Made by a program: the position numbers and the translations under genes. From contig JAQVVM010000014.1 of assembly GCA_028698995.1 (NCBI GenBank), positions 14,735-78,734 of the forward strand: DNA of 64,000 bases, read 5' to 3'. Positions within the stretch are counted from its first letter, which is position 1, and each line of letters begins with the position of its first letter. Source of the DNA: Bacteroidales bacterium (GTDB taxonomy: Bacteria > Bacteroidota > Bacteroidia > Bacteroidales > PXBB01). Positions 1 to 64,000 of this stretch are shown piece by piece. The notes beneath the pieces are model-generated. The model saw nothing but the letters and a program-made list of their open reading frames with translations, ran no database searches and was not told the DNA's origin.

Positions 1-1179
1 GAAATATGGGCACGGAGCCTGCGTTTCCCTCATGTTGACAACTATTTGTCTTTGTCAGACAAAACCATGGTCAGTCCCCTAGATATTGACTTGCGTGAAG
101 CTTACTTTGATGTGTATGATTTCATTATTCCGGGACTAGATCTGAAAGTAGGACGTCAGAGAAATGCATGGGGCACTGCTGACAAGCTTAATCCTACCGA
201 CAACCTTAACCCTTACGACCTTGAAGACATCTGGGATTTTGGACGTCACCTTGCCTCGAATGGAATAAGCCTTTCTTATTATGTAAGTGATTTTACTTTA
301 AGCACTGTTTTAATTCCCGTATTTAATCCTTCCCTGGCACCTGATGCTTCACTTATATCTTTGATAATGCCGGAAGTAGATTTCCCTGAAACCACAATAT
401 TCAATAATAATCTGATGTATCTAAAATACAGGCAAATAAAAGACAGCCTTATTTTACCCGAACGCACATTAGAAAACTCTGTTTATGGATTTCGTATAGA
501 AAAGCCTTTCGGTGTTTTCAATACATCAGTCAGCTATATGACTGGAAAGGATTTCCTCCCAGCCCCATTTAAAACACAGATTGTACCTGCTGTTATCCAA
601 ACCGACACAATAACTATTGATGTTCATTCTGATTTGACATTCTCAAAACTTCAAGTTATTGGAGCTGATTTTGCCGGTTCTGTTTTCAATTTAGGTGTAT
701 GGGCTGAAGCAGGACTTTTTATTCCTGAAAAAGTCACCAATAAAACACAGATGCAGTTGATGGGCATTACCCTTATGGAACAGGACTCCATCGTCATTGA
801 TGATAAACCTTATATTAAATATGTTGGAGGCCTTGATTATACTTTTTCAAATGGCTCCTATCTAAATTTCCAGTATATGCACGGTTTCTTTCATGAAAGA
901 CGTCTTGATTTGCATAATTACATGATTTTGGCATTTGACATTCCCCTTTTTAACAGTAAGCTTAAGATCGCTCCTTGTAATTCATTTATTCAATTTAAAG
1001 ACTTTAATAGCATAAAAGATGATTATGCTTTTGTTGTGATGAGCGAATTGAACTACCTGGGAACAGACAATCTGCGTATTTCTTTAGGCAGCAGAATTAT
1101 AGAGGGCAAAGGGAAAAGTAACTTTGGCAAACTAAAAAACCACGATACTGTTTACCTAAAATTTAATTACAGTTTCTAA
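1..1179 (+). CDS. putative outer-membrane beta-barrel protein, 5'-truncated by the window edge
   Basis: Frame 1 has no stop from nt 1 to the TTG at 46, so the gene very likely starts upstream of the window. The GRQRNAWGTADKLNPTDNLNPYD motif and the alternating strand-like pattern resemble alginate-export/DUF1302-type barrels. The protein ends ...FNYSF, and a C-terminal Phe is typical of OM barrels. Confidence 0.5.
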   Translation, partial: EIWARSLRFPHVDNYLSLSDKTMVSPLDIDLREAYFDVYDFIIPGLDLKVGRQRNAWGTADKLNPTDNLNPYDLEDIWDFGRHLASNGISLSYYVSDFTLSTVLIPVFNPSLAPDASLISLIMPEVDFPETTIFNNNLMYLKYRQIKDSLILPERTLENSVYGFRIEKPFGVFNTSVSYMTGKDFLPAPFKTQIVPAVIQTDTITIDVHSDLTFSKLQVIGADFAGSVFNLGVWAEAGLFIPEKVTNKTQMQLMGITLMEQDSIVIDDKPYIKYVGGLDYTFSNGSYLNFQYMHGFFHERRLDLHNYMILAFDIPLFNSKLKIAPCNSFIQFKDFNSIKDDYAFVVMSELNYLGTDNLRISLGSRIIEGKGKSNFGKLKNHDTVYLKFNYSF

Positions 1180-1389
1180 AAGGGATTAAGAACGAAGACA
1201 GCTTAATTAGCTATAAAATGTTTTTAAGTTGTGTAATAAAACCCTCAATTTTAACGCAAATTTTTAAAAGGCCGTTTTCTGTCTTCGTAAACATGAGTGC
1301 AATAAATGCCTCTTTTTATCTTTTTAAAGATTTTCTGTTTGCTTTGAAGTAGTCCGGAGGACTGCCATGTTTGTTGTCGCTGGTTTCAC

Positions 1390-1541
1390 CCCGTGGCAAA
1401 AAGGATTGGGGAAGATGGTTTTGGCGTGTGAATATGAAAGCGATGCACCCAAAGTTCCCCAGCGGTGAACGATGTTAATAGGCACGGGTTTTTACCCGTG
1501 GCAAAAAGAAAAGAAGAAAATGGTTTTGGCGTGTGAATTTG
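1390..1541. repeat. two 47-nt direct repeats (offset 105 nt) in a G+C-rich intergenic island
   Basis: Copies lie at 1390-1436 and 1495-1541. The first 14 nt (CCCGTGGCAAAAAG) and a 19-nt block (ATGGTTTTGGCGTGTGAAT) are identical, while the 11 nt between them diverge. The second copy begins inside a 7-bp hairpin, CACGGGT-TTTT-ACCCGTG (1483-1500). The element lies between convergent genes and is visibly more G+C-rich than its flanks. Confidence 0.7.
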
Positions 1542-1883
1542 CTGCAACGCCATGCAAATTCCATGACAAAACCGCAACATTAGCCTAAAGTAAGGCGCCT
1601 CTGTATATAGTTGTCAAAAAACCACAGCGATAGTTTATAATAGACCTTGACTTTTACTCTACTTTACACACAAAACATTAATTATTTAAGTTTTCGTAAA
1701 ATGGAAGATTCGGAGTAGAACTGATGAATATATATATATTCTTGTAAATGAGATATTTCTTCCCCTACAGCGAATCAAAAAAACAAAACAAGGTTTACAT
1801 GGGAGTAAAACACTAGTAAAGTACTTACCACACTTAATTAGACAAGTCAAGAAAGGTATAAAAAAACGGAGAGACATTATTTG

Positions 1884-2516
1884 TTACTCAACTTTAACAC
1901 ACCTGACAGAAAAGCCGTAATCTTTAGGGAAATCACCTCTGAATATCCTGGCTTCAGTAGACCATAAAGTTCTTCTCCAAGCTTTTGTTTCTAAGGAGCC
2001 GGTAGTAGATGTCCAGAAATAGCCATATGTAGAAAGATCACCATAAGGTCCGTTTCCAGGGTCTTTTTTACCCGCAAGTTGTGCATTAAAACCTGAGGAA
2101 CCATTAACTTTAAGTTTTGTTCCTTCATCAGTACCTCTCTCCCATCCTACTACACTAGTATGAGCATCAGCCATACCAATAGATTTTTCTAAAGAAATCC
2201 AATCGGCATCACTGGGTAATTTCCATCCTGTGGGACAAGCAGATCCGGCAGCGGTCCAAGAATATAAACGGCCATAATTAGCACAATTGGTATTATTACC
2301 ATCATAACACCAACTTCCGGTAGAAACTGCAACGTTTAAATTTTTTGCCATCCAACACTGCGACCCAATTTTCACGGCAGTGTAAGTCTGATTGTCTCTG
2401 GCATCAGTAAAAGATTCACATTTTGGACCTTCTTCTTCTTCATCTTTTTTACATGAGGTCATCACAAACATAGCTGCAAAAGCAACAATCATTAAAGCAA
2501 AAACATTTTTTTTCAT
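1884..2516 (-). CDS. FISUMP-domain lipoprotein (Fibrobacter succinogenes major paralogous domain)
   Basis: Lipoprotein signal MKKNVFALMIVAFAAMFVMTSC. FISUMP hallmarks are present: YTAVKIGSQCWMAKNLN, YGRLYSW, CPTGWKLPSDADW, GFNAQLAG, YFWTST, GFSVRCVK. Confidence 0.8.
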   Translation of the reverse strand: MKKNVFALMIVAFAAMFVMTSCKKDEEEEGPKCESFTDARDNQTYTAVKIGSQCWMAKNLNVAVSTGSWCYDGNNTNCANYGRLYSWTAAGSACPTGWKLPSDADWISLEKSIGMADAHTSVVGWERGTDEGTKLKVNGSSGFNAQLAGKKDPGNGPYGDLSTYGYFWTSTTGSLETKAWRRTLWSTEARIFRGDFPKDYGFSVRCVKVE

Positions 2517-2552
2517 AATTTTTCTGGGTTAATTTGGTTAATACAAGAGCAA

Positions 2553-2560
2553 CAAAAATA
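2553..2560 (-). promoter_or_regulatory. candidate Bacteroidota -7 box (TATTTTTG)
   Basis: The plus strand reads CAAAAATA, which is TAnnTTTG on the minus strand, 37 nt upstream of the 2516 start codon. I found no good -33 TTTG. Confidence 0.3.
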
Positions 2561-2584
2561 GAATTAAAATTTTATTAATATCAA

Positions 2585-3196
2585 TTATTTTATCAAGACT
2601 TTCAAATTTTTTTCATTTTCGAGATAAGATTCCAGCACATCATTAACTTTCACAGGACCAACACCCGAAGGTGTACCCGTAAAAATAAGGTCTCCAATTT
2701 TCAAAGTAAAAAATTGCGAGACATAACTTACTATATGATCAAAGGGAAATACCATATCTAAGGAGTTACCCACCTGAACCACATTATCGTTTAATTTCAG
2801 ACTGAAAGAAATACCCTCATTCTTAAGTAATACATCCTTATTAACGAAATTTCCCACTGCAGCAGCACCATCAAAAGACTTGGATATTTCCCATGGTAAT
2901 CCTTTTTCTATACATTCCTGTTGTATATCTCTAGCAGTAAAATCAATACCTGTTGCAATTTCATTATAGTATTTATGTGCAAATCTTGCTGAAATATTTT
3001 TCCCTAATTTACAAATTTTAAGTACCAGTTCAAGTTCATAATGAATATCTGAAGAAAAATCAGGGTAAAAAAAAGGTTGTTTTTTTAATAATAATGCGGT
3101 TTCAGGTTTAAGGAAAAAAACGGGTTTTTCGGGTATTTTATTTTTAAATTCCCTGATATGCGATAGATAGTTCCTTCCAATGCAAATAATTTTCAT
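2585..3196 (-). CDS. fumarylacetoacetate hydrolase (FAH) family protein
   Basis: MKIICIGRNY start, YELELV, GIDFTARD, PWEISKSFDG and the C-terminal GDLIFTGTPSGVGPV are typical of FAH / 2-keto-4-pentenoate hydratase-like enzymes. Confidence 0.8.
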   Translation of the reverse strand: MKIICIGRNYLSHIREFKNKIPEKPVFFLKPETALLLKKQPFFYPDFSSDIHYELELVLKICKLGKNISARFAHKYYNEIATGIDFTARDIQQECIEKGLPWEISKSFDGAAAVGNFVNKDVLLKNEGISFSLKLNDNVVQVGNSLDMVFPFDHIVSYVSQFFTLKIGDLIFTGTPSGVGPVKVNDVLESYLENEKNLKVLIK

Positions 3197-3199
3197 TTT

Positions 3200-4033
3200 T
3201 CAATCAAAAAGATTAGAGTTTATTTTACCACTTGAAGCACTCTTCAATTTTATTAACTGTATGAGTTTCTTTGTCAGCATAGGAAAATCACTTTTCTGCA
3301 TCCAGTCATAATAAGAAGGTTCTGTTTTAAAAACTTCTTCAACACTGCGGCCTTTATGTTTTCCAAAGTTGAAAACTTCGACATTGTTTTTGTCATAAAC
3401 AATATGACCAACCAGATCGGCATTTTTGCTGTTATAAGAAAACTCATGAAGTGCCTGCATATCATTTTTCAGAGGGGAAGACTCATTCCCATCATTATCT
3501 TTATAAGTAACACCCGTATATCTTTGAATCTGCGCGGCAAGTACTTCGTAAGTAGCCACTGTATCGGCTTCGGCAGTATGAGCGTTTTCAAGATCCTGAC
3601 CGCAATAGAATTTATAAGCAGCTTTAAGATTACGGGGCTCCATTTTGTGAAAAATATTTTGCACATCAATCAAACGTCTGCCCTTTAATTGAAAATCGAT
3701 GCCTGCTTTTAAGAATTCTTCAATGAGAAAAGGGACATCAAATTTATTGGAGTTAAATCCTGCAAAATCTGCATTTCCGATGAAAGCATGAAGCTCAGCA
3801 GCCACATCTTTAAAAGTAGGCTTATCAGCAACATCACTATCTTTAATCCCATGAATTGCAGTTACTTCCGGCGGAATAGGCATACAGGGGTTGATTAACT
3901 GGGTACGTATTTCCTTTTCACCATTTGTCTTTATTTTATAAAAACAATATTCCACAATCCTGTCCTTAACCAAATTTGTTCCTGTAGTTTCAATATCAAA
4001 CACGATTAAAGTTTTGTTAAGATTTAATTCCAT
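3200..4033 (-). CDS. DnaQ-like (DEDDh) 3'-5' exonuclease with a DUF3820-like C-terminal tail
   Basis: ExoI motif VFDIETTG, ExoII GFNSNKFDVPFL, ExoIII HTAEADT. The C-terminal FGKHKGRSVEEV...PSYYDWM resembles the exonuclease-associated DUF3820 tail. Confidence 0.8.
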   Translation of the reverse strand: MELNLNKTLIVFDIETTGTNLVKDRIVEYCFYKIKTNGEKEIRTQLINPCMPIPPEVTAIHGIKDSDVADKPTFKDVAAELHAFIGNADFAGFNSNKFDVPFLIEEFLKAGIDFQLKGRRLIDVQNIFHKMEPRNLKAAYKFYCGQDLENAHTAEADTVATYEVLAAQIQRYTGVTYKDNDGNESSPLKNDMQALHEFSYNSKNADLVGHIVYDKNNVEVFNFGKHKGRSVEEVFKTEPSYYDWMQKSDFPMLTKKLIQLIKLKSASSGKINSNLFD

Positions 4034-4059
4034 TTTTTAATTAATTTATTAATGAGGTG

Positions 4060-5721
4060 CTATTCCAAAGGCTGCAACAGAATATTCTTAACAATATGAG
4101 TGTTATGAGAGTTCAGTTGTGAAACGGTAATATTTTCAGAGTATGTATTAAACTTATTACTATTAACCACCAAATTATAGTTGCCTGGTGGTAAAACAAT
4201 TATATAACTGCCTGTCATCTTATTGGGTTTATATCTTCCAAAAATATCTCCTGTTTCAGTTTTATAAACATTTATACTGACGCTCAACTCATCACCGGAC
4301 ATAAACATATTGCTTTCTCTATTTGGAGACATTTGATTCTGTCCGCTTACAGGCATGAAAGCCGTATATATATTAGCAGAATCTTTATCAAGCAGGCTAC
4401 CTTTAATAATGGTAAAAGGTGGTGCTACATCATTGAAAACAACCTTATATAAATCAAGATCACCAAACCCTTCTGGTCTTCGGGCAGCAAGATAAGCGAA
4501 TCTTCCTGTCTGCGACATGCAAATGGTCATATTATCTTCGGGAGTATTCAAAGGATAGCCAATATTTACCGGTTCTGACCAAGTATTATTTTCTTTATCC
4601 CAATCTGTTCTAAAGATATCAAATCCCCCCATACTTTTATGTCCCTGAGAAGTAAAATAAAGGCTTTTACCATCATGAGAAAAAATAGGAAAATCTTCAT
4701 TGTATTCAGTATTTATGGTTGTTCCAATAATTTCGGAAGGCATCCACTCTCCTGAGGGAGATTTTTTTGACATGTAAAGATCCGTTCCGCCATACCCCTC
4801 GTTTCTTTCCGAAGCGAAGATAATTGTTTCTCTGTCGGGTGAAATTGCCCCTGATGTTTCAAGGGAATTCGAATTGATATCGGGGTTTATAAATGTTCCC
4901 TTAGGGAAACTCCTACCTTTACGTTGTAACCAAATGATGTCGTTAAATCCATCGAAATTGTCAATATACAAAAAGACGGTATTCCCGTCAGAGGATATAC
5001 CGACAGTTTCTTCAATAAGCTCGCTGTTAATTACCCCTCCTATATTCTTTGCTTTTCCCCACAAACTGTCTTTTCGAACTGTCATATAAACATCAGAGGT
5101 GTAATAACCATCAAAATCAATAAGCCTCCCTGTATTGACATCTCTTTTTGAGGTATAGATAACAAATGACTCATCTGCTGGAACAAATGGATTAAAATCA
5201 GGGAATGCAGAATTTATTTGTGGGCCTAAATTAAAGAAAGCAACATCAACGGGGGTTAACATTATCTCCATAGCGTTCCTGCACATTTCAATCTGACGTG
5301 AAGGAGGAATGTAAAACTTATCACGTCTTGTACCCTGAAGCATCATATATTTTCTAAAGGCATCAATAGCCTCTTCAAATCTATAGGCATATTGATAGGC
5401 TCGACCTAATTCGTACCAAACATCGGGTTCTAAAGCATTGTCTTTAGAAGCAAACTCGAGGAAAGGAATAGCTTTTAATTTATCAAGATTTGTATTTAAG
5501 TAGCATACTCCTAAACAATAGTTATACTGCGGATTCAAACTGTCTTGTCTGATTAAAGGGAGAAACTCATCCAAAGCTTCTCTGAAATTCTGCATTTTAA
5601 AAAGCTCTCTGGCATACCTTTCATTTCCCTGCTCAATAGGTTCCTCAATGTTTCTGCGCCTTTGCGAAAACAAAGAACAGGCCTGCAATATTAAAAGAAA
5701 AAAAATAAAGCTTCTAAGCAT
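4060..5721 (-). CDS. TPR plus PD40 (TolB-like beta-propeller) repeat periplasmic protein
   Basis: N-terminal signal, then TPR-like helices (YELGRAYQYAYRFEEAIDAFRKY). Repeated PD40-type segments follow (ISPDRETIIFAS, FSHDGKSLYFTS, GGFDIF, GDLDLYK). The C-terminal part looks like a CarboxypepD_reg sandwich (GSYIIVLPPGNYNLVV). Confidence 0.7.
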   Translation of the reverse strand: MLRSFIFFLLILQACSLFSQRRRNIEEPIEQGNERYARELFKMQNFREALDEFLPLIRQDSLNPQYNYCLGVCYLNTNLDKLKAIPFLEFASKDNALEPDVWYELGRAYQYAYRFEEAIDAFRKYMMLQGTRRDKFYIPPSRQIEMCRNAMEIMLTPVDVAFFNLGPQINSAFPDFNPFVPADESFVIYTSKRDVNTGRLIDFDGYYTSDVYMTVRKDSLWGKAKNIGGVINSELIEETVGISSDGNTVFLYIDNFDGFNDIIWLQRKGRSFPKGTFINPDINSNSLETSGAISPDRETIIFASERNEGYGGTDLYMSKKSPSGEWMPSEIIGTTINTEYNEDFPIFSHDGKSLYFTSQGHKSMGGFDIFRTDWDKENNTWSEPVNIGYPLNTPEDNMTICMSQTGRFAYLAARRPEGFGDLDLYKVVFNDVAPPFTIIKGSLLDKDSANIYTAFMPVSGQNQMSPNRESNMFMSGDELSVSINVYKTETGDIFGRYKPNKMTGSYIIVLPPGNYNLVVNSNKFNTYSENITVSQLNSHNTHIVKNILLQPLE

Positions 5722-5764
5722 TAAAAGACTTTTTCTACTTTAGGGTTTATAACAAGCAGCTAAA

Positions 5765-5810
5765 ATAAAAAAAAAACTTTAGCAATTCTTTATTAAAATG
5801 CTAAAGTTTT
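5765..5810 (-). terminator. rho-independent terminator closing the polysaccharide operon
   Basis: Perfect 12-bp stem (5773-5784 AAAACTTTAGCA / 5799-5810 TGCTAAAGTTTT). On the minus strand it is followed by a T-run (plus-strand A-run 5767-5776). It sits 44 nt downstream of the last gene of the minus-strand locus. Confidence 0.7.
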
Positions 5811-5853
5811 AAACAATTTTAGAATTATAATTGTCAGTATTTTAAGAAGATTA

Positions 5854-6939
5854 TCACTTAAACTGATATTGATAATCAGGATCCTCTTTTAGTATCTGCA
5901 CACTCTGAGGATAGTTTTCGATAAACCAAACCGTAAAAGCAGTGATATCAATATTTTCATTTTTTATCAATTTGCTTTTGTCTTGAGCACTACTTTTAGA
6001 CGTAGCATCCAAAATAATTTCAATCCCTTTTTCAAGAGCTTTATTCTGTTGCTCTTCTGTGGTACTGAAATTCCACACCAAATTGTATTTTTCCTGTAAT
6101 TCATCTGTATATCCCCTTCCGTTTTTATCAAGGTAAACAGATGGTGTTCCCAGCATTGCACTCTCAGAAGCCATTGTAGCACTTTCACCGAATAATAATG
6201 ATGCAAAACATAGGGCATCGTGCATGCTGCCAGCAGGAATATTCATTCTGAACTGCTCCAGGTCAGGAGATAATTTAGTTTCTGATGTAATAAATACCCT
6301 TGCATTTTTAGAAAATTTGTTAACCAATTTTCGTTTCATCTCCAAAGTCAAGCCTTTATGGCCAACATCATGAACAGCTTTCCATGAAACAAAACGAAGA
6401 ATGATGTACTTTTCATTGTCTTTCAAATTCAACAAATTCACTATTGAATCATTTGCCTTATAATAATGCGGGTGCAAGTAATATAATTCAAAATAACTTT
6501 TAATCCTGATGTGTTTCTTTCCTAAATCATCTTTATAACAGGCTGGTGTTACTATATGCTTTGAAAACGTATCAGTTAACAAGTGGTGGAGCTTCGCATC
6601 TTCGGTGTCATTAAAGGAGATATGAGGTATTCTCAGCAACCATCCTGCTATTGCCGGATAAGGAGTCCCAAAACTAAGCAATATATCAGGTTTAAATATT
6701 TTACATTGTTTATAAATAATGGAAATTGCTTTAAAGAAATAAAAAAATTTACCAGTCATGCTGCTACTGCCTTTACCTCTGTCAACAAAAGGAATTTTAA
6801 AAGTTTTAAGCAAACTGTGCTCAATTTCCTTATTGCGTGAAATGACAAGCACCTCATGCCCCTTTGATTTCATGATATAAATAAAAAACCTGAAACAATG
6901 AACATGTTGTGGGTGGTTAATATCAATCAGGATTTTCAT
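5854..6939 (-). CDS. DUF354 family protein (GT-B-like, function unknown)
   Basis: About 360 aa. The MKILIDINHPQHVHCFRFF N-terminus and overall layout match my recollection of DUF354 proteins. It is a paralogue of 8069-9163, with a near-identical C-terminal tail WFIENYPQSVQILKEDPDYQYQFK. Confidence 0.6.
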   Translation of the reverse strand: MKILIDINHPQHVHCFRFFIYIMKSKGHEVLVISRNKEIEHSLLKTFKIPFVDRGKGSSSMTGKFFYFFKAISIIYKQCKIFKPDILLSFGTPYPAIAGWLLRIPHISFNDTEDAKLHHLLTDTFSKHIVTPACYKDDLGKKHIRIKSYFELYYLHPHYYKANDSIVNLLNLKDNEKYIILRFVSWKAVHDVGHKGLTLEMKRKLVNKFSKNARVFITSETKLSPDLEQFRMNIPAGSMHDALCFASLLFGESATMASESAMLGTPSVYLDKNGRGYTDELQEKYNLVWNFSTTEEQQNKALEKGIEIILDATSKSSAQDKSKLIKNENIDITAFTVWFIENYPQSVQILKEDPDYQYQFK

Positions 6940-6993
6940 TTAATTACTTTCAAAATAAGTAAACACAATGAGGACTAATCGGATTTTAAATAA

Positions 6994-8043
6994 TCAAAGA
7001 GACATAATGATATCTACCATTTTTTTAGCTACACCATCTCCAAAAACAGGAGGTTGTACACCGGTTGGCAAGAAATTTAAAAGTTTTTCTTCAAAGTCAT
7101 CTTCAAGGTAATCAAGAAGCATATTCCAACCATGTTGAACAGTTTCAATCCATTCTGTTTCAGGACGGAGCGTTATACATGCTCGCCCAAGCAAATAGGC
7201 TTCCTTCTGAATACCCCCTGAATCAGTGATAATTTTTTTTGAAAGCCACTGAAGTTTAAGAAAATCGAGGTAACCCTGAGGAGGGATACAAAGAATATTT
7301 GAAGGCACAGAAATTTTGTGTGCTTCCAAAATATTTTTTGTTCTGGGATGAATAGGAAAAACAATATGCTTGTTCAAATTGCCTAACTTTGAAACAATTT
7401 GTTTGAGGTTGGAAGGATCATCAACATTGTAGGGACGATGTAGTGTTAGAAGAAAAAAATCACTATGCAACCCAAACTGTTCCTCAACCTTAGAAATTTC
7501 CACAGCTTTTTTTAAGTTATCATTAAGGGAATCCACCATAATATCTCCGGTCAGAAATCCCTTTCCAAGCAAGCCTTCATTCTTAAGGTTTAACATACCT
7601 GTTTGTGTAGGCACAAAGAGGTAATCGGATATATGGTCTGTTGCGACCCTGTTAATTTCTTCGGGCATATCTCTGTTAAAACTTCGTAAACCGGCTTCAA
7701 TATGTACTGTAGGAATCCTGAGTTTAACAGATGCCAGAGCTCCGGCTAAAGTAGAATTTGTATCACCGAAAACTACGACAAAATCTGGCTTTTCCTTTAA
7801 TAAAATACCTTCAATTGCACTCAGCATACCTGCTGTTTGCACACCCTGTGTGCCGGAACCAATATTTAAATTATAATCTGGAGCCGGAATTTTAAGGTCT
7901 TTAAAAAGCAAATCAGACATTTTTTCATCATAGTGCTGCCCTGTATGGATAATTATCTCAGAAGCATTTTCCCTTAATACTTTCGAAAAGGGGCCGAGTT
8001 TTATGAACTGGGGACGGGCACCAACAATTGATATTACTTTCAT
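6994..8043 (-). CDS. UDP-N-acetylglucosamine (or derivative) 2-epimerase, Epimerase_2 family
   Basis: MKVISIVGARPQFIKLGP N-terminus, HTGQHYD, VFGDTNSTLAGALA, HIEAGLRSFNRDMPEEINR, SGGIQKEAY. These are the classic WecB/WbpI-type motifs. Confidence 0.85.
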   Translation of the reverse strand: MKVISIVGARPQFIKLGPFSKVLRENASEIIIHTGQHYDEKMSDLLFKDLKIPAPDYNLNIGSGTQGVQTAGMLSAIEGILLKEKPDFVVVFGDTNSTLAGALASVKLRIPTVHIEAGLRSFNRDMPEEINRVATDHISDYLFVPTQTGMLNLKNEGLLGKGFLTGDIMVDSLNDNLKKAVEISKVEEQFGLHSDFFLLTLHRPYNVDDPSNLKQIVSKLGNLNKHIVFPIHPRTKNILEAHKISVPSNILCIPPQGYLDFLKLQWLSKKIITDSGGIQKEAYLLGRACITLRPETEWIETVQHGWNMLLDYLEDDFEEKLLNFLPTGVQPPVFGDGVAKKMVDIIMSL

Positions 8044-8068
8044 TTTTATGGTTTTATAAAGAATTATA

Positions 8069-9163
8069 CTATCGAAATTGGTATTGATAATCGGGATTTT
8101 CTTTCATAATTTTTACACTTGAAGGATAATTTTCAATAAACCATAAAAGAAATCCTGACACATCTATCTTGTCAGATAACATTTTTTTTCTTCTTTCAAC
8201 AAACGCTTCCTTTATTTGAGGATTATTCAAAAAATCTTTTACTGTGTCGAATAAAAGTTCTGTTCTGTTTGTCGGTATTCCTTTAGTCAATTGGTATTTT
8301 GATTCCAATTCTTCAAGAACACCAATTTTACCTGCAAAATCGTTAAATCTAATACCAGGGACACCCAAAACAGCAGCTTCTACAGCCATAGACTGGCTAT
8401 CCCCAATATACAAATGACAGAAAGACATAACATGATGAATATCAACAGGATCAATTTGCAGCCTGTATTTTTCGAATTGTTTCTCTAATGCTCTTTCAGA
8501 AGATATATAAATATTACCAAAAGGTAACAAAATATTTATTAATTCTTGTGCTATAGATTCTGTAATTCCTGTTTTTCCTTTATCATGATGGGCTGTGAGT
8601 TTAGCAAATCTTAAAAGAAAATAAGGTCGGGAAGTATCAACATATTTTGCTGCCACATCTTTAGAAGGTAAAAATCTGTTAGGATGCAGATAAGCTAATT
8701 TATGAAAACCGTTGTATTTAATACTTTTATTTTCCCATTTACCATTGTTGCATTTTGAAGGACTTAGAATATGGCTGGCAAATGGATATCCCATATTGCT
8801 AAACAACGGTACTATATCATAATCATCTTCATTTAAGATAATAGAAGATATATTCATTAACCTTCCAATCTGAGCAATTTCTGTAGAAGTGCCTAACATT
8901 AGGTGTGGCCTGTTTTTAATTGTATGCCATAATATTTTAAAATCCCTTTGGCAAAGTCCCCACGCAATGCCAAATTTACTATCTTTTCTGCCTTTAGGTT
9001 GAATGTTTATATAGGGAAATTTTGAGTTTTTCAATAAATCTTCTAAAACATCTTTTTTCTTAATCAAAATGGTAACTTCATGATGATTATCATTTAGTTC
9101 TAAAATAACATTCTTAAATAAATGGAAATGAGCAGGATGTCCAAGATAAATGAGAATTTTCAT
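8069..9163 (-). CDS. DUF354 family protein, paralogue of 5854-6939
   Basis: N-terminus MKILIYLGHPAHFHLFKNV. C-terminal tail WFIENYPSSVKIMKENPDYQYQFR, shared with the other copy. Confidence 0.6.
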   Translation of the reverse strand: MKILIYLGHPAHFHLFKNVILELNDNHHEVTILIKKKDVLEDLLKNSKFPYINIQPKGRKDSKFGIAWGLCQRDFKILWHTIKNRPHLMLGTSTEIAQIGRLMNISSIILNEDDYDIVPLFSNMGYPFASHILSPSKCNNGKWENKSIKYNGFHKLAYLHPNRFLPSKDVAAKYVDTSRPYFLLRFAKLTAHHDKGKTGITESIAQELINILLPFGNIYISSERALEKQFEKYRLQIDPVDIHHVMSFCHLYIGDSQSMAVEAAVLGVPGIRFNDFAGKIGVLEELESKYQLTKGIPTNRTELLFDTVKDFLNNPQIKEAFVERRKKMLSDKIDVSGFLLWFIENYPSSVKIMKENPDYQYQFR

Positions 9164-9168
9164 AATAA

Positions 9169-10059
9169 CTATTTCTTAAAAATAAAAATGCTTCCTCTTA
9201 AATTATATTTTGAAATGTCACCATTCAAAACAATACGGTTAAATTCATTAACGATAATATGGAATTTGTTTTTCTCAATTTCCGCCAAATGTTTACTGTT
9301 ATCCCAGCGGTTTAAAAAATAACTTCTTTGGCCAAAAATAAAAAACCAAAGGTATTTATTAATTTTGTAATGATAAGTAGGATGGGTTGTGACATTATGA
9401 GAATGGAATTCTATATCGTGAAATGAAAAGGCATCTGTCGAGAGATGTTTGTATATACTTCTGTAAATTTTCTCAGGGCACTTAACATGTTCTAAAACTG
9501 CCCTTGAAAAAATAAAATTTAAATTTAAGCTTTCACAATGATGCCAGTTTTTGACAATTTTGATCAGACTATCATCTGCAGTAGGATTAAGAATACTGTA
9601 TCTGATTTTTTCAACCAAGGATTTACTCAAATTATTTTTGGATAGGATTTTATCGGGGAAAGAATAATCACTGATATTAAAATTTAAAGTATTAAATTTT
9701 TTAATATCACTTTTCTCTTCAAATAAACCTAAAATTCTATTAAAAATCAAGATATTTTTATTTATATCAAAGTTATCCTCAATCTCTAAAGCATAAAATT
9801 TCTCAGCACCTGTTAATAAAGCACAAATACCTATACCAAAAGAACCACCGGTGCCAATCTCTCCAATTTGAGCATAGGAAAAATCAATTTTTTTATCATT
9901 AAACAATACTAACAAGCTTAACCAAAAAGAATAACAGAATTCAGCAGAACCGGAGCTATGCCTGATTTTTGGTTTCAATAATTTTTTAACCATTAAAACC
10001 CCGGGGATAAAAGTGAAAGCACCTTTAAAAATCGCTTTTACTAACTTTTTATCTATCAT
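9169..10059 (-). CDS. putative class I SAM-dependent methyltransferase-like protein
   Basis: A glycine-rich motif I candidate IGEIGTGGSFGIG is followed by YALEI, and later by FSRAVLEHV. It overlaps the upstream gene by 11 nt. The assignment is weak. Confidence 0.4.
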   Translation of the reverse strand: MIDKKLVKAIFKGAFTFIPGVLMVKKLLKPKIRHSSGSAEFCYSFWLSLLVLFNDKKIDFSYAQIGEIGTGGSFGIGICALLTGAEKFYALEIEDNFDINKNILIFNRILGLFEEKSDIKKFNTLNFNISDYSFPDKILSKNNLSKSLVEKIRYSILNPTADDSLIKIVKNWHHCESLNLNFIFSRAVLEHVKCPEKIYRSIYKHLSTDAFSFHDIEFHSHNVTTHPTYHYKINKYLWFFIFGQRSYFLNRWDNSKHLAEIEKNKFHIIVNEFNRIVLNGDISKYNLRGSIFIFKK

Positions 10060-11410
10060 TCAGTCTGATTTCAGGATTTCTAATAACAGTCCGTCTTTTA
10101 CCTGAGGGAGTGAGTTTGATTTGGTCCACAATATTCAACTTGACATCAACATCAGAGCCTATATAAGTTTTCCAGTATTCAGATAATTTCAGGTGAGTTT
10201 CTTCATTAAAGTTCTCATTAACAACCATATTTATCTGAATTTCATTAATTTCTGACTGAATAACCTGAATCTGGTCAACTTCTGTAATCCATTCAAAATA
10301 TGCTACAAAGTTCTCCACAACAAGATACTTACCTGAAGGTGTAATCAAAATATCGCTGTCTCTTCCTTTGATTTTTGAGATATTTTGAAAGTGTCTTCCA
10401 CATTTACAAGTCATATTTTCACCAAGCACAATATAATCTTGTGTATCATATCTGATAAATGGGGAGGCGTAGTTATGCAAATCCGTTGTAATAAGTCTTC
10501 GTGGATTATCCTTATCAGAAAGAGTAAAAGAATCTGAAATAAACTCAGAAATAGCATATTCTTCTGAAGGATGGTAATTACTGTGTGTCGGACATTCTGC
10601 AAAGACAGCACCACCCTCACAACTGTATGCATCATAAATATTGACTTTAAATACATCCTGAATTTCCTGTCTTATATCATTGTGTAATGTACTTCCTGTA
10701 GTATTTATTGCAATGAGATTTTTACCATTGTAATTCCGGTGGTGTTTTTTGATCAATTGGGAAAGATAATGGAGTGGAACAGGATAGCAACGAATAAATG
10801 AAGGATTATAATTTAAAATTTTATTTTCAATCTCGGTAAATTCTTCAGAAGTTAATTGTGTTGAAGATAAATAAAGGCAATTATTAAAATAATCTTGAAT
10901 TTTTTTCAACAAAGAAGACCTTTCATTCATACTGACTTTGACATATCTGTCTCCCAGTTTATACCCCATCCAATACCAAGCTCTTATAGCAGCTGCTTTT
11001 AACAAAGCCTCCGAATTTTTGGTCTTGTAAAACTGAAATGGTTCCCCTGTGGAGCCGCTTGAACTTCTGTATAAAATGTCTTTTTTCCTAATATTTAAAG
11101 CAAGATGTTTGTCTTTGTTCCTTTTAAGATCTTCTTTTGTCGTTATCGGGATTTTTTGCAAATCATCTTTTGTTACTATATCGTCTGGTTTAATATTATT
11201 TTTATCAAATAACTCGGTGTAATAGGGTACGTTTTTATAGGCATGCTGGATAAGTTTTCTAAGCATGATATTCTGATATTTGTCAATTTCATCTCTTGTC
11301 CAAAATTGACTTTTACCAAGAAAAGTAAGTTGTTTTTTTATGGGTTGCCCTGTAATAATATCCCCAATAGGCAACATTATATTACTTGCTATGAAACTTC
11401 TAAAATTCAT
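10049..11410 (-). CDS. CapK-like adenylate-forming enzyme (phenylacetate-CoA ligase / F390 synthetase family)
   Basis: ANL-superfamily P-loop SSGSTGEPFQF and a C-terminal catalytic-lysine region LTPSGKRR. The size and the capsule-locus context fit CapK-type proteins. Confidence 0.75.
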   Translation of the reverse strand: MNFRSFIASNIMLPIGDIITGQPIKKQLTFLGKSQFWTRDEIDKYQNIMLRKLIQHAYKNVPYYTELFDKNNIKPDDIVTKDDLQKIPITTKEDLKRNKDKHLALNIRKKDILYRSSSGSTGEPFQFYKTKNSEALLKAAAIRAWYWMGYKLGDRYVKVSMNERSSLLKKIQDYFNNCLYLSSTQLTSEEFTEIENKILNYNPSFIRCYPVPLHYLSQLIKKHHRNYNGKNLIAINTTGSTLHNDIRQEIQDVFKVNIYDAYSCEGGAVFAECPTHSNYHPSEEYAISEFISDSFTLSDKDNPRRLITTDLHNYASPFIRYDTQDYIVLGENMTCKCGRHFQNISKIKGRDSDILITPSGKYLVVENFVAYFEWITEVDQIQVIQSEINEIQINMVVNENFNEETHLKLSEYWKTYIGSDVDVKLNIVDQIKLTPSGKRRTVIRNPEIRLNDR

Positions 11411-12257
11411 TCTTATTTTTTAATATTCGTTCTAGTCCGGTTCTTATATCAAATACGGGTGTCCATTCAAGCAAAAGTCTTGATTTAGTTATATTTGCAA
11501 CAGTATCCATTACTTCGCCTTGCCTATATTCTTTTGAGAAGTTCAAAGATGGTTTATGTGCAGTGAGTGATAAAATTATGTTAACAACATCATTAATTGA
11601 ACTAGAAATGCCAGATCCAAGATTAAAAACCTGAAAATCGTTTTTAGAATATTCAACCGCCTTAATAACAGCACTTACAACATCATCTATAAATATAAAA
11701 TCTCTCTTTGGTCTGGGATCTTTTAAATTAATTTCTTTATTTTCTAATTGACTAATGATACTGGGAATTAAGAAGGACAGCCCCTGTCCTTCCCCATAAA
11801 TGTTGAAGGGTCTGAAAATAATTACAGGCACATTGAAATCACGGAAATACCCTTCACAAAGGTCTTCACATATGAGTTTACTTTGGGCGTATGGATTGTG
11901 TGGGGCAAGAGGATGTTTTTCATCAATAGGCAAGTATATTGGGGTTCCATATAAATAAGAACTAAAGAAAATGACTTTAGCATTGTACTTTCTAGCCAAC
12001 TCTAAAACATTTAGTGTGGATAAAAAGTTATTATAAAAGAAGGCTTCTGGATAAATAAATGAATCCGGTACAAAAGACCTGGCAGCAAGATGAATAATAA
12101 TATCAAAATGTTGTATTTTATCCAAATCTTCTTTCTTTGTTATATCAATACCCTTTGTTAAATCAATTTCGACTATTTTATAATGCAGTCGTTTGAAATG
12201 ATTCAGCAAATGTTTTCCAATAAATCCGGAGCTACCGGTAATGGCTATCGTTTTCAT
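11400..12257 (-). CDS. NAD-dependent epimerase/reductase (extended SDR)
   Basis: Rossmann motif ITGSSGFIGKHL and catalytic YAQSK (YxxxK). It overlaps the downstream gene by 11 nt. Confidence 0.75.
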   Translation of the reverse strand: MKTIAITGSSGFIGKHLLNHFKRLHYKIVEIDLTKGIDITKKEDLDKIQHFDIIIHLAARSFVPDSFIYPEAFFYNNFLSTLNVLELARKYNAKVIFFSSYLYGTPIYLPIDEKHPLAPHNPYAQSKLICEDLCEGYFRDFNVPVIIFRPFNIYGEGQGLSFLIPSIISQLENKEINLKDPRPKRDFIFIDDVVSAVIKAVEYSKNDFQVFNLGSGISSSINDVVNIILSLTAHKPSLNFSKEYRQGEVMDTVANITKSRLLLEWTPVFDIRTGLERILKNKNEF

Positions 12258-12360
12258 CAGTAAATAATCTGTTTATAATTTGTCAGATGCCTGTCTGCAA
12301 GACAGATAGGGAATGTTCATGTTTAAAAAAAACATTAATACACAAAAGTGAATGGACATT

Positions 12361-13062
12361 TCACATAAAAGATTTCTCATCAAATTCGTTTATTGCCTTA
12401 TTATAATCATCGGGGCGCCCTATATCTAACCAAAACCCATTATACTCATAGATAAATGGATATGTCTTCTTGTTTATCATTTGGTTCATTAAATGATCGA
12501 AGCCATAAAATGTATCCCTAGGGATTAGGTTAACAATATCTTTATTGACCATATAAATACCCATACTGACAAGAAACTCAAAAGAAGGTTTCTCATCAAA
12601 TTTTATCAATCTGTTGGAATTGTCTTTATTAAGCACACCATAATCAATTCTGTCATGTCTTTTGAATGAGGCAATTGTAAAATTATTCTGAGCTTTGACA
12701 TGGTGTTCAAAGAAATCAGAATAATTAATATCTGTCAATACATCACCATTCATTACTAAAAAATTATCGGGCAAGTCTGGAATGAGCGTCAAAGGCCCCA
12801 TGGTGCTCAAGGGTTTTGATTCGAGTGTATAATCTATCTTAATGCCCCATTTCGATCCATCACCAAAGAAAGCTTTAATAATATCAGCAAAATGATTAAC
12901 CGTTATTGTAATATGTCCGAAGCCATGTTTAAGAAGTTGCCTGATAATAATTTCGAGTATAGGCATCTCTCCAATAGGGACAAGTGGTTTAGGTAAAGAA
13001 ATAGTATAAGGTTTCAATCTGGTTCCTTTGCCACCAGCAAGAATAACAGCTCTTTTACACAT
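12361..13062 (-). CDS. sugar-1-phosphate nucleotidyltransferase
   Basis: AVILAGGKGTRLKPYT...PKPLVPIG signature of NTP_transferase enzymes. The size (about 230 aa) matches HddC/RmlA-short-type enzymes. Confidence 0.8.
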   Translation of the reverse strand: MCKRAVILAGGKGTRLKPYTISLPKPLVPIGEMPILEIIIRQLLKHGFGHITITVNHFADIIKAFFGDGSKWGIKIDYTLESKPLSTMGPLTLIPDLPDNFLVMNGDVLTDINYSDFFEHHVKAQNNFTIASFKRHDRIDYGVLNKDNSNRLIKFDEKPSFEFLVSMGIYMVNKDIVNLIPRDTFYGFDHLMNQMINKKTYPFIYEYNGFWLDIGRPDDYNKAINEFDEKSFM

Positions 13063-14029
13063 TGTATATATCAGTTTTGTAATATTTAATATTTTGTTTC
13101 AACCATTCAATTGTGAGTGACAAACCGGTTCTGATATCGAATTTTGGCTTCCAAGGTGAGGATGATATTAATTTTGAATTGTCACAATAAAGTCTTTCAA
13201 CCTCGCTTTTTTCGGGGCGGACTCTTTCAACATCAGAAACAACACTTACATTGGTATTAAGTAATTCAATAATCAAGCTGACCAAATCGCCAACAGAAAT
13301 CTCTGAATTATTTCCAATATTAACAATTTCTCCATTGAACTTATCAACTTTTGCAATTTCCATAAAACCTGACACTGTATCCTTAACATAATTCAAATCA
13401 CGCGTAGGTGTAAGATTCCCTAATTTAATTTCTTTTGTACCACTAAGGATTTGAGTTATGATGGTTGGAATGATTGCCCTTGCTGATTGTCTAGGACCAT
13501 ACGTATTGAATGGTCTGACAATTTTTACAGGTAATCCGAATGATCTGAAATAACTTATAGCCAATTGATCTGCTCCGATTTTGGATGCACTATAAGGCGA
13601 CTGTCCTACCATTGGATGCAACTCGTCAATCGGAACATATTGAGCAGAACCATAGGTTTCACTTGTTGAAGTTACAAGAACATTGGGCACATTATAGATT
13701 CTGGCTGACTCCAAAATATTGAAAGTACCTTCAACATTAGTCTTAATATAAGCCATCGGTGATATATAAGAGTAGGGAATTCCAATTAAAGCTGCGAGAT
13801 GAAAAACAGTATCACAATCTTTCATGGCTTTACTAACTGAATCAAAATCTCTTATGTCACCTTGTATAATGTGAATATCGTTTTTAAAAGAGGAATCCTC
13901 CAACCATCCCCATGAATTTCTGGAGTTGTAATGAACAAATGCAGTAACATCGAGATTACACGACACACATTCTTCTACTAAATGAGAGCCAATAAAGCCA
14001 CCTGCTCCTGTAATTAAAACCTTTTTCAT
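13055..14029 (-). CDS. NDP-sugar 4,6-dehydratase-like extended SDR
   Basis: LITGAGGFIGSHL, HYNSRNSWGWLE, STSETYG and YSASK resemble LegB/Gmd-like NDP-hexose 4,6-dehydratases. It overlaps the nucleotidyltransferase gene by 8 nt. Confidence 0.7.
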   Translation of the reverse strand: MKKVLITGAGGFIGSHLVEECVSCNLDVTAFVHYNSRNSWGWLEDSSFKNDIHIIQGDIRDFDSVSKAMKDCDTVFHLAALIGIPYSYISPMAYIKTNVEGTFNILESARIYNVPNVLVTSTSETYGSAQYVPIDELHPMVGQSPYSASKIGADQLAISYFRSFGLPVKIVRPFNTYGPRQSARAIIPTIITQILSGTKEIKLGNLTPTRDLNYVKDTVSGFMEIAKVDKFNGEIVNIGNNSEISVGDLVSLIIELLNTNVSVVSDVERVRPEKSEVERLYCDNSKLISSSPWKPKFDIRTGLSLTIEWLKQNIKYYKTDIYNV

Positions 14030-15090
14030 TTTTTATCTATTTTGTTTATTATTTCTAACCAAACCTTTGATGCATTTTCTTTTGAAAACAGTTTTCTAAC
14101 CTTTATGTTTAATTCATTAGAAAATTTGTGATACAATTCATGATCATTTAACAACAAATGAATCTTTTCACAATAAGCATCAATATCTTTATAATCATTA
14201 ATTAAAAACCCATTAACATTATTGTCAATGACATCCGAAATATCACCAACATTTGATGCGATTACAGGGACACCACATGCAGCAGCTTGCACAATGGTTC
14301 TGGGAAATCCCTCTGTTTCGGAAGTAAGTATAAATATTCTGCCTTTATTGAAAAACAGATTCATCTCCTCATCAGGAACATAACCCAACAGTTCAATATT
14401 TTCCGTTAAATCATTTTCTTTAATAAGTTGCTTTATAGTCTCAAGCTGATCTCCTTTCCCTGCTATTGCTGCTCTTACACTTGAATTTGACAATTTGATT
14501 TTTTTTATAATGGCGACAATAATCTCAACATGTTTTTCCTCACTTATTCTACCTAAGCTTACAATATCATATTCTTTTCTGATGTTTAAAACCTCAAAAA
14601 AAGAAAAGTCAAGTGTATTGGGCAAAATGAATATTTTATCAGGTTCAATATTTTTACTGATTAAAAAGTTTTTTGAATTTGAACCGGTTACAGTTGCAAA
14701 TGTACATTTTTTCAATATCCATAATATGAGTTTGAGCCTCAAACCCTTTCTTAATTTAGCATAAGCAGGATTACCTATAATGGAAACAACACTGGGTTTT
14801 TTGAGTAATAATCCTGCAATAACAGCAAGTAATCCATGGGGTATTTCATAAATACCAATTATTATTTTGGGATTCAATTTCTTACGTGAAAGAACTTGAA
14901 GTAAGCGAGAAATAACTTTTAATGCTTTAAACTTATTTGTTATTGGGAGAATAAACTCTGACTTTTCTGATTCAATAGTTTTATCATCTCTGAACACATA
15001 AATTTTTTTAATTTCACTCAAACTCTGAATCTGATCAATAAAATAATAGGAATCTAGATATCCACATTTAAGTATTAAAAAAACATTCAT
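14026..15090 (-). CDS. GT4-family (GT-B) glycosyltransferase
   Basis: C-terminal EX7E-type region SETEGFPRTIVQAAACGVPVIASNVGDISDVI. There is a 4-nt overlap with the downstream gene. Confidence 0.75.
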   Translation of the reverse strand: MNVFLILKCGYLDSYYFIDQIQSLSEIKKIYVFRDDKTIESEKSEFILPITNKFKALKVISRLLQVLSRKKLNPKIIIGIYEIPHGLLAVIAGLLLKKPSVVSIIGNPAYAKLRKGLRLKLILWILKKCTFATVTGSNSKNFLISKNIEPDKIFILPNTLDFSFFEVLNIRKEYDIVSLGRISEEKHVEIIVAIIKKIKLSNSSVRAAIAGKGDQLETIKQLIKENDLTENIELLGYVPDEEMNLFFNKGRIFILTSETEGFPRTIVQAAACGVPVIASNVGDISDVIDNNVNGFLINDYKDIDAYCEKIHLLLNDHELYHKFSNELNIKVRKLFSKENASKVWLEIINKIDKK

Positions 15091-15126
15091 TTTAAAAGCT
15101 ATTCAAATTAAATTAAAACCCAATTT

Positions 15127-16419
15127 TTATTTAAGCGGAAGATTCTGTTTGACTTTTACTTTTTCATTTCTCAAATAACCTAAGCACAAGCCCAAAACAG
15201 TCAGGCTTATTCCCCTGTGAGTAATTCCATACATTTGACCACTAAATGAAGTCAGAAGAATGGCAATAAAGAAACTGATAAAAGTGCTTTTAATTAATAA
15301 AGTATAATTGTTGTTAAGATTCTTGTTTGAATTTGGAGGTTTAACTTTCAAATATTCGATAAACATTACAATAAATATTAATAAATAAAGGGTTAAACCT
15401 AAGAGGCCTGACCCATTTAAAATATTCATATAATCAACATGAATTTGCCTGTTCCCATAGAAACCACCAGCATAATTTCCAACAGAGTTCCATATCTCTT
15501 TTCCAAAAAATGAATATTTAATATCCTCAAATGTAAATACCTCATCAGTGATATAAACTGTTTCAATAAAACGACCTTCATTTAAATAAGCATCTTCTTC
15601 AAATCTGTCTGACCGTAACTCAAATCGTGATTCAAGCATAGGGTAGAAGAATGGGAATAAGATAAAAAGAGCCAGTAAAACAAAAAAGGCAATCCCAATG
15701 GCTCTACCAATATATTTTCTGGCAAAAAATATATGAATAAGGTAACCGATAATCAAAATAATAATTGTTGTGCGCCTAAGTGAGAGAAGCAAAATGACAA
15801 AGGCAATAATCCCAAAAAAAATTACTATTTTCTTCTTAAATGGACTGACATGGCTTACAATTAAAGGCAAAAATAAAAGGACATATGAAATTGTAAACAA
15901 GGATGATCCTGCTATTCCACCCGTTGAGAAATCTGATTCCTCCCCTTCTTTAACATATTGGGCAGGAGTCAGTTTAAAAACAGAATTTACAATAGTGTAT
16001 AATACAAATAATACTAAAATGAAAACTATTGAATTGACCAACTTCGGCCATTCAATATTTACTGAACCAATTTTAAAAGCAGCAAGGAATAAGAATAGAG
16101 TTAAATTGACTTTTAAAAAAATATTAAAACTATAACCTATGTCCGATGAGAATGGAAGTAGGATTAACTGATAAACAACCCAAAGATAAATGAAAGCAGA
16201 TACATTTGAAATAGATTTGTGTTTAAAAAAAAATTTAAACAAAAATGCAAAATTTATCAAAACTCTAACCGTTGATAATAATGGGCTCTCTGAATAAAAA
16301 GGGCTCAATGCATCAATAATAAAATTGGCAGGAAGTAAATAATAAATAAAACTTTCTTTCTTTTTAATTAAAAGAAACAGTGCTCCGACTAAAAAGAATA
16401 TCAGAAAAAGGTTACTCAT
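15127..16419 (-). CDS. Wzy-like O-antigen/capsule polymerase (polytopic membrane protein)
   Basis: About 10-12 hydrophobic segments with one large loop (EDAYLNEGRFIE...). The position next to Wzx and GT genes fits, but there is no sequence-specific motif. Confidence 0.5.
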   Translation of the reverse strand: MSNLFLIFFLVGALFLLIKKKESFIYYLLPANFIIDALSPFYSESPLLSTVRVLINFAFLFKFFFKHKSISNVSAFIYLWVVYQLILLPFSSDIGYSFNIFLKVNLTLFLFLAAFKIGSVNIEWPKLVNSIVFILVLFVLYTIVNSVFKLTPAQYVKEGEESDFSTGGIAGSSLFTISYVLLFLPLIVSHVSPFKKKIVIFFGIIAFVILLLSLRRTTIIILIIGYLIHIFFARKYIGRAIGIAFFVLLALFILFPFFYPMLESRFELRSDRFEEDAYLNEGRFIETVYITDEVFTFEDIKYSFFGKEIWNSVGNYAGGFYGNRQIHVDYMNILNGSGLLGLTLYLLIFIVMFIEYLKVKPPNSNKNLNNNYTLLIKSTFISFFIAILLTSFSGQMYGITHRGISLTVLGLCLGYLRNEKVKVKQNLPLK

Positions 16420-16455
16420 AAAATTAATTACTCAAATCGTTCTTAATCAAGCTTG

Positions 16456-17352
16456 TTAAATTCTTTTTTTAACTCTTTCGGCAGTGCTGTTCCAATGTGG
16501 CTTACTTACATTCCAGTCGGTGCCATAAATCATTGTAATATAATCCAGATAATCTTTGGGGCAAGACACGTATAATGGTCCAAATGCAATCTTTGTCAGG
16601 TTTTTATAATAATGAACAGGTATGGCTTGCATCTCATTGGTAAATCCAAAACTATCAACTTTGTTTTTTAAACACCTGAAAATTATGCTTCTTAAGCCCT
16701 TGGGAATAACACCTACTACTTTGAGGCCAAATCTTCCCATAACACCAATTTTGTTCAGATATCTTTTATCATTATCAAGCACTTTATTTTCGACAAGCAG
16801 TTGGAAAGATTCAGCGAAATTGTATTTGCCATGTTTAAATATAAATTCATTGGGAATTGATTCAAATTCTGTCATAAGCATTTTTACAATTCTGGCCATA
16901 TAATAAACCGGCTTGCTTGAATCATCATAAAACCTAAAAGACTTATATGTTCTGTAAATAAATTTGTTATAAAATGACTTTTTAAACCTGCTACAACTTA
17001 CAAAAGCGATGTCTTCCAAAACATGATAGGTATGAATGTCAATAGTATATGCGCCTATTTCAGATGTTTTATGGATTAACTTAACCCTATCTTTTGAAGA
17101 AAAATCAATTTTAAAGCCGAGTTCATTAAATTTGTTCAACAAGAACTCCTTGTTTTTTTCATAATCCGAATACCAGATGCCCATATCAAATTCTGAATCC
17201 CATGGTATGATCGTTTTATCGCGAACGGCACCTAAAAGAGTACCGTATTCAATCCAATAATCAATTCCGACACTATCAATGACATTTAAAACTTCAGATA
17301 ATTGATTAAACGCGATTGATTTATTTTTACTAATATCTACTTTATATTCCAT
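16456..17352 (-). CDS. LicD-family phosphotransferase
   Basis: YGTLLGAVRDKTIIPWDSEFDMGI matches the LicD LLGAxR...PWDDDxD motif. Confidence 0.75.
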   Translation of the reverse strand: MEYKVDISKNKSIAFNQLSEVLNVIDSVGIDYWIEYGTLLGAVRDKTIIPWDSEFDMGIWYSDYEKNKEFLLNKFNELGFKIDFSSKDRVKLIHKTSEIGAYTIDIHTYHVLEDIAFVSCSRFKKSFYNKFIYRTYKSFRFYDDSSKPVYYMARIVKMLMTEFESIPNEFIFKHGKYNFAESFQLLVENKVLDNDKRYLNKIGVMGRFGLKVVGVIPKGLRSIIFRCLKNKVDSFGFTNEMQAIPVHYYKNLTKIAFGPLYVSCPKDYLDYITMIYGTDWNVSKPHWNSTAERVKKRI

Positions 17353-17377
17353 AAATGTTTCAAATCAATAATAAATA

Positions 17378-17794
17378 TTATTTAATAATTTCATTCAGAA
17401 CCTTTCTGACAAGCGTACTTGATGTCGTTTTCGTATAAGGAAAGAAAATAACTTTAACACCAACTTTACTAAATTCAACTTCAAACTTATTCCACTTTTC
17501 TGTTCCTTTAAGGTCATCTCCAACAAAAATGACATCAAATTTATTTTTTTCCCATGAAACGAATCTATCAGTTGTATCTTGTTTCACCACTGAGTCTACA
17601 TATTTTATAGCTTCAACAATTTTGATGCGTTCCTCGAATGGAATTACAGGATATTTATTTTTTGCCTGAAAACAAACTTCATCTGTATTAACGCCTACTA
17701 TTAATTTATCACACTGAGAACGAGCATTAAGTATTATATTCAAATGCCCGATGTGAAACAAATCAAATGTACCAGGGAGATAACCTATTATCAT
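17378..17794 (-). CDS. small cytidylyltransferase (TagD / glycerol-3-phosphate cytidylyltransferase-like)
   Basis: GTFDLFHIGHLNIL (HxGH nucleotidyltransferase motif). The 138-aa size fits, and the C-terminal TSSTLVRK region is as in TagD-type enzymes. Confidence 0.8.
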   Translation of the reverse strand: MIIGYLPGTFDLFHIGHLNIILNARSQCDKLIVGVNTDEVCFQAKNKYPVIPFEERIKIVEAIKYVDSVVKQDTTDRFVSWEKNKFDVIFVGDDLKGTEKWNKFEVEFSKVGVKVIFFPYTKTTSSTLVRKVLNEIIK

Positions 17795-17800
17795 TTTAAT

Positions 17801-18223
17801 TTATTTTTTTATTAATTTATTTCTTATTTCAATAATTGTATTTGAGTCACTCTCTCCGGATGCTAGTACAGGAGGGCCTGGCCATCCATTATCAACAATC
17901 CGAATATTGTTAAACTCTCTAAAACCATTGTATCTAGGGATAATATGAAAGTGTACATGAAAATCGAACATCATGAGACATAAATAATTGATTCTTTCAT
18001 AATTACAGAAAGGTTTTAATATTTTTTCAACATATTTAAAGATTAAAGACAATTCTGTAGATTCCTCTTCTCTCAAGTCACTTAAAGAATCACTATGCCT
18101 TTTAAGGCTTAAAACCAACGCCCCCAATGTTACCTGTTGAGGTCTTACACTGAGTATCCAGTAATCAAACTCTTGAATCTTTAAATTACTAATATTAAAC
18201 TTTTCCAAAAATGCTTCATTCAT
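17801..18223 (-). CDS. HIT-family protein
   Basis: Histidine triad FHVHFHIIPR (HxHxHxx) in a 140-aa protein. Confidence 0.65.
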   Translation of the reverse strand: MNEAFLEKFNISNLKIQEFDYWILSVRPQQVTLGALVLSLKRHSDSLSDLREEESTELSLIFKYVEKILKPFCNYERINYLCLMMFDFHVHFHIIPRYNGFREFNNIRIVDNGWPGPPVLASGESDSNTIIEIRNKLIKK

Positions 18224-18225
18224 AT

Positions 18226-19767
18226 TTAATCTGATTTAGTGAATTTAATTTTCTTAAAAATATTAAACATGTCGTTTCTAAAATCTTTTCCTACGCCAAA
18301 AAACCAACAAATGGAAACATTTATTATAAATGCAATTGGGAATATTAATATCAGATATATCCAGTTAGAAATTAAAAAATACTGACTTATTAGAACAGGT
18401 AAAATTAATAATATTACACTGATTACGATTTTCTTAGCGAGGTCAATATAATTGTTACGGCTATGATCATTAATACTTTTCTTTATAATTATAGGGTAAC
18501 TGACAGTCATTACAAGTCTCCCTGCAATGATACTTAAGCATAAACCAATAATTTCATATTTTGGTACTAAAATAAGAGCCAACAGAATGGTAATTATCAC
18601 TGACGTAAATGCAAAATATACTTTATTTTGAATTTTCAAAGTAAGATTAATCAGTTCAGAATCATTAACAATAAACAGATATTGTATTAAAATAACAACT
18701 ATTAAAAAATTGGCTAGTAAACCTGCAAATTGATTATCTCTGATCCACAAACCGATAAATGATTTATTAATCAACAATAAGGAAGCACCTAGAGAAATTC
18801 CCAACAACCAGGTTAGGGTGTTAATATAAGCACGTGTTTTTATAAGCTTGTCAAACTCTTTTTTTCCAAACATACTTCCTGCACCGGGAATAATACCTAA
18901 TACTACAGAAGAAATCAAACCTTCTATTGATTGAGTAGTAAATCTGGTTATTGCGTAAACAGAAACAGTAGCAGGTCCAACTAGATAGCCTAAAATAATT
19001 TTATCAGAATTATACAACAAGGTTTTAATTCCTGTCCATGCGATAAACCACCCACTTATCTTACTAAAACTAATAATACTTTTAAAATTGGTTTTTCCGA
19101 AACCGTACCAACCAACATTTTTTTTAACAGCAAAATACAATGCAAAACCAGTGGCTAAAACAACAAATATCTGAACGACTGCCAATCCTATCAACCCCAA
19201 TCCAAAATACAAGGTTAAAATTTGTAGTCCACCCCCAATAAGGATTATTAAAGCCCGAAATCCCATCCTTTTGTATATCATATTCATTCCTTTGAGAATA
19301 GCCTCAAAGAGATCAAATACTTTAGTGATGATTACCGATAGAACCATAAATGAACAAGTGATTCGTATGATGGTATGGTATTCTGGCGGTGCATTAATTA
19401 TTGTTGGTGAAAACCATGTAAGTATGCCCCCTATAATCAAGACAATTGGTAAGATAAATGCGGTCACAAGGAAAGCAGTTGTCAAATCATTTCTCAATTC
19501 ATCCTGTTCGGCAACTTCTCTTTTATTAGCAATTGTCCATTTAAGAACGGTAGTCGCTTTTGCATCTGTTAATTGTGCATATCCTGCCATCTGCCTTATA
19601 GTTTCCCACATACCAAATGCTGTACTGCCTAAACCATTGACAATAAAAGGACTTACAATAAAGCCAGAAATTAATTTCGCACCAAAATCAATAAGTGATG
19701 TCAGGGAATTAAGATAAGCCCGTTGCTTAATATTTTCTTTTTTCTTATCAATCTTGTTTTCTGTCAT
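18226..19767 (-). CDS. Wzx-like polysaccharide flippase (MOP superfamily)
   Basis: 513 aa with about 12-14 TM segments. The N-terminal region resembles Polysacc_synt proteins, and the gene sits in a capsule locus. Confidence 0.7.
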   Translation of the reverse strand: MTENKIDKKKENIKQRAYLNSLTSLIDFGAKLISGFIVSPFIVNGLGSTAFGMWETIRQMAGYAQLTDAKATTVLKWTIANKREVAEQDELRNDLTTAFLVTAFILPIVLIIGGILTWFSPTIINAPPEYHTIIRITCSFMVLSVIITKVFDLFEAILKGMNMIYKRMGFRALIILIGGGLQILTLYFGLGLIGLAVVQIFVVLATGFALYFAVKKNVGWYGFGKTNFKSIISFSKISGWFIAWTGIKTLLYNSDKIILGYLVGPATVSVYAITRFTTQSIEGLISSVVLGIIPGAGSMFGKKEFDKLIKTRAYINTLTWLLGISLGASLLLINKSFIGLWIRDNQFAGLLANFLIVVILIQYLFIVNDSELINLTLKIQNKVYFAFTSVIITILLALILVPKYEIIGLCLSIIAGRLVMTVSYPIIIKKSINDHSRNNYIDLAKKIVISVILLILPVLISQYFLISNWIYLILIFPIAFIINVSICWFFGVGKDFRNDMFNIFKKIKFTKSD

Positions 19768-19833
19768 TCAAAAGTTCATCATTAAAATAACATTTACTTA
19801 AAGGTAACCTATAAAATAAATGAATCTTGGGTA

Positions 19834-19841
19834 CAAAATTA
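19834..19841 (-). promoter_or_regulatory. candidate internal -7 box (TAATTTTG) upstream of wzx
   Basis: Plus-strand CAAAATTA, 67 nt upstream of the 19767 start, inside the only large (268-bp) gap of the locus. No convincing -33 element. Confidence 0.25.
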
Positions 19842-20035
19842 TAATATATTATATAAATTAACATTGAAACAACTATCTTCTCTCATGTGCAAAATAATGT
19901 AATGTCAGAGATTTATCAATTTTAACATTTCCCACAATTAACAATTTACTGTTTTCCAAACTTTTGGGAGAACACCCATGTTTTTATTATTAAATCCGAT
20001 AAAAGAAACTTTATGGGTATTTCATAATGGAAATT

Positions 20036-20917
20036 CTAATGTTTTTTAATTAAAATTTTTCTTAGATAATCAGCATAGCTGCTTTTCCCAAGAGCCTCAA
20101 TATTTCTCTTTAAGGTGTTGTCGTCAATATAGTCCATTTTATGTGCAACTTCCTCAACACATGCAATTTTAAGGCTTGTTCGTTTCTCAATAGCTTTCAC
20201 AAATTCTGTAGCTTCACTTAAGGCTTCATGTGTGCCAGTGTCGAGCCAAGCAAAACCACGACTTAGAATTTGAAGTTTTAGTTGTTTTCTGACAAGGTAT
20301 TCTTCATTAACTGATGTTATTTCCAGTTCTCCCCTGGCAGAGGGTTTTATATTTTTAGCAATTTCAACAACACTGTTTGGAAAAAAATACAAACCCACAA
20401 CAGCATAATTGCTTTTAGGATTCTTTGGTTTCTCGACAATACTCAAAACATTAGCTTCATCATCAATTTCAGCTACACCATAACGTTCAGGGTCTTCAAC
20501 ATAATAACCAAAAATGACTGCTTTATTTTCGTTTTCCACAATCCTAACACTTTCCCTTAGAATGTTCTGAAAACCTGCACCATAGAAGATATTATCCCCA
20601 AGGACCAAACAAACCTCATCATTCCCTATAAATTCTTCTCCAAGGATAAAAGCCTGAGCCAGTCCATCCGGTGATGGCTGTTCAATATAACTGAATTTTA
20701 GACCTAATTGGCTTCCATCACCCAACAATTTCCTAAAGCTAGGAAGGTCGTGTGGTGTTGAAATTATCAGTATTTCCCTAACTCCAGCCAACATTAGAAC
20801 AGAAAGAGGATAGTAAATCATGGGTTTATCATATACCGGCAAAAGTTGTTTTGATACCACTTTAGTTATTGGGTGGAGACGTGTACCGGCACCACCTGCG
20901 AGAATTATTCCTTTCAT
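20036..20917 (-). CDS. rfbA: glucose-1-phosphate thymidylyltransferase
   Basis: MKGIILAGGAGTRLHPITKVVSKQLLPVYDKPMIYYPLSVLMLAGVREILIISTP, and the rest of the protein, is near-canonical RmlA/RfbA. Confidence 0.9.
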   Translation of the reverse strand: MKGIILAGGAGTRLHPITKVVSKQLLPVYDKPMIYYPLSVLMLAGVREILIISTPHDLPSFRKLLGDGSQLGLKFSYIEQPSPDGLAQAFILGEEFIGNDEVCLVLGDNIFYGAGFQNILRESVRIVENENKAVIFGYYVEDPERYGVAEIDDEANVLSIVEKPKNPKSNYAVVGLYFFPNSVVEIAKNIKPSARGELEITSVNEEYLVRKQLKLQILSRGFAWLDTGTHEALSEATEFVKAIEKRTSLKIACVEEVAHKMDYIDDNTLKRNIEALGKSSYADYLRKILIKKH

Positions 20918-20962
20918 GTATTTTATATTAAATTATTATATAAATTAAATACTACTTAACAT

Positions 20963-22093
20963 TTAATTGTTTAAATACCAATTGTACATTTTCTTAACCC
21001 CCTCATCAATTTCAATCTTATGTTTCCATCCTAACTGGTTTAACTTCGAAGGGTCGGTAAGTTTACGCATTGTTCCATCCGGTTTAGCTGAATTGAAACT
21101 CAGTTCACCCTTAAAACCTATTGTATCCTTAATTAAATGAGCCAGATTATAAATTGATATCTCTTTACCTGTACCTATATTGATATGGGTATTACGTATT
21201 TCCCCTGAGGTTCCACTTGCTTGAACTTCGCTCAAACCACTCTTGTTAATTTCATTAAGGTCAGAAAAATCTACATTCTCCATGACGAACACACAAGCAT
21301 CGGCCATTTCTTCAGACCACAGAAACTCGCGCATGGGTTTGCCGGTGCCCCAGATTTCTATTGAGGCTGAAAAGGAAGGGTATGAAAGTAAATTAATACC
21401 ATATTTTAAAAATATTTTGAGAATTTCCGCATCATTATTATTCCCGGAAATACCTTCAATGGGGCGTTTGTTTAAATCTTTTCGAATAGCAGTCCAATTA
21501 TTATCTTCAATGCATTTACCCAAATAAATTTTTCGTATTAGGGCAGGTAAAACATGTGATTTTTCAAGGTCAAAATTATCGTTAGGGCCATAAAGATTTG
21601 TTGGCATAACGGATAAAAAGTTAGTTCCATATTGAATATTATAACTCTCACACATTTTTATACCGGCAATTTTTGCTACAGCATAAGGCTCATTTGTATA
21701 TTCAAGAGGGCTTGTCAGCAGATACTCTTCTTTCATAGGCTGGGGACATTCGCGAGGATATATGCATGTACTCCCCAGAAACAAAAGTTTTTTCACACCA
21801 CATACATAAGATTGATGGATAAGATTATTCTGAATCATCAAGTTCTCATAAATGAACTGAGCCCGATATGTATTATTTGCAACAATGCCTCCAACTTTTG
21901 CAGCAGCAATAAATACATAAGAAGGTTTCTCATCATTGAAAAATGCTTCAACAGCTTTCTGATCCATCAGATCAAGTTCCTCTATTGTTTTCCCGATTAG
22001 ATTGGTATAGCCTTTTGATACTAAATTTTTCCATATTGCTGAACCAACGAGACCTGTGTGACCAGCCACATATATTTTGGCATTTTTTTCCAT
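20963..22093 (-). CDS. fcl: GDP-L-fucose synthase
   Basis: IYVAGHTGLVGSA, AAAKVGGI, GSTCIYP, YAVAKIAG and NLYGPNDNF are the typical Fcl (GDP-4-keto-6-deoxymannose epimerase/reductase) motifs. The gene lies directly downstream of gmd. Confidence 0.85.
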   Translation of the reverse strand: MEKNAKIYVAGHTGLVGSAIWKNLVSKGYTNLIGKTIEELDLMDQKAVEAFFNDEKPSYVFIAAAKVGGIVANNTYRAQFIYENLMIQNNLIHQSYVCGVKKLLFLGSTCIYPRECPQPMKEEYLLTSPLEYTNEPYAVAKIAGIKMCESYNIQYGTNFLSVMPTNLYGPNDNFDLEKSHVLPALIRKIYLGKCIEDNNWTAIRKDLNKRPIEGISGNNNDAEILKIFLKYGINLLSYPSFSASIEIWGTGKPMREFLWSEEMADACVFVMENVDFSDLNEINKSGLSEVQASGTSGEIRNTHINIGTGKEISIYNLAHLIKDTIGFKGELSFNSAKPDGTMRKLTDPSKLNQLGWKHKIEIDEGVKKMYNWYLNN

Positions 22094-22128
22094 TATAACA
22101 ATTTATTTGTATTTAGATTTCGATTTTA

Positions 22129-22172
22129 AGCATTTTCAAAATTTTAAAAACCAAATTCAGCTTGAAAATGCT
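22129..22172. other. perfect 11-bp inverted repeat between gmd and fcl
   Basis: AGCATTTTCAA (22129-22139) pairs with TTGAAAATGCT (22162-22172), with a 22-nt loop. No T-run follows on either strand. Confidence 0.5.
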
Positions 22173-22291
22173 GAAACAAAAACCAGTTTATTATCAATGA
22201 TTCTCAAAAAATATTGCATAAATCATATCGAAGTTTTTGTTTTAAAAACAATTGTTCAATTTATGAAACTCCTGTTAGATAATTCGGTTAA

Positions 22292-23338
22292 TCAAATTGA
22301 ATTATTTCTTTTAATGGCTTTTTTATAATCGGCATTAACCATGACTTTAACCAATTCTTTAAAAGTTGTTTTGGGTTCCCATCCAAGTATCTTTTTTGCC
22401 TTTGCATAGTCTCCTATCAGCAAATCAACTTCTGTTGGTCTGAAATAGCGAGGGTTAATCCCAACAACCTGTTTACCATTAGATTTAAGAATACCAATTT
22501 CGTTAACACCTTTGCCCTTCCAAATTACTTCTTCACCAAAAACGCCAAAGGCTTCTTCAATAAACTCGCGCACAGTATGTGTTTCATTGGTTGCCAGAAC
22601 AAAGTCTTCAGGTTTTTCGGCCTGAAGCATACGCCACATCCCCTCCACATATTCAGGTGCATAACCCCAATCTCGTTTGGCTTCCAAATTACCCAATAAA
22701 ATTACTTCATGTTTTCCTGACATAATATTAGCTACACCAACACTGATTTTTCTGGTAACAAATGTTTTCCCTCTCCGTTCGCTTTCGTGATTAAACAAAA
22801 TGCCATTACAGGCAAATAAGTTATAGGCTTCTCTGTAATTAACAACAATCCAATAGGCATATAATTTTGCAACAGCATAAGGACTTCTGGGATAAAAGGG
22901 TGTTTTCTCATTCTGGGGCACTTCTTGTACCAAACCATAAAGTTCTGAAGTTGAAGCTTGATAAAAGCGCGTTTTAAGACCATTTTCCTTAATTGCATCA
23001 AGAAATCTCAAAGTACCAATCCCATCAACCTCAGCAGTATATTCCGGCACTTCAAAAGAAACCTGAACATGGCTCTGAGCTCCCAGATTATAAATTTCAT
23101 CCGGTTGTGTGCTTTCAACCAACCTGTTTAAATTACTTGAGTCGTTTAAATCCCCATAATGGAGAAACAGTCTATTATTGAGAATATCTTTATCATTATA
23201 CAAGTGATCAATTCGAAATGTGTTAAAAGAGCTTGAACGTCTTATGATGCCATGGACAATATAATCTTTTTGAAGCAGTAGTTCTGCAAGATAACTACCG
23301 TCCTGTCCTGTAATTCCTGTGATGAGCGCTGTTTTCAT
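22292..23338 (-). CDS. gmd: GDP-mannose 4,6-dehydratase
   Basis: [22 protein letters not shown]...[40 protein letters not shown]. Canonical Gmd. Confidence 0.92.
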
Positions 23339-23412
23339 TTGGTAAATTTATATTAATTAAAAAGATTTAGGACTCGAAAAAATGATTTTCTAAGGATTTA
23401 ATAAATGATCCC

Positions 23413-24402
23413 TTACATATGTTTTACATACCACTCCACAGTTTTCTTAATGCCCTCACGGAGATTGAACTGTGGTTGGTAATTCAAAAATTTTTGTGCT
23501 TTAAAAATGGATGCTTGCGAATGTGGAATATCTCCCTGTCGGACAGCACTGTAAATCGGATTGATATTTTTTATCTGATTGTCGAAAGTTGACAAATTCT
23601 GAATTAACAATTCATACAAGGTATTAATTGTATTTCTTTCTCCGGCAGCAACATTGTAAACCTGATTCAAAGCTTCAGGATTGTCTGACATTGCAGCCAG
23701 TTGATTGATCTGAATGACATCATCCAAATAGGTAAAATCTCTTGAAAATGAGCCGTCCCCATTAATAATTGGTGATTCATGTTTTAATAGTGCGCTTATG
23801 AATTTTGGAATAACTGCTGCATAAGTACTGAATGGGTCTTGACGTTTACCATAAACATTAAAATACCTCAATCCGATTAGTTTCATCCCATAAGTATTAG
23901 AAAACACTTTTGCATACAATTCATTTGCTGTTTTTGTAAGTCCATAAGGAGAAACGGGGTTGCCAATCCTATCCTCAACTTTGGGCAAACCATCTGCATC
24001 ACCATAGACTGATGAACTAGAAGCATACACAATTCTTTCAACACCTGAATCTTTAGCAGCACACAAAATATTTAAAAAACCATCAATATTAATCGCATTT
24101 GTGGTAACGGGGTCTTTTATTGATCTGGGAATTGAGCCTAAAGCAGCCTGATGCAGTACAATTTCTACATTTTTAACTGCCAATTGGCAATCAACAATAT
24201 TTCTAATGTCGCCCTCAATGAGTTTGAAATTATTATAATCCAACAGCTGTGCAATATTTTCTTTTTTCCCTGTTATAAAATTGTCCAGGCAAACAACCTC
24301 ATTATTTTGATTTACAAGGGTTTCGCATATTCCTGAACCTATAAATCCGGCTCCACCTGTTACAAGGATTTTTTTATTGAAGATCTTACTCTTTTCAGTC
24401 AT
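23413..24402 (-). CDS. WbpP/TviC-like UDP-GlcNAc (UDP-HexNAc) C4-epimerase
   Basis: Long collinear similarity to WbpP as I recall it: LDNF.TG, GDIRN..DC, HQAALGS.PRSI.DP, NIDGFLN, SSSVYGD..GLPKVED, YAAVIPK, INGDG..SRDF. Confidence 0.8.
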   Translation of the reverse strand: MTEKSKIFNKKILVTGGAGFIGSGICETLVNQNNEVVCLDNFITGKKENIAQLLDYNNFKLIEGDIRNIVDCQLAVKNVEIVLHQAALGSIPRSIKDPVTTNAINIDGFLNILCAAKDSGVERIVYASSSSVYGDADGLPKVEDRIGNPVSPYGLTKTANELYAKVFSNTYGMKLIGLRYFNVYGKRQDPFSTYAAVIPKFISALLKHESPIINGDGSFSRDFTYLDDVIQINQLAAMSDNPEALNQVYNVAAGERNTINTLYELLIQNLSTFDNQIKNINPIYSAVRQGDIPHSQASIFKAQKFLNYQPQFNLREGIKKTVEWYVKHM

Positions 24403-24545
24403 TTTATCGAAATAATAATTAGGTAGTTAAAAATTGGAGTGTTTTTTTTGTAGAAAATAATTTTAAAATCTGCACAGCTTCGCCTTGTCAACTACATGTT
24501 TATTATTCTAAACATTTAATTAACAAGACGTTAACAATAAATAAA

Positions 24546-25040
24546 TTAGTTAAGATTCAGACTCTGAAAATCAACTAAAACAATTTTATTCAGGGATTCA
24601 ATTTCAATGGCAATATTTTTCTTCCCTCTGATTTCAACCAGCCTTCCGGATAACCCTTTAAAAGGACCCAATTTAATATTAATCAGTTTGCCACAATCCC
24701 TTATATTTTCCAATGTATTAATTGTAACATAATTGTTAAGCATTATCGATTGCCTGATGCCTTCAATAATTTCAGATCGAACAATGGCAGGCTTTCCCTC
24801 GTGATAAATGTACCTTACAATACCTTTACAATTTAGGACATTATTGTATTCTTTTTCATCTATATTCACAAAAAGGTATCCCGGGAAAAAAGGTTTTTCA
24901 ACCCATTTCTTTCTGTCAACCCATTGTACAAGTTCTTTGTTGAGAGGAAGAAAAACATCAATTCCATGAGATGCCAGAATTTCACAAGATTTCTTTTCAT
25001 GACGCGGTTTTGTGTAAACTACCAGCCATTGTTTTTTCAT
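24546..25040 (-). CDS. UpxY-family NusG-like transcription antiterminator
   Basis: WLVVYTKPRHEKK...GIDVFLP...QWVDRKK.VEKPFFPGYLFV, followed by a KOW-like C-terminus. It is the first gene of a long co-directional polysaccharide locus, as in Bacteroides capsule loci. Confidence 0.8.
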   Translation of the reverse strand: MKKQWLVVYTKPRHEKKSCEILASHGIDVFLPLNKELVQWVDRKKWVEKPFFPGYLFVNIDEKEYNNVLNCKGIVRYIYHEGKPAIVRSEIIEGIRQSIMLNNYVTINTLENIRDCGKLINIKLGPFKGLSGRLVEIRGKKNIAIEIESLNKIVLVDFQSLNLN

Positions 25041-25062
25041 AACTCAACCTTTAAAACTTCGG

Positions 25063-25070
25063 CAAATTTA
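25063..25070 (-). promoter_or_regulatory. candidate -7 box (TAAATTTG) for the UpxY-led locus
   Basis: Plus-strand CAAATTTA, 23 nt upstream of the 25040 start codon. No -33 TTTG at the expected spacing. Confidence 0.25.
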
Positions 25071-25159
25071 AGAAATAAATAAATCATAATTTGTTATTAT
25101 TTGGCCTTTTTCATGGCATGTTATTATTTTTGAACTTTATGATGTAATGTAAAGAATAT

Positions 25160-25167
25160 TAACTTTG
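25160..25167 (+). promoter_or_regulatory. candidate -7 box (TAACTTTG) for the TPR gene
   Basis: TAnnTTTG lies 23 nt upstream of the ATG at 25190. The nearest TTTG (25128-25131) is 28 nt away, which is longer than the usual 19-21 nt. Confidence 0.3.
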
Positions 25168-25189
25168 TACAGTTTAAAAAAATTCATGT

Positions 25190-26626
25190 ATGGTTTTTAA
25201 ATATAAGCATCTGTTTTTACTCATATTTTTCAGTGTTACCCATTATAATTTTTTACTCTCTCAAAACAATTCATTCTATTTAATGATTGAAAAATCGGAA
25301 GAACTGAGGGCAACTGACAGCGAGCAATCATCTGAATATGCAGCATTGGCAGTAGAAGCAGCAGACAACATGAATGACACACAAAAAAAGGCATTGGCAT
25401 ATAAGACACTTGCTTTTGCATTGTACTACAATGGAAACTATCAGGAAAGTTTAAGTTATTTCCAAACCGCATTGGAACAATATCAAAATATTCAGGATTC
25501 TTCAGGCTTATCTTCTTGTTATAATGGCATCGCAATCATTTACAGAGATTTAAACATATTCTCCGAATCAGAAAAATATTTCTTAAATGCACTTGAAATA
25601 GATACAAAGTTGGAAGATATTCATGGTCAAGCAATTATCATGAATAACCTTGGCACATTGTATCATTTACAGGAGCGCACAGTTCCTGCTTTATGGTATT
25701 ACATTAATTCTTTGAAAAAGGAAATAAAAATGAATAACAAACCGGGAATTGCCGACAGTTATTTGAATATGGCTGCAATTATGGAAGAAAATCAGTTATT
25801 TAATCAAGCTGACTTTTATTACCAGAAAGCAATGAATATTTATATTTCCGAAGGTGATTCAACAAGTTTAGGCAAGATTTACAACAACTTAGGCAACCTT
25901 TATATAAAATTTGACAAGTATCACAAGGCAATTGAGGCATTTCAGAATTCATTGACATTTAAAAGAAAAATCAATGATTATCAGGGTCAAATAACGACTT
26001 TGTTAAATATGGGCAATGCTTACCTCATTTTTTCAGACACTGTAAGAGCAAAAAAAGCTTATTTGGATGCTGTCAGATTAGACAATGAGATACAGGGAAC
26101 CGGAACGTACTTATTGACAGAAAACAATAATGTAGTTCAACCGCAAATGGATGATTTGTTCTTTTATTTCTTTAATTCAGACACTATTGATTATCGCTTC
26201 TATGATTTTACTGAACGTTTGTTTAACAGAGCCTACATTTATTATGTACTCAGTGATTATAAAAGTGCTTTACCATTTTTCATCAACAGTCTGGAACTGG
26301 CCGAATTTCAAGGCCACGAAAGAATGATTAAACAAAATTGTCTTTATCTTTTTAAAACATACAGTCAGCTGGAGGACTACAAATCTGCCGTGTTTTATGC
26401 TGAAAAATATATTTCAATCACTGATTCAGCCGACAAAACAATTCTTATTGATATTTTAAGTTACATGCCTCAATTTTCTGATGAAAGTAGAGAAGTACCT
26501 GATATAATTAATCCTGCTTTAGATAATGAAAACGGAAATGGGCTATCAGATTTTTGGTTTTATGCCACTGTTATACTTGGTATTTTAGCAGCCATTCAAT
26601 TTAAAATGAGAAAAAGAAAGTTCTAA
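25190..26626 (+). CDS. TPR-repeat protein with N-terminal signal and C-terminal TM anchor
   Basis: Repeated TPR-like units (YNGNYQESLSYFQTALE, LGNLYIKFDKYHKAIEAFQNSL, and others). The C-terminal hydrophobic segment FWFYATVILGILAAIQF is followed by KMRKRKF. Confidence 0.7.
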   Translation: MVFKYKHLFLLIFFSVTHYNFLLSQNNSFYLMIEKSEELRATDSEQSSEYAALAVEAADNMNDTQKKALAYKTLAFALYYNGNYQESLSYFQTALEQYQNIQDSSGLSSCYNGIAIIYRDLNIFSESEKYFLNALEIDTKLEDIHGQAIIMNNLGTLYHLQERTVPALWYYINSLKKEIKMNNKPGIADSYLNMAAIMEENQLFNQADFYYQKAMNIYISEGDSTSLGKIYNNLGNLYIKFDKYHKAIEAFQNSLTFKRKINDYQGQITTLLNMGNAYLIFSDTVRAKKAYLDAVRLDNEIQGTGTYLLTENNNVVQPQMDDLFFYFFNSDTIDYRFYDFTERLFNRAYIYYVLSDYKSALPFFINSLELAEFQGHERMIKQNCLYLFKTYSQLEDYKSAVFYAEKYISITDSADKTILIDILSYMPQFSDESREVPDIINPALDNENGNGLSDFWFYATVILGILAAIQFKMRKRKF

Positions 26627-27777
26627 TCTTTCTTTTTATTAATAAATTTAAAGTATATAATTCCTGTTAAGCCTATTAAGAATAAAATGGTAGATATTAT
26701 TTCTGCCTGGGTTATTTCAAAGCCCAAAATGTGATACACTTCGTTGACTCTGATTTTTTCAATAAAGAATCTTTCTGTGCCATTCATCACAAGATAGACT
26801 GAAAAAAGCAATCCATGGGTTTTGAATCTTTTTCGAATAGCCCATAAGATTAAGAAAAAAATGAAACAAATGGTTGTTTCGTAAAAAGCAGTGGGGAAAA
26901 CAGGATTTGGCAAAACAGAACAATATTTTCCAACGCATCCTTCAATTGGAATACCTTCATTAAGGACATTATTGGGAAAATTATAAGCCCACATCCAATC
27001 AGGTAAAAAGCTAAGCCATTCGGGTTTTGGCATCAGATTTTCAATGCCCCAATCCCCATCGCCTGAAACCTGGCAACCAATTCTGCCTATGGCATAGCCT
27101 AACATTACAGCCGGTGCAGCTGCATCAACGAGCACTTTTGGTGGAATCCCATTTTTCTTTCCGTACCATATTAATGTAATTGAACAAACAATCAGTCCCC
27201 CATAGAATGTAAGCCCACTGAATGAAATCAGCGCATCAACAGGATCCCTTAAAAATTCATCAATATTTTCAAGGTTATGAAATATTTTTGCACCTATAAT
27301 GCTTGCAATCACACCAATAACAATAATTGAAGAAGTTAGTTCATAAGGTTGTACTATTTCTTCAACCCATTTTGGTTTATCTAATTTATTTTTTTGTTTA
27401 TCGTGCCACGACAAATATACAGAAATAGCACATCCCAAAAGGCCTCCAATAAAATTACCTTCTGATGAAAGGATATATGACTGGGGGTCATCGTAGAAAT
27501 ATGTGTAATTAAGAATAATACCAAGTAGTTTGAATCCCAGTAGAAATCCAATTATACCTGCAATAATGAGTTCTTTGGGTTTAGCCTTTTCTCCAACGAG
27601 TACTTTTCTTTTTGAAGGTAGTAAAAGACCTTCTTTTGTTTTCCTTTTTAATTCAAGGTACAGAAAATAACCTGCAATTATGAAAGCAAGCGCTACAAAA
27701 AGGCCATAACTCTGTATAGGTATTGGAATTTGAACACCAAAAACATCATATATAAAATCGCTGACTCGTGGATACAT
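26623..27777 (-). CDS. lgt: prolipoprotein diacylglyceryl transferase-like protein
   Basis: Polytopic membrane protein. GRIGCQVSGDGDWG corresponds to the Lgt GRxGNFxNGE..G motif, and PTAFYETT corresponds to the HPSQLYE motif. It is longer than E. coli Lgt. Confidence 0.65.
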   Translation of the reverse strand: MYPRVSDFIYDVFGVQIPIPIQSYGLFVALAFIIAGYFLYLELKRKTKEGLLLPSKRKVLVGEKAKPKELIIAGIIGFLLGFKLLGIILNYTYFYDDPQSYILSSEGNFIGGLLGCAISVYLSWHDKQKNKLDKPKWVEEIVQPYELTSSIIVIGVIASIIGAKIFHNLENIDEFLRDPVDALISFSGLTFYGGLIVCSITLIWYGKKNGIPPKVLVDAAAPAVMLGYAIGRIGCQVSGDGDWGIENLMPKPEWLSFLPDWMWAYNFPNNVLNEGIPIEGCVGKYCSVLPNPVFPTAFYETTICFIFFLILWAIRKRFKTHGLLFSVYLVMNGTERFFIEKIRVNEVYHILGFEITQAEIISTILFLIGLTGIIYFKFINKKKD

Positions 27778-27804
27778 AGTATTTTTTAATGCAAAAGTAA
27801 AAAT

Positions 27805-29115
27805 TTATACAGTTTTAATGATATTTTTTTTATCTTCAACAAATACGCCATCATTATCTATTGTTGTCAGAGGTATGCTTACAATTTTATTTATTAAATA
27901 CTTATCATATAGCATTTTAACTTTCAAATAGTTTTTTGAAAAACCATGAATATACCCCTTGTCGTTTTTTGATTCAAACAAAACTTGATGAATTTTCCCT
28001 ATCTGAGTACTGTAAAAAATTGTTTTCTTTTGATCTGCCAGCGAAAGTAAAACATTGGTTCTTTCTTTTTTCAAGGACGGTGGAACATTTTCTCCCATTT
28101 TGCTTGCTTGTGTTTGATTTCTTTTAGAGTAGGAGAACACATGCATGTATGATAATGGTAATGACTCTAAAAAACCTAATGAATCATTAAAATCTGATTC
28201 CGTTTCTGTAGGAAATCCGGTTATTATATCAGTACCAATACATGCATCAGGCATTAATTCTTTTATTTTAAACAACCTCTCCCGAAACAACTCAATTTGA
28301 TATTTTCGGTTCATTAATTTTAGAATCCTATTGCTTCCGGATTGTAATGGTAAATGGAAGTGATTCAATATTTTTTCGGATTGAGAAGTTAACTGCAAAA
28401 TGTCATCTGTAAGAAGATCCGGTTCAACAGATGACATACGAATTCGATACAAACCTTCAATTTTCTCCAAAGCCAAAAGAACATCAACAAGCCTTTCGCC
28501 TTGATTATTTCTAAAATCACCAATATTAATCCCGGTAAGAACTATTTCGCGAATGCCCTTAGCAACAATATTTGAAGCATTTTTAACGATGTTATTTACT
28601 GTATCACTCCTGCTTCTGCCACGGGCATAAGGGATTACACAATAACTGCAAAAATAATCACAACCATCCTGAATTTTGAGAAATGAGCGGGTACGTTCTC
28701 CTGAAGAAAAGGAAGGATAAAATGACTTTTCTGTCAAATTATATGAGCCTAATTCAACTTCAGAATTAATCTTTCGGCAAATCAAATCAAATAAACTGAA
28801 TTTTTCATTTGCTCCCACAATTAAACCTATCTCATTTATTTCAGACAAGGCAAGTTTTTCAGTTTCAGTAATACATCCGGTAACAACAATAAATGAGTCA
28901 GGATTATTATGAAGTGCTTTGTTGATGATATTTCGGGATTTTTTTACGGCTGTAGATGTAACTGCGCATGTATTAATAACATAAATATCAGCTTTATCAT
29001 TAAAATTTTTAATTGTAAAACCATTATGATTAAATTGATTGGCGATGAACGAACTTTCAGAATAATTCACTTTACATCCCAATGTATAAAAGGCTATTGA
29101 TTTTTGTGGTAACAT
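27805..29115 (-). CDS. mtaB: tRNA t6A37 methylthiotransferase (MiaB-like radical SAM)
   Basis: N-terminal FYTLGCKVNYSES, radical-SAM CDYFCSYCVIPYARG, and a TRAM-like C-terminus. The ORF track starts at a TTG (29124). I prefer the ATG at 29115 (MLPQKSIAFYTLGC). Confidence 0.8.
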   Translation of the reverse strand: MLPQKSIAFYTLGCKVNYSESSFIANQFNHNGFTIKNFNDKADIYVINTCAVTSTAVKKSRNIINKALHNNPDSFIVVTGCITETEKLALSEINEIGLIVGANEKFSLFDLICRKINSEVELGSYNLTEKSFYPSFSSGERTRSFLKIQDGCDYFCSYCVIPYARGRSRSDTVNNIVKNASNIVAKGIREIVLTGINIGDFRNNQGERLVDVLLALEKIEGLYRIRMSSVEPDLLTDDILQLTSQSEKILNHFHLPLQSGSNRILKLMNRKYQIELFRERLFKIKELMPDACIGTDIITGFPTETESDFNDSLGFLESLPLSYMHVFSYSKRNQTQASKMGENVPPSLKKERTNVLLSLADQKKTIFYSTQIGKIHQVLFESKNDKGYIHGFSKNYLKVKMLYDKYLINKIVSIPLTTIDNDGVFVEDKKNIIKTV

Positions 29116-29130
29116 AAATTTCAATTATAT

Positions 29131-29170
29131 AAAATAAAAAGTGTGCAGATTCAATTTTGAACCTACACAC
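29131..29170 (-). terminator. candidate terminator after the small ORF
   Basis: Stem GTGTGCAG (29141-29148) / CTACACAC (29163-29170), 7 of 8 pairs, with a 14-nt loop. On the minus strand it is followed by TTTTTATTTT (29131-29140). It sits only 16 nt upstream of the mtaB ATG, which is unusual. Confidence 0.4.
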
Positions 29171-29197
29171 CATTTTAATAATTGGTCTATAAAAGAA

Positions 29198-29398
29198 TTA
29201 AGCTTTATATGGATTTTGTTTACGGTCAATATATTCAGGACCTTTACCAGTTGAGAATGGGCCTGGAAATGGATCTTCTTCACCAGGAGTCATCAATACA
29301 AGGCTTATTTGATTGTCAATTCTTACTTTATTTAAAATGGGTCTGCTATATTTCTTTTTCATAACTTTATATTTTTCAGTAATCGTTTCAATTGGCAA
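29198..29398 (-). CDS. small hypothetical protein (66 aa)
   Basis: The composition (PGEEDPFPGPFSTGKGPEY) is locally G+C-rich, unlike the random AT-rich translation of the overlapping plus-strand ORF. A hairpin plus T-run follows the stop codon. I recognise no homology. Confidence 0.35.
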   Translation of the reverse strand: MPIETITEKYKVMKKKYSRPILNKVRIDNQISLVLMTPGEEDPFPGPFSTGKGPEYIDRKQNPYKA

Positions 29399-29621
29399 AG
29401 ATAATTAAAATATATCAAATACAATCTTTTTTTTATTTTTTTTTAAATATTTTTATCAGGAAATACACTGTCAATAAAAATTATTCGATGAAAGATAGAT
29501 ATAGTCCTACGATAGAAAACTCAGGCAACAAAAAATTTTTTTTCAAGAAATTTGGATATTTGAATTTTCTTAAAAATATTTAAATTATCAAAATCGTATG
29601 AAACATGCTTTTATAAATTCC

Positions 29622-29629
29622 TAATTTTG
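29622..29629 (+). promoter_or_regulatory. candidate -7 box (TAATTTTG) for trxB
   Basis: TAnnTTTG 16 nt upstream of the ATG at 29645. Confidence 0.3.
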
Positions 29630-29644
29630 TAAAAAAAAATATAT

Positions 29645-30583
29645 ATGGCAGAAAAAATACAATGTTTGATAATCGGTTCAGGTCCTGCAGGATACACAGC
29701 TGCAATTTATGCTGCAAGAGCAGACCTTAAACCAGTTGTTTATGAGGGTTTACAGCCCGGAGGACAACTGACAATAACTACTGAAATAGATAATTTTCCG
29801 GGTTATCCCGAAGGGATTAACGGTACTGAGATGATGGAGGATCTTAAAAAGCAGGCACAACGTTTTGGAACTGATGTGCGCATGGGTATGATAACAACTG
29901 TGGATTTTTCTCAAAGACCGTTTAAAATTATTGCTGATGGGAAGCATGAAATCCTTGCTGATGCAGTCATAATAGCTACAGGTGCCAGCGCCCGATGGTT
30001 AGGTATTGAATCAGAAGCAAAATTTAACGGAGCAGGGGTATCAGCCTGTGCTACATGTGATGGTTTTTTCTACAGAGGAAAGGAAGTCGCAATTGTTGGA
30101 GGAGGAGATACAGCCGCAGAAGAAGCCACCTATTTGTCGAAGCTTTGCAGCAAAGTTACAATGATTATCCGCAGGGATGAATTAAGAGCATCCAAAGCCA
30201 TGCAACAAAAAGTTTTCGACACACCAAATATTGAAGTATTGTGGAACCATGTTACAAAAGAAATTGTTGGCGACCAAACAGTAAATGGTGTTATTGTCGA
30301 AAATGTTAAAACCGGAGAAACAAAGCGCGTAAACATAAGTGGTTTTTTTGTAGCTATTGGTCATAAACCAAATACTGATTTATTTAAAGGTCAGCTTGAT
30401 ATGGATGAAAACAACTATCTTATTACAGCACCCAATTCTACAAAAACTAATATTGAAGGTGTTTTCGCTGCAGGTGATGTGCAGGATCACATTTTCCGAC
30501 AAGCCATTACAGCAGCAGGTTCAGGTTGCATGGCGGCCATAGAAACTGAAAGGTTTCTAAGCAATGTATCTCAAACTCATTAA
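29645..30583 (+). CDS. trxB: thioredoxin-disulfide reductase
   Basis: IIGSGPAGYTAAIYAARA, GGQL, redox-active CATCDG, the second Rossmann VGGGDTAAEEATYL, and GVFAAGDV. Confidence 0.93.
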   Translation: MAEKIQCLIIGSGPAGYTAAIYAARADLKPVVYEGLQPGGQLTITTEIDNFPGYPEGINGTEMMEDLKKQAQRFGTDVRMGMITTVDFSQRPFKIIADGKHEILADAVIIATGASARWLGIESEAKFNGAGVSACATCDGFFYRGKEVAIVGGGDTAAEEATYLSKLCSKVTMIIRRDELRASKAMQQKVFDTPNIEVLWNHVTKEIVGDQTVNGVIVENVKTGETKRVNISGFFVAIGHKPNTDLFKGQLDMDENNYLITAPNSTKTNIEGVFAAGDVQDHIFRQAITAAGSGCMAAIETERFLSNVSQTH

Positions 30584-30591
30584 TAATAATA

Positions 30592-30622
30592 TTTGGTTTT
30601 AATCAATATTTAATTATCTTTG
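30592..30622 (+). promoter_or_regulatory. candidate Bacteroidota promoter (-33 TTTG / -7 TATCTTTG) for the giant surface-protein gene
   Basis: TTTG at 30592-30595 and TATCTTTG at 30615-30622, separated by 19 nt. This fits the known Bacteroides TTTG-N19-21-TAnnTTTG consensus. The -7 box ends 51 nt upstream of the ATG at 30674. Confidence 0.4.
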
Positions 30623-30673
30623 TAATAAAAAAAAATCAACACTCTTATATTTATTAACTAAATTCTAAACATT

Positions 30674-33600
30674 ATGAGAAAATTTTTATTTTTAATGATT
30701 ATGCTGACAATAGGTTTTAACAGCAGCATATCATTTATTCAAACAGTGCAGGCTGATTGTAGTCAGGCTATTAACATTCCTACCTTGCCTGTTACGAATC
30801 AAGCATTAGTTTGTGGTCTTGACAATCTCAATTCTACAAATGTTCCTGGAACTCTTTGTGTTTCTGGTTCCAGTGCAAGCTACAAGGATGGGGATGAAGC
30901 CCTTTATACCTTTACTGCTACTGTATCAGGTGCATATGAAATAAGTTACACCGGTCAAACATGGACTTCAATCATTGTTTATGATGGTTGCCCTACCAGT
31001 GGAGGCACATGTATTAGCAGTTCAGCTTCTTCTTCCAGTTCTAAAACTCTTATTGTTACCTTAACAGCGGGTACAACTTATTACTTATGGTTTGACATTT
31101 GGCCAACACCGGATAGTCCATGCCCTGGAACATTTTCAATTGTAGTACCGCCAAGTTGTCCAAAACCAACAGCACTAACCGCAACTAATATTACTTCTAC
31201 AACAGCGGATTTAGGCTGGACAGCAGGAGGTACAGAAACATTATGGAATATTGAATATGGCATCTCTGGATTTACACCTACCGGTACTCCAACATTAAGC
31301 GGCGTAACCAATCCCCAAAATTTAACAAATCTAACTCCTGCAACTGTTTATCAATTTTATGTTCAGGCAAATTGCGGTGGTGGTGATTTAAGTGTATGGG
31401 CCGGTCCTTTTTCGTTTACAACAACATGTTTAGCTGTTAGTGCCTTTACTCAGAATTTCGATGCTGTTACAACTCCTGCTCTTCCTGTCTGCTGGTCCAA
31501 AGTAGGCACTTCAGGATCCGTTTCAACACAAACATCCAGCAACTTTTCAACACCTAATTGTTTATATATGTATTCAAGCTCTTCAACAAGTGTTGCAGTT
31601 GTTTCAATGCCAATGTTAACGAATATATCTACAGGCACACATTTCTTAAAATTCATGGCAAGAGCTAATTTAACTACAGGTGCTAAGCTTGAAGTTGGAT
31701 ACCTGACAGATGCATCTGATGCTTCTACTTTTGTAGTTCTTAATTCATTTACTCTGACATTAACCTATGCAGAATATAGTGTTTACCCCGGTACAACACC
31801 ACCAGCTAACAGTGTTTTGGCTTTCAGAGCAAATTACTCACCAGCCTACAGTCTGTTAATTGATAATGTAGTTTGGGATGCTGTTCCAAGTTGTCCCGGT
31901 ATTACTCCCGGTACTTTTGTTGCTTCAAACCAAAGCGCCAATAGTGTTGATTTAACTTGGACAGAACTCGGAACTGCAACTCAGTGGGAAATCCAATATG
32001 GTGTAACAGGTTTTACCATGGGTTCAGGAACATCCGTTTTAGCCAATGTTAATCCTTATACATTAGGCAGTTTAAATTCTGCAACTACATATCAGGTTTA
32101 TGTACGAAGCATTTGCACCCCCGGTGATACAAGTACATGGATGGGACCAATTTCTTTTACGACCGCTTGCGCTCCATACATAGCAACTTTAACTCAGAAT
32201 TTTGATGGTGTAAGTACACCCAACTTGCCTGTTTGTTGGTCTAAAATCGTTGTCTCTACCAGTACAGCTTCTCGTGTTCAGACTATAACAACAACAACAC
32301 CTTTCAGTACACCTAATCATGTTGAGATGTACAATTCACCAACTGCAGGTGCTACTACTCATTTAATGCTGGTAAGCCCACAGATTTCTGACCTTGTTGG
32401 AAATAACTGGCTAAGGTTTAAAGCTAAATCAGGAGCTTCTTCTGAAAATCTGATTGTAGGTACAATAACTGACCCAACAGATGCTACAACTTTTACTCCT
32501 ATTCAAACAATAAACACGCTTACAAATTCATATCAGGAATTTTTTGTTCTATTTAACAACTATTCAGGAACGGACGAATATATTGCATTTAAACATGCCA
32601 ATACCACATCAACAAGATACGTTTATATTGATGATTTTGTTTGGGAGCCTATACCAAGTTGCGCAGGCATTATTCCCGGAACTATTACATCAACTAACCC
32701 CACACTCAATTCCATTGATCTTGCTTGGACAGAATGGGTGCCAGCTTCACAATGGCAAATTGAATATGGCTTAAGCGGATTCACACCAGGAAGCGGAACA
32801 CTTGTCATTGCTAACAGCAACCCATCTACATTATCGGGTCTTAATGCATCAAGTACTTATCAAGCATATGTTAGAAGTATTTGTGCACCCGGTGACACAA
32901 GCGTCTGGAGGGGACCGTTTACTTTCTCAACAGTTTGTGGAACATTTAGTGCACCAATGGCACAGAATTTTGATGCCGTAAGCACACCTAATTTACCTTT
33001 ATGCTGGTCTAAAATCGTTGTTTCTACAGCCACTACTGCCCGTGTTCAAACAATAACTACTACTACACCTTTCAGCACACCTAACCATATTGAAATGTTC
33101 AACTCGTCAACTGCAAGTGCAACTACTTATCTGATGCTTGTTTCTCCTCAAATGACAGATGTTGCTTCTGCTACCAACAGGTTAAGATTTATGGCAAAAA
33201 GAGGAACAAATGCTGAAGATGTTATTGTGGGTGTTTTAACAAACCCAACTGATGGTTCTACGTTTACAGCCATTCAGACAATACCTTTAACAACTACATA
33301 TACGGAATATATTGTAAACTTTGATTCTTATGTTGGAACAGGTGAATACTTTGCATTTAAGCATGGCAATACCACAACGACACGTTATGTATATATTGAC
33401 AATGTTGTATGGGAACCTATTCCAACGTGCTTAGAACCGGTTTATAACACATTGGCTGCAAGTAATGCAACTGTCAACAGTGTTGATTTGGCATGGACTG
33501 ATAACGGAACACCTACCGAATGGCAAATTCAATATGGATTATCAGGTTTTGTACCAGGAACAGGAACTTTTGTGACCGCAAATTCTAACCCATTCACACT

Positions 33601-35935
33601 GACAGGCTTACAACATTCAAATAGCTATCAAGCTTATGTAAGAGTTGTTTGTGCACCCGGCGATACAAGTATGTGGAGAGGTCCTGTTGCTTTCGCTACT
33701 CTTTGTGGATCAAATGATGTATTCCCATTTACAGAAGATTTTGAAGGGGTTACTTTCCCTCCAACATGTTGGACAAGGTTTTCAGGACTTTTAGCTGCAC
33801 CCTCTACACTTACTGCGGTAACATCAACATGGATATCAGATGACTTTGCAAATGTAACATCTCCGGTAAACAAATCATCCAGAATTAATATTTATGGTAC
33901 AACAGTAAACCATTGGTTGATTACACCTTCTATTGATTTGGGAACTGGTACAGATTATTTGCTTAAATTTGATCTTGCATTAACAGATTATGCAAATGCA
34001 GCTGCACCTGATATGAATGGTGTTGATGATAAATTTGCTGTTGTTATTTCAACAGATAATGGTACAACATGGACATCAGCTAATGTTTTAAGGTTATGGG
34101 ATAATGCAGGTTCAACTTCCATTTATAATAATATACCTTATACAGGTCAGAATATTTCAATAGACCTAAGTGGTTATACAGGAGTTATTAAAATTGCTTT
34201 CTATGGAGAGTCAACAGCTTCAAATGCAGACAACGACCTGTTTGTTGATAACGTTACCTTCACTGAAAAACCACCTTGTTCTACACCTATTCCAATTTTG
34301 GTTGATGCTACAGATACTATGGCAATTATTTCATGGACTGCAGGTGGAACCAATGCAACATCCTATCAGATTGAATGGGGATTAGAGGGCTTTACTTTAG
34401 GAACTGGCACTGTAATAAATACAACTGATTTGTCAGACACACTTATTGGATTAACACCAGGCACATCTTATGAGCTTTATGTTCGTTCAGTTTGTTTGTA
34501 TGGTGATACCAGTGCATGGTCAAGTGCTCTTCAATTCACTACAGAACAATGTGATGCAGCAGACATGTGTATTTACACCCTAGAATTGGAAGATGATTAT
34601 GGTGATGGTTGGAACAATGCTGAATTTAGTGTATTGCAAAATGGTATGTCACTAGGAACATTTACTGTTTCAAGCGGCAATTCAGCTACTTTTAACATCA
34701 GTGTATGTGATGGTGCAACATTAGAATTTATTTGGACTGAAGGAAGTTATGATGAAGAATGTGCTTTAACAATTAACAATCACTTGGGTATAACTATTTT
34801 TAATTTTGGATTCAATGATTCACCACTGGATGGAGATACCTTCTTTGTATATCTTTCAGATTGTACAATTCCAAGTTGTTTAATGCCTTCAGGTCTTTAT
34901 TTTGATAACGAAGCCACCACAAGTATTGATTTGGGTTGGACTGCCGGAGGCACTGAAGATTTATGGCAAATTGAATATGACACCACTGGTTTTATACACG
35001 GAACAGGTATATTTATTGTTACAGGTGATAATCCATATACTTTGAACGGTTTAACTCCCGGTACTGCTTATGATTTCTATGTGAGAGCCATCTGTGATAC
35101 TGTTGCAGGTGATACTAGTGACTGGGCAGGACCATATTCATTCCTGACACTCTGTGGTATTGTCAATACATTCCCTTGGAATGACCAATTTGATAATGCC
35201 ATACTTCCAGATGTTTTCCCATGCTGGTCAAAAATGACTTCAGGCGGCGAAACATGGTATGTTGAAACCAACCAACCTCAATTTGGAACATATTATGTTG
35301 GTATTGAGTATGACGCAGTAACTATTCAAGACGAATATTTAATTACACCTACATTCGACTTTTCATATCTGGCTCATCCATACATTTCTTTCTGGTGGAG
35401 TATGAGTTATTACTGGGGTGTTGATCCTAATGACAACTACGATGTATATCTATTAGCTACAACAGATGACGGTATCACTATTGACACATTATGGAGTGAA
35501 ACCGATGAAGGTGTTTTCCCCAACTTTACATGGGCCGAAAAAATGATAGATTTAACTGCTTATGCAGGAGAACCTACTGTACAGATTGGTTTTAACTATA
35601 TTGGATTTGATGGTGCAGCATTCTATCTTGATAATGTTACCGTTCATGATACTACAACTGTTGGCATAGTTAAACCTGTCCAAACAGATTTGGATGTGAA
35701 TATTTATCCAAACCCAAGCGAAGGTCTTTTCAATATTGTTATGATGAATGATGTTGAAGAACTTTCACTCACCATTATGGATATACAAGGTAAAGTTGTT
35801 TATGAAGAACAACTTAACGGCATCACTTACGGTTCATCTACTGAACTTAATTTAAGAGCTTTAGCTTCAGGCATGTATCATTTACGCCTTAGCGATGGCA
35901 AAACCATACTCAACAAGAAGTTAGTAATTAACTAA
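30674..35935 (+). CDS. 1753-aa T9SS-secreted surface protein (FN3-like plus choice-of-anchor-J/MAM-like modules, C-terminal sorting domain)
   Basis: Signal peptide, then six FN3-like modules (C.xP..L......S..L.W......W.IEYG..GF..G.G...YQ.YVR..C.PGDTS.W.GP..F.T.C). These alternate with modules that start (E/Q)(D/N)F(D/E).....P.CW(S/T). The last ~80 aa (IYPNPSEGLFNI...GMYHLRL...KKLVIN) match the T9SS type-A CTD. Confidence 0.85.
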   Translation: MRKFLFLMIMLTIGFNSSISFIQTVQADCSQAINIPTLPVTNQALVCGLDNLNSTNVPGTLCVSGSSASYKDGDEALYTFTATVSGAYEISYTGQTWTSIIVYDGCPTSGGTCISSSASSSSSKTLIVTLTAGTTYYLWFDIWPTPDSPCPGTFSIVVPPSCPKPTALTATNITSTTADLGWTAGGTETLWNIEYGISGFTPTGTPTLSGVTNPQNLTNLTPATVYQFYVQANCGGGDLSVWAGPFSFTTTCLAVSAFTQNFDAVTTPALPVCWSKVGTSGSVSTQTSSNFSTPNCLYMYSSSSTSVAVVSMPMLTNISTGTHFLKFMARANLTTGAKLEVGYLTDASDASTFVVLNSFTLTLTYAEYSVYPGTTPPANSVLAFRANYSPAYSLLIDNVVWDAVPSCPGITPGTFVASNQSANSVDLTWTELGTATQWEIQYGVTGFTMGSGTSVLANVNPYTLGSLNSATTYQVYVRSICTPGDTSTWMGPISFTTACAPYIATLTQNFDGVSTPNLPVCWSKIVVSTSTASRVQTITTTTPFSTPNHVEMYNSPTAGATTHLMLVSPQISDLVGNNWLRFKAKSGASSENLIVGTITDPTDATTFTPIQTINTLTNSYQEFFVLFNNYSGTDEYIAFKHANTTSTRYVYIDDFVWEPIPSCAGIIPGTITSTNPTLNSIDLAWTEWVPASQWQIEYGLSGFTPGSGTLVIANSNPSTLSGLNASSTYQAYVRSICAPGDTSVWRGPFTFSTVCGTFSAPMAQNFDAVSTPNLPLCWSKIVVSTATTARVQTITTTTPFSTPNHIEMFNSSTASATTYLMLVSPQMTDVASATNRLRFMAKRGTNAEDVIVGVLTNPTDGSTFTAIQTIPLTTTYTEYIVNFDSYVGTGEYFAFKHGNTTTTRYVYIDNVVWEPIPTCLEPVYNTLAASNATVNSVDLAWTDNGTPTEWQIQYGLSGFVPGTGTFVTANSNPFTLTGLQHSNSYQAYVRVVCAPGDTSMWRGPVAFATLCGSNDVFPFTEDFEGVTFPPTCWTRFSGLLAAPSTLTAVTSTWISDDFANVTSPVNKSSRINIYGTTVNHWLITPSIDLGTGTDYLLKFDLALTDYANAAAPDMNGVDDKFAVVISTDNGTTWTSANVLRLWDNAGSTSIYNNIPYTGQNISIDLSGYTGVIKIAFYGESTASNADNDLFVDNVTFTEKPPCSTPIPILVDATDTMAIISWTAGGTNATSYQIEWGLEGFTLGTGTVINTTDLSDTLIGLTPGTSYELYVRSVCLYGDTSAWSSALQFTTEQCDAADMCIYTLELEDDYGDGWNNAEFSVLQNGMSLGTFTVSSGNSATFNISVCDGATLEFIWTEGSYDEECALTINNHLGITIFNFGFNDSPLDGDTFFVYLSDCTIPSCLMPSGLYFDNEATTSIDLGWTAGGTEDLWQIEYDTTGFIHGTGIFIVTGDNPYTLNGLTPGTAYDFYVRAICDTVAGDTSDWAGPYSFLTLCGIVNTFPWNDQFDNAILPDVFPCWSKMTSGGETWYVETNQPQFGTYYVGIEYDAVTIQDEYLITPTFDFSYLAHPYISFWWSMSYYWGVDPNDNYDVYLLATTDDGITIDTLWSETDEGVFPNFTWAEKMIDLTAYAGEPTVQIGFNYIGFDGAAFYLDNVTVHDTTTVGIVKPVQTDLDVNIYPNPSEGLFNIVMMNDVEELSLTIMDIQGKVVYEEQLNGITYGSSTELNLRALASGMYHLRLSDGKTILNKKLVIN
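31151..33709 (+). repeat. in-frame tandem array of about 735/768/768-bp bi-domain units inside the giant gene
   Basis: Unit starts (CCAAGTTG / CCAACGTG, encoding PSC/PTC) fall at 31151, 31886, 32654 and 33422. Units 2 and 3 are clearly alignable at the DNA level, for example 32195-32340 against 32963-33108, with most positions identical by eye. Confidence 0.8.
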
Positions 35936-35951
35936 AGTAACTTCAATACTT

Positions 35952-35984
35952 AAAAAAGGCTACCTATCAAGGTGGCCTTTTTTA
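35952..35984 (+). terminator. rho-independent terminator of the giant gene
   Basis: AAAAAAGGCTACC-TATCAA-GGTGGCCTTTTTT: a 7-bp G+C-rich stem (one G-U pair) extended by A/T pairs and followed by a T-run. It begins 17 nt after the stop codon. Confidence 0.75.
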
Positions 35985-36044
35985 TTATTAGCAATTCAAG
36001 TGAATTCTTTTCTCTTAAATAGAGATACTTAGACTAATTTTTAA

Positions 36045-36052
36045 TAAATTTG
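36045..36052 (+). promoter_or_regulatory. candidate -7 box (TAAATTTG)
   Basis: TAnnTTTG 41 nt upstream of the ATG at 36093. Confidence 0.3.
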
Positions 36053-36092
36053 TAGCATAATATTAAATCTATACTAAAGATTAATATTCTCG

Positions 36093-37373
36093 ATGAAAAA
36101 AATCGCTTTTTTATATATAATTTTCTTTCTTCTCTATAGTCATGCTAAACCGCAGGATTACTTTATCAATTTTACAGCGAGCGGAGCAAGTTCAAATGTA
36201 GATTCTGTAAGGGTTGAAAACCTTATGCAAGACACACTTATCACTCTTAAAGGAACTGAAATTCTTAGATTAAAACTTATTTATTTTTCTGAAGATGATA
36301 CAGGTCAAACCAATAGCAAAATAAGTATATCACCAAACCCTGTAACAGAAGGTTGTATGATACGTTTCTTTGCCAAAACCAGCGGTACAATTCTCATTAA
36401 CATCTATGACAGCACGGGAGCACGTATTGCTCAGACTCAAAACACCCTTGAAGTTGCAGAGCATTATTATTATATTAAAGGATTGAGCTATGGGAAATAT
36501 CTACTTGAGATTAATTCTCAGGATTATGCATATTCGGATACCCTAATAAGCAATAGTACAAATTTGTATCAGAGTATTTCTATTTTATACCGGGGTAAAA
36601 AGTCAAATTTCTTTATTCCTCAGGAATATTTTTATGCACGCACCGAACAAGTTTTACCATTCCGGTTTAATGATGCACTTAAAATAACAGCTTATGCAGG
36701 CAGACACAAAAAAATTGTGGTATTAAGGCCCAATGAAGAAAGCACAACTGTGAACTTATTTTTTCAGAATTGTACAGATGCAAACGGAAATGATTATCCT
36801 GTAGTAAAAATCGGTGATCAGTATTGGATGGCCAGCAATCTTATGACAACAAAATACAACGATTATACAGAAATCCAACTTGTTTCAGACAGTAATACAT
36901 GGAGCAAACTTGAATCACCTGCCTACTGCTGGTATAAAAACGAATTCAGTGAAACCGGGACTGTTTACGGGGCTTTATATAATTGGTATGCTATTGATAC
37001 TATTAGTAATAACAATAAAAATATTTGCCCTATAGGTTGGCATATTCCAAACTCATATGATTGGAAAAGTCTGTATGATTATCTTGGAGGAAATAATGTG
37101 GCAGGTGGGAAAATCAAAGACAGAGGTTTTGATTATTGGAAAATACCAAATACAGCAGCTACTAATGAAAGTGGTTTCACAGCTTTACCCGCAGGTAATC
37201 GCTTTGCAGGGGGTGCATATGGGAATTTAGGTCAAAGAGCTCATTTCTGGAGCTATAATGAATATTATGCAGTATATGCATGGAGTAATCTTTTGTTTTT
37301 TTCACCCAATGATATTCTTAGGAATGAACATCTCAAAAGATATGGCTTTTCAATAAGATGTGTAAAGGATTAA
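36093..37373 (+). CDS. secreted protein with an internal T9SS-CTD-like beta-sandwich and a C-terminal FISUMP domain
   Basis: Signal peptide. Residues ~75-150 (ISISPNPVTEGCMIRFF...INIYDSTGARI...GKYLLEI) look like a T9SS sorting domain. The C-terminal part has FISUMP motifs: VVKIGDQYWMASNL, YGALYNW, CPIGWHIPNSYDW, GFTALPAG, GFSIRCVKD. Confidence 0.75.
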   Translation: MKKIAFLYIIFFLLYSHAKPQDYFINFTASGASSNVDSVRVENLMQDTLITLKGTEILRLKLIYFSEDDTGQTNSKISISPNPVTEGCMIRFFAKTSGTILINIYDSTGARIAQTQNTLEVAEHYYYIKGLSYGKYLLEINSQDYAYSDTLISNSTNLYQSISILYRGKKSNFFIPQEYFYARTEQVLPFRFNDALKITAYAGRHKKIVVLRPNEESTTVNLFFQNCTDANGNDYPVVKIGDQYWMASNLMTTKYNDYTEIQLVSDSNTWSKLESPAYCWYKNEFSETGTVYGALYNWYAIDTISNNNKNICPIGWHIPNSYDWKSLYDYLGGNNVAGGKIKDRGFDYWKIPNTAATNESGFTALPAGNRFAGGAYGNLGQRAHFWSYNEYYAVYAWSNLLFFSPNDILRNEHLKRYGFSIRCVKD

Positions 37374-37451
37374 GCTTTAAAAGTTCAGATTGTTACAAAA
37401 AAAAACTGACCCTGTTAAGAATCAGTCTTTTATTATTAGATATTAATAATT

Positions 37452-38369
37452 TTATTCCTCAAAATTATCATCGAACATTTTCGGATCTATAAGTATGCGA
37501 CCACAGTATTCACATACAATAGTGCGCTTTTGAATTCTTATATCAAGACGACGCTGCATGGGAATTTTATTGAAACAACCACCACAAGCATCTCTTTCAA
37601 TGGGAACAACCGCCAAACCATTCTTTGCATTGCTTTTAATCCTATTATATGCAGTCAGCAATCTCTCATCAATAAAAGCTTCGTGTTCTTTTGCTTCTCT
37701 TTTTAATTCTTCCTCATCCTTTGTTGTTTCGGCAATAATTTCATCAAGTTCATTAACTTTGACTTTATATTCATTTTTGTAAACTTCAAGGTCGCTCTCA
37801 ACTGTTTCAAGACTTTGAGTCTTAATGACCAACTTATCTTTAGCTTGTCTAATTTCTTTTTCAAGAAGTTGTATATCGAGAGATTTGTTATGAATCTGAT
37901 TGGTTAATGATTCGTACTCTCTATTGTTCTTGACATTATCTTTTTGACTTTCGTATTTTTTAATTGCGCTGAGACAATCTTTAATTTCAATATTCTTGTT
38001 GGCAATAAACTGTTCAACAACTTTAACTTCATCTTTTATTTTTTCCACCCTGATTTTAAGGCCTTCAATAGAATCTTCCAAATCTTTAACCTCTACAGGG
38101 AGCATCCCTCTTAATTTTTTTAAGTTAATTATTTTGGTATCGATATGCTGTAAATTATAAAGGGCTTGAAGTTTTTTAAGCATTCTTGCACCTTCAGAAT
38201 CATCTGACTTATTTTTTTTAACGGTTGCGTTTTCGACAAGTATAACATTATCAGGATTACTTACCTCCTCTTTTTGTTTCGGTTTAGTTTTAGCTTTTGA
38301 ATCTGTTTTTTTTGTTTCAGCTTTAACTTTTTCAGTAACTTTTTTGTCGGGAGTTTTAGATTTTGCCAT
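37452..38369 (-). CDS. COG1579-type coiled-coil / C4 zinc-ribbon protein (Nif3 partner)
   Basis: Long coiled coil, then CGGCFNKIP...VCEYCGRIL. It lies directly downstream of a Nif3-family gene, the conserved pairing. The first 62 aa are a Lys-rich extension. An alternative start is M63, giving 37452-38183. Confidence 0.7.
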   Translation of the reverse strand: MAKSKTPDKKVTEKVKAETKKTDSKAKTKPKQKEEVSNPDNVILVENATVKKNKSDDSEGARMLKKLQALYNLQHIDTKIINLKKLRGMLPVEVKDLEDSIEGLKIRVEKIKDEVKVVEQFIANKNIEIKDCLSAIKKYESQKDNVKNNREYESLTNQIHNKSLDIQLLEKEIRQAKDKLVIKTQSLETVESDLEVYKNEYKVKVNELDEIIAETTKDEEELKREAKEHEAFIDERLLTAYNRIKSNAKNGLAVVPIERDACGGCFNKIPMQRRLDIRIQKRTIVCEYCGRILIDPKMFDDNFEE

Positions 38370-38391
38370 GTATTTTAATTATTATATTGAT

Positions 38392-39486
38392 TTACAAATA
38401 TTTAACAGGATTTACTTCCTCTGTTGAAATTTCGACTGCAAAATTAGAAAAATTTTTCTTTAATAGGTTATAAATTAATTCTTTTGCAAAAGACTCACTT
38501 TCAAAATGACCAATATCTGCAATCAACAATTTATTTTCGACATCAATAAAATGATTATATTTAAACTCAGAGGATATGAAGATATCAGCTTTTACAGCAA
38601 TGGCATCGGGGATGAAAGAACTTCCTGATCCACTGCAAAAAGCTACCCTTTTAATCATTCTACCGGTAAATTTTGAGTGTTTAAGGACTTCAATATTTAA
38701 TGTTTTCTTTAACTGATTCAAAAAATCTTTTTCATAAAGTGGGGTTTTCATTTCACCAATAATACCGGCACCAATTTTAGAATAAGTATTTTCTAACGAA
38801 TAAATATCATAAGCCACTTCTTCATAAGGATGTGATTTCAACAATGCACTGATAATATTTTTCTCAAGGTGCAGTGGATAAATGGTTTCTATGCGCACTT
38901 CATTCTCAAAATGCAAAGTATTAATATGGCCCACAAAAGGTTTTGCACCTTCAGAGGCTCTAAAAGAACCTTGCCCATCAACATTAAAGCTACAGCAATC
39001 ATAATTACCAATATGTCCAGCGCCAGCCTCAAAAAGAGCTGTCCTCACTTCTCCACTTTGTTCTAGAGGACAAAACGTAACAATTTTTCTAAGATAATTA
39101 TTCAGGGGTTTTAATACCTTAACATGCTCTAAAGATAAAAGTTTTGCAAAATAGTGACTAAGTCCTTTATTTGAAAAATCAAGATTGGTATGAGCAGCGT
39201 AAATTGCAATATTATTTTTAATGGCATTAATTAGTGTTCTTTCAATATGAGTTTGTCCCTGAATTTTTTTTAGAGGGGTAAAAACAAGAGGATGATGTGT
39301 AATAATCATATTGCAATTTTTGTTTATGGCTTCTTGCATAACCTCTTCAGTAAGGTCTAGTGCAATAAGAACTTTGGAAACCTCGTTTTCAAACTTACCT
39401 GTTATTAGGCCGCAATTATCATAGGATTCCTGAATATTAAGAGGTGCAAAAGATTCAATAAAATTTGTTACATCTTTAATTTGCAT
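38392..39486 (-). CDS. Nif3-like dinuclear metal centre protein (YbgI / GTP cyclohydrolase 1 type 2 family)
   Basis: YDNCGL, ALDLT..V..EA, MIITHHPLVF, AAHTNLD, and the C-terminal GHFESE motif. Confidence 0.85.
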   Translation of the reverse strand: MQIKDVTNFIESFAPLNIQESYDNCGLITGKFENEVSKVLIALDLTEEVMQEAINKNCNMIITHHPLVFTPLKKIQGQTHIERTLINAIKNNIAIYAAHTNLDFSNKGLSHYFAKLLSLEHVKVLKPLNNYLRKIVTFCPLEQSGEVRTALFEAGAGHIGNYDCCSFNVDGQGSFRASEGAKPFVGHINTLHFENEVRIETIYPLHLEKNIISALLKSHPYEEVAYDIYSLENTYSKIGAGIIGEMKTPLYEKDFLNQLKKTLNIEVLKHSKFTGRMIKRVAFCSGSGSSFIPDAIAVKADIFISSEFKYNHFIDVENKLLIADIGHFESESFAKELIYNLLKKNFSNFAVEISTEEVNPVKYL

Positions 39487-39511
39487 AAATAATGGGGTAT
39501 TATAAATATCT

Positions 39512-39519
39512 CAAAAATA
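39512..39519 (-). promoter_or_regulatory. candidate -7 box (TATTTTTG) for the Nif3 / Zn-ribbon unit
   Basis: Plus-strand CAAAAATA, 26 nt upstream of the 39486 start. Confidence 0.3.
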
Positions 39520-39643
39520 ATAAATATGTAACAAACTACAACGAAAATTACGTATAAAAGAAGTTTTATATAAATTTAAGGTATCAACAGGTTCAGTGTC
39601 CTTTGAATTTTTGAAATTATACACAGAACCAGAAATACATGGC

Positions 39644-40723
39644 ATGATAAAATTCATAAGAATATTAGCTTATCCTATTTCACTGATTTACGGTTTAATA
39701 TTGTTGTTTAGGAACAAGCTTTTTGATTGGCACATTCTATCCTCAAAATCCTATGACACTCCAATTATTGGTGTTGGAAACCTTAGTGTAGGTGGCACAG
39801 GAAAAACGCCTCATGTAGAATATCTGGTTCGTTTATTAAAAGACAATTATAAAGTCGCAATATTGAGTCGTGGTTATGGCCGCAAAACAAAAGGTTTTAT
39901 TCTTGGAGAAAAAAACATGACTGTTAATGAACTTGGAGATGAAGCCATACAATACTTAAGCAAGTTTGATAATTTGATTATAGCTGTATGCGAAAAACGA
40001 AGAAAGGGGATAGAAAAAATATTAGAACTTTATCCTGATTTACATGTAATTTTACTGGATGATGCCTTTCAGCATCGCTATGTAAAACCCGGACTTAATA
40101 TATTACTGAGCGACTATTCAAACTTATATTCAGAGAACTTTGTCATGCCAACCGGAAATCTACGTGAATTCAGGAATGGTGCCCAAAGAGCAAACACAAT
40201 AATCATAACAAAATCACCAAAAATACTATCACCCATTGTTGTTAAAGAATATTTAACACGCCTAAAACCAACTGAAAATCAAAAAGTATTTTTTTCTTAT
40301 ATTGATTTTGAAAATTTTATACCTTTGTATAAGGATGTTGAAACGGTAATGCCTTCAAAAGTGTATGCAATACTTATGATAACTGGAATTGCAAACCCCT
40401 ACCCTCTTGAAGAATTTCTGAAGCAACACTGTGTTGAATTATACAAGTTAGATTATAGAGACCATCACAACTACACACAAAAAGACATTGATTTGATTAT
40501 TAAAACATACAACAGTATATATTCATTAAATAAAATAATTGTAACAACAGAAAAAGACAGTGCCAGATTAGACAAAGCAGAATTTCAGAAACAATTTATA
40601 GGCATTCCAATATTTTATATGCCCATTAAAATAAACATTCATAAAAAATACAATCAGGAATTTGACCAACAAATAATAAATTATGTTAGAACAAATCAAA
40701 GAAACAGTAAACTACATCAGTAA
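39644..40723 (+). CDS. lpxK: tetraacyldisaccharide 4'-kinase
   Basis: VGNLSVGGTGKTPHVEYL (P-loop), LSRGYGRK, DDAFQH. The track start is a GTG at 39596. The ATG at 39644 (MIKFIRILAYPISLIYG) gives the usual LpxK N-terminus. Confidence 0.85.
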   Translation: MIKFIRILAYPISLIYGLILLFRNKLFDWHILSSKSYDTPIIGVGNLSVGGTGKTPHVEYLVRLLKDNYKVAILSRGYGRKTKGFILGEKNMTVNELGDEAIQYLSKFDNLIIAVCEKRRKGIEKILELYPDLHVILLDDAFQHRYVKPGLNILLSDYSNLYSENFVMPTGNLREFRNGAQRANTIIITKSPKILSPIVVKEYLTRLKPTENQKVFFSYIDFENFIPLYKDVETVMPSKVYAILMITGIANPYPLEEFLKQHCVELYKLDYRDHHNYTQKDIDLIIKTYNSIYSLNKIIVTTEKDSARLDKAEFQKQFIGIPIFYMPIKINIHKKYNQEFDQQIINYVRTNQRNSKLHQ

Positions 40724-41495
40724 CAAAACCGGCTTTAAACCGGAAGTAGGAATCATTTTAGGTTCAGGACTTGGAGGTCTTGTTAATGAAATAAAAATCG
40801 AACACCAAATAAGCTATGAAGACATCCCTCATTTTCCTGTTTCTACAGTAGAAGGACATAGTGGTCGTTTAATTTTTGGAAAATTGGCAGGCAAAAAGGT
40901 AATTGCTATGCAGGGACGCTTTCATTATTATGAAGGTTATACCATGAAAGAGGTTACTTTCCCTGTACGTGTGATGAAATTTCTAGGCATCAAAACCTTG
41001 ATATTATCAAATGCCAGCGGCGGAGTTAACCCTGATTTCGAAATTGGTGATATTATGATTATCAATGACCAAATTAATTTACTACCTTCAAATCCACTCA
41101 TTGGCATAAACATCAAAGAACTTGGCCCCCGCTTTGTTGACATGCATGATGCCTATGATAAGAATCTGATTAACAAAGCTTTAAAAATTGCCAAGAAAAA
41201 CGGAATTAACTGTAAAACGGGTATATACGCTGCAGTTTCAGGCCCCTGCTTTGAAACACCTTCTGAATATAAATATGTTAGGAATGTTGGTGCTGACACT
41301 GTGGGTATGTCAACAGTTCCTGAGGTTATGGTAGCTCGACATATGGATATTCCTTGCTTTGCTGTTTCCATCATTACAGATTTGGGAGTTGAGGGGAAAA
41401 TTGTTGAAATCAGCCATAATGAAGTAGTTGAAGTGGCCAATAGAGCTGAGCCTAAAATGACATTAATAATAAAGGAATTAATTGCAGAGCTTTAA
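40683..41495 (+). CDS. purine nucleoside phosphorylase (trimeric PNP family)
   Basis: GIILGSGLGGL, STVEGHSGRL, GRFHYYEGY, SNASGGVNP, GADTVGMSTVPEV. It overlaps the lpxK 3' end by 41 nt. Confidence 0.88.
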   Translation: MLEQIKETVNYISNKTGFKPEVGIILGSGLGGLVNEIKIEHQISYEDIPHFPVSTVEGHSGRLIFGKLAGKKVIAMQGRFHYYEGYTMKEVTFPVRVMKFLGIKTLILSNASGGVNPDFEIGDIMIINDQINLLPSNPLIGINIKELGPRFVDMHDAYDKNLINKALKIAKKNGINCKTGIYAAVSGPCFETPSEYKYVRNVGADTVGMSTVPEVMVARHMDIPCFAVSIITDLGVEGKIVEISHNEVVEVANRAEPKMTLIIKELIAEL

Positions 41496-41507
41496 TTTCT
41501 TCATTAG

Positions 41508-41537
41508 AATCTTATAAACCAAAACTATTATAAGATT
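41508..41537 (+). terminator. weak AT-only hairpin after the PNP gene
   Basis: AATCTTATAA (41508-41517) pairs with TTATAAGATT (41528-41537) with a 10-nt loop. Only a short T-run follows. Confidence 0.3.
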
Positions 41538-41574
41538 TTAAACAATCCTTATATTTTTATTAAAATATTTTAAA

Positions 41575-42990
41575 ATGAAGAAAATAGTCCTTCTCATTTT
41601 TATATCTGTTTTAACTTTTAACCTTAAAATCTGTAGTCAAACCCACAATCCATTCTTCGAAGGTTTTTGGTATGGTTTACTTGAATTTCAAGGTACCGAA
41701 TTAATCTTGACTTTTGAACTTAAAAATGAAAGTGACAGTCTTTCAGGGAGTCTGAATAGTCCACTACAGGGAGCCAATGAGATACCAATAACCAAAATTA
41801 TTGTCAAAGAAGATTCTCTTCATATTTTCATAAAAAGTATGAGTGCAAACTTCAAAGGAAAACTTCTTGAACAGGATTCAATTATTGATGGGATTTTTTC
41901 TCAAGCAATTTTTAAAATTCCTGTAAAGTTCAAAAAAACGCAAGAGTTATTTGTCCTGAATAGACCTCAGGAACCTCACCCTCCCTTTAGTTATATTGAG
42001 GAAGAAGTTGAATTTGAAAACCCAACAGCCCAAATAAAATTAGCAGGCACATTGACTTATCCGAAGGGCGATAGTACTTTCCCAACAGTAGTTTTAATTT
42101 CGGGTTCAGGGCCACAGAATCGTAACGAAGAGATACTAGAGCATAAACCTTTTCTAATCATTGCTGATTATTTCTCAACGAGAGGTATTGCGGTTTTACG
42201 TTTCGATGACAGGGGTGTCGGGAATTCAGGAGGTGTATTTTCCACTGCCACAAGCATGGATTTTGCAACAGATGTTGAAGCTGCCGTAGCTTTTCTCCGA
42301 CAACATCCCAGAGTTGACACAAGCCATATTGGTTTAATCGGTCATAGCGAAGGAGGCATGATAGCTCCTATTGTAGCTTCGAATGACAGAAGCATTGCTT
42401 TTATTATTTTGCTTGCAGGTCCGGGACTAACCGGAGAGCAAGTACTTTTAACACAAATTGAAAAAATGCTTGTTCTTGATAATGTTGAAGCCTCTATTAT
42501 TAAAGCTATCATAAAAGACTCAAAAAAAGTTTATAAAATTCTTATCAACGAACCAGATTATAGAAAAGCAGCCAATAAGATTAAAAAATATTATACAAAA
42601 AGAGCAAAAAAAATATCTGAGGACTTACACTTGCTTTATGGATATACCTCACAAGGGATAGAGAGTAAAATTATGGCAATGAATTCATCATGGTTCAGAT
42701 ATTTTATCAAATTTAACCCCGAAGATTATCTACGTCGTGTTGAATGCCCAGTTTTAGCAATCTTTGGCGAGAAGGACGTGCAGGTGTTAGCTGCTCAAAA
42801 CTTAGAAGCAATAGAAAAAATTATCCTTAAATATGGTAAAAGAAATTTCACGACAAAATTATATCCCGACAAAAACCACCTTTTTCAGAATGCCACAAAA
42901 GGTAGTATTTTGGAATATGCTATGATAGAGGAAACGATAAGTACTGATGTTTTGGAGGATCTATTATTCTGGATAAAACAAAGGGAATAA
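41575..42990 (+). CDS. secreted alpha/beta-hydrolase (S9/dienelactone-hydrolase-like)
   Basis: Signal peptide, nucleophile elbow GHSEGG, and a C-terminal His region (DKNHLF). Confidence 0.7.
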   Translation: MKKIVLLIFISVLTFNLKICSQTHNPFFEGFWYGLLEFQGTELILTFELKNESDSLSGSLNSPLQGANEIPITKIIVKEDSLHIFIKSMSANFKGKLLEQDSIIDGIFSQAIFKIPVKFKKTQELFVLNRPQEPHPPFSYIEEEVEFENPTAQIKLAGTLTYPKGDSTFPTVVLISGSGPQNRNEEILEHKPFLIIADYFSTRGIAVLRFDDRGVGNSGGVFSTATSMDFATDVEAAVAFLRQHPRVDTSHIGLIGHSEGGMIAPIVASNDRSIAFIILLAGPGLTGEQVLLTQIEKMLVLDNVEASIIKAIIKDSKKVYKILINEPDYRKAANKIKKYYTKRAKKISEDLHLLYGYTSQGIESKIMAMNSSWFRYFIKFNPEDYLRRVECPVLAIFGEKDVQVLAAQNLEAIEKIILKYGKRNFTTKLYPDKNHLFQNATKGSILEYAMIEETISTDVLEDLLFWIKQRE

Positions 42991-42991
42991 T

Positions 42992-43921
42992 TTAATGGGC
43001 ATCAATTTTTTTTTGTTTTATAAGGTAATGAGGTCGTTTTTTTACTTCAAAAAACATCTTACCTAAATATTCTCCGATAACACCAAGGAAAAGCAGTTGA
43101 ATTCCTCCAATAAAAAGAATACTTAAGATTACTGAGGCCCAGCCTGTAATAGCTTTATCAGTAAAAAAACTAATATACAAAGCATACAATCCATAAAAGA
43201 AAGCAAAAGAAGAAATGATAAAGCCAACCAGAGTGGCAATTCTTAACGGTTTTATTGAAAAAGAAGTAATACCATCAACTGCAAAATTACCCATTCTTTT
43301 ATAAGAATACTTTGACCTTCCTGTTAAACGCCTTTCCGGTGTATAATTCAGGGCATAAGAATTAAAGCCTATCCAACTTATTAGTCCTCTGTAAAAAAGA
43401 TGAAACTCATTAAAATCATTTTTAAGAATATCAGCAATTTTTCTGTCAATTAATCTGAAATCTGCGCCCAAATTTGCATTGGGTGAATCTGAAAGCAGGC
43501 TGAATAATTTATTATATACAAGTGCTGAAAATCTTTTGAAACAGGAAATATTTTTACTGCTGTTTTTAATGGTATAAACAATTTCATATCCGTCTTGCCA
43601 TTTTTGCAACATTTCAAGGATAATTTCGGGTTGGTGTTGAAAATCGGCGTCCATTGTAATTAAACAATCTCCTTTAGCATGGTCAATTCCGGCTTTTAAA
43701 GCATTCTGATGTCCGAAGTTGCGTGACAAAGAAATGTACTTTACATTCATGTCTGATTCAGCCAAAATTTTGATTTCATCCAATGTTCCGTCAGTGCTGC
43801 CGTCATCAATGAAGAGATACTCCTTTTTGTATGGCGTTAGAACTTTATCCAAAGCAGCCTTTAAGGCAATGAGGTTACCGCATTCATTATAACAGGGAAT
43901 TATAACAGATATGAAAACCAT
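42992..43921 (-). CDS. GT2 polyprenyl-phosphate glycosyltransferase (GtrB/ArnC/DPM1-like)
   Basis: VIIPCYNE, IDDGSTDGT, TMDADFQH, plus two C-terminal TM helices (LRIATLVGFIISSFAFFYGLY and WASVILSILFIGGIQLLFLGVIGEY). Confidence 0.75.
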   Translation of the reverse strand: MVFISVIIPCYNECGNLIALKAALDKVLTPYKKEYLFIDDGSTDGTLDEIKILAESDMNVKYISLSRNFGHQNALKAGIDHAKGDCLITMDADFQHQPEIILEMLQKWQDGYEIVYTIKNSSKNISCFKRFSALVYNKLFSLLSDSPNANLGADFRLIDRKIADILKNDFNEFHLFYRGLISWIGFNSYALNYTPERRLTGRSKYSYKRMGNFAVDGITSFSIKPLRIATLVGFIISSFAFFYGLYALYISFFTDKAITGWASVILSILFIGGIQLLFLGVIGEYLGKMFFEVKKRPHYLIKQKKIDAH

Positions 43922-43973
43922 TATATAAATTTGTTATAAAAGTAACAAACTTTTCAAATACAGAAACATTTAT

Positions 43974-43981
43974 TACTTTTG
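43974..43981 (+). promoter_or_regulatory. candidate -7 box (TACTTTTG)
   Basis: TAnnTTTG 31 nt upstream of the ATG at 44012. Confidence 0.3.
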
Positions 43982-44011
43982 TTTTAGTAGCAATTCAACT
44001 TTATAAAAACA

Positions 44012-45382
44012 ATGCCAGATACTATTAAGTACCGTATCATCAAAAAGATTGAAAAGATTTATATTTTCAGAATTCTTCTTTTTATGAAGTTGTTCCTTAA
44101 TAATAATATCAGAAAACATGGAGTAAGTAAAATTGAAGTATATAGAGTGTTTTCAAAATATATATTCAAATCCTTATTAAACCATCTTCAATTCACCTTT
44201 CTGAATTTGATTAATATCATAAGAGAAAGCCGTTTAGGTCTTGCCACCCGAAAGTTTTTTGTTTCAAGACTACCCTTTTACAAATTATTTTTTCACAAAA
44301 TTAAATTGCCTGAAAACTTAAAAAAATCAGATTTTAAGTATCATACTCATAGGGATTATTTTATAATGAAACCCCTTAGAACAAAAATTATAAATAATTG
44401 TCATGTTTATTTAGATACTGATTTTGGAATCGTTTTTAAAAATTTGAACATTTTGAAGGATTCTGTACACGGCAAACTGGACATCAGAAACATTAAAATT
44501 CTCAAACCCTATAACGAGATTATATTTGAGAATTACATCAACAATGCTTTTCGTAAAGACAGTAATATAATCGTCAAAACTGATAATAAAAAGTACCTGC
44601 TCATTCATCATTGGTTCAATTATTATCATTGGATTACGGAAAGCTTATACAGGCTTTTAAATTTTGAGGGTGATCTAGGAAAAACTACGCTTATTTTACC
44701 GGATACATTTCAGAAAAATAGTTTTGTAACAGACAGTCTTAAAACTTTTCCTGATCTTAGCGTTGAATATATTCCTAGTAATAGTGTTGTTTTTTTTAAG
44801 TCTTTGGAATACGTTACCCACAAAAAATATTGTGATCATTACGATGCCGAGACTTTAAGAAAAATAAAAAAACACTTTGTAAAATATGTTCATGACAATC
44901 AAATAAAGTCACCTATAATAAATGATAAAATTTTCATTTCAAGAAAAAACATTGAACGCAGAGGCATTTCAAATGAAGATGCTGTTTTAGAACTTATTAA
45001 TAAATATAATTTTGCAGTTGTCGACTTTGAAGATTATAGCTTTTATGAACAAATTGCAATGATGCAACAAGCCAAATACCTAATAGGCACACATGGTTCA
45101 GGATTGACCAATATGATTTTTATGAAAGGCGGCAGTAAGGTTTTAGATTTATACCGCCATCTTGGTGAACCAAATGCTCATAACTGTCTTGTTTATTGGC
45201 GGCTGGCAGGTATCTTGAAATTAAAATTTTACGTCCAGTATAGTGAAGTCATACAGAGTAATAATACAGACAGATACAATAATAGAAAAAACTATTTCAA
45301 TACAGATTTTCACACCTTTAATTTAAAGGTTGATACAGAAGAACTTGAGAAAAATTTAAAGCTTTTATTAAGCTCTGATTAG
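44012..45382 (+). CDS. GT61 / DUF563-family glycosyltransferase
   Basis: HHWFNYYHWITESLYRL and GTHGSGLTNMIFM are the two DUF563/GT61 signature regions as I recall them. The start codon is uncertain. Confidence 0.65.
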   Translation: MPDTIKYRIIKKIEKIYIFRILLFMKLFLNNNIRKHGVSKIEVYRVFSKYIFKSLLNHLQFTFLNLINIIRESRLGLATRKFFVSRLPFYKLFFHKIKLPENLKKSDFKYHTHRDYFIMKPLRTKIINNCHVYLDTDFGIVFKNLNILKDSVHGKLDIRNIKILKPYNEIIFENYINNAFRKDSNIIVKTDNKKYLLIHHWFNYYHWITESLYRLLNFEGDLGKTTLILPDTFQKNSFVTDSLKTFPDLSVEYIPSNSVVFFKSLEYVTHKKYCDHYDAETLRKIKKHFVKYVHDNQIKSPIINDKIFISRKNIERRGISNEDAVLELINKYNFAVVDFEDYSFYEQIAMMQQAKYLIGTHGSGLTNMIFMKGGSKVLDLYRHLGEPNAHNCLVYWRLAGILKLKFYVQYSEVIQSNNTDRYNNRKNYFNTDFHTFNLKVDTEELEKNLKLLLSSD

Positions 45383-45385
45383 CAC

Positions 45386-46357
45386 CTATTTGAAAGTCTC
45401 ACGAAACCATTTGTAAGTCTCCCTGACACCATCCTCAATCGTTATCTCAGGTTTCCAGTTATATGTTTGCATCATCTTTCCAACATCAGGATATCTGGCT
45501 TTAATATCAGTAAATGGCATAGGACGGAAAGTTATTGTAGGTTTTTTCTTAACGCTTGCATCATCTCTGGCAAGAGTAATAATCATTTTCGCCAGATGAA
45601 GATTCGAAATTGTAGTCCAAGGATCACCCACATTAAAGATTTCGACTTCATCATTAGGTTTTTCAACAAAACACATCACAGCATCAACGAAGTCGCTGAT
45701 ATAGCACCAGCTCCTCAAAGAGCTACCAACGCCGTCAATTACCAAATCTTCTCCTTTTAAAGCCCTGCTGCAAAAGTTACTCACAGCACTTTCACCAACC
45801 TGATGGGGTCCATAAATATTAAATAACCGAATAATCGTTGATTTCCAGCCAAGTTCTTCAGAATAACGATAAATCAGCTGTTCACCAGCCAATTTGCCAA
45901 CAGAATACGACCATCTCTTATCACGCGGAGGTCCTATTCGCAAATAGCTTTCCTCATCAGATCCGATAACTTCAGTTCCAAGAACCTCACTAGAAGACAT
46001 ATCTATTAGGCGATTTATTTTGTTCTTTTTCACAGCTTCTAAAACATAAAAAGTTCCAATAAGATTCACTTGTAAAGTGCGGGAAGGATTAAGATAATAA
46101 TCACTTACACCTGCAATTGCAGCCATATGAATCACCAAATCACATCCTTGCATAGCATCAGTTACATGCTGGGCATCCATAATATCTCCTTTAACAAACT
46201 CAACTTTGGTATTATTAAGAAGGTCGGTGTATTGAATGGCATTACGGTGCAAATTATCAAAAATTTTCACAGAATAGCCTTTTGTTATAAGGCGTTTTAT
46301 TAGATGTGAACCAATAAAACCACAACCTCCGGTAATAAAAATCTTTTGCATGGGCAT
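45386..46357 (-). CDS. UDP-glucuronate decarboxylase-like extended SDR (UXS / ArnA C-terminal domain-like)
   Basis: ITGGCGFIGSHL, SSSEVLG, RWSYSVGK (compare ArnA PRWIYSVSK), RLFNIYGP, VSNFCSRALKGEDLVIDGVGSSLRSWCYISD (compare UXS [31 protein letters not shown]). The start was moved to MPMQKIF (46357); the track's 46417 adds an implausible leader. Confidence 0.55.
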   Translation of the reverse strand: MPMQKIFITGGCGFIGSHLIKRLITKGYSVKIFDNLHRNAIQYTDLLNNTKVEFVKGDIMDAQHVTDAMQGCDLVIHMAAIAGVSDYYLNPSRTLQVNLIGTFYVLEAVKKNKINRLIDMSSSEVLGTEVIGSDEESYLRIGPPRDKRWSYSVGKLAGEQLIYRYSEELGWKSTIIRLFNIYGPHQVGESAVSNFCSRALKGEDLVIDGVGSSLRSWCYISDFVDAVMCFVEKPNDEVEIFNVGDPWTTISNLHLAKMIITLARDDASVKKKPTITFRPMPFTDIKARYPDVGKMMQTYNWKPEITIEDGVRETYKWFRETFK

Positions 46358-46368
46358 TTTTTTCAAAA

Positions 46369-46376
46369 CAAAAATA
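46369..46376 (-). promoter_or_regulatory. candidate -7 box (TATTTTTG)
   Basis: Plus-strand CAAAAATA, 12 nt upstream of the 46357 start. This implies a very short leader. Confidence 0.25.
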
Positions 46377-46484
46377 CAAATAAATGTGTAGCTGTCTGAA
46401 ATAAACTTTATAGGCATTACGATTAATTTTTCTAATTTTACAGACAGAAATCAAAGCATCAATTATAAATCAATTAATTTTTTA

Positions 46485-47510
46485 ATGACAATTCAGCCAA
46501 TTTCAGTCCTGATGCCTGTTTATAACGCTGGTATTTATCTGAAAGATGCCATTGAAAGTATCCTTAACCAAACATTCAGGGAATTTGAATTTATCATTAT
46601 TGATGACGGTTCAACCGATGGCAGTTTAGATATAATTAAATCATACACAGATAAGCGCATCAGACTTATTGAGAATGGTGAAAACATCAGACTTATTGCC
46701 ACTCTGAACAAAGGCATTGAGCTATCTGAAGGCAAATACATTGCACGAATGGACGCCGATGATATTTCTCTTCCAGACAGACTACAAAAACAGTTTGCTT
46801 TCATGGAAGCCCATCCTGAAATAGGTTTATGCGGCTCATATATCCGCACAATTGGATTGGAGCACAATTACGATGTTCATTTTAAAACAACACACGATGA
46901 AATAAAATTTAAGTTGTTTTTCGACACTCATTTTCCACATCCGGCAGCTATGATTCGTAAGTCTGTATTAATTGATAATATGCTGAGATTTAAGAAAGAA
47001 TTTATTCATGCAGAAGATTTTGCCTTGTGGAATGAAATGGCTGCTTTAACACAACTAGCTGTCATACCTGAAATTCTTGTGCATAAAAGAACGCATTCAG
47101 AACAGATTTCTAAGAAATTTACACCCACTCAACTACAAATATCATCTGAAATAAGAAAAATGCTTATAAATAAACTTGATATTAAGCCAGATGATGAGGA
47201 AATTAGTCTTTATGATAAATTCCTTGAAAACGATTATCCCAGAAAAAAGAATGAGCTTCTCATTTTATTAAATTTTATTGATAAGCTGATTTACTCCAAT
47301 ACCAAAAAAGATATTTATAAAAAAGAACTTTTTAATGTTTTCTTTGCACAAAAATATTGGGATATTTGTACCAAATCAACACATTTGGGTTTTTTTGTTT
47401 TTAAATTATTTAATAGTTCCGAAGCAAAAACAGTTTTAAAAATTTCATTTTTATTGAAATTAAAGTTTTTCGTTAAATCTCTCTTGAAATACAATTATGA
47501 TAGAAAATAA
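46485..47510 (+). CDS. GT2 glycosyltransferase
   Basis: VLMPVYNAGIYLKDAIESILNQTF.EFEFIIIDDGSTDGS and RMDADDI (DxD). Confidence 0.8.
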   Translation: MTIQPISVLMPVYNAGIYLKDAIESILNQTFREFEFIIIDDGSTDGSLDIIKSYTDKRIRLIENGENIRLIATLNKGIELSEGKYIARMDADDISLPDRLQKQFAFMEAHPEIGLCGSYIRTIGLEHNYDVHFKTTHDEIKFKLFFDTHFPHPAAMIRKSVLIDNMLRFKKEFIHAEDFALWNEMAALTQLAVIPEILVHKRTHSEQISKKFTPTQLQISSEIRKMLINKLDIKPDDEEISLYDKFLENDYPRKKNELLILLNFIDKLIYSNTKKDIYKKELFNVFFAQKYWDICTKSTHLGFFVFKLFNSSEAKTVLKISFLLKLKFFVKSLLKYNYDRK

Positions 47511-48447
47511 GTCCCTTATATCGGTCATAATGCCGGCATATAACGCTGAGAAATACATCAGGCAAGCCATTGACAGTATTTTAAATCAAACTCACTCAAA
47601 TATCGAATTACTTATTGCAGACGATGCATCAAAAGATACTACAAGAAAGATTATTAATACCTATACCGACAAGCGTTTAAAGACTTTTCATAATGAAAAA
47701 AACCTTGGTTATCTTCAGACCTGCAATAAACTTTTTGAAAAAGCTCAAGGTGAATTTATTGCTTTTCAGGATGCCGATGATTTTTCTTTACCTCATCGTT
47801 TTGAGGCACAACTGCGTGCATTTTCAAAAGCTCCAGACTTAGGTGTTGTAGGGTGCAATATGACTGCAGTAGATGTTAGCAATAACCCAATGTTCACAAA
47901 GAATTTCTTTACATCACATAACGATATTCTAAATGCCATACCTGAACATTTTTCAGTAATTCCAAACAGTTATTTATTAAGAAGTGAGGTTTACAAAAAC
48001 ATAGGGGGATATCATATTTATTTTGACAGAATGGGTGCTGAAGACTATTACTGGACCTATCTGATCATGGAAAAATACAAGTTAATCAACCTGAAAGAAC
48101 CTCTTTATTTTTACAGATACAACCCAAATTCCATAACTGGCGATAGGTCGGACAATCTCAATAAGAAATTCAGCTACAGGATAGTAGGTTTTCTTGTCAA
48201 CCAACGCAGGCAAACCGGTACCGATGACCTTGAAAAGCAAGACCATACAGAGCTCGACAATTTTCTTAATGGTCTAAAAAAACCCTACCTAGAGGACCCT
48301 TCGCTTTTTTACAGGGAGATGGCCGCTAAGTATTTTTATGAGGGGTTTAAGAAAAGAGGGATTAAACTTATTTGTAAAGCTATTTCGAAGAATTATTTTA
48401 AGTTAACAAATTACAGAGACTTGATTTATTTTATGAAAAATTTGTAA
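47497..48447 (+). CDS. GT2 glycosyltransferase
   Basis: VIMPAYNAEKYIRQAIDSILNQTH, IADDASKD, FQDADD. It overlaps the upstream gene by 14 nt. Confidence 0.8.
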   Translation: MIENKSLISVIMPAYNAEKYIRQAIDSILNQTHSNIELLIADDASKDTTRKIINTYTDKRLKTFHNEKNLGYLQTCNKLFEKAQGEFIAFQDADDFSLPHRFEAQLRAFSKAPDLGVVGCNMTAVDVSNNPMFTKNFFTSHNDILNAIPEHFSVIPNSYLLRSEVYKNIGGYHIYFDRMGAEDYYWTYLIMEKYKLINLKEPLYFYRYNPNSITGDRSDNLNKKFSYRIVGFLVNQRRQTGTDDLEKQDHTELDNFLNGLKKPYLEDPSLFYREMAAKYFYEGFKKRGIKLICKAISKNYFKLTNYRDLIYFMKNL

Positions 48448-48452
48448 AAAAA

Positions 48453-49343
48453 ATGATCATAGCTCAAATATCAGGCGGCTTAGGCAATCAGCTCTTCCAA
48501 TATGCATTGGGCAAACAACTGGCATTAAAACATAACACCCAACTGAAATTAGATATTAACATTTATCAAAACCCGCCACCAGGTGCAACAAAAAGACAAT
48601 TTGAACTTAACAATTTTAACATAGAAGTTGACATCGCTTCGATTGAAGAGATTAAAAAAATTAAACGATTTCATTTAAAAGGTTTGCTTAAATCTATTTA
48701 TTGGCGCACACAATATCTTAAGCCCTATCACAAAAGAGATATTATTAAAGAAAAAACAAATTTGTTTGACAGTAATGTTTTAAAAGCTTCAAATAATATA
48801 TATATTGAAGGATATTGGCAAAGCGAAAAATATTTTAAAAATATTAAAGACAAACTATTAAAAGAGTTTAAACCAAAAAACATAATAAATACCGAAGAGT
48901 ACAAATATCTCAACCAGATAATTTCCAGCAATTCGTGTTCTGTTCATATACGAAGAGGGGACTATATCAGCAACCCCAAACATCACAGCATATATAAAAT
49001 AATCCCTTTTGAATATTATGAGAAATCTATTGATTGTGTAAATGAAAAAGAAAAGAACGTCATGTTTTTTATTTTCTCAGACGATTTAGACTGGGCAAAA
49101 AAAGCTTTTAATAAAATAAATAATATTATTTTTGTTGATATAAACGATGCTTGTAAAAGCATGTATTTAATGAGTTGCTGCAAACATAATATTATTAGCA
49201 ATAGTACTTTCAGTTGGTGGGGGGCATGGCTCAATAATAATCCGGATAAAATAGTTGTAACTCCTCAGGAATGGTTTCAAATAGAATCCAAATTAAAAAC
49301 AGATGATTTGCTGCCTAAAGATTGGGTAAAAAAATTATTTTAG
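48453..49343 (+). CDS. GT11 alpha-1,2-fucosyltransferase
   Basis: GGLGNQLFQYA, HIRRGDY, IISNSTFSWWGAWLN. All three GT11 signature motifs are present. Confidence 0.85.
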   Translation: MIIAQISGGLGNQLFQYALGKQLALKHNTQLKLDINIYQNPPPGATKRQFELNNFNIEVDIASIEEIKKIKRFHLKGLLKSIYWRTQYLKPYHKRDIIKEKTNLFDSNVLKASNNIYIEGYWQSEKYFKNIKDKLLKEFKPKNIINTEEYKYLNQIISSNSCSVHIRRGDYISNPKHHSIYKIIPFEYYEKSIDCVNEKEKNVMFFIFSDDLDWAKKAFNKINNIIFVDINDACKSMYLMSCCKHNIISNSTFSWWGAWLNNNPDKIVVTPQEWFQIESKLKTDDLLPKDWVKKLF

Positions 49344-50512
49344 TGAGATTTTAAAAAAAAATCATGTATTTTATTTACAATCTGATTAATGTCTTCGTTA
49401 CTTAAATCATAATAAAATGGCAATCTCAAAAGACTGTTGCTATAAAAATCGCAATAAGGTAATTGTTTCCCTTTATATTTGTCTTCATAAAAATTCGATT
49501 TATGCAATGACTGGTAATGAAACACTGCCCAAATACCTTGGTTTTTAAGGAAGTTAATAAGTTCCTGTCTTTGCATATCACATTTGCAGATGAAATAAAA
49601 CATGTGGGCATTATTAGTAGCGTATTCGGGTAATACCGGGAGCTTTATGTATTCCTTTTTTTCAAGATTTTTAAGTTTTTCATAATATAGGTTCCAAATA
49701 GTTTTTCTTTTTTGTTGTATAACATCAATTTTTTCTAATTGTGCAAACAAAAATGCAGCTAGCAAATCAGATGGCAAAAAGGATGAGCCTGTATCAACCC
49801 ACCCGTATTTATCCACTTCGCCCCGCCAAAATGCCGCGCGATTGGTTCCTTTTTCCCAAATTATTTCAGCTCTTTTTTTGAAAGTCTCGTGGTTAATTAC
49901 CAGCATGCCACCTTCGCCACATTGAATATTTTTTGTTTCGTGAAAGCTGAAACAAGCTAAATGCCCCATCGAGCCCAGAGGCAATTTTTGCCCAGTTTGA
50001 TTAACATAAAAGCTGTCAATGGCCTGAGCGGCATCCTCTATAAGCCACAGGTTGTATTTTTGTGATAATTCAATAAAATAATCCATGTTACAAGCTACAC
50101 CTGCATAATGTACCACCACAATAGCTTTGGTTCTTTGGGTAATGAGTTTTTCCACTTCAGTCTCATCCATATTGGGCTGGTCTTTACAGCTGTCGGCAAA
50201 AACGATTTTTGCCCCCTGACGGACGAAAGCGAGTGCAGTGCTAACAAAAGTAAATGATGGCATAATAATCTCGTCGTCGGGTTTAATGTTGATCAATATG
50301 GCAGACATTTCAAGTGCATCGGTGCAGGAAGTTGTTAGCAGGCATTTATTAAAACCATAACGCTCTTCAAAAAAAGTGTGACATTTTTTTGTAAAGGCAC
50401 CATTGCCGGATATATGCCCCGAGGAGACAGCATGAATGATGTATTCAGTCTCTTTTCCTGTAAGGTGAGGCTTGTTGAAATTTAATGGGTAAAAAACATT
50501 TTTATGATTCAT
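49340..50512 (-). CDS. wecE: dTDP-4-amino-4,6-dideoxygalactose transaminase (WecE/RffA-like, DegT family)
   Basis: Collinear with E. coli WecE as I recall it: SCTDALEM, IIMPSFTFVSTA, VHYAGVAC, FSFHETKN, EKGTNRAAFWRGEVDKYGWVDTGSS, NAHMFY, AVFHYQSLH, LLRLPFYYDLS. The start was moved to MNHKNVF (50512) to avoid a 26-nt overlap with the upstream gene. Confidence 0.85.
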   Translation of the reverse strand: MNHKNVFYPLNFNKPHLTGKETEYIIHAVSSGHISGNGAFTKKCHTFFEERYGFNKCLLTTSCTDALEMSAILINIKPDDEIIMPSFTFVSTALAFVRQGAKIVFADSCKDQPNMDETEVEKLITQRTKAIVVVHYAGVACNMDYFIELSQKYNLWLIEDAAQAIDSFYVNQTGQKLPLGSMGHLACFSFHETKNIQCGEGGMLVINHETFKKRAEIIWEKGTNRAAFWRGEVDKYGWVDTGSSFLPSDLLAAFLFAQLEKIDVIQQKRKTIWNLYYEKLKNLEKKEYIKLPVLPEYATNNAHMFYFICKCDMQRQELINFLKNQGIWAVFHYQSLHKSNFYEDKYKGKQLPYCDFYSNSLLRLPFYYDLSNEDINQIVNKIHDFFLKSH

Positions 50513-50528
50513 CTGTCTCTTTATAATA

Positions 50529-51362
50529 TTATTGGGTTGTTTTTGATGCGACAATCAAACAACTACTACCAAAAGGAATTTTCTTTTTTCTTTTCACACA
50601 ATTTACCTCCCATAATAATACTTTTTTTAATATTCCTTTTATGAAAAAATTAAAAATATTATGCGTTTTTTGGGATTTATTTAGATTTTTTCTGCGAATT
50701 AATTTTAAAAAACTGGGTATAGTACGTAGTAAAAAAATTGGAATAGGAAGAAAAGAAAAAAAATAGGTAGCATATTCAATATTAAATCCTGATTTTTTAA
50801 GTTCACTTGACAAATTATTTAATGTATATCTTCTAAAATGACCAACAAATACATCTTCAGCCGACCATAAAAAACTATAAGCAGGAACAGTTATAAAAAC
50901 CAGCCCGTTAACTTTCAAATACTTGTTTAAGTTAGTGAGAAATTCTGAATCATTATCTAAATGCTCTATTAAATCAAATAAACCGATATTACTTATAGAC
51001 TCTAATGAAAAACCTGCATTTTCAAATGTAGAACATATTATTTTTTTCACACCTCTTTTAGTTGCATTTCTAACCCCATGCTCACCAGGTTCTACAAGGA
51101 TGACATCAATACCGTGATTTTGTAAATAAACTGACACAAACCCGTTACCTCCACCAATATCAAAAAAAATATTATTGTTCAAATACATCAAAACCAATTC
51201 TTTAATAATATTGTTTCTATGTTTAAACCATAAACTTCTTTCTTCAATACATTTAAATATTTCATTACCGTCTTCAGGATATGAAATATTTTTTGTTTTA
51301 CTGGAATAATAAATTCCATCTTCTTTTTTAATTAAATTTTTTGTAATATTCTCAATATCCAT
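50529..51362 (-). CDS. class I SAM-dependent methyltransferase
   Basis: Motif I FFDIGGGNGFVS, then VEPG, and later DLIEHL...LKVNGLVFITVP. Confidence 0.7.
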   Translation of the reverse strand: MDIENITKNLIKKEDGIYYSSKTKNISYPEDGNEIFKCIEERSLWFKHRNNIIKELVLMYLNNNIFFDIGGGNGFVSVYLQNHGIDVILVEPGEHGVRNATKRGVKKIICSTFENAGFSLESISNIGLFDLIEHLDNDSEFLTNLNKYLKVNGLVFITVPAYSFLWSAEDVFVGHFRRYTLNNLSSELKKSGFNIEYATYFFSFLPIPIFLLRTIPSFLKLIRRKNLNKSQKTHNIFNFFIKGILKKVLLWEVNCVKRKKKIPFGSSCLIVASKTTQ

Positions 51363-51365
51363 ATT

Positions 51366-52064
51366 TCAATGTTTCCAAAAATGATAAATAAATGTTTTTT
51401 TTTGTATTGAATAACTATGTTTTTTATAAAAACTTACAGCTTGTATATTATTTAATTGTGTAACAACTTGCATTTTTGCATATTTGTGCATAAAGGCGAA
51501 TCTTTCGGCATTTTTCATGAGTATTCCGCCTACCCCATATCCCTGAAAATCTTTTAAAACAGCGATTAATCCAATTTGTGCTATATAATTATAGTTTTTT
51601 ACGATTGAAACAAATCCTGCAATTTGTTTCTCTTTACGATATACCAATACCTCTTGGGTAATATTTTTTTTAACACTTTCAAATATCCATTTTTTGTAAA
51701 GTTTTTCAAATTCGTTATTCTTAAAATTTTGGTCTGTTTTAAATCGCGAATACTTACCACTTTCCAAAGCAAGAGATTCAAGTTCAGAATAATCAGCAGA
51801 ATTGAAAATATAGGGTGTACATTCGGGTATGGAATCTGAGAGTTCTTCACAAAGTTTTTTTAAAAATGTAACTTTTATATCATTTAAAGTTAATGACGGG
51901 TCATCGCATTTCAATTCTTCTTCTGAAAAGATATAAACTAGTTGGTACTTTTGGGCATTTTCTTTAAAAGACATTAAATCAAAGTCGGTAGTTTGTTTTA
52001 ATTCCAATTTACCAACAGGGTAACCAAAAAAGTTACTGTCCCAAAAAAGTTTTTCAATCATCAA
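51366..52064 (-). CDS. WecD-like GNAT (dTDP-fucosamine N-acetyltransferase-like)
   Basis: LFWDSNFFG (WecD LTWENAFFG), YSRF, YKKWIFESV, GFVSIV, IGLIAV, VVTQLNNIQAVSFYKK. These parallel E. coli WecD blocks in order. Confidence 0.65.
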   Translation of the reverse strand: MMIEKLFWDSNFFGYPVGKLELKQTTDFDLMSFKENAQKYQLVYIFSEEELKCDDPSLTLNDIKVTFLKKLCEELSDSIPECTPYIFNSADYSELESLALESGKYSRFKTDQNFKNNEFEKLYKKWIFESVKKNITQEVLVYRKEKQIAGFVSIVKNYNYIAQIGLIAVLKDFQGYGVGGILMKNAERFAFMHKYAKMQVVTQLNNIQAVSFYKKHSYSIQKKTFIYHFWKH

Positions 52065-52992
52065 AAGTAGTTTTATCTATAATATATATCGGTCTGTTTT
52101 TCACACCCTCAAAAGTTTTTCCTACATACAATCCCATTAAACCAAGTGTAGCTATTATCACACCCGATAAAAACCATATTGAAACAACCAATGAAGTATA
52201 ACCTAATACTTCAATATCTCCCATCAGCCATAGAATAAAAAAAACAATGGCAAAAACAAACGCAGAAAATGAAACAAGCAATCCAAATTTTACCAATAAC
52301 TTAATTGGTTTATCTGAATTTGCAAGTATTATATCTAATGCCAGTCTCAATAGCTTATTGTAATTATAACCTGAACGTCCTTCTTGTCTATAATTATGAT
52401 CAACATTTATCTTGGCGGTATTAAAACCGACCCATTTTACCATAGTAGGAAAATACCTTATGGGTTCTCTCATCTTATTAATCGCATCAACTACTTTTCT
52501 GTTGTAAATTCCAAAATTTGCCACAGTTTTGTCTAATTCTGTACCAGTTAGATAACTTAATAATCTATGAAAAAAAAATGAAGATAACTTTTTAAAAAAA
52601 GTGTCTTTTCTTTTATTTCTTCTTCCAAGTACAATGTTAAACCCCTCTTGAGCTTTATTATATAACTTAAGTATCTCTTCGGGCTTATCCTGCAAATCAC
52701 AATCCATAACCACTACCCATTCACCTATGCAATAATCTAGACCAGCAGTAATAGCATAATGCTGCCCAAAATTTCTAGACAGTTTTATGCCTTTAACTCT
52801 AGGATCATTTTTGGCAAGTACTTCAATACCCTCCCAAGCATCATCGGGGCTGGCATCGTTAACAAAGATTATTTCATAGTTTTCTGTGATTGGAGTAAGA
52901 GTTTCTTTTAATCTTTGATAAAGCTCAAGCAATGATGTGCTACAGCCATACACAGGTGTAACAACAGAAATATGGCAGCTTTGAGTTTGCAT
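52054..52992 (-). CDS. GT2 polyprenyl-phosphate glycosyltransferase (GtrB/ArnC/DPM1-like)
   Basis: VVTPVYG, VNDASPDD, MDCDLQD, plus two C-terminal TM helices (LLVSFSAFVFAIVFFILWL and LVVSIWFLSGVIIATLGLMGLY). It overlaps the WecD-like gene by 11 nt. Confidence 0.75.
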   Translation of the reverse strand: MQTQSCHISVVTPVYGCSTSLLELYQRLKETLTPITENYEIIFVNDASPDDAWEGIEVLAKNDPRVKGIKLSRNFGQHYAITAGLDYCIGEWVVVMDCDLQDKPEEILKLYNKAQEGFNIVLGRRNKRKDTFFKKLSSFFFHRLLSYLTGTELDKTVANFGIYNRKVVDAINKMREPIRYFPTMVKWVGFNTAKINVDHNYRQEGRSGYNYNKLLRLALDIILANSDKPIKLLVKFGLLVSFSAFVFAIVFFILWLMGDIEVLGYTSLVVSIWFLSGVIIATLGLMGLYVGKTFEGVKNRPIYIIDKTTFDD

Positions 52993-53007
52993 TATATGTT
53001 TTTAAAG

Positions 53008-53015
53008 CAAAAATA
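53008..53015 (-). promoter_or_regulatory. candidate -7 box (TATTTTTG) for the GT2-wecD-MT-wecE unit
   Basis: Plus-strand CAAAAATA, 16 nt upstream of the 52992 start. Confidence 0.3.
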
Positions 53016-53088
53016 CTAAATTTTTAAATAAAAAGTATTGGTTTCTTAAGATATAAATCCAAAACAAAAAGCTTTCAATTATTATTTA

Positions 53089-53096
53089 TATATTTG
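53089..53096 (+). promoter_or_regulatory. candidate -7 box (TATATTTG) for the GT-C-like gene
   Basis: TAnnTTTG 50 nt upstream of the ATG at 53146. It is divergent from the box at 53008-53015. Confidence 0.3.
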
Positions 53097-53145
53097 TTCA
53101 ATATATAGGGTGGTGAGACAATATAATCTATAAAAACAAAAAAAG

Positions 53146-54348
53146 ATGAAATTTTCAAAACTATTTAGAGAGAGAGAGAGCATTATTTTGCTAACCTTTA
53201 TGGTTACATTTTTTATTGCAATGATATATCCAACTTTTATAAGCACCCATGTAATGTATATACCAAATTTTGTAACTGCTTGGGACTTTTTAGGTGTTGA
53301 TTTATATGACGCAATAATTATTGTTAAAAATAAGTCAGGTTCTTATTCTCCTTTATCTGACTATCTATTTTTAGTAATTAGCAAACTCCCACATAAAGTA
53401 ACATATCGCTTATTTTTATTATTTAGTTTATCTTCAATAACTATAATATGTTTTTATTTGTTGCCTCGTATATCAAGCAATTACAGTTTAAATATTTCAT
53501 TAATTTTTTTTATTTTACTTGTTTCATCATACGGTTTTATGTTTGAATTAGAACGCGGACAGTGGAATATTATAACATTTCTTTTTATTTATTTATCATT
53601 GTTATTTTTTAAAAGGAATAACGTTTTTTTTTCAATTCTTTTCATTACAATAGCAATCCAGCTAAAAATTTATCCAGCAATTTTTATAATAATGTTTTAC
53701 AAGTCAAACCTCAGTGTTAAAGAAAATATATTATTCATTCTTAAACTTGGAATAATTAATCTTTTATTGTTATTTTCAAGGGGTTGGAATCATTTTTTAT
53801 GGTATATTAATGAAATCTTTATTTATTCAAATGACCCTTTTTGTTGGGCAGGCAATCATTCAATTTCGTCCTTTGCATCAGAGTTAAGCAAAAAATCTAT
53901 TTACCTACCCTTTTTACCTTATGTTCTATTCATACTATATATTATATGTCTTTCTATAATTTCTTACTTATCATATAAGAAAAGAATGCCTTTTTATAAC
54001 AAGTACATGTTTTTTATGTTAACAATTGGCTCTTTAATCATACCAAGTGTAAGTCACGATTATAAATTACCTGCTTTAGGTATTGCAACTTTATATTTCC
54101 TCTCAAATACTGAGTCAGTTTTTAACATTAAAAAAGGGTTTATATATTTGTTATTATTATTTACCATATTTCTAACATTCTATTCTTATACAAATTATAT
54201 TGGAAGATTTAATTTGTTAATTCTTAAAAATAAATTTTTATTAATATATTTTTCAGGAATTGTAAATACATTTTTATGCTTTGACGAATATTACAATATA
54301 AAAAAAACGAATTATTGCCCTAATGAATTAAGAAACGATGTAAGTTAA
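53146..54348 (+). CDS. polytopic membrane protein, GT-C / GT87 (DUF2029)-like glycosyltransferase candidate
   Basis: About 10-11 TM segments. FELERGQWNIITFLFIYLSL and IQLKIYPAIF resemble the GQ.N and K..P segments of DUF2029/GT87 proteins. A Wzy/ligase-like identity cannot be excluded by eye. Confidence 0.5.
   Translation: MKFSKLFRERESIILLTFMVTFFIAMIYPTFISTHVMYIPNFVTAWDFLGVDLYDAIIIVKNKSGSYSPLSDYLFLVISKLPHKVTYRLFLLFSLSSITIICFYLLPRISSNYSLNISLIFFILLVSSYGFMFELERGQWNIITFLFIYLSLLFFKRNNVFFSILFITIAIQLKIYPAIFIIMFYKSNLSVKENILFILKLGIINLLLLFSRGWNHFLWYINEIFIYSNDPFCWAGNHSISSFASELSKKSIYLPFLPYVLFILYIICLSIISYLSYKKRMPFYNKYMFFMLTIGSLIIPSVSHDYKLPALGIATLYFLSNTESVFNIKKGFIYLLLLFTIFLTFYSYTNYIGRFNLLILKNKFLLIYFSGIVNTFLCFDEYYNIKKTNYCPNELRNDVS
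53167..53180 (+). repeat. (AG)7 dinucleotide repeat in codons 8-12 of the GT-C-like gene
   Basis: AGAGAGAGAGAGAG read directly. It encodes RERES in MKFSKLFRERESII. Confidence 0.9.
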
Positions 54349-54678
54349 AAATTCAATGAGTTTTTTAATAAAATACTATAATTTCCCCTATAGGCACTAT
54401 CTTTTTATTGAGACGCTAGATAAAGAAAATTTACATTCTAAAGAACAAGTAATCAAGATATCTATCTCAAAAAGAATATTTAAAAACAAATTAATTATTT
54501 CATTTAGATTTCAGTAATAGCATTATTATCTCCATTTTGGAAGCAGTAAATTATATCTTATTCATGAGATTAATATTTTTTTTAAAACACAAATTAATAC
54601 AATTATTTAATAAAATGCATTCTTATTATATTGTTTTTTATTGTAAAAAATATTTTTTATTAATTTAAAAAAATGGAG

Positions 54679-54686
54679 TAAGTTTG
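54679..54686 (+). promoter_or_regulatory. candidate -7 box (TAAGTTTG)
   Basis: TAnnTTTG 49 nt upstream of the ATG at 54735, at the end of a 386-bp AT-rich gap. Confidence 0.3.
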
Positions 54687-54734
54687 TCTTAGTTTTTTAA
54701 AGTTTTTAAATTAAATATTGATATTTTATTATTT

Positions 54735-55751
54735 ATGTCTAATCCCTTAGTCACAGTTTTAATGCCCGTTTACAATACCGAAAAGTATATTGCAGAGGCT
54801 ATTGATAGTGTGTTGAATCAAACCTTTAGGGATTTTGAGTTTTTGATTATTGATGATGGTTCAACTGATGATTCGGTAAAAATTATAGAATCATATAATG
54901 ATAAAAGAATTCGTTTGGTTAGAAATGATAAAAACATTAAACTTATTGCAACGCTGAACAAAGGGATTGATTTGGCTTTAGGAAAGTATATTTGCAGAGT
55001 TGACGCTGATGATATTTGCATGCCAACAAGATTAGAAAAACAAGTTCGTTTTATGGAGCATAATCCTGATTTTGTAGCATGCTCATCGGGTGTTGAAATC
55101 TTCTATGAAAATTCTAACAAAAGATTTAATATCCTTTATGAGGAATATACTGACGAAATTAGGATTAAAACCATATATCAGAATCACTTTGTACACCCTT
55201 CATCTTTTATAAGAAAAGAATTCATAATTAATAGAGGACTTCGTTTCAGCTCTGAGTTCATTCACACAGAAGATTATTTCTTTTTCGTTAAACTCTCTGA
55301 ATTAGGCCAATTACATAATATTAAGGAATCTCTGGTTAAAGTTAGAAAACACATGACAAATGTTTCTGTTTTAAACTCTGATATTCAGGACAGAAATTCA
55401 ATAAATGTTATCAAATATCAGTTAAATAGAATTGGTATTTGTCCTGTTGATATTGATTTTGACTTGTATTTCAGGTTTTTTTACAGCAGTTTTGACTTTA
55501 CAACTGATGAAATTGAAAAGATTGAAAACCTTGTTATTGACATTATTAAATCTAATAATGCAAGTGAATACCTACCAACTGAGAAACTTAACACTTTTAT
55601 TTGCGATAAATGGTATCATCTATGTGTTAATTCTACAAGATATGGTTGGTGGGCTTACAAAAGATATAAATACTCCCCTTTAATAAAATATTTAAAAATA
55701 TCAAAGTTTAAAAAATTACGATTCATTATTAAATCACTACTTAAATATTAA
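54735..55751 (+). CDS. GT2 glycosyltransferase, paralogue of 46485-47510
   Basis: VLMPVYNTEKYIAEAIDSVLNQTFRDFEFLIIDDGSTDDS and RVDADDI. The similarity to 46485-47510 extends along the whole length, including the C-terminal KSLLKY. Confidence 0.8.
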   Translation: MSNPLVTVLMPVYNTEKYIAEAIDSVLNQTFRDFEFLIIDDGSTDDSVKIIESYNDKRIRLVRNDKNIKLIATLNKGIDLALGKYICRVDADDICMPTRLEKQVRFMEHNPDFVACSSGVEIFYENSNKRFNILYEEYTDEIRIKTIYQNHFVHPSSFIRKEFIINRGLRFSSEFIHTEDYFFFVKLSELGQLHNIKESLVKVRKHMTNVSVLNSDIQDRNSINVIKYQLNRIGICPVDIDFDLYFRFFYSSFDFTTDEIEKIENLVIDIIKSNNASEYLPTEKLNTFICDKWYHLCVNSTRYGWWAYKRYKYSPLIKYLKISKFKKLRFIIKSLLKY

Positions 55752-55786
55752 TTTTTTATATTACCATCATTTTTTCTGTTCAAAAC

Positions 55787-56767
55787 ATGACATATTACCT
55801 TATACTTTTTCATAAGACAAATTACATTCTCAACAAATTAGCAGAACAGCTTCAAGAGAGAATTTATTTGCATCCCTGTTTAAATTTAAAAAAAAGTAAT
55901 GAACAAATTAGAAACACTTTTAAGGAACAAGTTGTCATAACAGATAAACGATATAAGGGTAATTGGGGTGGATTTGGCATTGTCGAAGCTACAATTGAAG
56001 GCATTAGACAAATTCTCAAAGAACAACCCAATTGCACACATATTTCTTTATTGAGCGGTGTGGATTACCCTATAAAACCCATAAAAGAATACGAGCTTCT
56101 GCTTGCAAATAATCCAGAAAGAAGTTTTATCAAATATTGGGACTTTTATCCTTTTGATTCAATGGAAAGTGACACAACAAATCCATGGCATGAAGGTTCT
56201 ATGGTACAAAAATTAAGAATATCCAGGTATTATTTGAATTTATTTAACACTCGTTACAGCATCCCACCAATTGAAAATCATGGTTATTTTCAGTTCAATT
56301 TTTTTCAAAAGTTTAAGCATTTTATTCGGTTTAATGCAAAAGGTTTCACTAATAAATATTCAGAAGAATTTGTTCAATTTTTTTATAGTTTTATTTTTAA
56401 TTACCCAAGAGAAGCACCCTTAAAAACTATTTACGGAGGAAGTCAATGGTGGTCTATTTGCCGAAAACATGCAGAATATATTATCAATTATCACGACAAT
56501 AATAAAAAAATAATCGACTTTTTCAGATATACAATGTTACCTGATGAAACTTACATACAAACAATTCTTTTGAACAGTGAATATAAAAAAGATGTCATTA
56601 ATAATAATTTAAGACATATTAATTTTGAAGGAAACACCTTTCATCCTCAGATAATTACAACTAATCACCTTCAAGAGCTTAAATGCTCTGATGCATTTTT
56701 TGCCCGAAAGTTTGATGAAAAAACGGACACAAATATTATTGAATTAATTGAAAGAGAATTACTTTAA
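55787..56767 (+). CDS. GT14 (core-2 / I-branching 'Branch' domain) glycosyltransferase
   Basis: YYLILFHK, NWGGFGIVEATIEGI, GGSQWWSICRKH, LPDETYIQTILLNS. This is the typical GT14 motif order. Confidence 0.7.
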   Translation: MTYYLILFHKTNYILNKLAEQLQERIYLHPCLNLKKSNEQIRNTFKEQVVITDKRYKGNWGGFGIVEATIEGIRQILKEQPNCTHISLLSGVDYPIKPIKEYELLLANNPERSFIKYWDFYPFDSMESDTTNPWHEGSMVQKLRISRYYLNLFNTRYSIPPIENHGYFQFNFFQKFKHFIRFNAKGFTNKYSEEFVQFFYSFIFNYPREAPLKTIYGGSQWWSICRKHAEYIINYHDNNKKIIDFFRYTMLPDETYIQTILLNSEYKKDVINNNLRHINFEGNTFHPQIITTNHLQELKCSDAFFARKFDEKTDTNIIELIERELL

Positions 56768-56777
56768 ATTAAGCTAA

Positions 56778-57740
56778 ATGTTAACAGTCAGGAAGGTAAT
56801 TACAGAGGATTTCGACAATGTTATTGAGCTTTTAGAAATGTTCGACAATAAAGATATTGATAGGGAGCAGTGGAAGAGACTTTTTTCACCTGTTTGCACT
56901 AAACTCAATAACACTTTTTTTGGATTTGCATTGGTTCATGAAATCAAAATTGTAGGGTTTATAGCAGCTATTCAAAGCCAACGGGAAATAAACGGAAAAA
57001 TTTACAAATTTTGCAATATCAGCAGCTGGATTGTTCATCCTGCCTACAGAAAGGAAAAGAAAGGTTTTTTGCTTTTACAGGCTTTAATGGAAATGGAAGG
57101 TTTTAATTTTTACGTACTTTCGCCAGTAAAACACACATTTAATTATTACATTAATTACTATGGGTTTAAAGAAAATACATCTAAAGTAAGTACCGTTCCT
57201 GCACTTCCATCAATAAGAGGCATATTTAATAAACCGAATGTTTTAATTAATCATGAAGCAATTAAAAATTATTTAACCGAGACAGAAATAGAGCTTTATA
57301 ATGACCATCAGCTTGACAATATATTTCATATCCTATATTTTTATAAAAATAAACCTATATATTGCATAGTAAAGCCATGCAAATATTCTTCATACGTCTT
57401 GAATAGCTCTTTTATAATTAGGATTTTTACTAAAGGATGGTTTAAAATATTAAAAAAAGATTTCTTTAGTTCAAAAATTTTATTAGGCTTAGTACATTTT
57501 ACCAATAACCCTCTTCTCTTTTCTGAATCTTTAAACACAGTTGCATACACAATTTGTAAAGAAATAAAAATCAAAGGGTTAAGTATAAATGAGAAGTATC
57601 TCATTAAAAAACCATTATTTTTAATAAAAAACCACATTAATTATTCAGGCCTTTACAAAACCGATGAGCTTTCACAAGATGATTTTGATTCCCTATACTC
57701 TGAACTTACGCATATGAATTTAAACCATTTTCAGTTATGA
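56778..57740 (+). CDS. GNAT-like acyltransferase candidate (N-terminal domain) with an uncharacterised C-terminal half
   Basis: The N-terminal ~140 aa have a GNAT-like layout (VRKVITEDFDNVIELL ... IVGFIAA ... WIVHPAYRKEKKGFLLLQALME). This call is weak and made by eye only. Confidence 0.4.
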   Translation: MLTVRKVITEDFDNVIELLEMFDNKDIDREQWKRLFSPVCTKLNNTFFGFALVHEIKIVGFIAAIQSQREINGKIYKFCNISSWIVHPAYRKEKKGFLLLQALMEMEGFNFYVLSPVKHTFNYYINYYGFKENTSKVSTVPALPSIRGIFNKPNVLINHEAIKNYLTETEIELYNDHQLDNIFHILYFYKNKPIYCIVKPCKYSSYVLNSSFIIRIFTKGWFKILKKDFFSSKILLGLVHFTNNPLLFSESLNTVAYTICKEIKIKGLSINEKYLIKKPLFLIKNHINYSGLYKTDELSQDDFDSLYSELTHMNLNHFQL

Positions 57741-58789
57741 GTTTTATTACAGATAAATCGTTGGGTTTTTTTGTAAAAACAAGAGGGTATTTTTCAAAAT
57801 ATTTTTTTGGAGGAAAAGGTCTTGCATTGATGTTTCATCGTGTTAGACCGGAGAAATTAATGTCTGTTTTTGAACAAAACCGTAAATGGGAAATAACACC
57901 TGAACATCTTGAAAATGTCATAAAATTTTTCCAAAAGAAGAATTTTAGTATTATAAGAGCTGATGAAATTTACACTTATTTAAAGTCAGGTAAAAAAGAG
58001 CCTTTTGTTATTTTTACTTTCGATGATGGTTATTTAGATAATATTGAGTATGCTTACCCTGTATTCAGGAAATACAAAGTGCCATTCACAATTTTTATAA
58101 CTACTTCGTATGTTAAAGGCTCTCATTATCCATGGGAATTTTTGATTGAGTATACTCTATTAAATAACAGTAGTTTTTCTTTTAAATATTTAAACAAAGA
58201 ATTTTCATTTAATAATCTGAGCTTAAAAGACCGTTCTCAAGCATTTTCACAGATATACAGCATCATTAAAATCAAAAACAATCCCAAAATGCTTCATGAC
58301 ACACTGTTAAGTATTTTCAACGAACTTCCTAATATAAACTACAAAACAATAAATATAATTGACCCGAATACAATAAAGTCTCTAGCAACTGATGAAATTA
58401 TTAATTTTGATATACATTCTGAAAACCATTATGTATTCTCTCAATTATCAAAGGAGGAACAAGTATCAGACATAAAGAATGCAGGGATTTACTTATTTGA
58501 GCTGACAGGTAAAAATTCAAAAACAATGGCATATCCCTATGGTGGGCCAAAAGACATTAATGCTGATACTATTAAAGCTGTACAGAAAACCAAATTAGAT
58601 TTGTGTTTTACAACTTGGCCTGCGAATATTACTACCGATTTTAACAAATTTTTAATACCGCGCTATACAATTGAGATGAAAACAGATGAGCAGGAACTTA
58701 ATTATTTAATCAACGGGATAAGACACTTTTCATACAATGGGTTTAAGAGGATAAACAATTACAATATCAACCATCATTTAAATGAATAA
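57737..58789 (+). CDS. polysaccharide deacetylase (CE4 / NodB-homology) family protein
   Basis: LMFHRV, the FTFDDGYLDN metal-binding motif, FTIFITT, HSENH, AYPYGG. There is a 4-nt overlap with the upstream gene. Confidence 0.75.
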   Translation: MSFITDKSLGFFVKTRGYFSKYFFGGKGLALMFHRVRPEKLMSVFEQNRKWEITPEHLENVIKFFQKKNFSIIRADEIYTYLKSGKKEPFVIFTFDDGYLDNIEYAYPVFRKYKVPFTIFITTSYVKGSHYPWEFLIEYTLLNNSSFSFKYLNKEFSFNNLSLKDRSQAFSQIYSIIKIKNNPKMLHDTLLSIFNELPNINYKTINIIDPNTIKSLATDEIINFDIHSENHYVFSQLSKEEQVSDIKNAGIYLFELTGKNSKTMAYPYGGPKDINADTIKAVQKTKLDLCFTTWPANITTDFNKFLIPRYTIEMKTDEQELNYLINGIRHFSYNGFKRINNYNINHHLNE

Positions 58790-59822
58790 TTATATAAACA
58801 ATAAACTTATTGCATTCTTTGTAAAAACCAATGGTTTTTTTTCCAGAAAGCTTTTTTCTGGCTTGGGACATATTATCACCTTACATAGAGTTATTCCTGA
58901 ATCTGACTTTTTAATCCCTGAAAACAAAGCACTTGAAATCACACCGGATTTTCTCAAGCATTTGGTCATCTTCTACAGAAATAACAATTATGAATTTGTG
59001 ACTTTGGATACTCTTTACGATGTTTTAACAGGAAAGAAAAAGATAAGTAGAAGGATTGCTGTACTGACATTTGATGATGGATATAAAGATGTTTACACCC
59101 ATGCTTATCCACTTTTAAAAGCTCTTGAGATTCCAATGAACCTATATATTACCACAAGTTTTCCTGATAAAACTGCATTTATGTGGTGGTTTCTAATTGA
59201 GCAGCTTTTAAAAGGAAAAGAATTTATCCGGATTAACATTGATGGTGAAAATAAAAAAATTGCATGTTCAACAAGTCTGGAAAAACAAGAGGCTTTCAAA
59301 CACATAAGAATGTTGATCTTAAATAATTATATCAACTATCAGCAAATACTTAAACAGATTTTCTTAATAAACGATGTTGCATTTATAGATAATACAGAGG
59401 AATTATCATTAACATGGGAACAAATAAAACAAATGAGCACAGACCCCTTAGTCAATATAGCTGCACATACAGTCAACCATCCAATTTTCAACAGAATAAC
59501 AGAAACAGAAATTATTAATGAGGTTATAAGTTCAAAAACGATTATTGAACAACATATTAACAAAAAAGTCTCCCATTTCGCTTACCCTTATGGAGGTAAA
59601 GATGAGGTTGGTATAAGAGAATTTGACATCTTGAAGGAACTTGGTTTTAAAACCTGTTCCACTACACGGTTTTCAAATATCTTTAGTGGGCATCGAAGTC
59701 ACTTGGCATGTTTACCCCGAATACAGGTAGGCATGCACATGGTGGACGAAAAACTTAAAAATCTAGAAATGGGTATCACACAATTCAGCAAAAATAAATT
59801 CAATCGGATTGTAACTTTATAA
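58782..59822 (+). CDS. polysaccharide deacetylase (CE4) family protein, paralogue of 57737-58789
   Basis: ITLHRV, LTFDDGYKDVY, MNLYITT, AAHTVNH, AYPYGG. There is an 8-nt overlap with the upstream gene. Confidence 0.75.
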   Translation: MNNYINNKLIAFFVKTNGFFSRKLFSGLGHIITLHRVIPESDFLIPENKALEITPDFLKHLVIFYRNNNYEFVTLDTLYDVLTGKKKISRRIAVLTFDDGYKDVYTHAYPLLKALEIPMNLYITTSFPDKTAFMWWFLIEQLLKGKEFIRINIDGENKKIACSTSLEKQEAFKHIRMLILNNYINYQQILKQIFLINDVAFIDNTEELSLTWEQIKQMSTDPLVNIAAHTVNHPIFNRITETEIINEVISSKTIIEQHINKKVSHFAYPYGGKDEVGIREFDILKELGFKTCSTTRFSNIFSGHRSHLACLPRIQVGMHMVDEKLKNLEMGITQFSKNKFNRIVTL

Positions 59823-59843
59823 CATTTTTCCAACGACAGCAAA

Positions 59844-61034
59844 ATGGAACATATTCAAATCCGAAGAGCAGAACATACAGATATAGACAAATTAAGAGAG
59901 TTTTATGCTGAAGCTTACGGAACTAATTTTAAATATAAATATCCTGAGCGTTATAAATGGATTTTTGAAGAAAATCCATTTAACAAAGATGCCACTTTAC
60001 AAATTTTCATAGCTATTGACAATAAAGGGAGGATAATTGGGCATGCTGCTGCCAGCAAAGCTAAATGCAAGATATTTAATCATTTTACAGATTTAGGCTG
60101 GGGAGTAGATGCATTTAATTTATTAGAATACAGAGGACAAGGCATAGGTAAAAAGCTACAAAGAATCAATCAGGATGCACACACTGTTTTTGCCAGTGTT
60201 TCCATGACTGAAATAAACAAAATTATTAAACTAAAATTAGGAGCAAAAAAAGGACCTGCTTCATATACCTATGTAAAGTTTACAAATTTCGAAAAACGTT
60301 TCACTTCTCTGATAATTGGCATCTTACAATTCCGTTTAAATTTTAAAAGAATTTCAAAAGACTACAGTGTGGCCTTGACTAAATCAGACATATATGATGA
60401 TAAAGACACTGAATTATGGAATAAGACAAAATCCATTTATGATTTTGCTGTTGAGCGGGATGCTTACTATTTAAATTGGCGTTACAAAAAGCAGCCACAT
60501 ACAACTCATTATTGCCTGAGGGCTTACAATAGGGATAAAATCCTTTGCGGAATTCTTGTTTATAGGATAGCTGAAGAAGTAAATCCCAAAAGCATTATCA
60601 TTACTGAACTTTTCGGATTATCTGAAGAGCTAGGGGTTTTTAATGCATTACTAAAAGAGGTTGAAAAAATTTCGAAAGAAAGTAGTTTTTTGCAAATTCA
60701 GATAGCTGTGAGTGACAAAAATATAAAGAAAATCATTCTTGAAAAGGGATATATCCCTGTTTCAGAAAATAATCTTATTATCAACGGTCCTGAACATTTG
60801 ATTGGAGGACTATCTCAAGAATCAACAGCCATGATTACATTTGGAGATCAGGACTGGGATGAATATCCATTGGCAAAAAACCAATCTTTTTTTGAAATCA
60901 TCCAGAATACCTATTTCAACAACAAATATTTTTTAAAGAAAAATTTTATATTAAGAAATATTATTAAAATGTACTTTTTTTATCTAAAATTACGGTTTCC
61001 TCAAAGGAATCTTTCAAACAGGCAATCATTATAA
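59844..61034 (+). CDS. two-domain GNAT-family acyltransferase
   Basis: IRRAEHTDIDKLREFY and YRGQGIGKKLQRI (acyl-CoA-binding R/Q-x-x-G-x-G). The second half contains YYLNWRYKKQP, which is typical of tandem-GNAT (FemAB-like-fold) proteins in polysaccharide loci. Confidence 0.6.
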   Translation: MEHIQIRRAEHTDIDKLREFYAEAYGTNFKYKYPERYKWIFEENPFNKDATLQIFIAIDNKGRIIGHAAASKAKCKIFNHFTDLGWGVDAFNLLEYRGQGIGKKLQRINQDAHTVFASVSMTEINKIIKLKLGAKKGPASYTYVKFTNFEKRFTSLIIGILQFRLNFKRISKDYSVALTKSDIYDDKDTELWNKTKSIYDFAVERDAYYLNWRYKKQPHTTHYCLRAYNRDKILCGILVYRIAEEVNPKSIIITELFGLSEELGVFNALLKEVEKISKESSFLQIQIAVSDKNIKKIILEKGYIPVSENNLIINGPEHLIGGLSQESTAMITFGDQDWDEYPLAKNQSFFEIIQNTYFNNKYFLKKNFILRNIIKMYFFYLKLRFPQRNLSNRQSL

Positions 61035-61066
61035 TGGGCTTTCAAAGCCTGTTTAAAAACAAGATG

Positions 61067-62335
61067 TTATATCTTAATAAACCTTAAAGAGTTACATTCA
61101 TCTTCCGACTTCACACAGCAATAATATATGCCGGAGGAAAATGCTTCAAAATTCAGATTAATATCATTCTCTCCTTTTAATAAAGTTATGGGCTGAAAAA
61201 ATAAAACTTTGCCACATAAATCAAAAACATACAAACCCGCATTTTTAAAATTCTGCACTTTAATATTTAATACAGCATTATTTATAACCGGATTGGGGTA
61301 TAATGAAAGCGCATCATAATTAAAATTTTCGGTAATTTGATTTGTAGAAAGAACAACACCATTTTCATTATACACAGAAATTCCGCCTCCCAAAGTCCCA
61401 ATCCATTTGTTCCCATTATCGTCAATGTTAATAACTGATACCCAGTTGTTTGAAATACCTGAATTCCCAGTTTTCTTAAATGAAAAAACACCAGACTTAT
61501 AAATTCCAAGGCCGTTATAAGTTCCAAAATAAATAGTGTTTGTTAATTCTTCAAATTTTACGCAAAGTACTGTAGAGAAGTCAAAACCAGTATTTGAAAG
61601 ATTAAATAATGTCCAATGGTTATACCCATCAAATTTAACAAGGCCCAATTCTGTTCCTAACCAGATATTATTTTGAGCATCAAAATCAATAGCATAAACA
61701 ATATTTGATGGTAAATTCGAGTTGGTAGCATTGTATATTTGCCAGTTATAACCATCGAATTTTGCAAGACCACCGCCATGTGTTGCAATCCAGATATTAT
61801 CATATTCATCAATTTTAATATCATAAACGCCATTTACAGGTAACTCTGAATTATACATATTATAAGTTTCCCATTCATTCTCATTATACCTTGCAATTCC
61901 CCCACCCCATGTACCAAACCATTTTTGATTCTGATTGTCAAAATCAAGTGAAGTTATATTATTGACGGGTAGTCCTGAATTAGATGTATTATAAAGCGTC
62001 CATGCTCTCTGACTTGGATTATTGTCAATAGAAATTAATCCATTGCTTGTTCCAATCCATTTTGTACCATCCTCTGCAACAGCAATGGATCTTACGTAAT
62101 TATCGAGTAAATCAGAATTTGATGTATTATACACTTCCCAATTATTATCTTGTAATAAATTTAATCCATTAATAGTTGCTATCCATACTTTACCCTCATC
62201 AAAATCAATATCTTTCACTGAATTACTTGACAAACCGGAGTTGTTTTGTTTGAATGTTACCCATTCACTGTTTGAAACTTGAGCGCTTGCTATAGAATAA
62301 CAGCAAATCATCAAAAAGATAATAAATGTTTTCAT
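61067..62335 (-). CDS. T9SS-secreted protein with two-component-regulator-propeller (Reg_prop) repeats
   Basis: Signal peptide, then about 7-8 repeats of the type N..V..I..D..G..WIGT..GL. The C-terminal LYPNPVINNAVLNI...GIYYCCV...LRFIKI matches the T9SS CTD. Confidence 0.75.
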   Translation of the reverse strand: MKTFIIFLMICCYSIASAQVSNSEWVTFKQNNSGLSSNSVKDIDFDEGKVWIATINGLNLLQDNNWEVYNTSNSDLLDNYVRSIAVAEDGTKWIGTSNGLISIDNNPSQRAWTLYNTSNSGLPVNNITSLDFDNQNQKWFGTWGGGIARYNENEWETYNMYNSELPVNGVYDIKIDEYDNIWIATHGGGLAKFDGYNWQIYNATNSNLPSNIVYAIDFDAQNNIWLGTELGLVKFDGYNHWTLFNLSNTGFDFSTVLCVKFEELTNTIYFGTYNGLGIYKSGVFSFKKTGNSGISNNWVSVINIDDNGNKWIGTLGGGISVYNENGVVLSTNQITENFNYDALSLYPNPVINNAVLNIKVQNFKNAGLYVFDLCGKVLFFQPITLLKGENDINLNFEAFSSGIYYCCVKSEDECNSLRFIKI

Positions 62336-62440
62336 AATTAATAGTTATTAAAGGTTTATCATAAGACGAATTAAAATTTTGAAAAGTTACAGACAAAAAA
62401 AAATTACATTCATAACATTTTCTATAAGTATATTTGTAAA

Positions 62441-64000
62441 ATGAAAAAGATATTAATCTTAAGCTACTTTTTCCCTCCTTCTAACTTTGCAGGCAGTTAT
62501 AGAGTTGCTTCATTTGCCAAATATTTTCATAAATACGGTTATTATCCCATAGTTATAACACGTCAGGCGCCTAATAATGCAGGCACTTTCAGAGAAATGG
62601 CAGGAAGTTGCGGAACAGACATTATATTTGAGAAACATGATGGGTACGAGGTTTACTATTTACCCTATAAAGCCAATCTAAGAGACAGGATTTATTCAAG
62701 ATATGGTGATAATAAATTAGTTTGGCTCCGAAAAATGCTTAGTTTTTTTGAATTGATTTTCCAAGGTATTACTGTAAAAGCTATCCCCTATGCCAATATC
62801 TATTTTTTTGCTAAAGATTTTTTGAAAAAAAATAAAGATATTGATTTTCTTCTGTGTTCAGGAAAGCCATATCAACTGTTTTTGTTCGCCCATTTATTAA
62901 ATAAAAAATTTAAAATCAAATGGATAGCAGACTATAGGGATGAGTGGAACAGCTTGTTTAGTAATAATAATATTAAATTAAATTTCAAGGAAAGATTTTT
63001 CTTAAATTTTGATTCTCAACTTGAAAAAAAATGGACTAAAAGTGCCTCTCTAATCACAACAGTTACAGAAGAATGGGCAAAAAACCTTTCCAACTTTCTT
63101 AATAAGCCTTGCAAAGTTGTTTTAAATGGGTTTGATTTTGAAATAATCGACAGTTTCCGTTCAGCGCATAAGACATCCTCAGACAAGGAAAGTCTTGTTA
63201 TCTTACATCTTGGCTCACTTTACGATTATCAACCCATTGAAATATTTATTGAAGCTGTTATAAATCTTTTAAGAAAAAATTTTAAAATTTCATGTTTTTT
63301 CCCTGGAATAACCAATAGCTTCAATAATGAGAAGCGATTACAAGATCTCACAAATGATTTTTCAGATAGTTTTGTATTAATGCCAAGAATTGATCAAAAA
63401 AAAGTATATCATCTTATGGCTAAAGCGGATATATTTATTATGATTGGTTATCAAGATATTAAAGGGTGGATGTCGAGTAAAATATTGGAATATTTACCAT
63501 GGCATAAGCCAATTATTTTATGCCCAAGCGATAATGGTATTCTCGAACATCTGATTAAACCATACTCCAAATCATTTGTTTGTAACACTTCAGAAGAAGT
63601 TGAAAAAAACATTATTTCAATTTACAATAATAAAAAACAACTTTGTGATTTTAATGCTGATGATGAAATTTACTGTAAAAATTTCACTCGTGAAAAACAA
63701 GTTGAAATACTTTCAAATTATTTAAACAAAATTTCTTTTCAGATGAATGAAAATATTAAAGTACTATGTTTTCACAGAGTTTCAGATGAGTACAGTCCTG
63801 CTTATCCACCCATTCCAATTAAAACCTTTGAGAAAATATTAATCTATCTTAAAAAAAGATACGAAATCATTGGTTTTGATGACATACAGAAATCCACTAA
63901 AAAGCCAAAAATTATAATAACATTTGATGATGGTTATAAGGATTTCTACACAAATGTTTTCCCCCTTTTAAAAAAGTATCAAATACGGGCTATACTTTGC
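62441..64000 (+). CDS. GT4-like glycosyltransferase fused in frame to a CE4 polysaccharide deacetylase domain (3'-truncated by the window edge)
   Basis: Not in the ORF track because no stop is reached. I read 520 codons from the ATG at 62441 to nt 64000 without a stop. The N-terminus is MKKILILSYFFPPSNFAGSYRVASFAKYF... (GT-B/GT4-like). From the in-frame ATG at 63743 the sequence is MNENIKVLCFHRV...IITFDDGYKDFYTNVFPLL, a CE4 N-terminus like those of the two stand-alone paralogues. Confidence 0.7.
   Translation, partial: MKKILILSYFFPPSNFAGSYRVASFAKYFHKYGYYPIVITRQAPNNAGTFREMAGSCGTDIIFEKHDGYEVYYLPYKANLRDRIYSRYGDNKLVWLRKMLSFFELIFQGITVKAIPYANIYFFAKDFLKKNKDIDFLLCSGKPYQLFLFAHLLNKKFKIKWIADYRDEWNSLFSNNNIKLNFKERFFLNFDSQLEKKWTKSASLITTVTEEWAKNLSNFLNKPCKVVLNGFDFEIIDSFRSAHKTSSDKESLVILHLGSLYDYQPIEIFIEAVINLLRKNFKISCFFPGITNSFNNEKRLQDLTNDFSDSFVLMPRIDQKKVYHLMAKADIFIMIGYQDIKGWMSSKILEYLPWHKPIILCPSDNGILEHLIKPYSKSFVCNTSEEVEKNIISIYNNKKQLCDFNADDEIYCKNFTREKQVEILSNYLNKISFQMNENIKVLCFHRVSDEYSPAYPPIPIKTFEKILIYLKKRYEIIGFDDIQKSTKKPKIIITFDDGYKDFYTNVFPLLKKYQIRAILC

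Follow-up and report, generated by a model that had tools for sequence, protein, structure and literature searches.

A five-gene module in a Bacteroidales genome probably encodes a three-component-type periplasmic glycosylation pathway. The proposed donor is a dTDP-derived 4-acetamido-4,6-dideoxyhexose, most likely D-Fuc4NAc, which is possibly methylated. The module lies within a 64,000 nucleotide stretch of DNA, here called the window. A first-pass annotation had proposed that a 4-acetamido- or 4-amino-4,6-dideoxyhexose is loaded on a carrier lipid and then transferred on the periplasmic side, and comparative genomics supports this in silico. No published account of the cassette described below was found in the literature. 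The features are as follows:

49340–50554, minus strand: WecE orthologue, PLP-dependent dTDP-4-keto-6-deoxyglucose 4-aminotransferase (NF008687, TIGR02379 and E. coli WecE 4piw matches)
50529–51362, minus strand: SAM-dependent methyltransferase of class I whose C-terminal part includes a hydrophobic segment; accessory to the cassette and optional (Pfam Methyltransf_23/11)
51366–52064, minus strand: WecD-like GNAT N-acetyltransferase (NF008212, Pfam Acetyltransf_1)
52054–52992, minus strand: polyprenyl-phosphate glycosyltransferase (PI-GT), a GtrB/ArnC type GT2 with DxD and C-terminal TM hairpin (Pfam, PgfS and ArnC models, 5ekp, 9hwj)
52993–53145, no strand: divergent intergenic region of 153 bp with TAnnTTTG boxes (motif search)
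53146–54348, plus strand: GT87-family GT-C glycosyltransferase, putative periplasmic transferase (Pfam GT87, AF2 fold)
20036–20917, minus strand: RmlA, glucose-1-phosphate thymidylyltransferase (TIGR01207)

An ORF check of the window finds all five open reading frames of the module at these coordinates. The minus-strand unit from 52992 to 49340 is a tight operon whose neighbouring genes overlap or nearly abut, and it encodes four proteins: the PI-GT, the WecD-like GNAT, the methyltransferase and the WecE orthologue. The GT87 gene is divergent from it. This is the arrangement, with the same families, that the first-pass annotation had described, and the 11-nt overlap of the GT2 and GNAT genes (52054–52064) is also correct, provided that a TTG start is used. 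Homology of WecE begins only at residue 24, and therefore the ATG at 50512 is probably the true start. TAnnTTTG boxes are indeed present on both strands, at 53008–53015 (minus) and 53089–53096 (plus), and are plausibly placed in the divergent region, but the motif is no more frequent than expected by chance in this AT-rich window (107 observed vs. 112 ± 10.5 expected) and the boxes therefore carry no statistical weight. Among the genes flanking the module are seven for soluble GTs, four of GT2 together with GT61, GT11 and GT14.

The GT2 matches Pfam Glycos_transf_2 with 102 bits and aligns over its full length with the PgfS (215 bits) and ArnC (183 bits) models, both scores being below the equivalog cut-offs. 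Residues 5–306 align with the solved structures of GtrB (5ekp, E 3.8e-59) and ArnC (9hwj, E 7e-45). The DxD motif is DCD within MDCDLQD, which lies opposite DADLQD of GtrB in the alignment, and hydrophobic helices are found at residues 238–256 and 268–286. This full-length homology, hairpin included, places the protein in the GtrB/ArnC type, as first proposed, and not among soluble or processive enzymes that lack the hairpin. Homologues of the PI-GT form more than 100 clusters in Bacteroidota at 60–66% identity, and the protein falls in a tight Bacteroidota clade (52–66% identity). Characterized PI-GTs have UDP- or GDP-sugar donors, and we know of none that uses a dTDP-sugar.

The aminotransferase scores above cut-off with NF008687 (541 bits, cut-off 375) and TIGR02379 (492 bits, cut-off 435), and has 373 bits to E. 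coli WecE (4piw), with the next family, QdtB, at 150. The GNAT aligns over its full length with the WecD model NF008212 (104 bits, E 8.5e-30), although below the cut-off of 219; it matches Pfam Acetyltransf_1 and, weakly, E. coli WecD (2fs5), and the GNAT of a Salegentibacter cassette scores equally on NF008212. Both calls of the first-pass annotation hold at these levels. The methyltransferase (Pfam Methyltransf_23/11) has a hydrophobic stretch at approximately residues 201–222, and homologues are found beside the cassette in related loci L130, where gene order is identical, L143, L149, L152, L153 and L167. The RmlA gene (TIGR01207, 450 bits, cut-off 360) is 29 kb from the module without rmlBCD, and its product is the likely supplier of dTDP-glucose. 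Model searches found no canonical RmlB encoded within the window.

The divergent gene encodes a polytopic protein that matches Pfam GT87 (42.8 bits, cut-off 25). Its AF2 model is confident (pLDDT 86.7, pTM 0.89), and the 14 best PDB fold matches are all GT-C or GT-C-like: PIG-M, PIG-U, PimE, ALG12/6/9, PglB, ArnT and EmbC. None of the 14 is a Wzy or ligase (WaaL), and the model has a PimE-like GT-C fold. PimE, the mycobacterial polyprenyl-phosphate-mannose-dependent mannosyltransferase, is the sole meaningful match of the GT87 clade profile. It shares Pfam family and GT-C fold with the window protein (TM-scores 0.59 normalized to the query and 0.63 to the target). In the profile alignment the clade motifs YPP, ERGQ and QLK stand opposite PimE Y92, Q163 and K195, and an invariant first-loop Asp, D52, resembles PimE D58. 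The two differ in that identity is only about 13%, the expected donor here is not mannose nor the acceptor PIM, and the host is a Gram-negative Bacteroidales bacterium.

In the proposed pathway, dTDP-4-keto-6-deoxyglucose would be made with RmlA from the window and a 4,6-dehydratase necessarily encoded elsewhere. The WecE orthologue would aminate C4, the WecD-like GNAT would acetylate the amine, and the methyltransferase may add a methyl group. The GtrB/ArnC-type GT2 would then use the dTDP-sugar to charge undecaprenyl phosphate at the cytoplasmic face; we infer both this donor specificity and the stereochemistry at C4. A flippase outside the gene set of the window would turn the lipid-linked sugar over, a step for which some relatives have an ArnF-like protein, and the GT87 enzyme would pass the sugar to an acceptor glycan, most likely one of the cell surface, at the periplasmic face. 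The window itself has no gene for GtrA, for ArnE/F or for any other small multi-TM protein. Inversion of the anomeric configuration is the rule for GT2 and for every known GT-C enzyme, and the side residue is therefore expected to be alpha-linked.

The module is not an isolated case. We examined 84 loci of the PI-GT clade (52–66% identity) and counted the 52 whose downstream flank reaches 2.3 kb or more; the 80 metagenome loci include near-duplicates, and the counts are therefore non-independent. An N-acyltransferase directly follows the PI-GT in 44 of the 52 (33 GNAT, 11 formyltransferase), a WecE orthologue lies within 2.8 kb in 43, and both accompany the PI-GT in 36. The PI-GT, N-acyltransferase and WecE form a recurrent Bacteroidota cassette, and other genomes share the pathway; recurrence in relatives had been posed as a check by the first-pass annotation. 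A protein with at least seven TM helices is found near the cassette in 35 of 44 loci, typically starting right after WecE. These polytopic partners are extremely diverse in sequence (65 proteins in 29 clusters), and GT87 is never among them in the sampled Bacteroidota cassettes. True RmlB–RmlA and an ArnF-like small membrane protein are encoded upstream in Salegentibacter and Gillisia; across the related loci, RmlB–RmlA precedes the cassette in some and the ArnF-like protein does so in others. The best NCBIfam match of the latter is full length, at 45 bits. The setting is usually a Wzx/Wzy or GT-rich polysaccharide locus. Locus L104 has two complete tandem cassettes, a duplicated five-gene unit, each with its own polytopic protein.

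Cytophagales loci and one bacterium of unspecified phylum do have GT87 together with PI-GT and WecE, and the co-occurrence of the GT-C with GT2 and wecE is thereby borne out. In Cytophagales loci L022 and L033 a string of WecE, a PglD-like acetyltransferase and PI-GT is divergent from GT87. Pfam GT families match no other intervening or flanking ORF scanned there, the outermost ORFs read as housekeeping-like (SmpB-like, ApbC-like), and no alternative user of the aminosugar lies close by. GT87 relatives adjoin WecE-linked PI-GTs in these loci and in L005/L006. Other GT87 relatives adjoin PI-GTs and genes of CDP-3,6-dideoxyhexose, 3-amino-3,6-dideoxyhexose or 2,3-dehydratase pathways, and L072 and L084 have FdtA- or WxcM-like genes beside PI-GT and GT87. 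PI-GT subclades follow the type of sugar pathway encoded next to them, e.g. L001 and L039 are 56% identical mutually and about 30% to others. We infer the GT2–GT87 pairing here from the 153-bp divergent adjacency and by analogy with L005/L006, L022/L033 and L077.

The GT87 might instead be served by a second PI-GT of the window (42992–43921) or by a donor made elsewhere, with the WecE-linked PI-GT feeding a GT-C outside the window. There are two PI-GTs and one GT-C candidate in the window, GT87-linked PI-GTs elsewhere are about equally distant from both (roughly 30% identity), and the sampled cassettes of this PI-GT clade lack GT87 partners. We nevertheless consider this highly improbable: the GT87 gene is 153 bp from the WecE-linked PI-GT vs. 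9.2 kb from the other, whose orthologues are surrounded by housekeeping genes and lack GT-C or sugar genes in their vicinity, and GT87 relatives adjoin WecE-linked PI-GTs in the four loci just named (L005/L006, L022/L033). It is also unlikely that two unrelated functions merely lie side by side, i.e. that the dTDP-Fuc4NAc from WecE, WecD and the methyltransferase goes to a cytoplasmic Leloir GT of the surrounding locus, and that the PI-GT and GT87 handle a common sugar, e.g. UDP-Glc or UDP-GlcNAc. The donors of characterized PI-GTs speak for it, as do the seven flanking genes, since dTDP-Fuc4NAc is a conceivable direct donor for any of these soluble GT2, GT61, GT11 or GT14 enzymes. Cytoplasmic GTs do use this nucleotide sugar in ECA and O-antigens (PMC7685785). 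However, the order of PI-GT, acyltransferase and WecE is kept in the majority of the 52 related loci irrespective of which GTs surround it, the module stands isolated in L022/L033, and the five-gene unit is duplicated in L104. The window ORFs that were scanned with Pfam include no WecF (GT56), a check for which had been suggested, and neither do the genes called in about 3.9 kb of Logan contig past the window end.

An Arn-like charge modification, whereby the Und-P aminosugar is de-N-acylated by a downstream CE4 enzyme, flipped and put on lipid A or core with resulting cationic peptide resistance, appears very unlikely. It has one-to-one parallels in its favour (ArnB/WecE, ArnA formyltransferase domain/formyl variant in 11 of 52 loci, ArnC/PI-GT, ArnE/F/ArnF-like, ArnT/GT-C), and three CE4 domains do lie 3–10 kb downstream as first noted, at 57737–59822 and in a GT1–CE4 fusion ORF starting at 62441. 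But homologues of these CE4 genes occur in 0 of about 165 related loci, and the proposed de-N-acylase role is not supported; neither complete CE4 protein matches the ArnD model or has a predicted TM segment. The usual polysaccharide-locus setting also argues against it, and such diverse polytopic partners would be expected if the acceptors are glycans of many kinds, not a conserved lipid A. Lipid A as acceptor is without support.

The periplasmic glycosylation favoured here most resembles known systems in parts. Gtr three-component O-antigen glycosylation comprises GtrA/GtrB/GtrC of Shigella and Salmonella, Klebsiella gmlABC and a Citrobacter pentofuranose system (PMC11127046). Shared with it are a conserved GT2 PI-GT with C-terminal TM hairpin (full-length to GtrB 5ekp) and a highly variable GT-C, genes in or next to polysaccharide loci, and conserved sugar-charging genes with an acceptor-specific transferase. 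The proposed donor comes from in-cassette genes and is a dTDP-derived 4-acylamido-4,6-dideoxyhexose, in contrast to UDP-Glc, UDP-Gal or PRPP; the transferase is a GT87, and there is no GtrA and no flippase candidate in the window, an ArnF-like protein being found in some relatives. The Arn pathway (ArnB, ArnA, ArnC, ArnD, ArnE/F, ArnT), which puts L-Ara4N on lipid A, has the same succession of aminotransferase, N-acylation (formyl in a subset of relatives), PI-GT (E 7e-45 to ArnC structures), small DMT-type flippase (ArnF-like in relatives) and GT-C. It differs in using a UDP-pentose and not a dTDP-6-deoxyhexose scaffold; no ArnD-type deformylase is linked here, the aminotransferase is a WecE orthologue and not ArnB (213 bits, with the cut-off at 631), ArnT/GT83 is replaced by GT87 or by another of the diverse polytopic proteins, and the genomic setting points to polysaccharide acceptors.

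The Fuc3NAc side-branch system of Xanthomonas is a genetic near-precedent (wxc region 3: WxcK, WxcM, WxcN). WxcN is presumably GtrA-like, and we take a GtrB-like gene to belong to the wxc region. In X. campestris, the D-Fuc3NAc side branches need the WxcK aminotransferase and the small membrane protein WxcN, and mutation of wxcK or wxcN abolishes FucNAc branching of the rhamnan O-antigen; no Und-P-linked intermediate is reported in that work (PMC4878081). Xanthomonas adds a dTDP-derived acetamido-dideoxyhexose as a side branch, as proposed here, but its sugar is the isomer with a 3-amino group and arises through a 3,4-ketoisomerase as opposed to the 4-amino WecE/WecD route, and the phylum is different. 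The Fuc4NAc branch of ECA in Enterobacterales (WecE/WecD/WecF) has in common with the module a WecE above the NCBIfam equivalog cut-off and a WecD-like two-domain GNAT, whereas here the cytoplasmic transferase WecF is not found and the sugar genes share an operon with the PI-GT.

The proposed glycosylation module lies where the first-pass annotation had placed it: four minus-strand genes run from 52992 to 49340, and a gene for a polytopic membrane protein lies on the opposite strand. The minus-strand genes overlap or nearly abut one another, and the first two share an 11-nt overlap, given a TTG start.

Genes of the module
52992 to 49340, minus strand, first gene: GT2 of the polyprenyl-phosphate glycosyltransferase type (PI-GT), 312 aa; Pfam Glycos_transf_2, 102 bits
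same unit, second gene: WecD-like GNAT, 232 aa; WecD model NF008212 matched end to end at 104 bits (E 8.5e-30), short of the cut-off of 219
same unit, third gene: class I SAM methyltransferase, 277 aa; Methyltransf_23/11
same unit, last gene: WecE orthologue; NF008687, 541 bits, above the equivalog cut-off of 375
53146–54348, plus strand, divergent from the PI-GT across 153 bp: polytopic GT87 protein, 400 aa; Pfam GT87, 42.8 bits against a threshold of 25

The PI-GT has a GT-A domain with a DxD motif, full-length homology and a C-terminal transmembrane (TM) hairpin, and belongs to the GT2 proteins of the GtrB/ArnC/DPM1 type. Over residues 5–306 it can be aligned with two solved structures, Synechocystis GtrB (5ekp, E 3.8e-59) and ArnC (9hwj, E 7e-45). 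The DCD of the PI-GT is aligned with the DAD of GtrB, and hydropathy peaks at 238–256 and 268–286, which form the hairpin, are aligned with the GtrB TM region. Against NCBIfam models it scores 215 bits for PgfS and 183 bits for ArnC, both over the full length and both below the equivalog cut-offs. The protein is predicted to transfer a sugar from a nucleotide-sugar to undecaprenyl phosphate (Und-P).

The strongest result is the conservation of the PI-GT neighbourhood. More than 100 homologous clusters of this protein, at 60–66% identity, are found across Bacteroidota, and 84 loci of the PI-GT clade were compared. With the proviso that some loci are near-duplicates and the counts overstate independence, an acyltransferase is encoded directly 3′ of the PI-GT in 44 of the 52 loci that have at least 2.3 kb downstream (33 GNAT, 11 formyltransferase), a WecE orthologue of at least 350 bits is within 2.8 kb in 43 of 52, and both partners are present in 36 of 52; a protein with at least seven TM helices is encoded within 6 kb in 35 of 44, typically starting right after WecE; an ArnF-like gene is directly upstream in 9–11 of 66; and RmlA and RmlB are found in 13 and 9 of 45 loci, respectively. 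The combination of PI-GT, acyltransferase and WecE recurs in relatives; the annotation had proposed a test of such co-occurrence.

The gene order of this cassette in Salegentibacter agarivorans is RmlB (TIGR01181, 459 bits against 365), RmlA, a 120-aa EamA protein whose best NCBIfam match is ArnF (45 bits, full length), PI-GT, WecD-like GNAT, WecE (568 bits) and two polytopic proteins, the first of 407 aa (PMT_2, 26.4 bits, and weak GT87) and the second of 631 aa. Gillisia mitskevichiae has a formyltransferase in the GNAT position, and a Salinivirgaceae MAG carries the GNAT form of the cassette adjoining a Wzy-like gene and GT genes. Homologues of the window methyltransferase are in or next to the cassette at several related loci (L130, with the same gene order, L143, L149, L152, L153 and L167).

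The polytopic partners are highly diverse, with 65 proteins falling into 29 clusters. The GT87-clade profile has no significant match among these 65, and therefore the partners represent other, mostly unclassified families. By analogy, the pattern resembles that of a conserved GtrA and GtrB with a variable GtrC. On one metagenome contig (L104:130-11656), RmlB-RmlA is followed by the cassette in two complete copies, in tandem. Each copy has an ArnF-like protein, PI-GT, acyltransferase, WecE and a polytopic protein, the last differing between the two. This arrangement shows that the five cassette genes move and duplicate as a unit.

With the E. coli WecE structure 4piw the aminotransferase scores 373 bits, compared with 150 for the next aminotransferase family, QdtB, and it reaches 213 bits on the ArnB model against a cut-off of 631. 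Because it is orthologous to E. coli WecE, a galacto configuration of the donor sugar (Fuc4N) is suggested. The GNAT matches the E. coli WecD structure 2fs5 weakly, with only 28 bits, and no formyltransferase is encoded in the window. Upstream steps are partly represented: a genuine RmlA (20036–20917, minus strand; TIGR01207, 450 bits against 360) is found beside Gmd and Fcl in a UpxY-led locus, without an accompanying rmlB, rmlC or rmlD, and a search across the window for a canonical RmlB (dTDP-glucose 4,6-dehydratase) found none. The SDR protein at 45386–46417 (minus strand) has TIGR01181 as its best model, yet its 159 bits are far short of the cut-off of 365. Where 4,6-dehydratases have an S-T-D-E motif, this protein has SSSEV, which resembles the motif of UXS (UDP-xylose synthase) and the ArnA decarboxylase, and it is probably not RmlB.

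The best 14 Foldseek matches in the PDB of an AlphaFold (AF2) model of the GT87 protein (pLDDT 86.7, pTM 0.89; 24-sequence alignment) are all GT-C or GT-C-like, and no Wzy or O-antigen ligase (WaaL) is among them. Matches include PIG-M, PIG-U, PimE, ALG12/6/9, PglB, ArnT and EmbC; TM-scores with PimE (9dm7) are 0.59 and 0.63. Judged by its modelled fold, the membrane protein at 53146–54348 is a GT-C enzyme, and the original assignment holds. A PDB search with the single GT87 sequence gave no match, and PimE was reached only through the clade profile, of which it is the sole meaningful PDB match (E 0.021). In this alignment the YPP, ERGQ and QLK motifs conserved in the GT87 clade correspond to PimE Y92, Q163 and K195, with Q139 and K174 of the window protein opposite Q163 and K195. 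All three PimE residues are needed for activity, and the catalytic D58 is in the first loop (PMC12041525). D52 of the GT87 protein is in the first loop and is invariant in 24 clade members; the sequence alignment stops short of PimE D58, and D52 is a putative counterpart by its loop position.

The TAnnTTTG boxes described for the divergent region are indeed present on both strands, at 53008–53015 (minus) and 53089–53096 (plus), but the motif shows no enrichment in this 30% GC window, where 107 copies were found against 112 ± 10.5 expected by chance.

The GT87 protein is rare, and its closest relatives are 39–41% identical when near-identical copies are set aside. Two of the related loci (L001:6248-11191 and L039:452-11191) have CDP-3,6-dideoxyhexose-like genes, which encode a DegT protein of RfbH length and a reductase with weak FAD/NAD-binding matches, followed by PI-GT, GtrA and GT87. 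Their PI-GTs share 56% identity, against about 30% with others; the gene content suggests that sugars of the abequose, tyvelose or paratose type are added by way of a lipid carrier. At L002 a 2,3-dehydratase, ketoreductase, DegT protein and methyltransferase precede PI-GT and GT87, and L072 and L084 have DegT, PI-GT and GT87 with genes that, from reading their sequences, seem to be of the FdtA/WxcM type. The order at L005 and L006 is GT87, ATP-grasp, PI-GT, GNAT and WecE (444 bits). In the Cytophagales loci L022 and L033, WecE (about 490 bits), a PglD-like acetyltransferase, PI-GT, HAD, ATP-grasp and SDR genes are on the minus strand and GT87 is transcribed divergently from this string, which is the layout of the window. 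No Pfam glycosyltransferase family was found in the other intervening and flanking ORFs scanned at these two loci, and the outermost ORFs, judged by reading their sequences, seem to encode SmpB-like and ApbC-like proteins. WecD, WecE and GT87 are consecutive at L077, from a gammaproteobacterial MAG. Taken together, these neighbourhoods tie the GT87 clade again and again to a PI-GT and a 6-deoxysugar pathway. The link is missing from most GT87 loci of the more distant Chloroflexota relatives.

The window contains two glycan loci, A (about 5.8–25 kb, minus strand) and B (43–64 kb), and the module is part of the latter. Around it, locus B encodes four soluble GT2s, GT61, GT11, GT14/Branch, GNATs, CE4 proteins and a second PI-GT.

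Glycan genes surrounding the module
5854–25040, minus strand: locus A, with a NusG/UpxY-like first gene, Gmd, Fcl, RmlA, Wzx-like, Wzy-like polytopic, LicD and GT4
42992–43921, minus strand: second PI-GT, GtrB-type, 309 aa, with TM hairpin; PgfS model, 258 bits
54735–61034, plus strand: operon with GT2, GT14/Branch, GNAT-like, two paralogous CE4 proteins and a 396-aa GNAT-like protein
62441 to beyond 64000, plus strand: GT1-CE4 fusion, following this operon

Locus A also encodes a cytidylyltransferase, a HIT protein, a LegB-like dehydratase with a nucleotidyltransferase, a UDP-GlcNAc 2-epimerase and two DUF354 proteins. The 386 bp that separate GT87 from the operon downstream (54349–54734) are non-coding and very AT-rich, and include a TAAGTTTG box at 54679–54686. 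The CE4/GT1-CE4 gene set (54735 onward, plus strand) was seen solely in the same organism. The roughly 3.9 kb that follow the window end contain the remainder of GT1-CE4, genes for a radical SAM protein and a GNAT, and one unassigned gene.

Two of these neighbours might be considered as parts of the pathway. A de-N-acylation step by the CE4 proteins had been suggested, and their genes are 3–10 kb downstream of the module. They form a separate co-directional operon beyond the 386-bp gap, and the two CE4 proteins of the 54735–61034 operon have no TM segment predicted from hydropathy. The analogy with known de-N-acylases is unsupported, because none of about 165 related loci carries homologues of the window CE4 proteins, and neither complete CE4 protein matches the ArnD model. 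The GNAT and Branch genes downstream of the module have no homologues in these loci either. The second PI-GT, 34% identical to that of the module, could in principle serve GT87. Its orthologues (50–67% identity, in many Bacteroidota) are solitary genes in housekeeping surroundings, where neither GT-C nor sugar-pathway genes are nearby, and therefore it is unlikely to be the GT87 partner.

The most economical reading is a three-part route of dTDP-sugar synthesis, Und-P loading and GT-C transfer. The cassette enzymes would make a dTDP-4-acylamido-4,6-dideoxyhexose, and the PI-GT would transfer this sugar to Und-P. The Und-P-linked sugar would then be flipped to the periplasmic face, where a GT-C enzyme would attach it to a glycan. 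In the window the GT-C role would be filled by GT87, recruited instead of the usual cassette partner types. An alpha-linked residue is predicted, since the route has two inverting steps. As the relatives sit among Wzx/Wzy and GT genes and the polytopic partners are diverse, the acceptor is more probably O-antigen, capsule or some other glycan than lipid A, and locus A might be its source.

We lean towards a more general proposal, which we hold to be somewhat probable: that the widespread Bacteroidota cassette (RmlB-RmlA)-(ArnF-like flippase)-PI-GT-(WecD-like GNAT or formyltransferase)-WecE-variable GT-C represents a PI-GT class with a dTDP-4-acylamido-4,6-dideoxyhexose donor, which decorates O-antigen, capsule or glycoprotein glycans after export with alpha-Fuc4NAc or Fuc4NFo side residues, and that one GT87 clade outside Actinobacteria is dedicated to 6-deoxy/dideoxy sugars from lipid-phosphate donors.

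By analogy, the module may be viewed as a post-polymerisation side-branch glycosylation system, and would operate in the manner of the three-component systems of the Gtr type (for a review, see PMC11127046). The GT-C transferase is encoded with the PI-GT, 153 bp apart. The window has no small flippase of the GtrA or ArnE/F type: no GtrA or EamA homologue, no ArnE/F-like protein and no ORF of 80–200 aa with at least three TM helices was found in it. The cassette parallels the Arn pathway step by step, although the module is not an Arn system: it has no ArnB, ArnA, ArnD or ArnT orthologues, and its transferase is GT87, not PMT_2/ArnT. With the dTDP-Fuc4NAc branch of enterobacterial common antigen it shares the WecE equivalog, but it would not count as such a branch: WecF (Glyco_transf_56, GT56) is absent from the subset of window ORFs scanned with Pfam, and also from the precomputed Pfam matches of the genes in the approximately 3.9 kb past the window end.

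The Xanthomonas side-branch sugar is the 3-acetamido isomer, and WxcN is GtrA-like. The nearest precedent is genetic: in Xanthomonas, FucNAc side branches are lost when either wxcK, for an aminotransferase, or wxcN, for a small membrane protein, is mutated (PMC4878081). A full-text literature search of incomplete coverage found no description of a WecE-fed (dTDP-4-amino-sugar) pathway with Und-P, a PI-GT and a GT-C enzyme.

Three-component periplasmic glycosylation is experimentally known for Glc, Gal, GlcNAc, Man, Ara4N, GalN, GlcN and pentofuranoses. To our knowledge, the donors in all these systems are UDP-sugars, GDP-sugars or PRPP. If the proposal is true, dTDP-derived aminodeoxyhexoses would join this list, and the PI-GT clade would be the first with a dTDP-sugar donor. 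It would explain possible Fuc4NAc-type side branches in Bacteroidota without a WecF-type enzyme, and glycoengineering would gain a compact unit of five genes that is portable. Many polytopic proteins without a family would acquire a function that can be tested, as would several hundred GT2 genes that carry no label beyond ‘family 2 glycosyltransferase’ or ‘dolichol-phosphate mannosyltransferase’. Since Salegentibacter and Gillisia are carriers that can be cultivated, the proposal is directly testable.

It should also be pointed out that the window has a 1753-aa ORF at 30674–35935 (plus strand), and that a Reg_prop-repeat protein with a T9SS C-terminal sorting domain is encoded inside the glycan locus, at 61067–62335 (minus strand).
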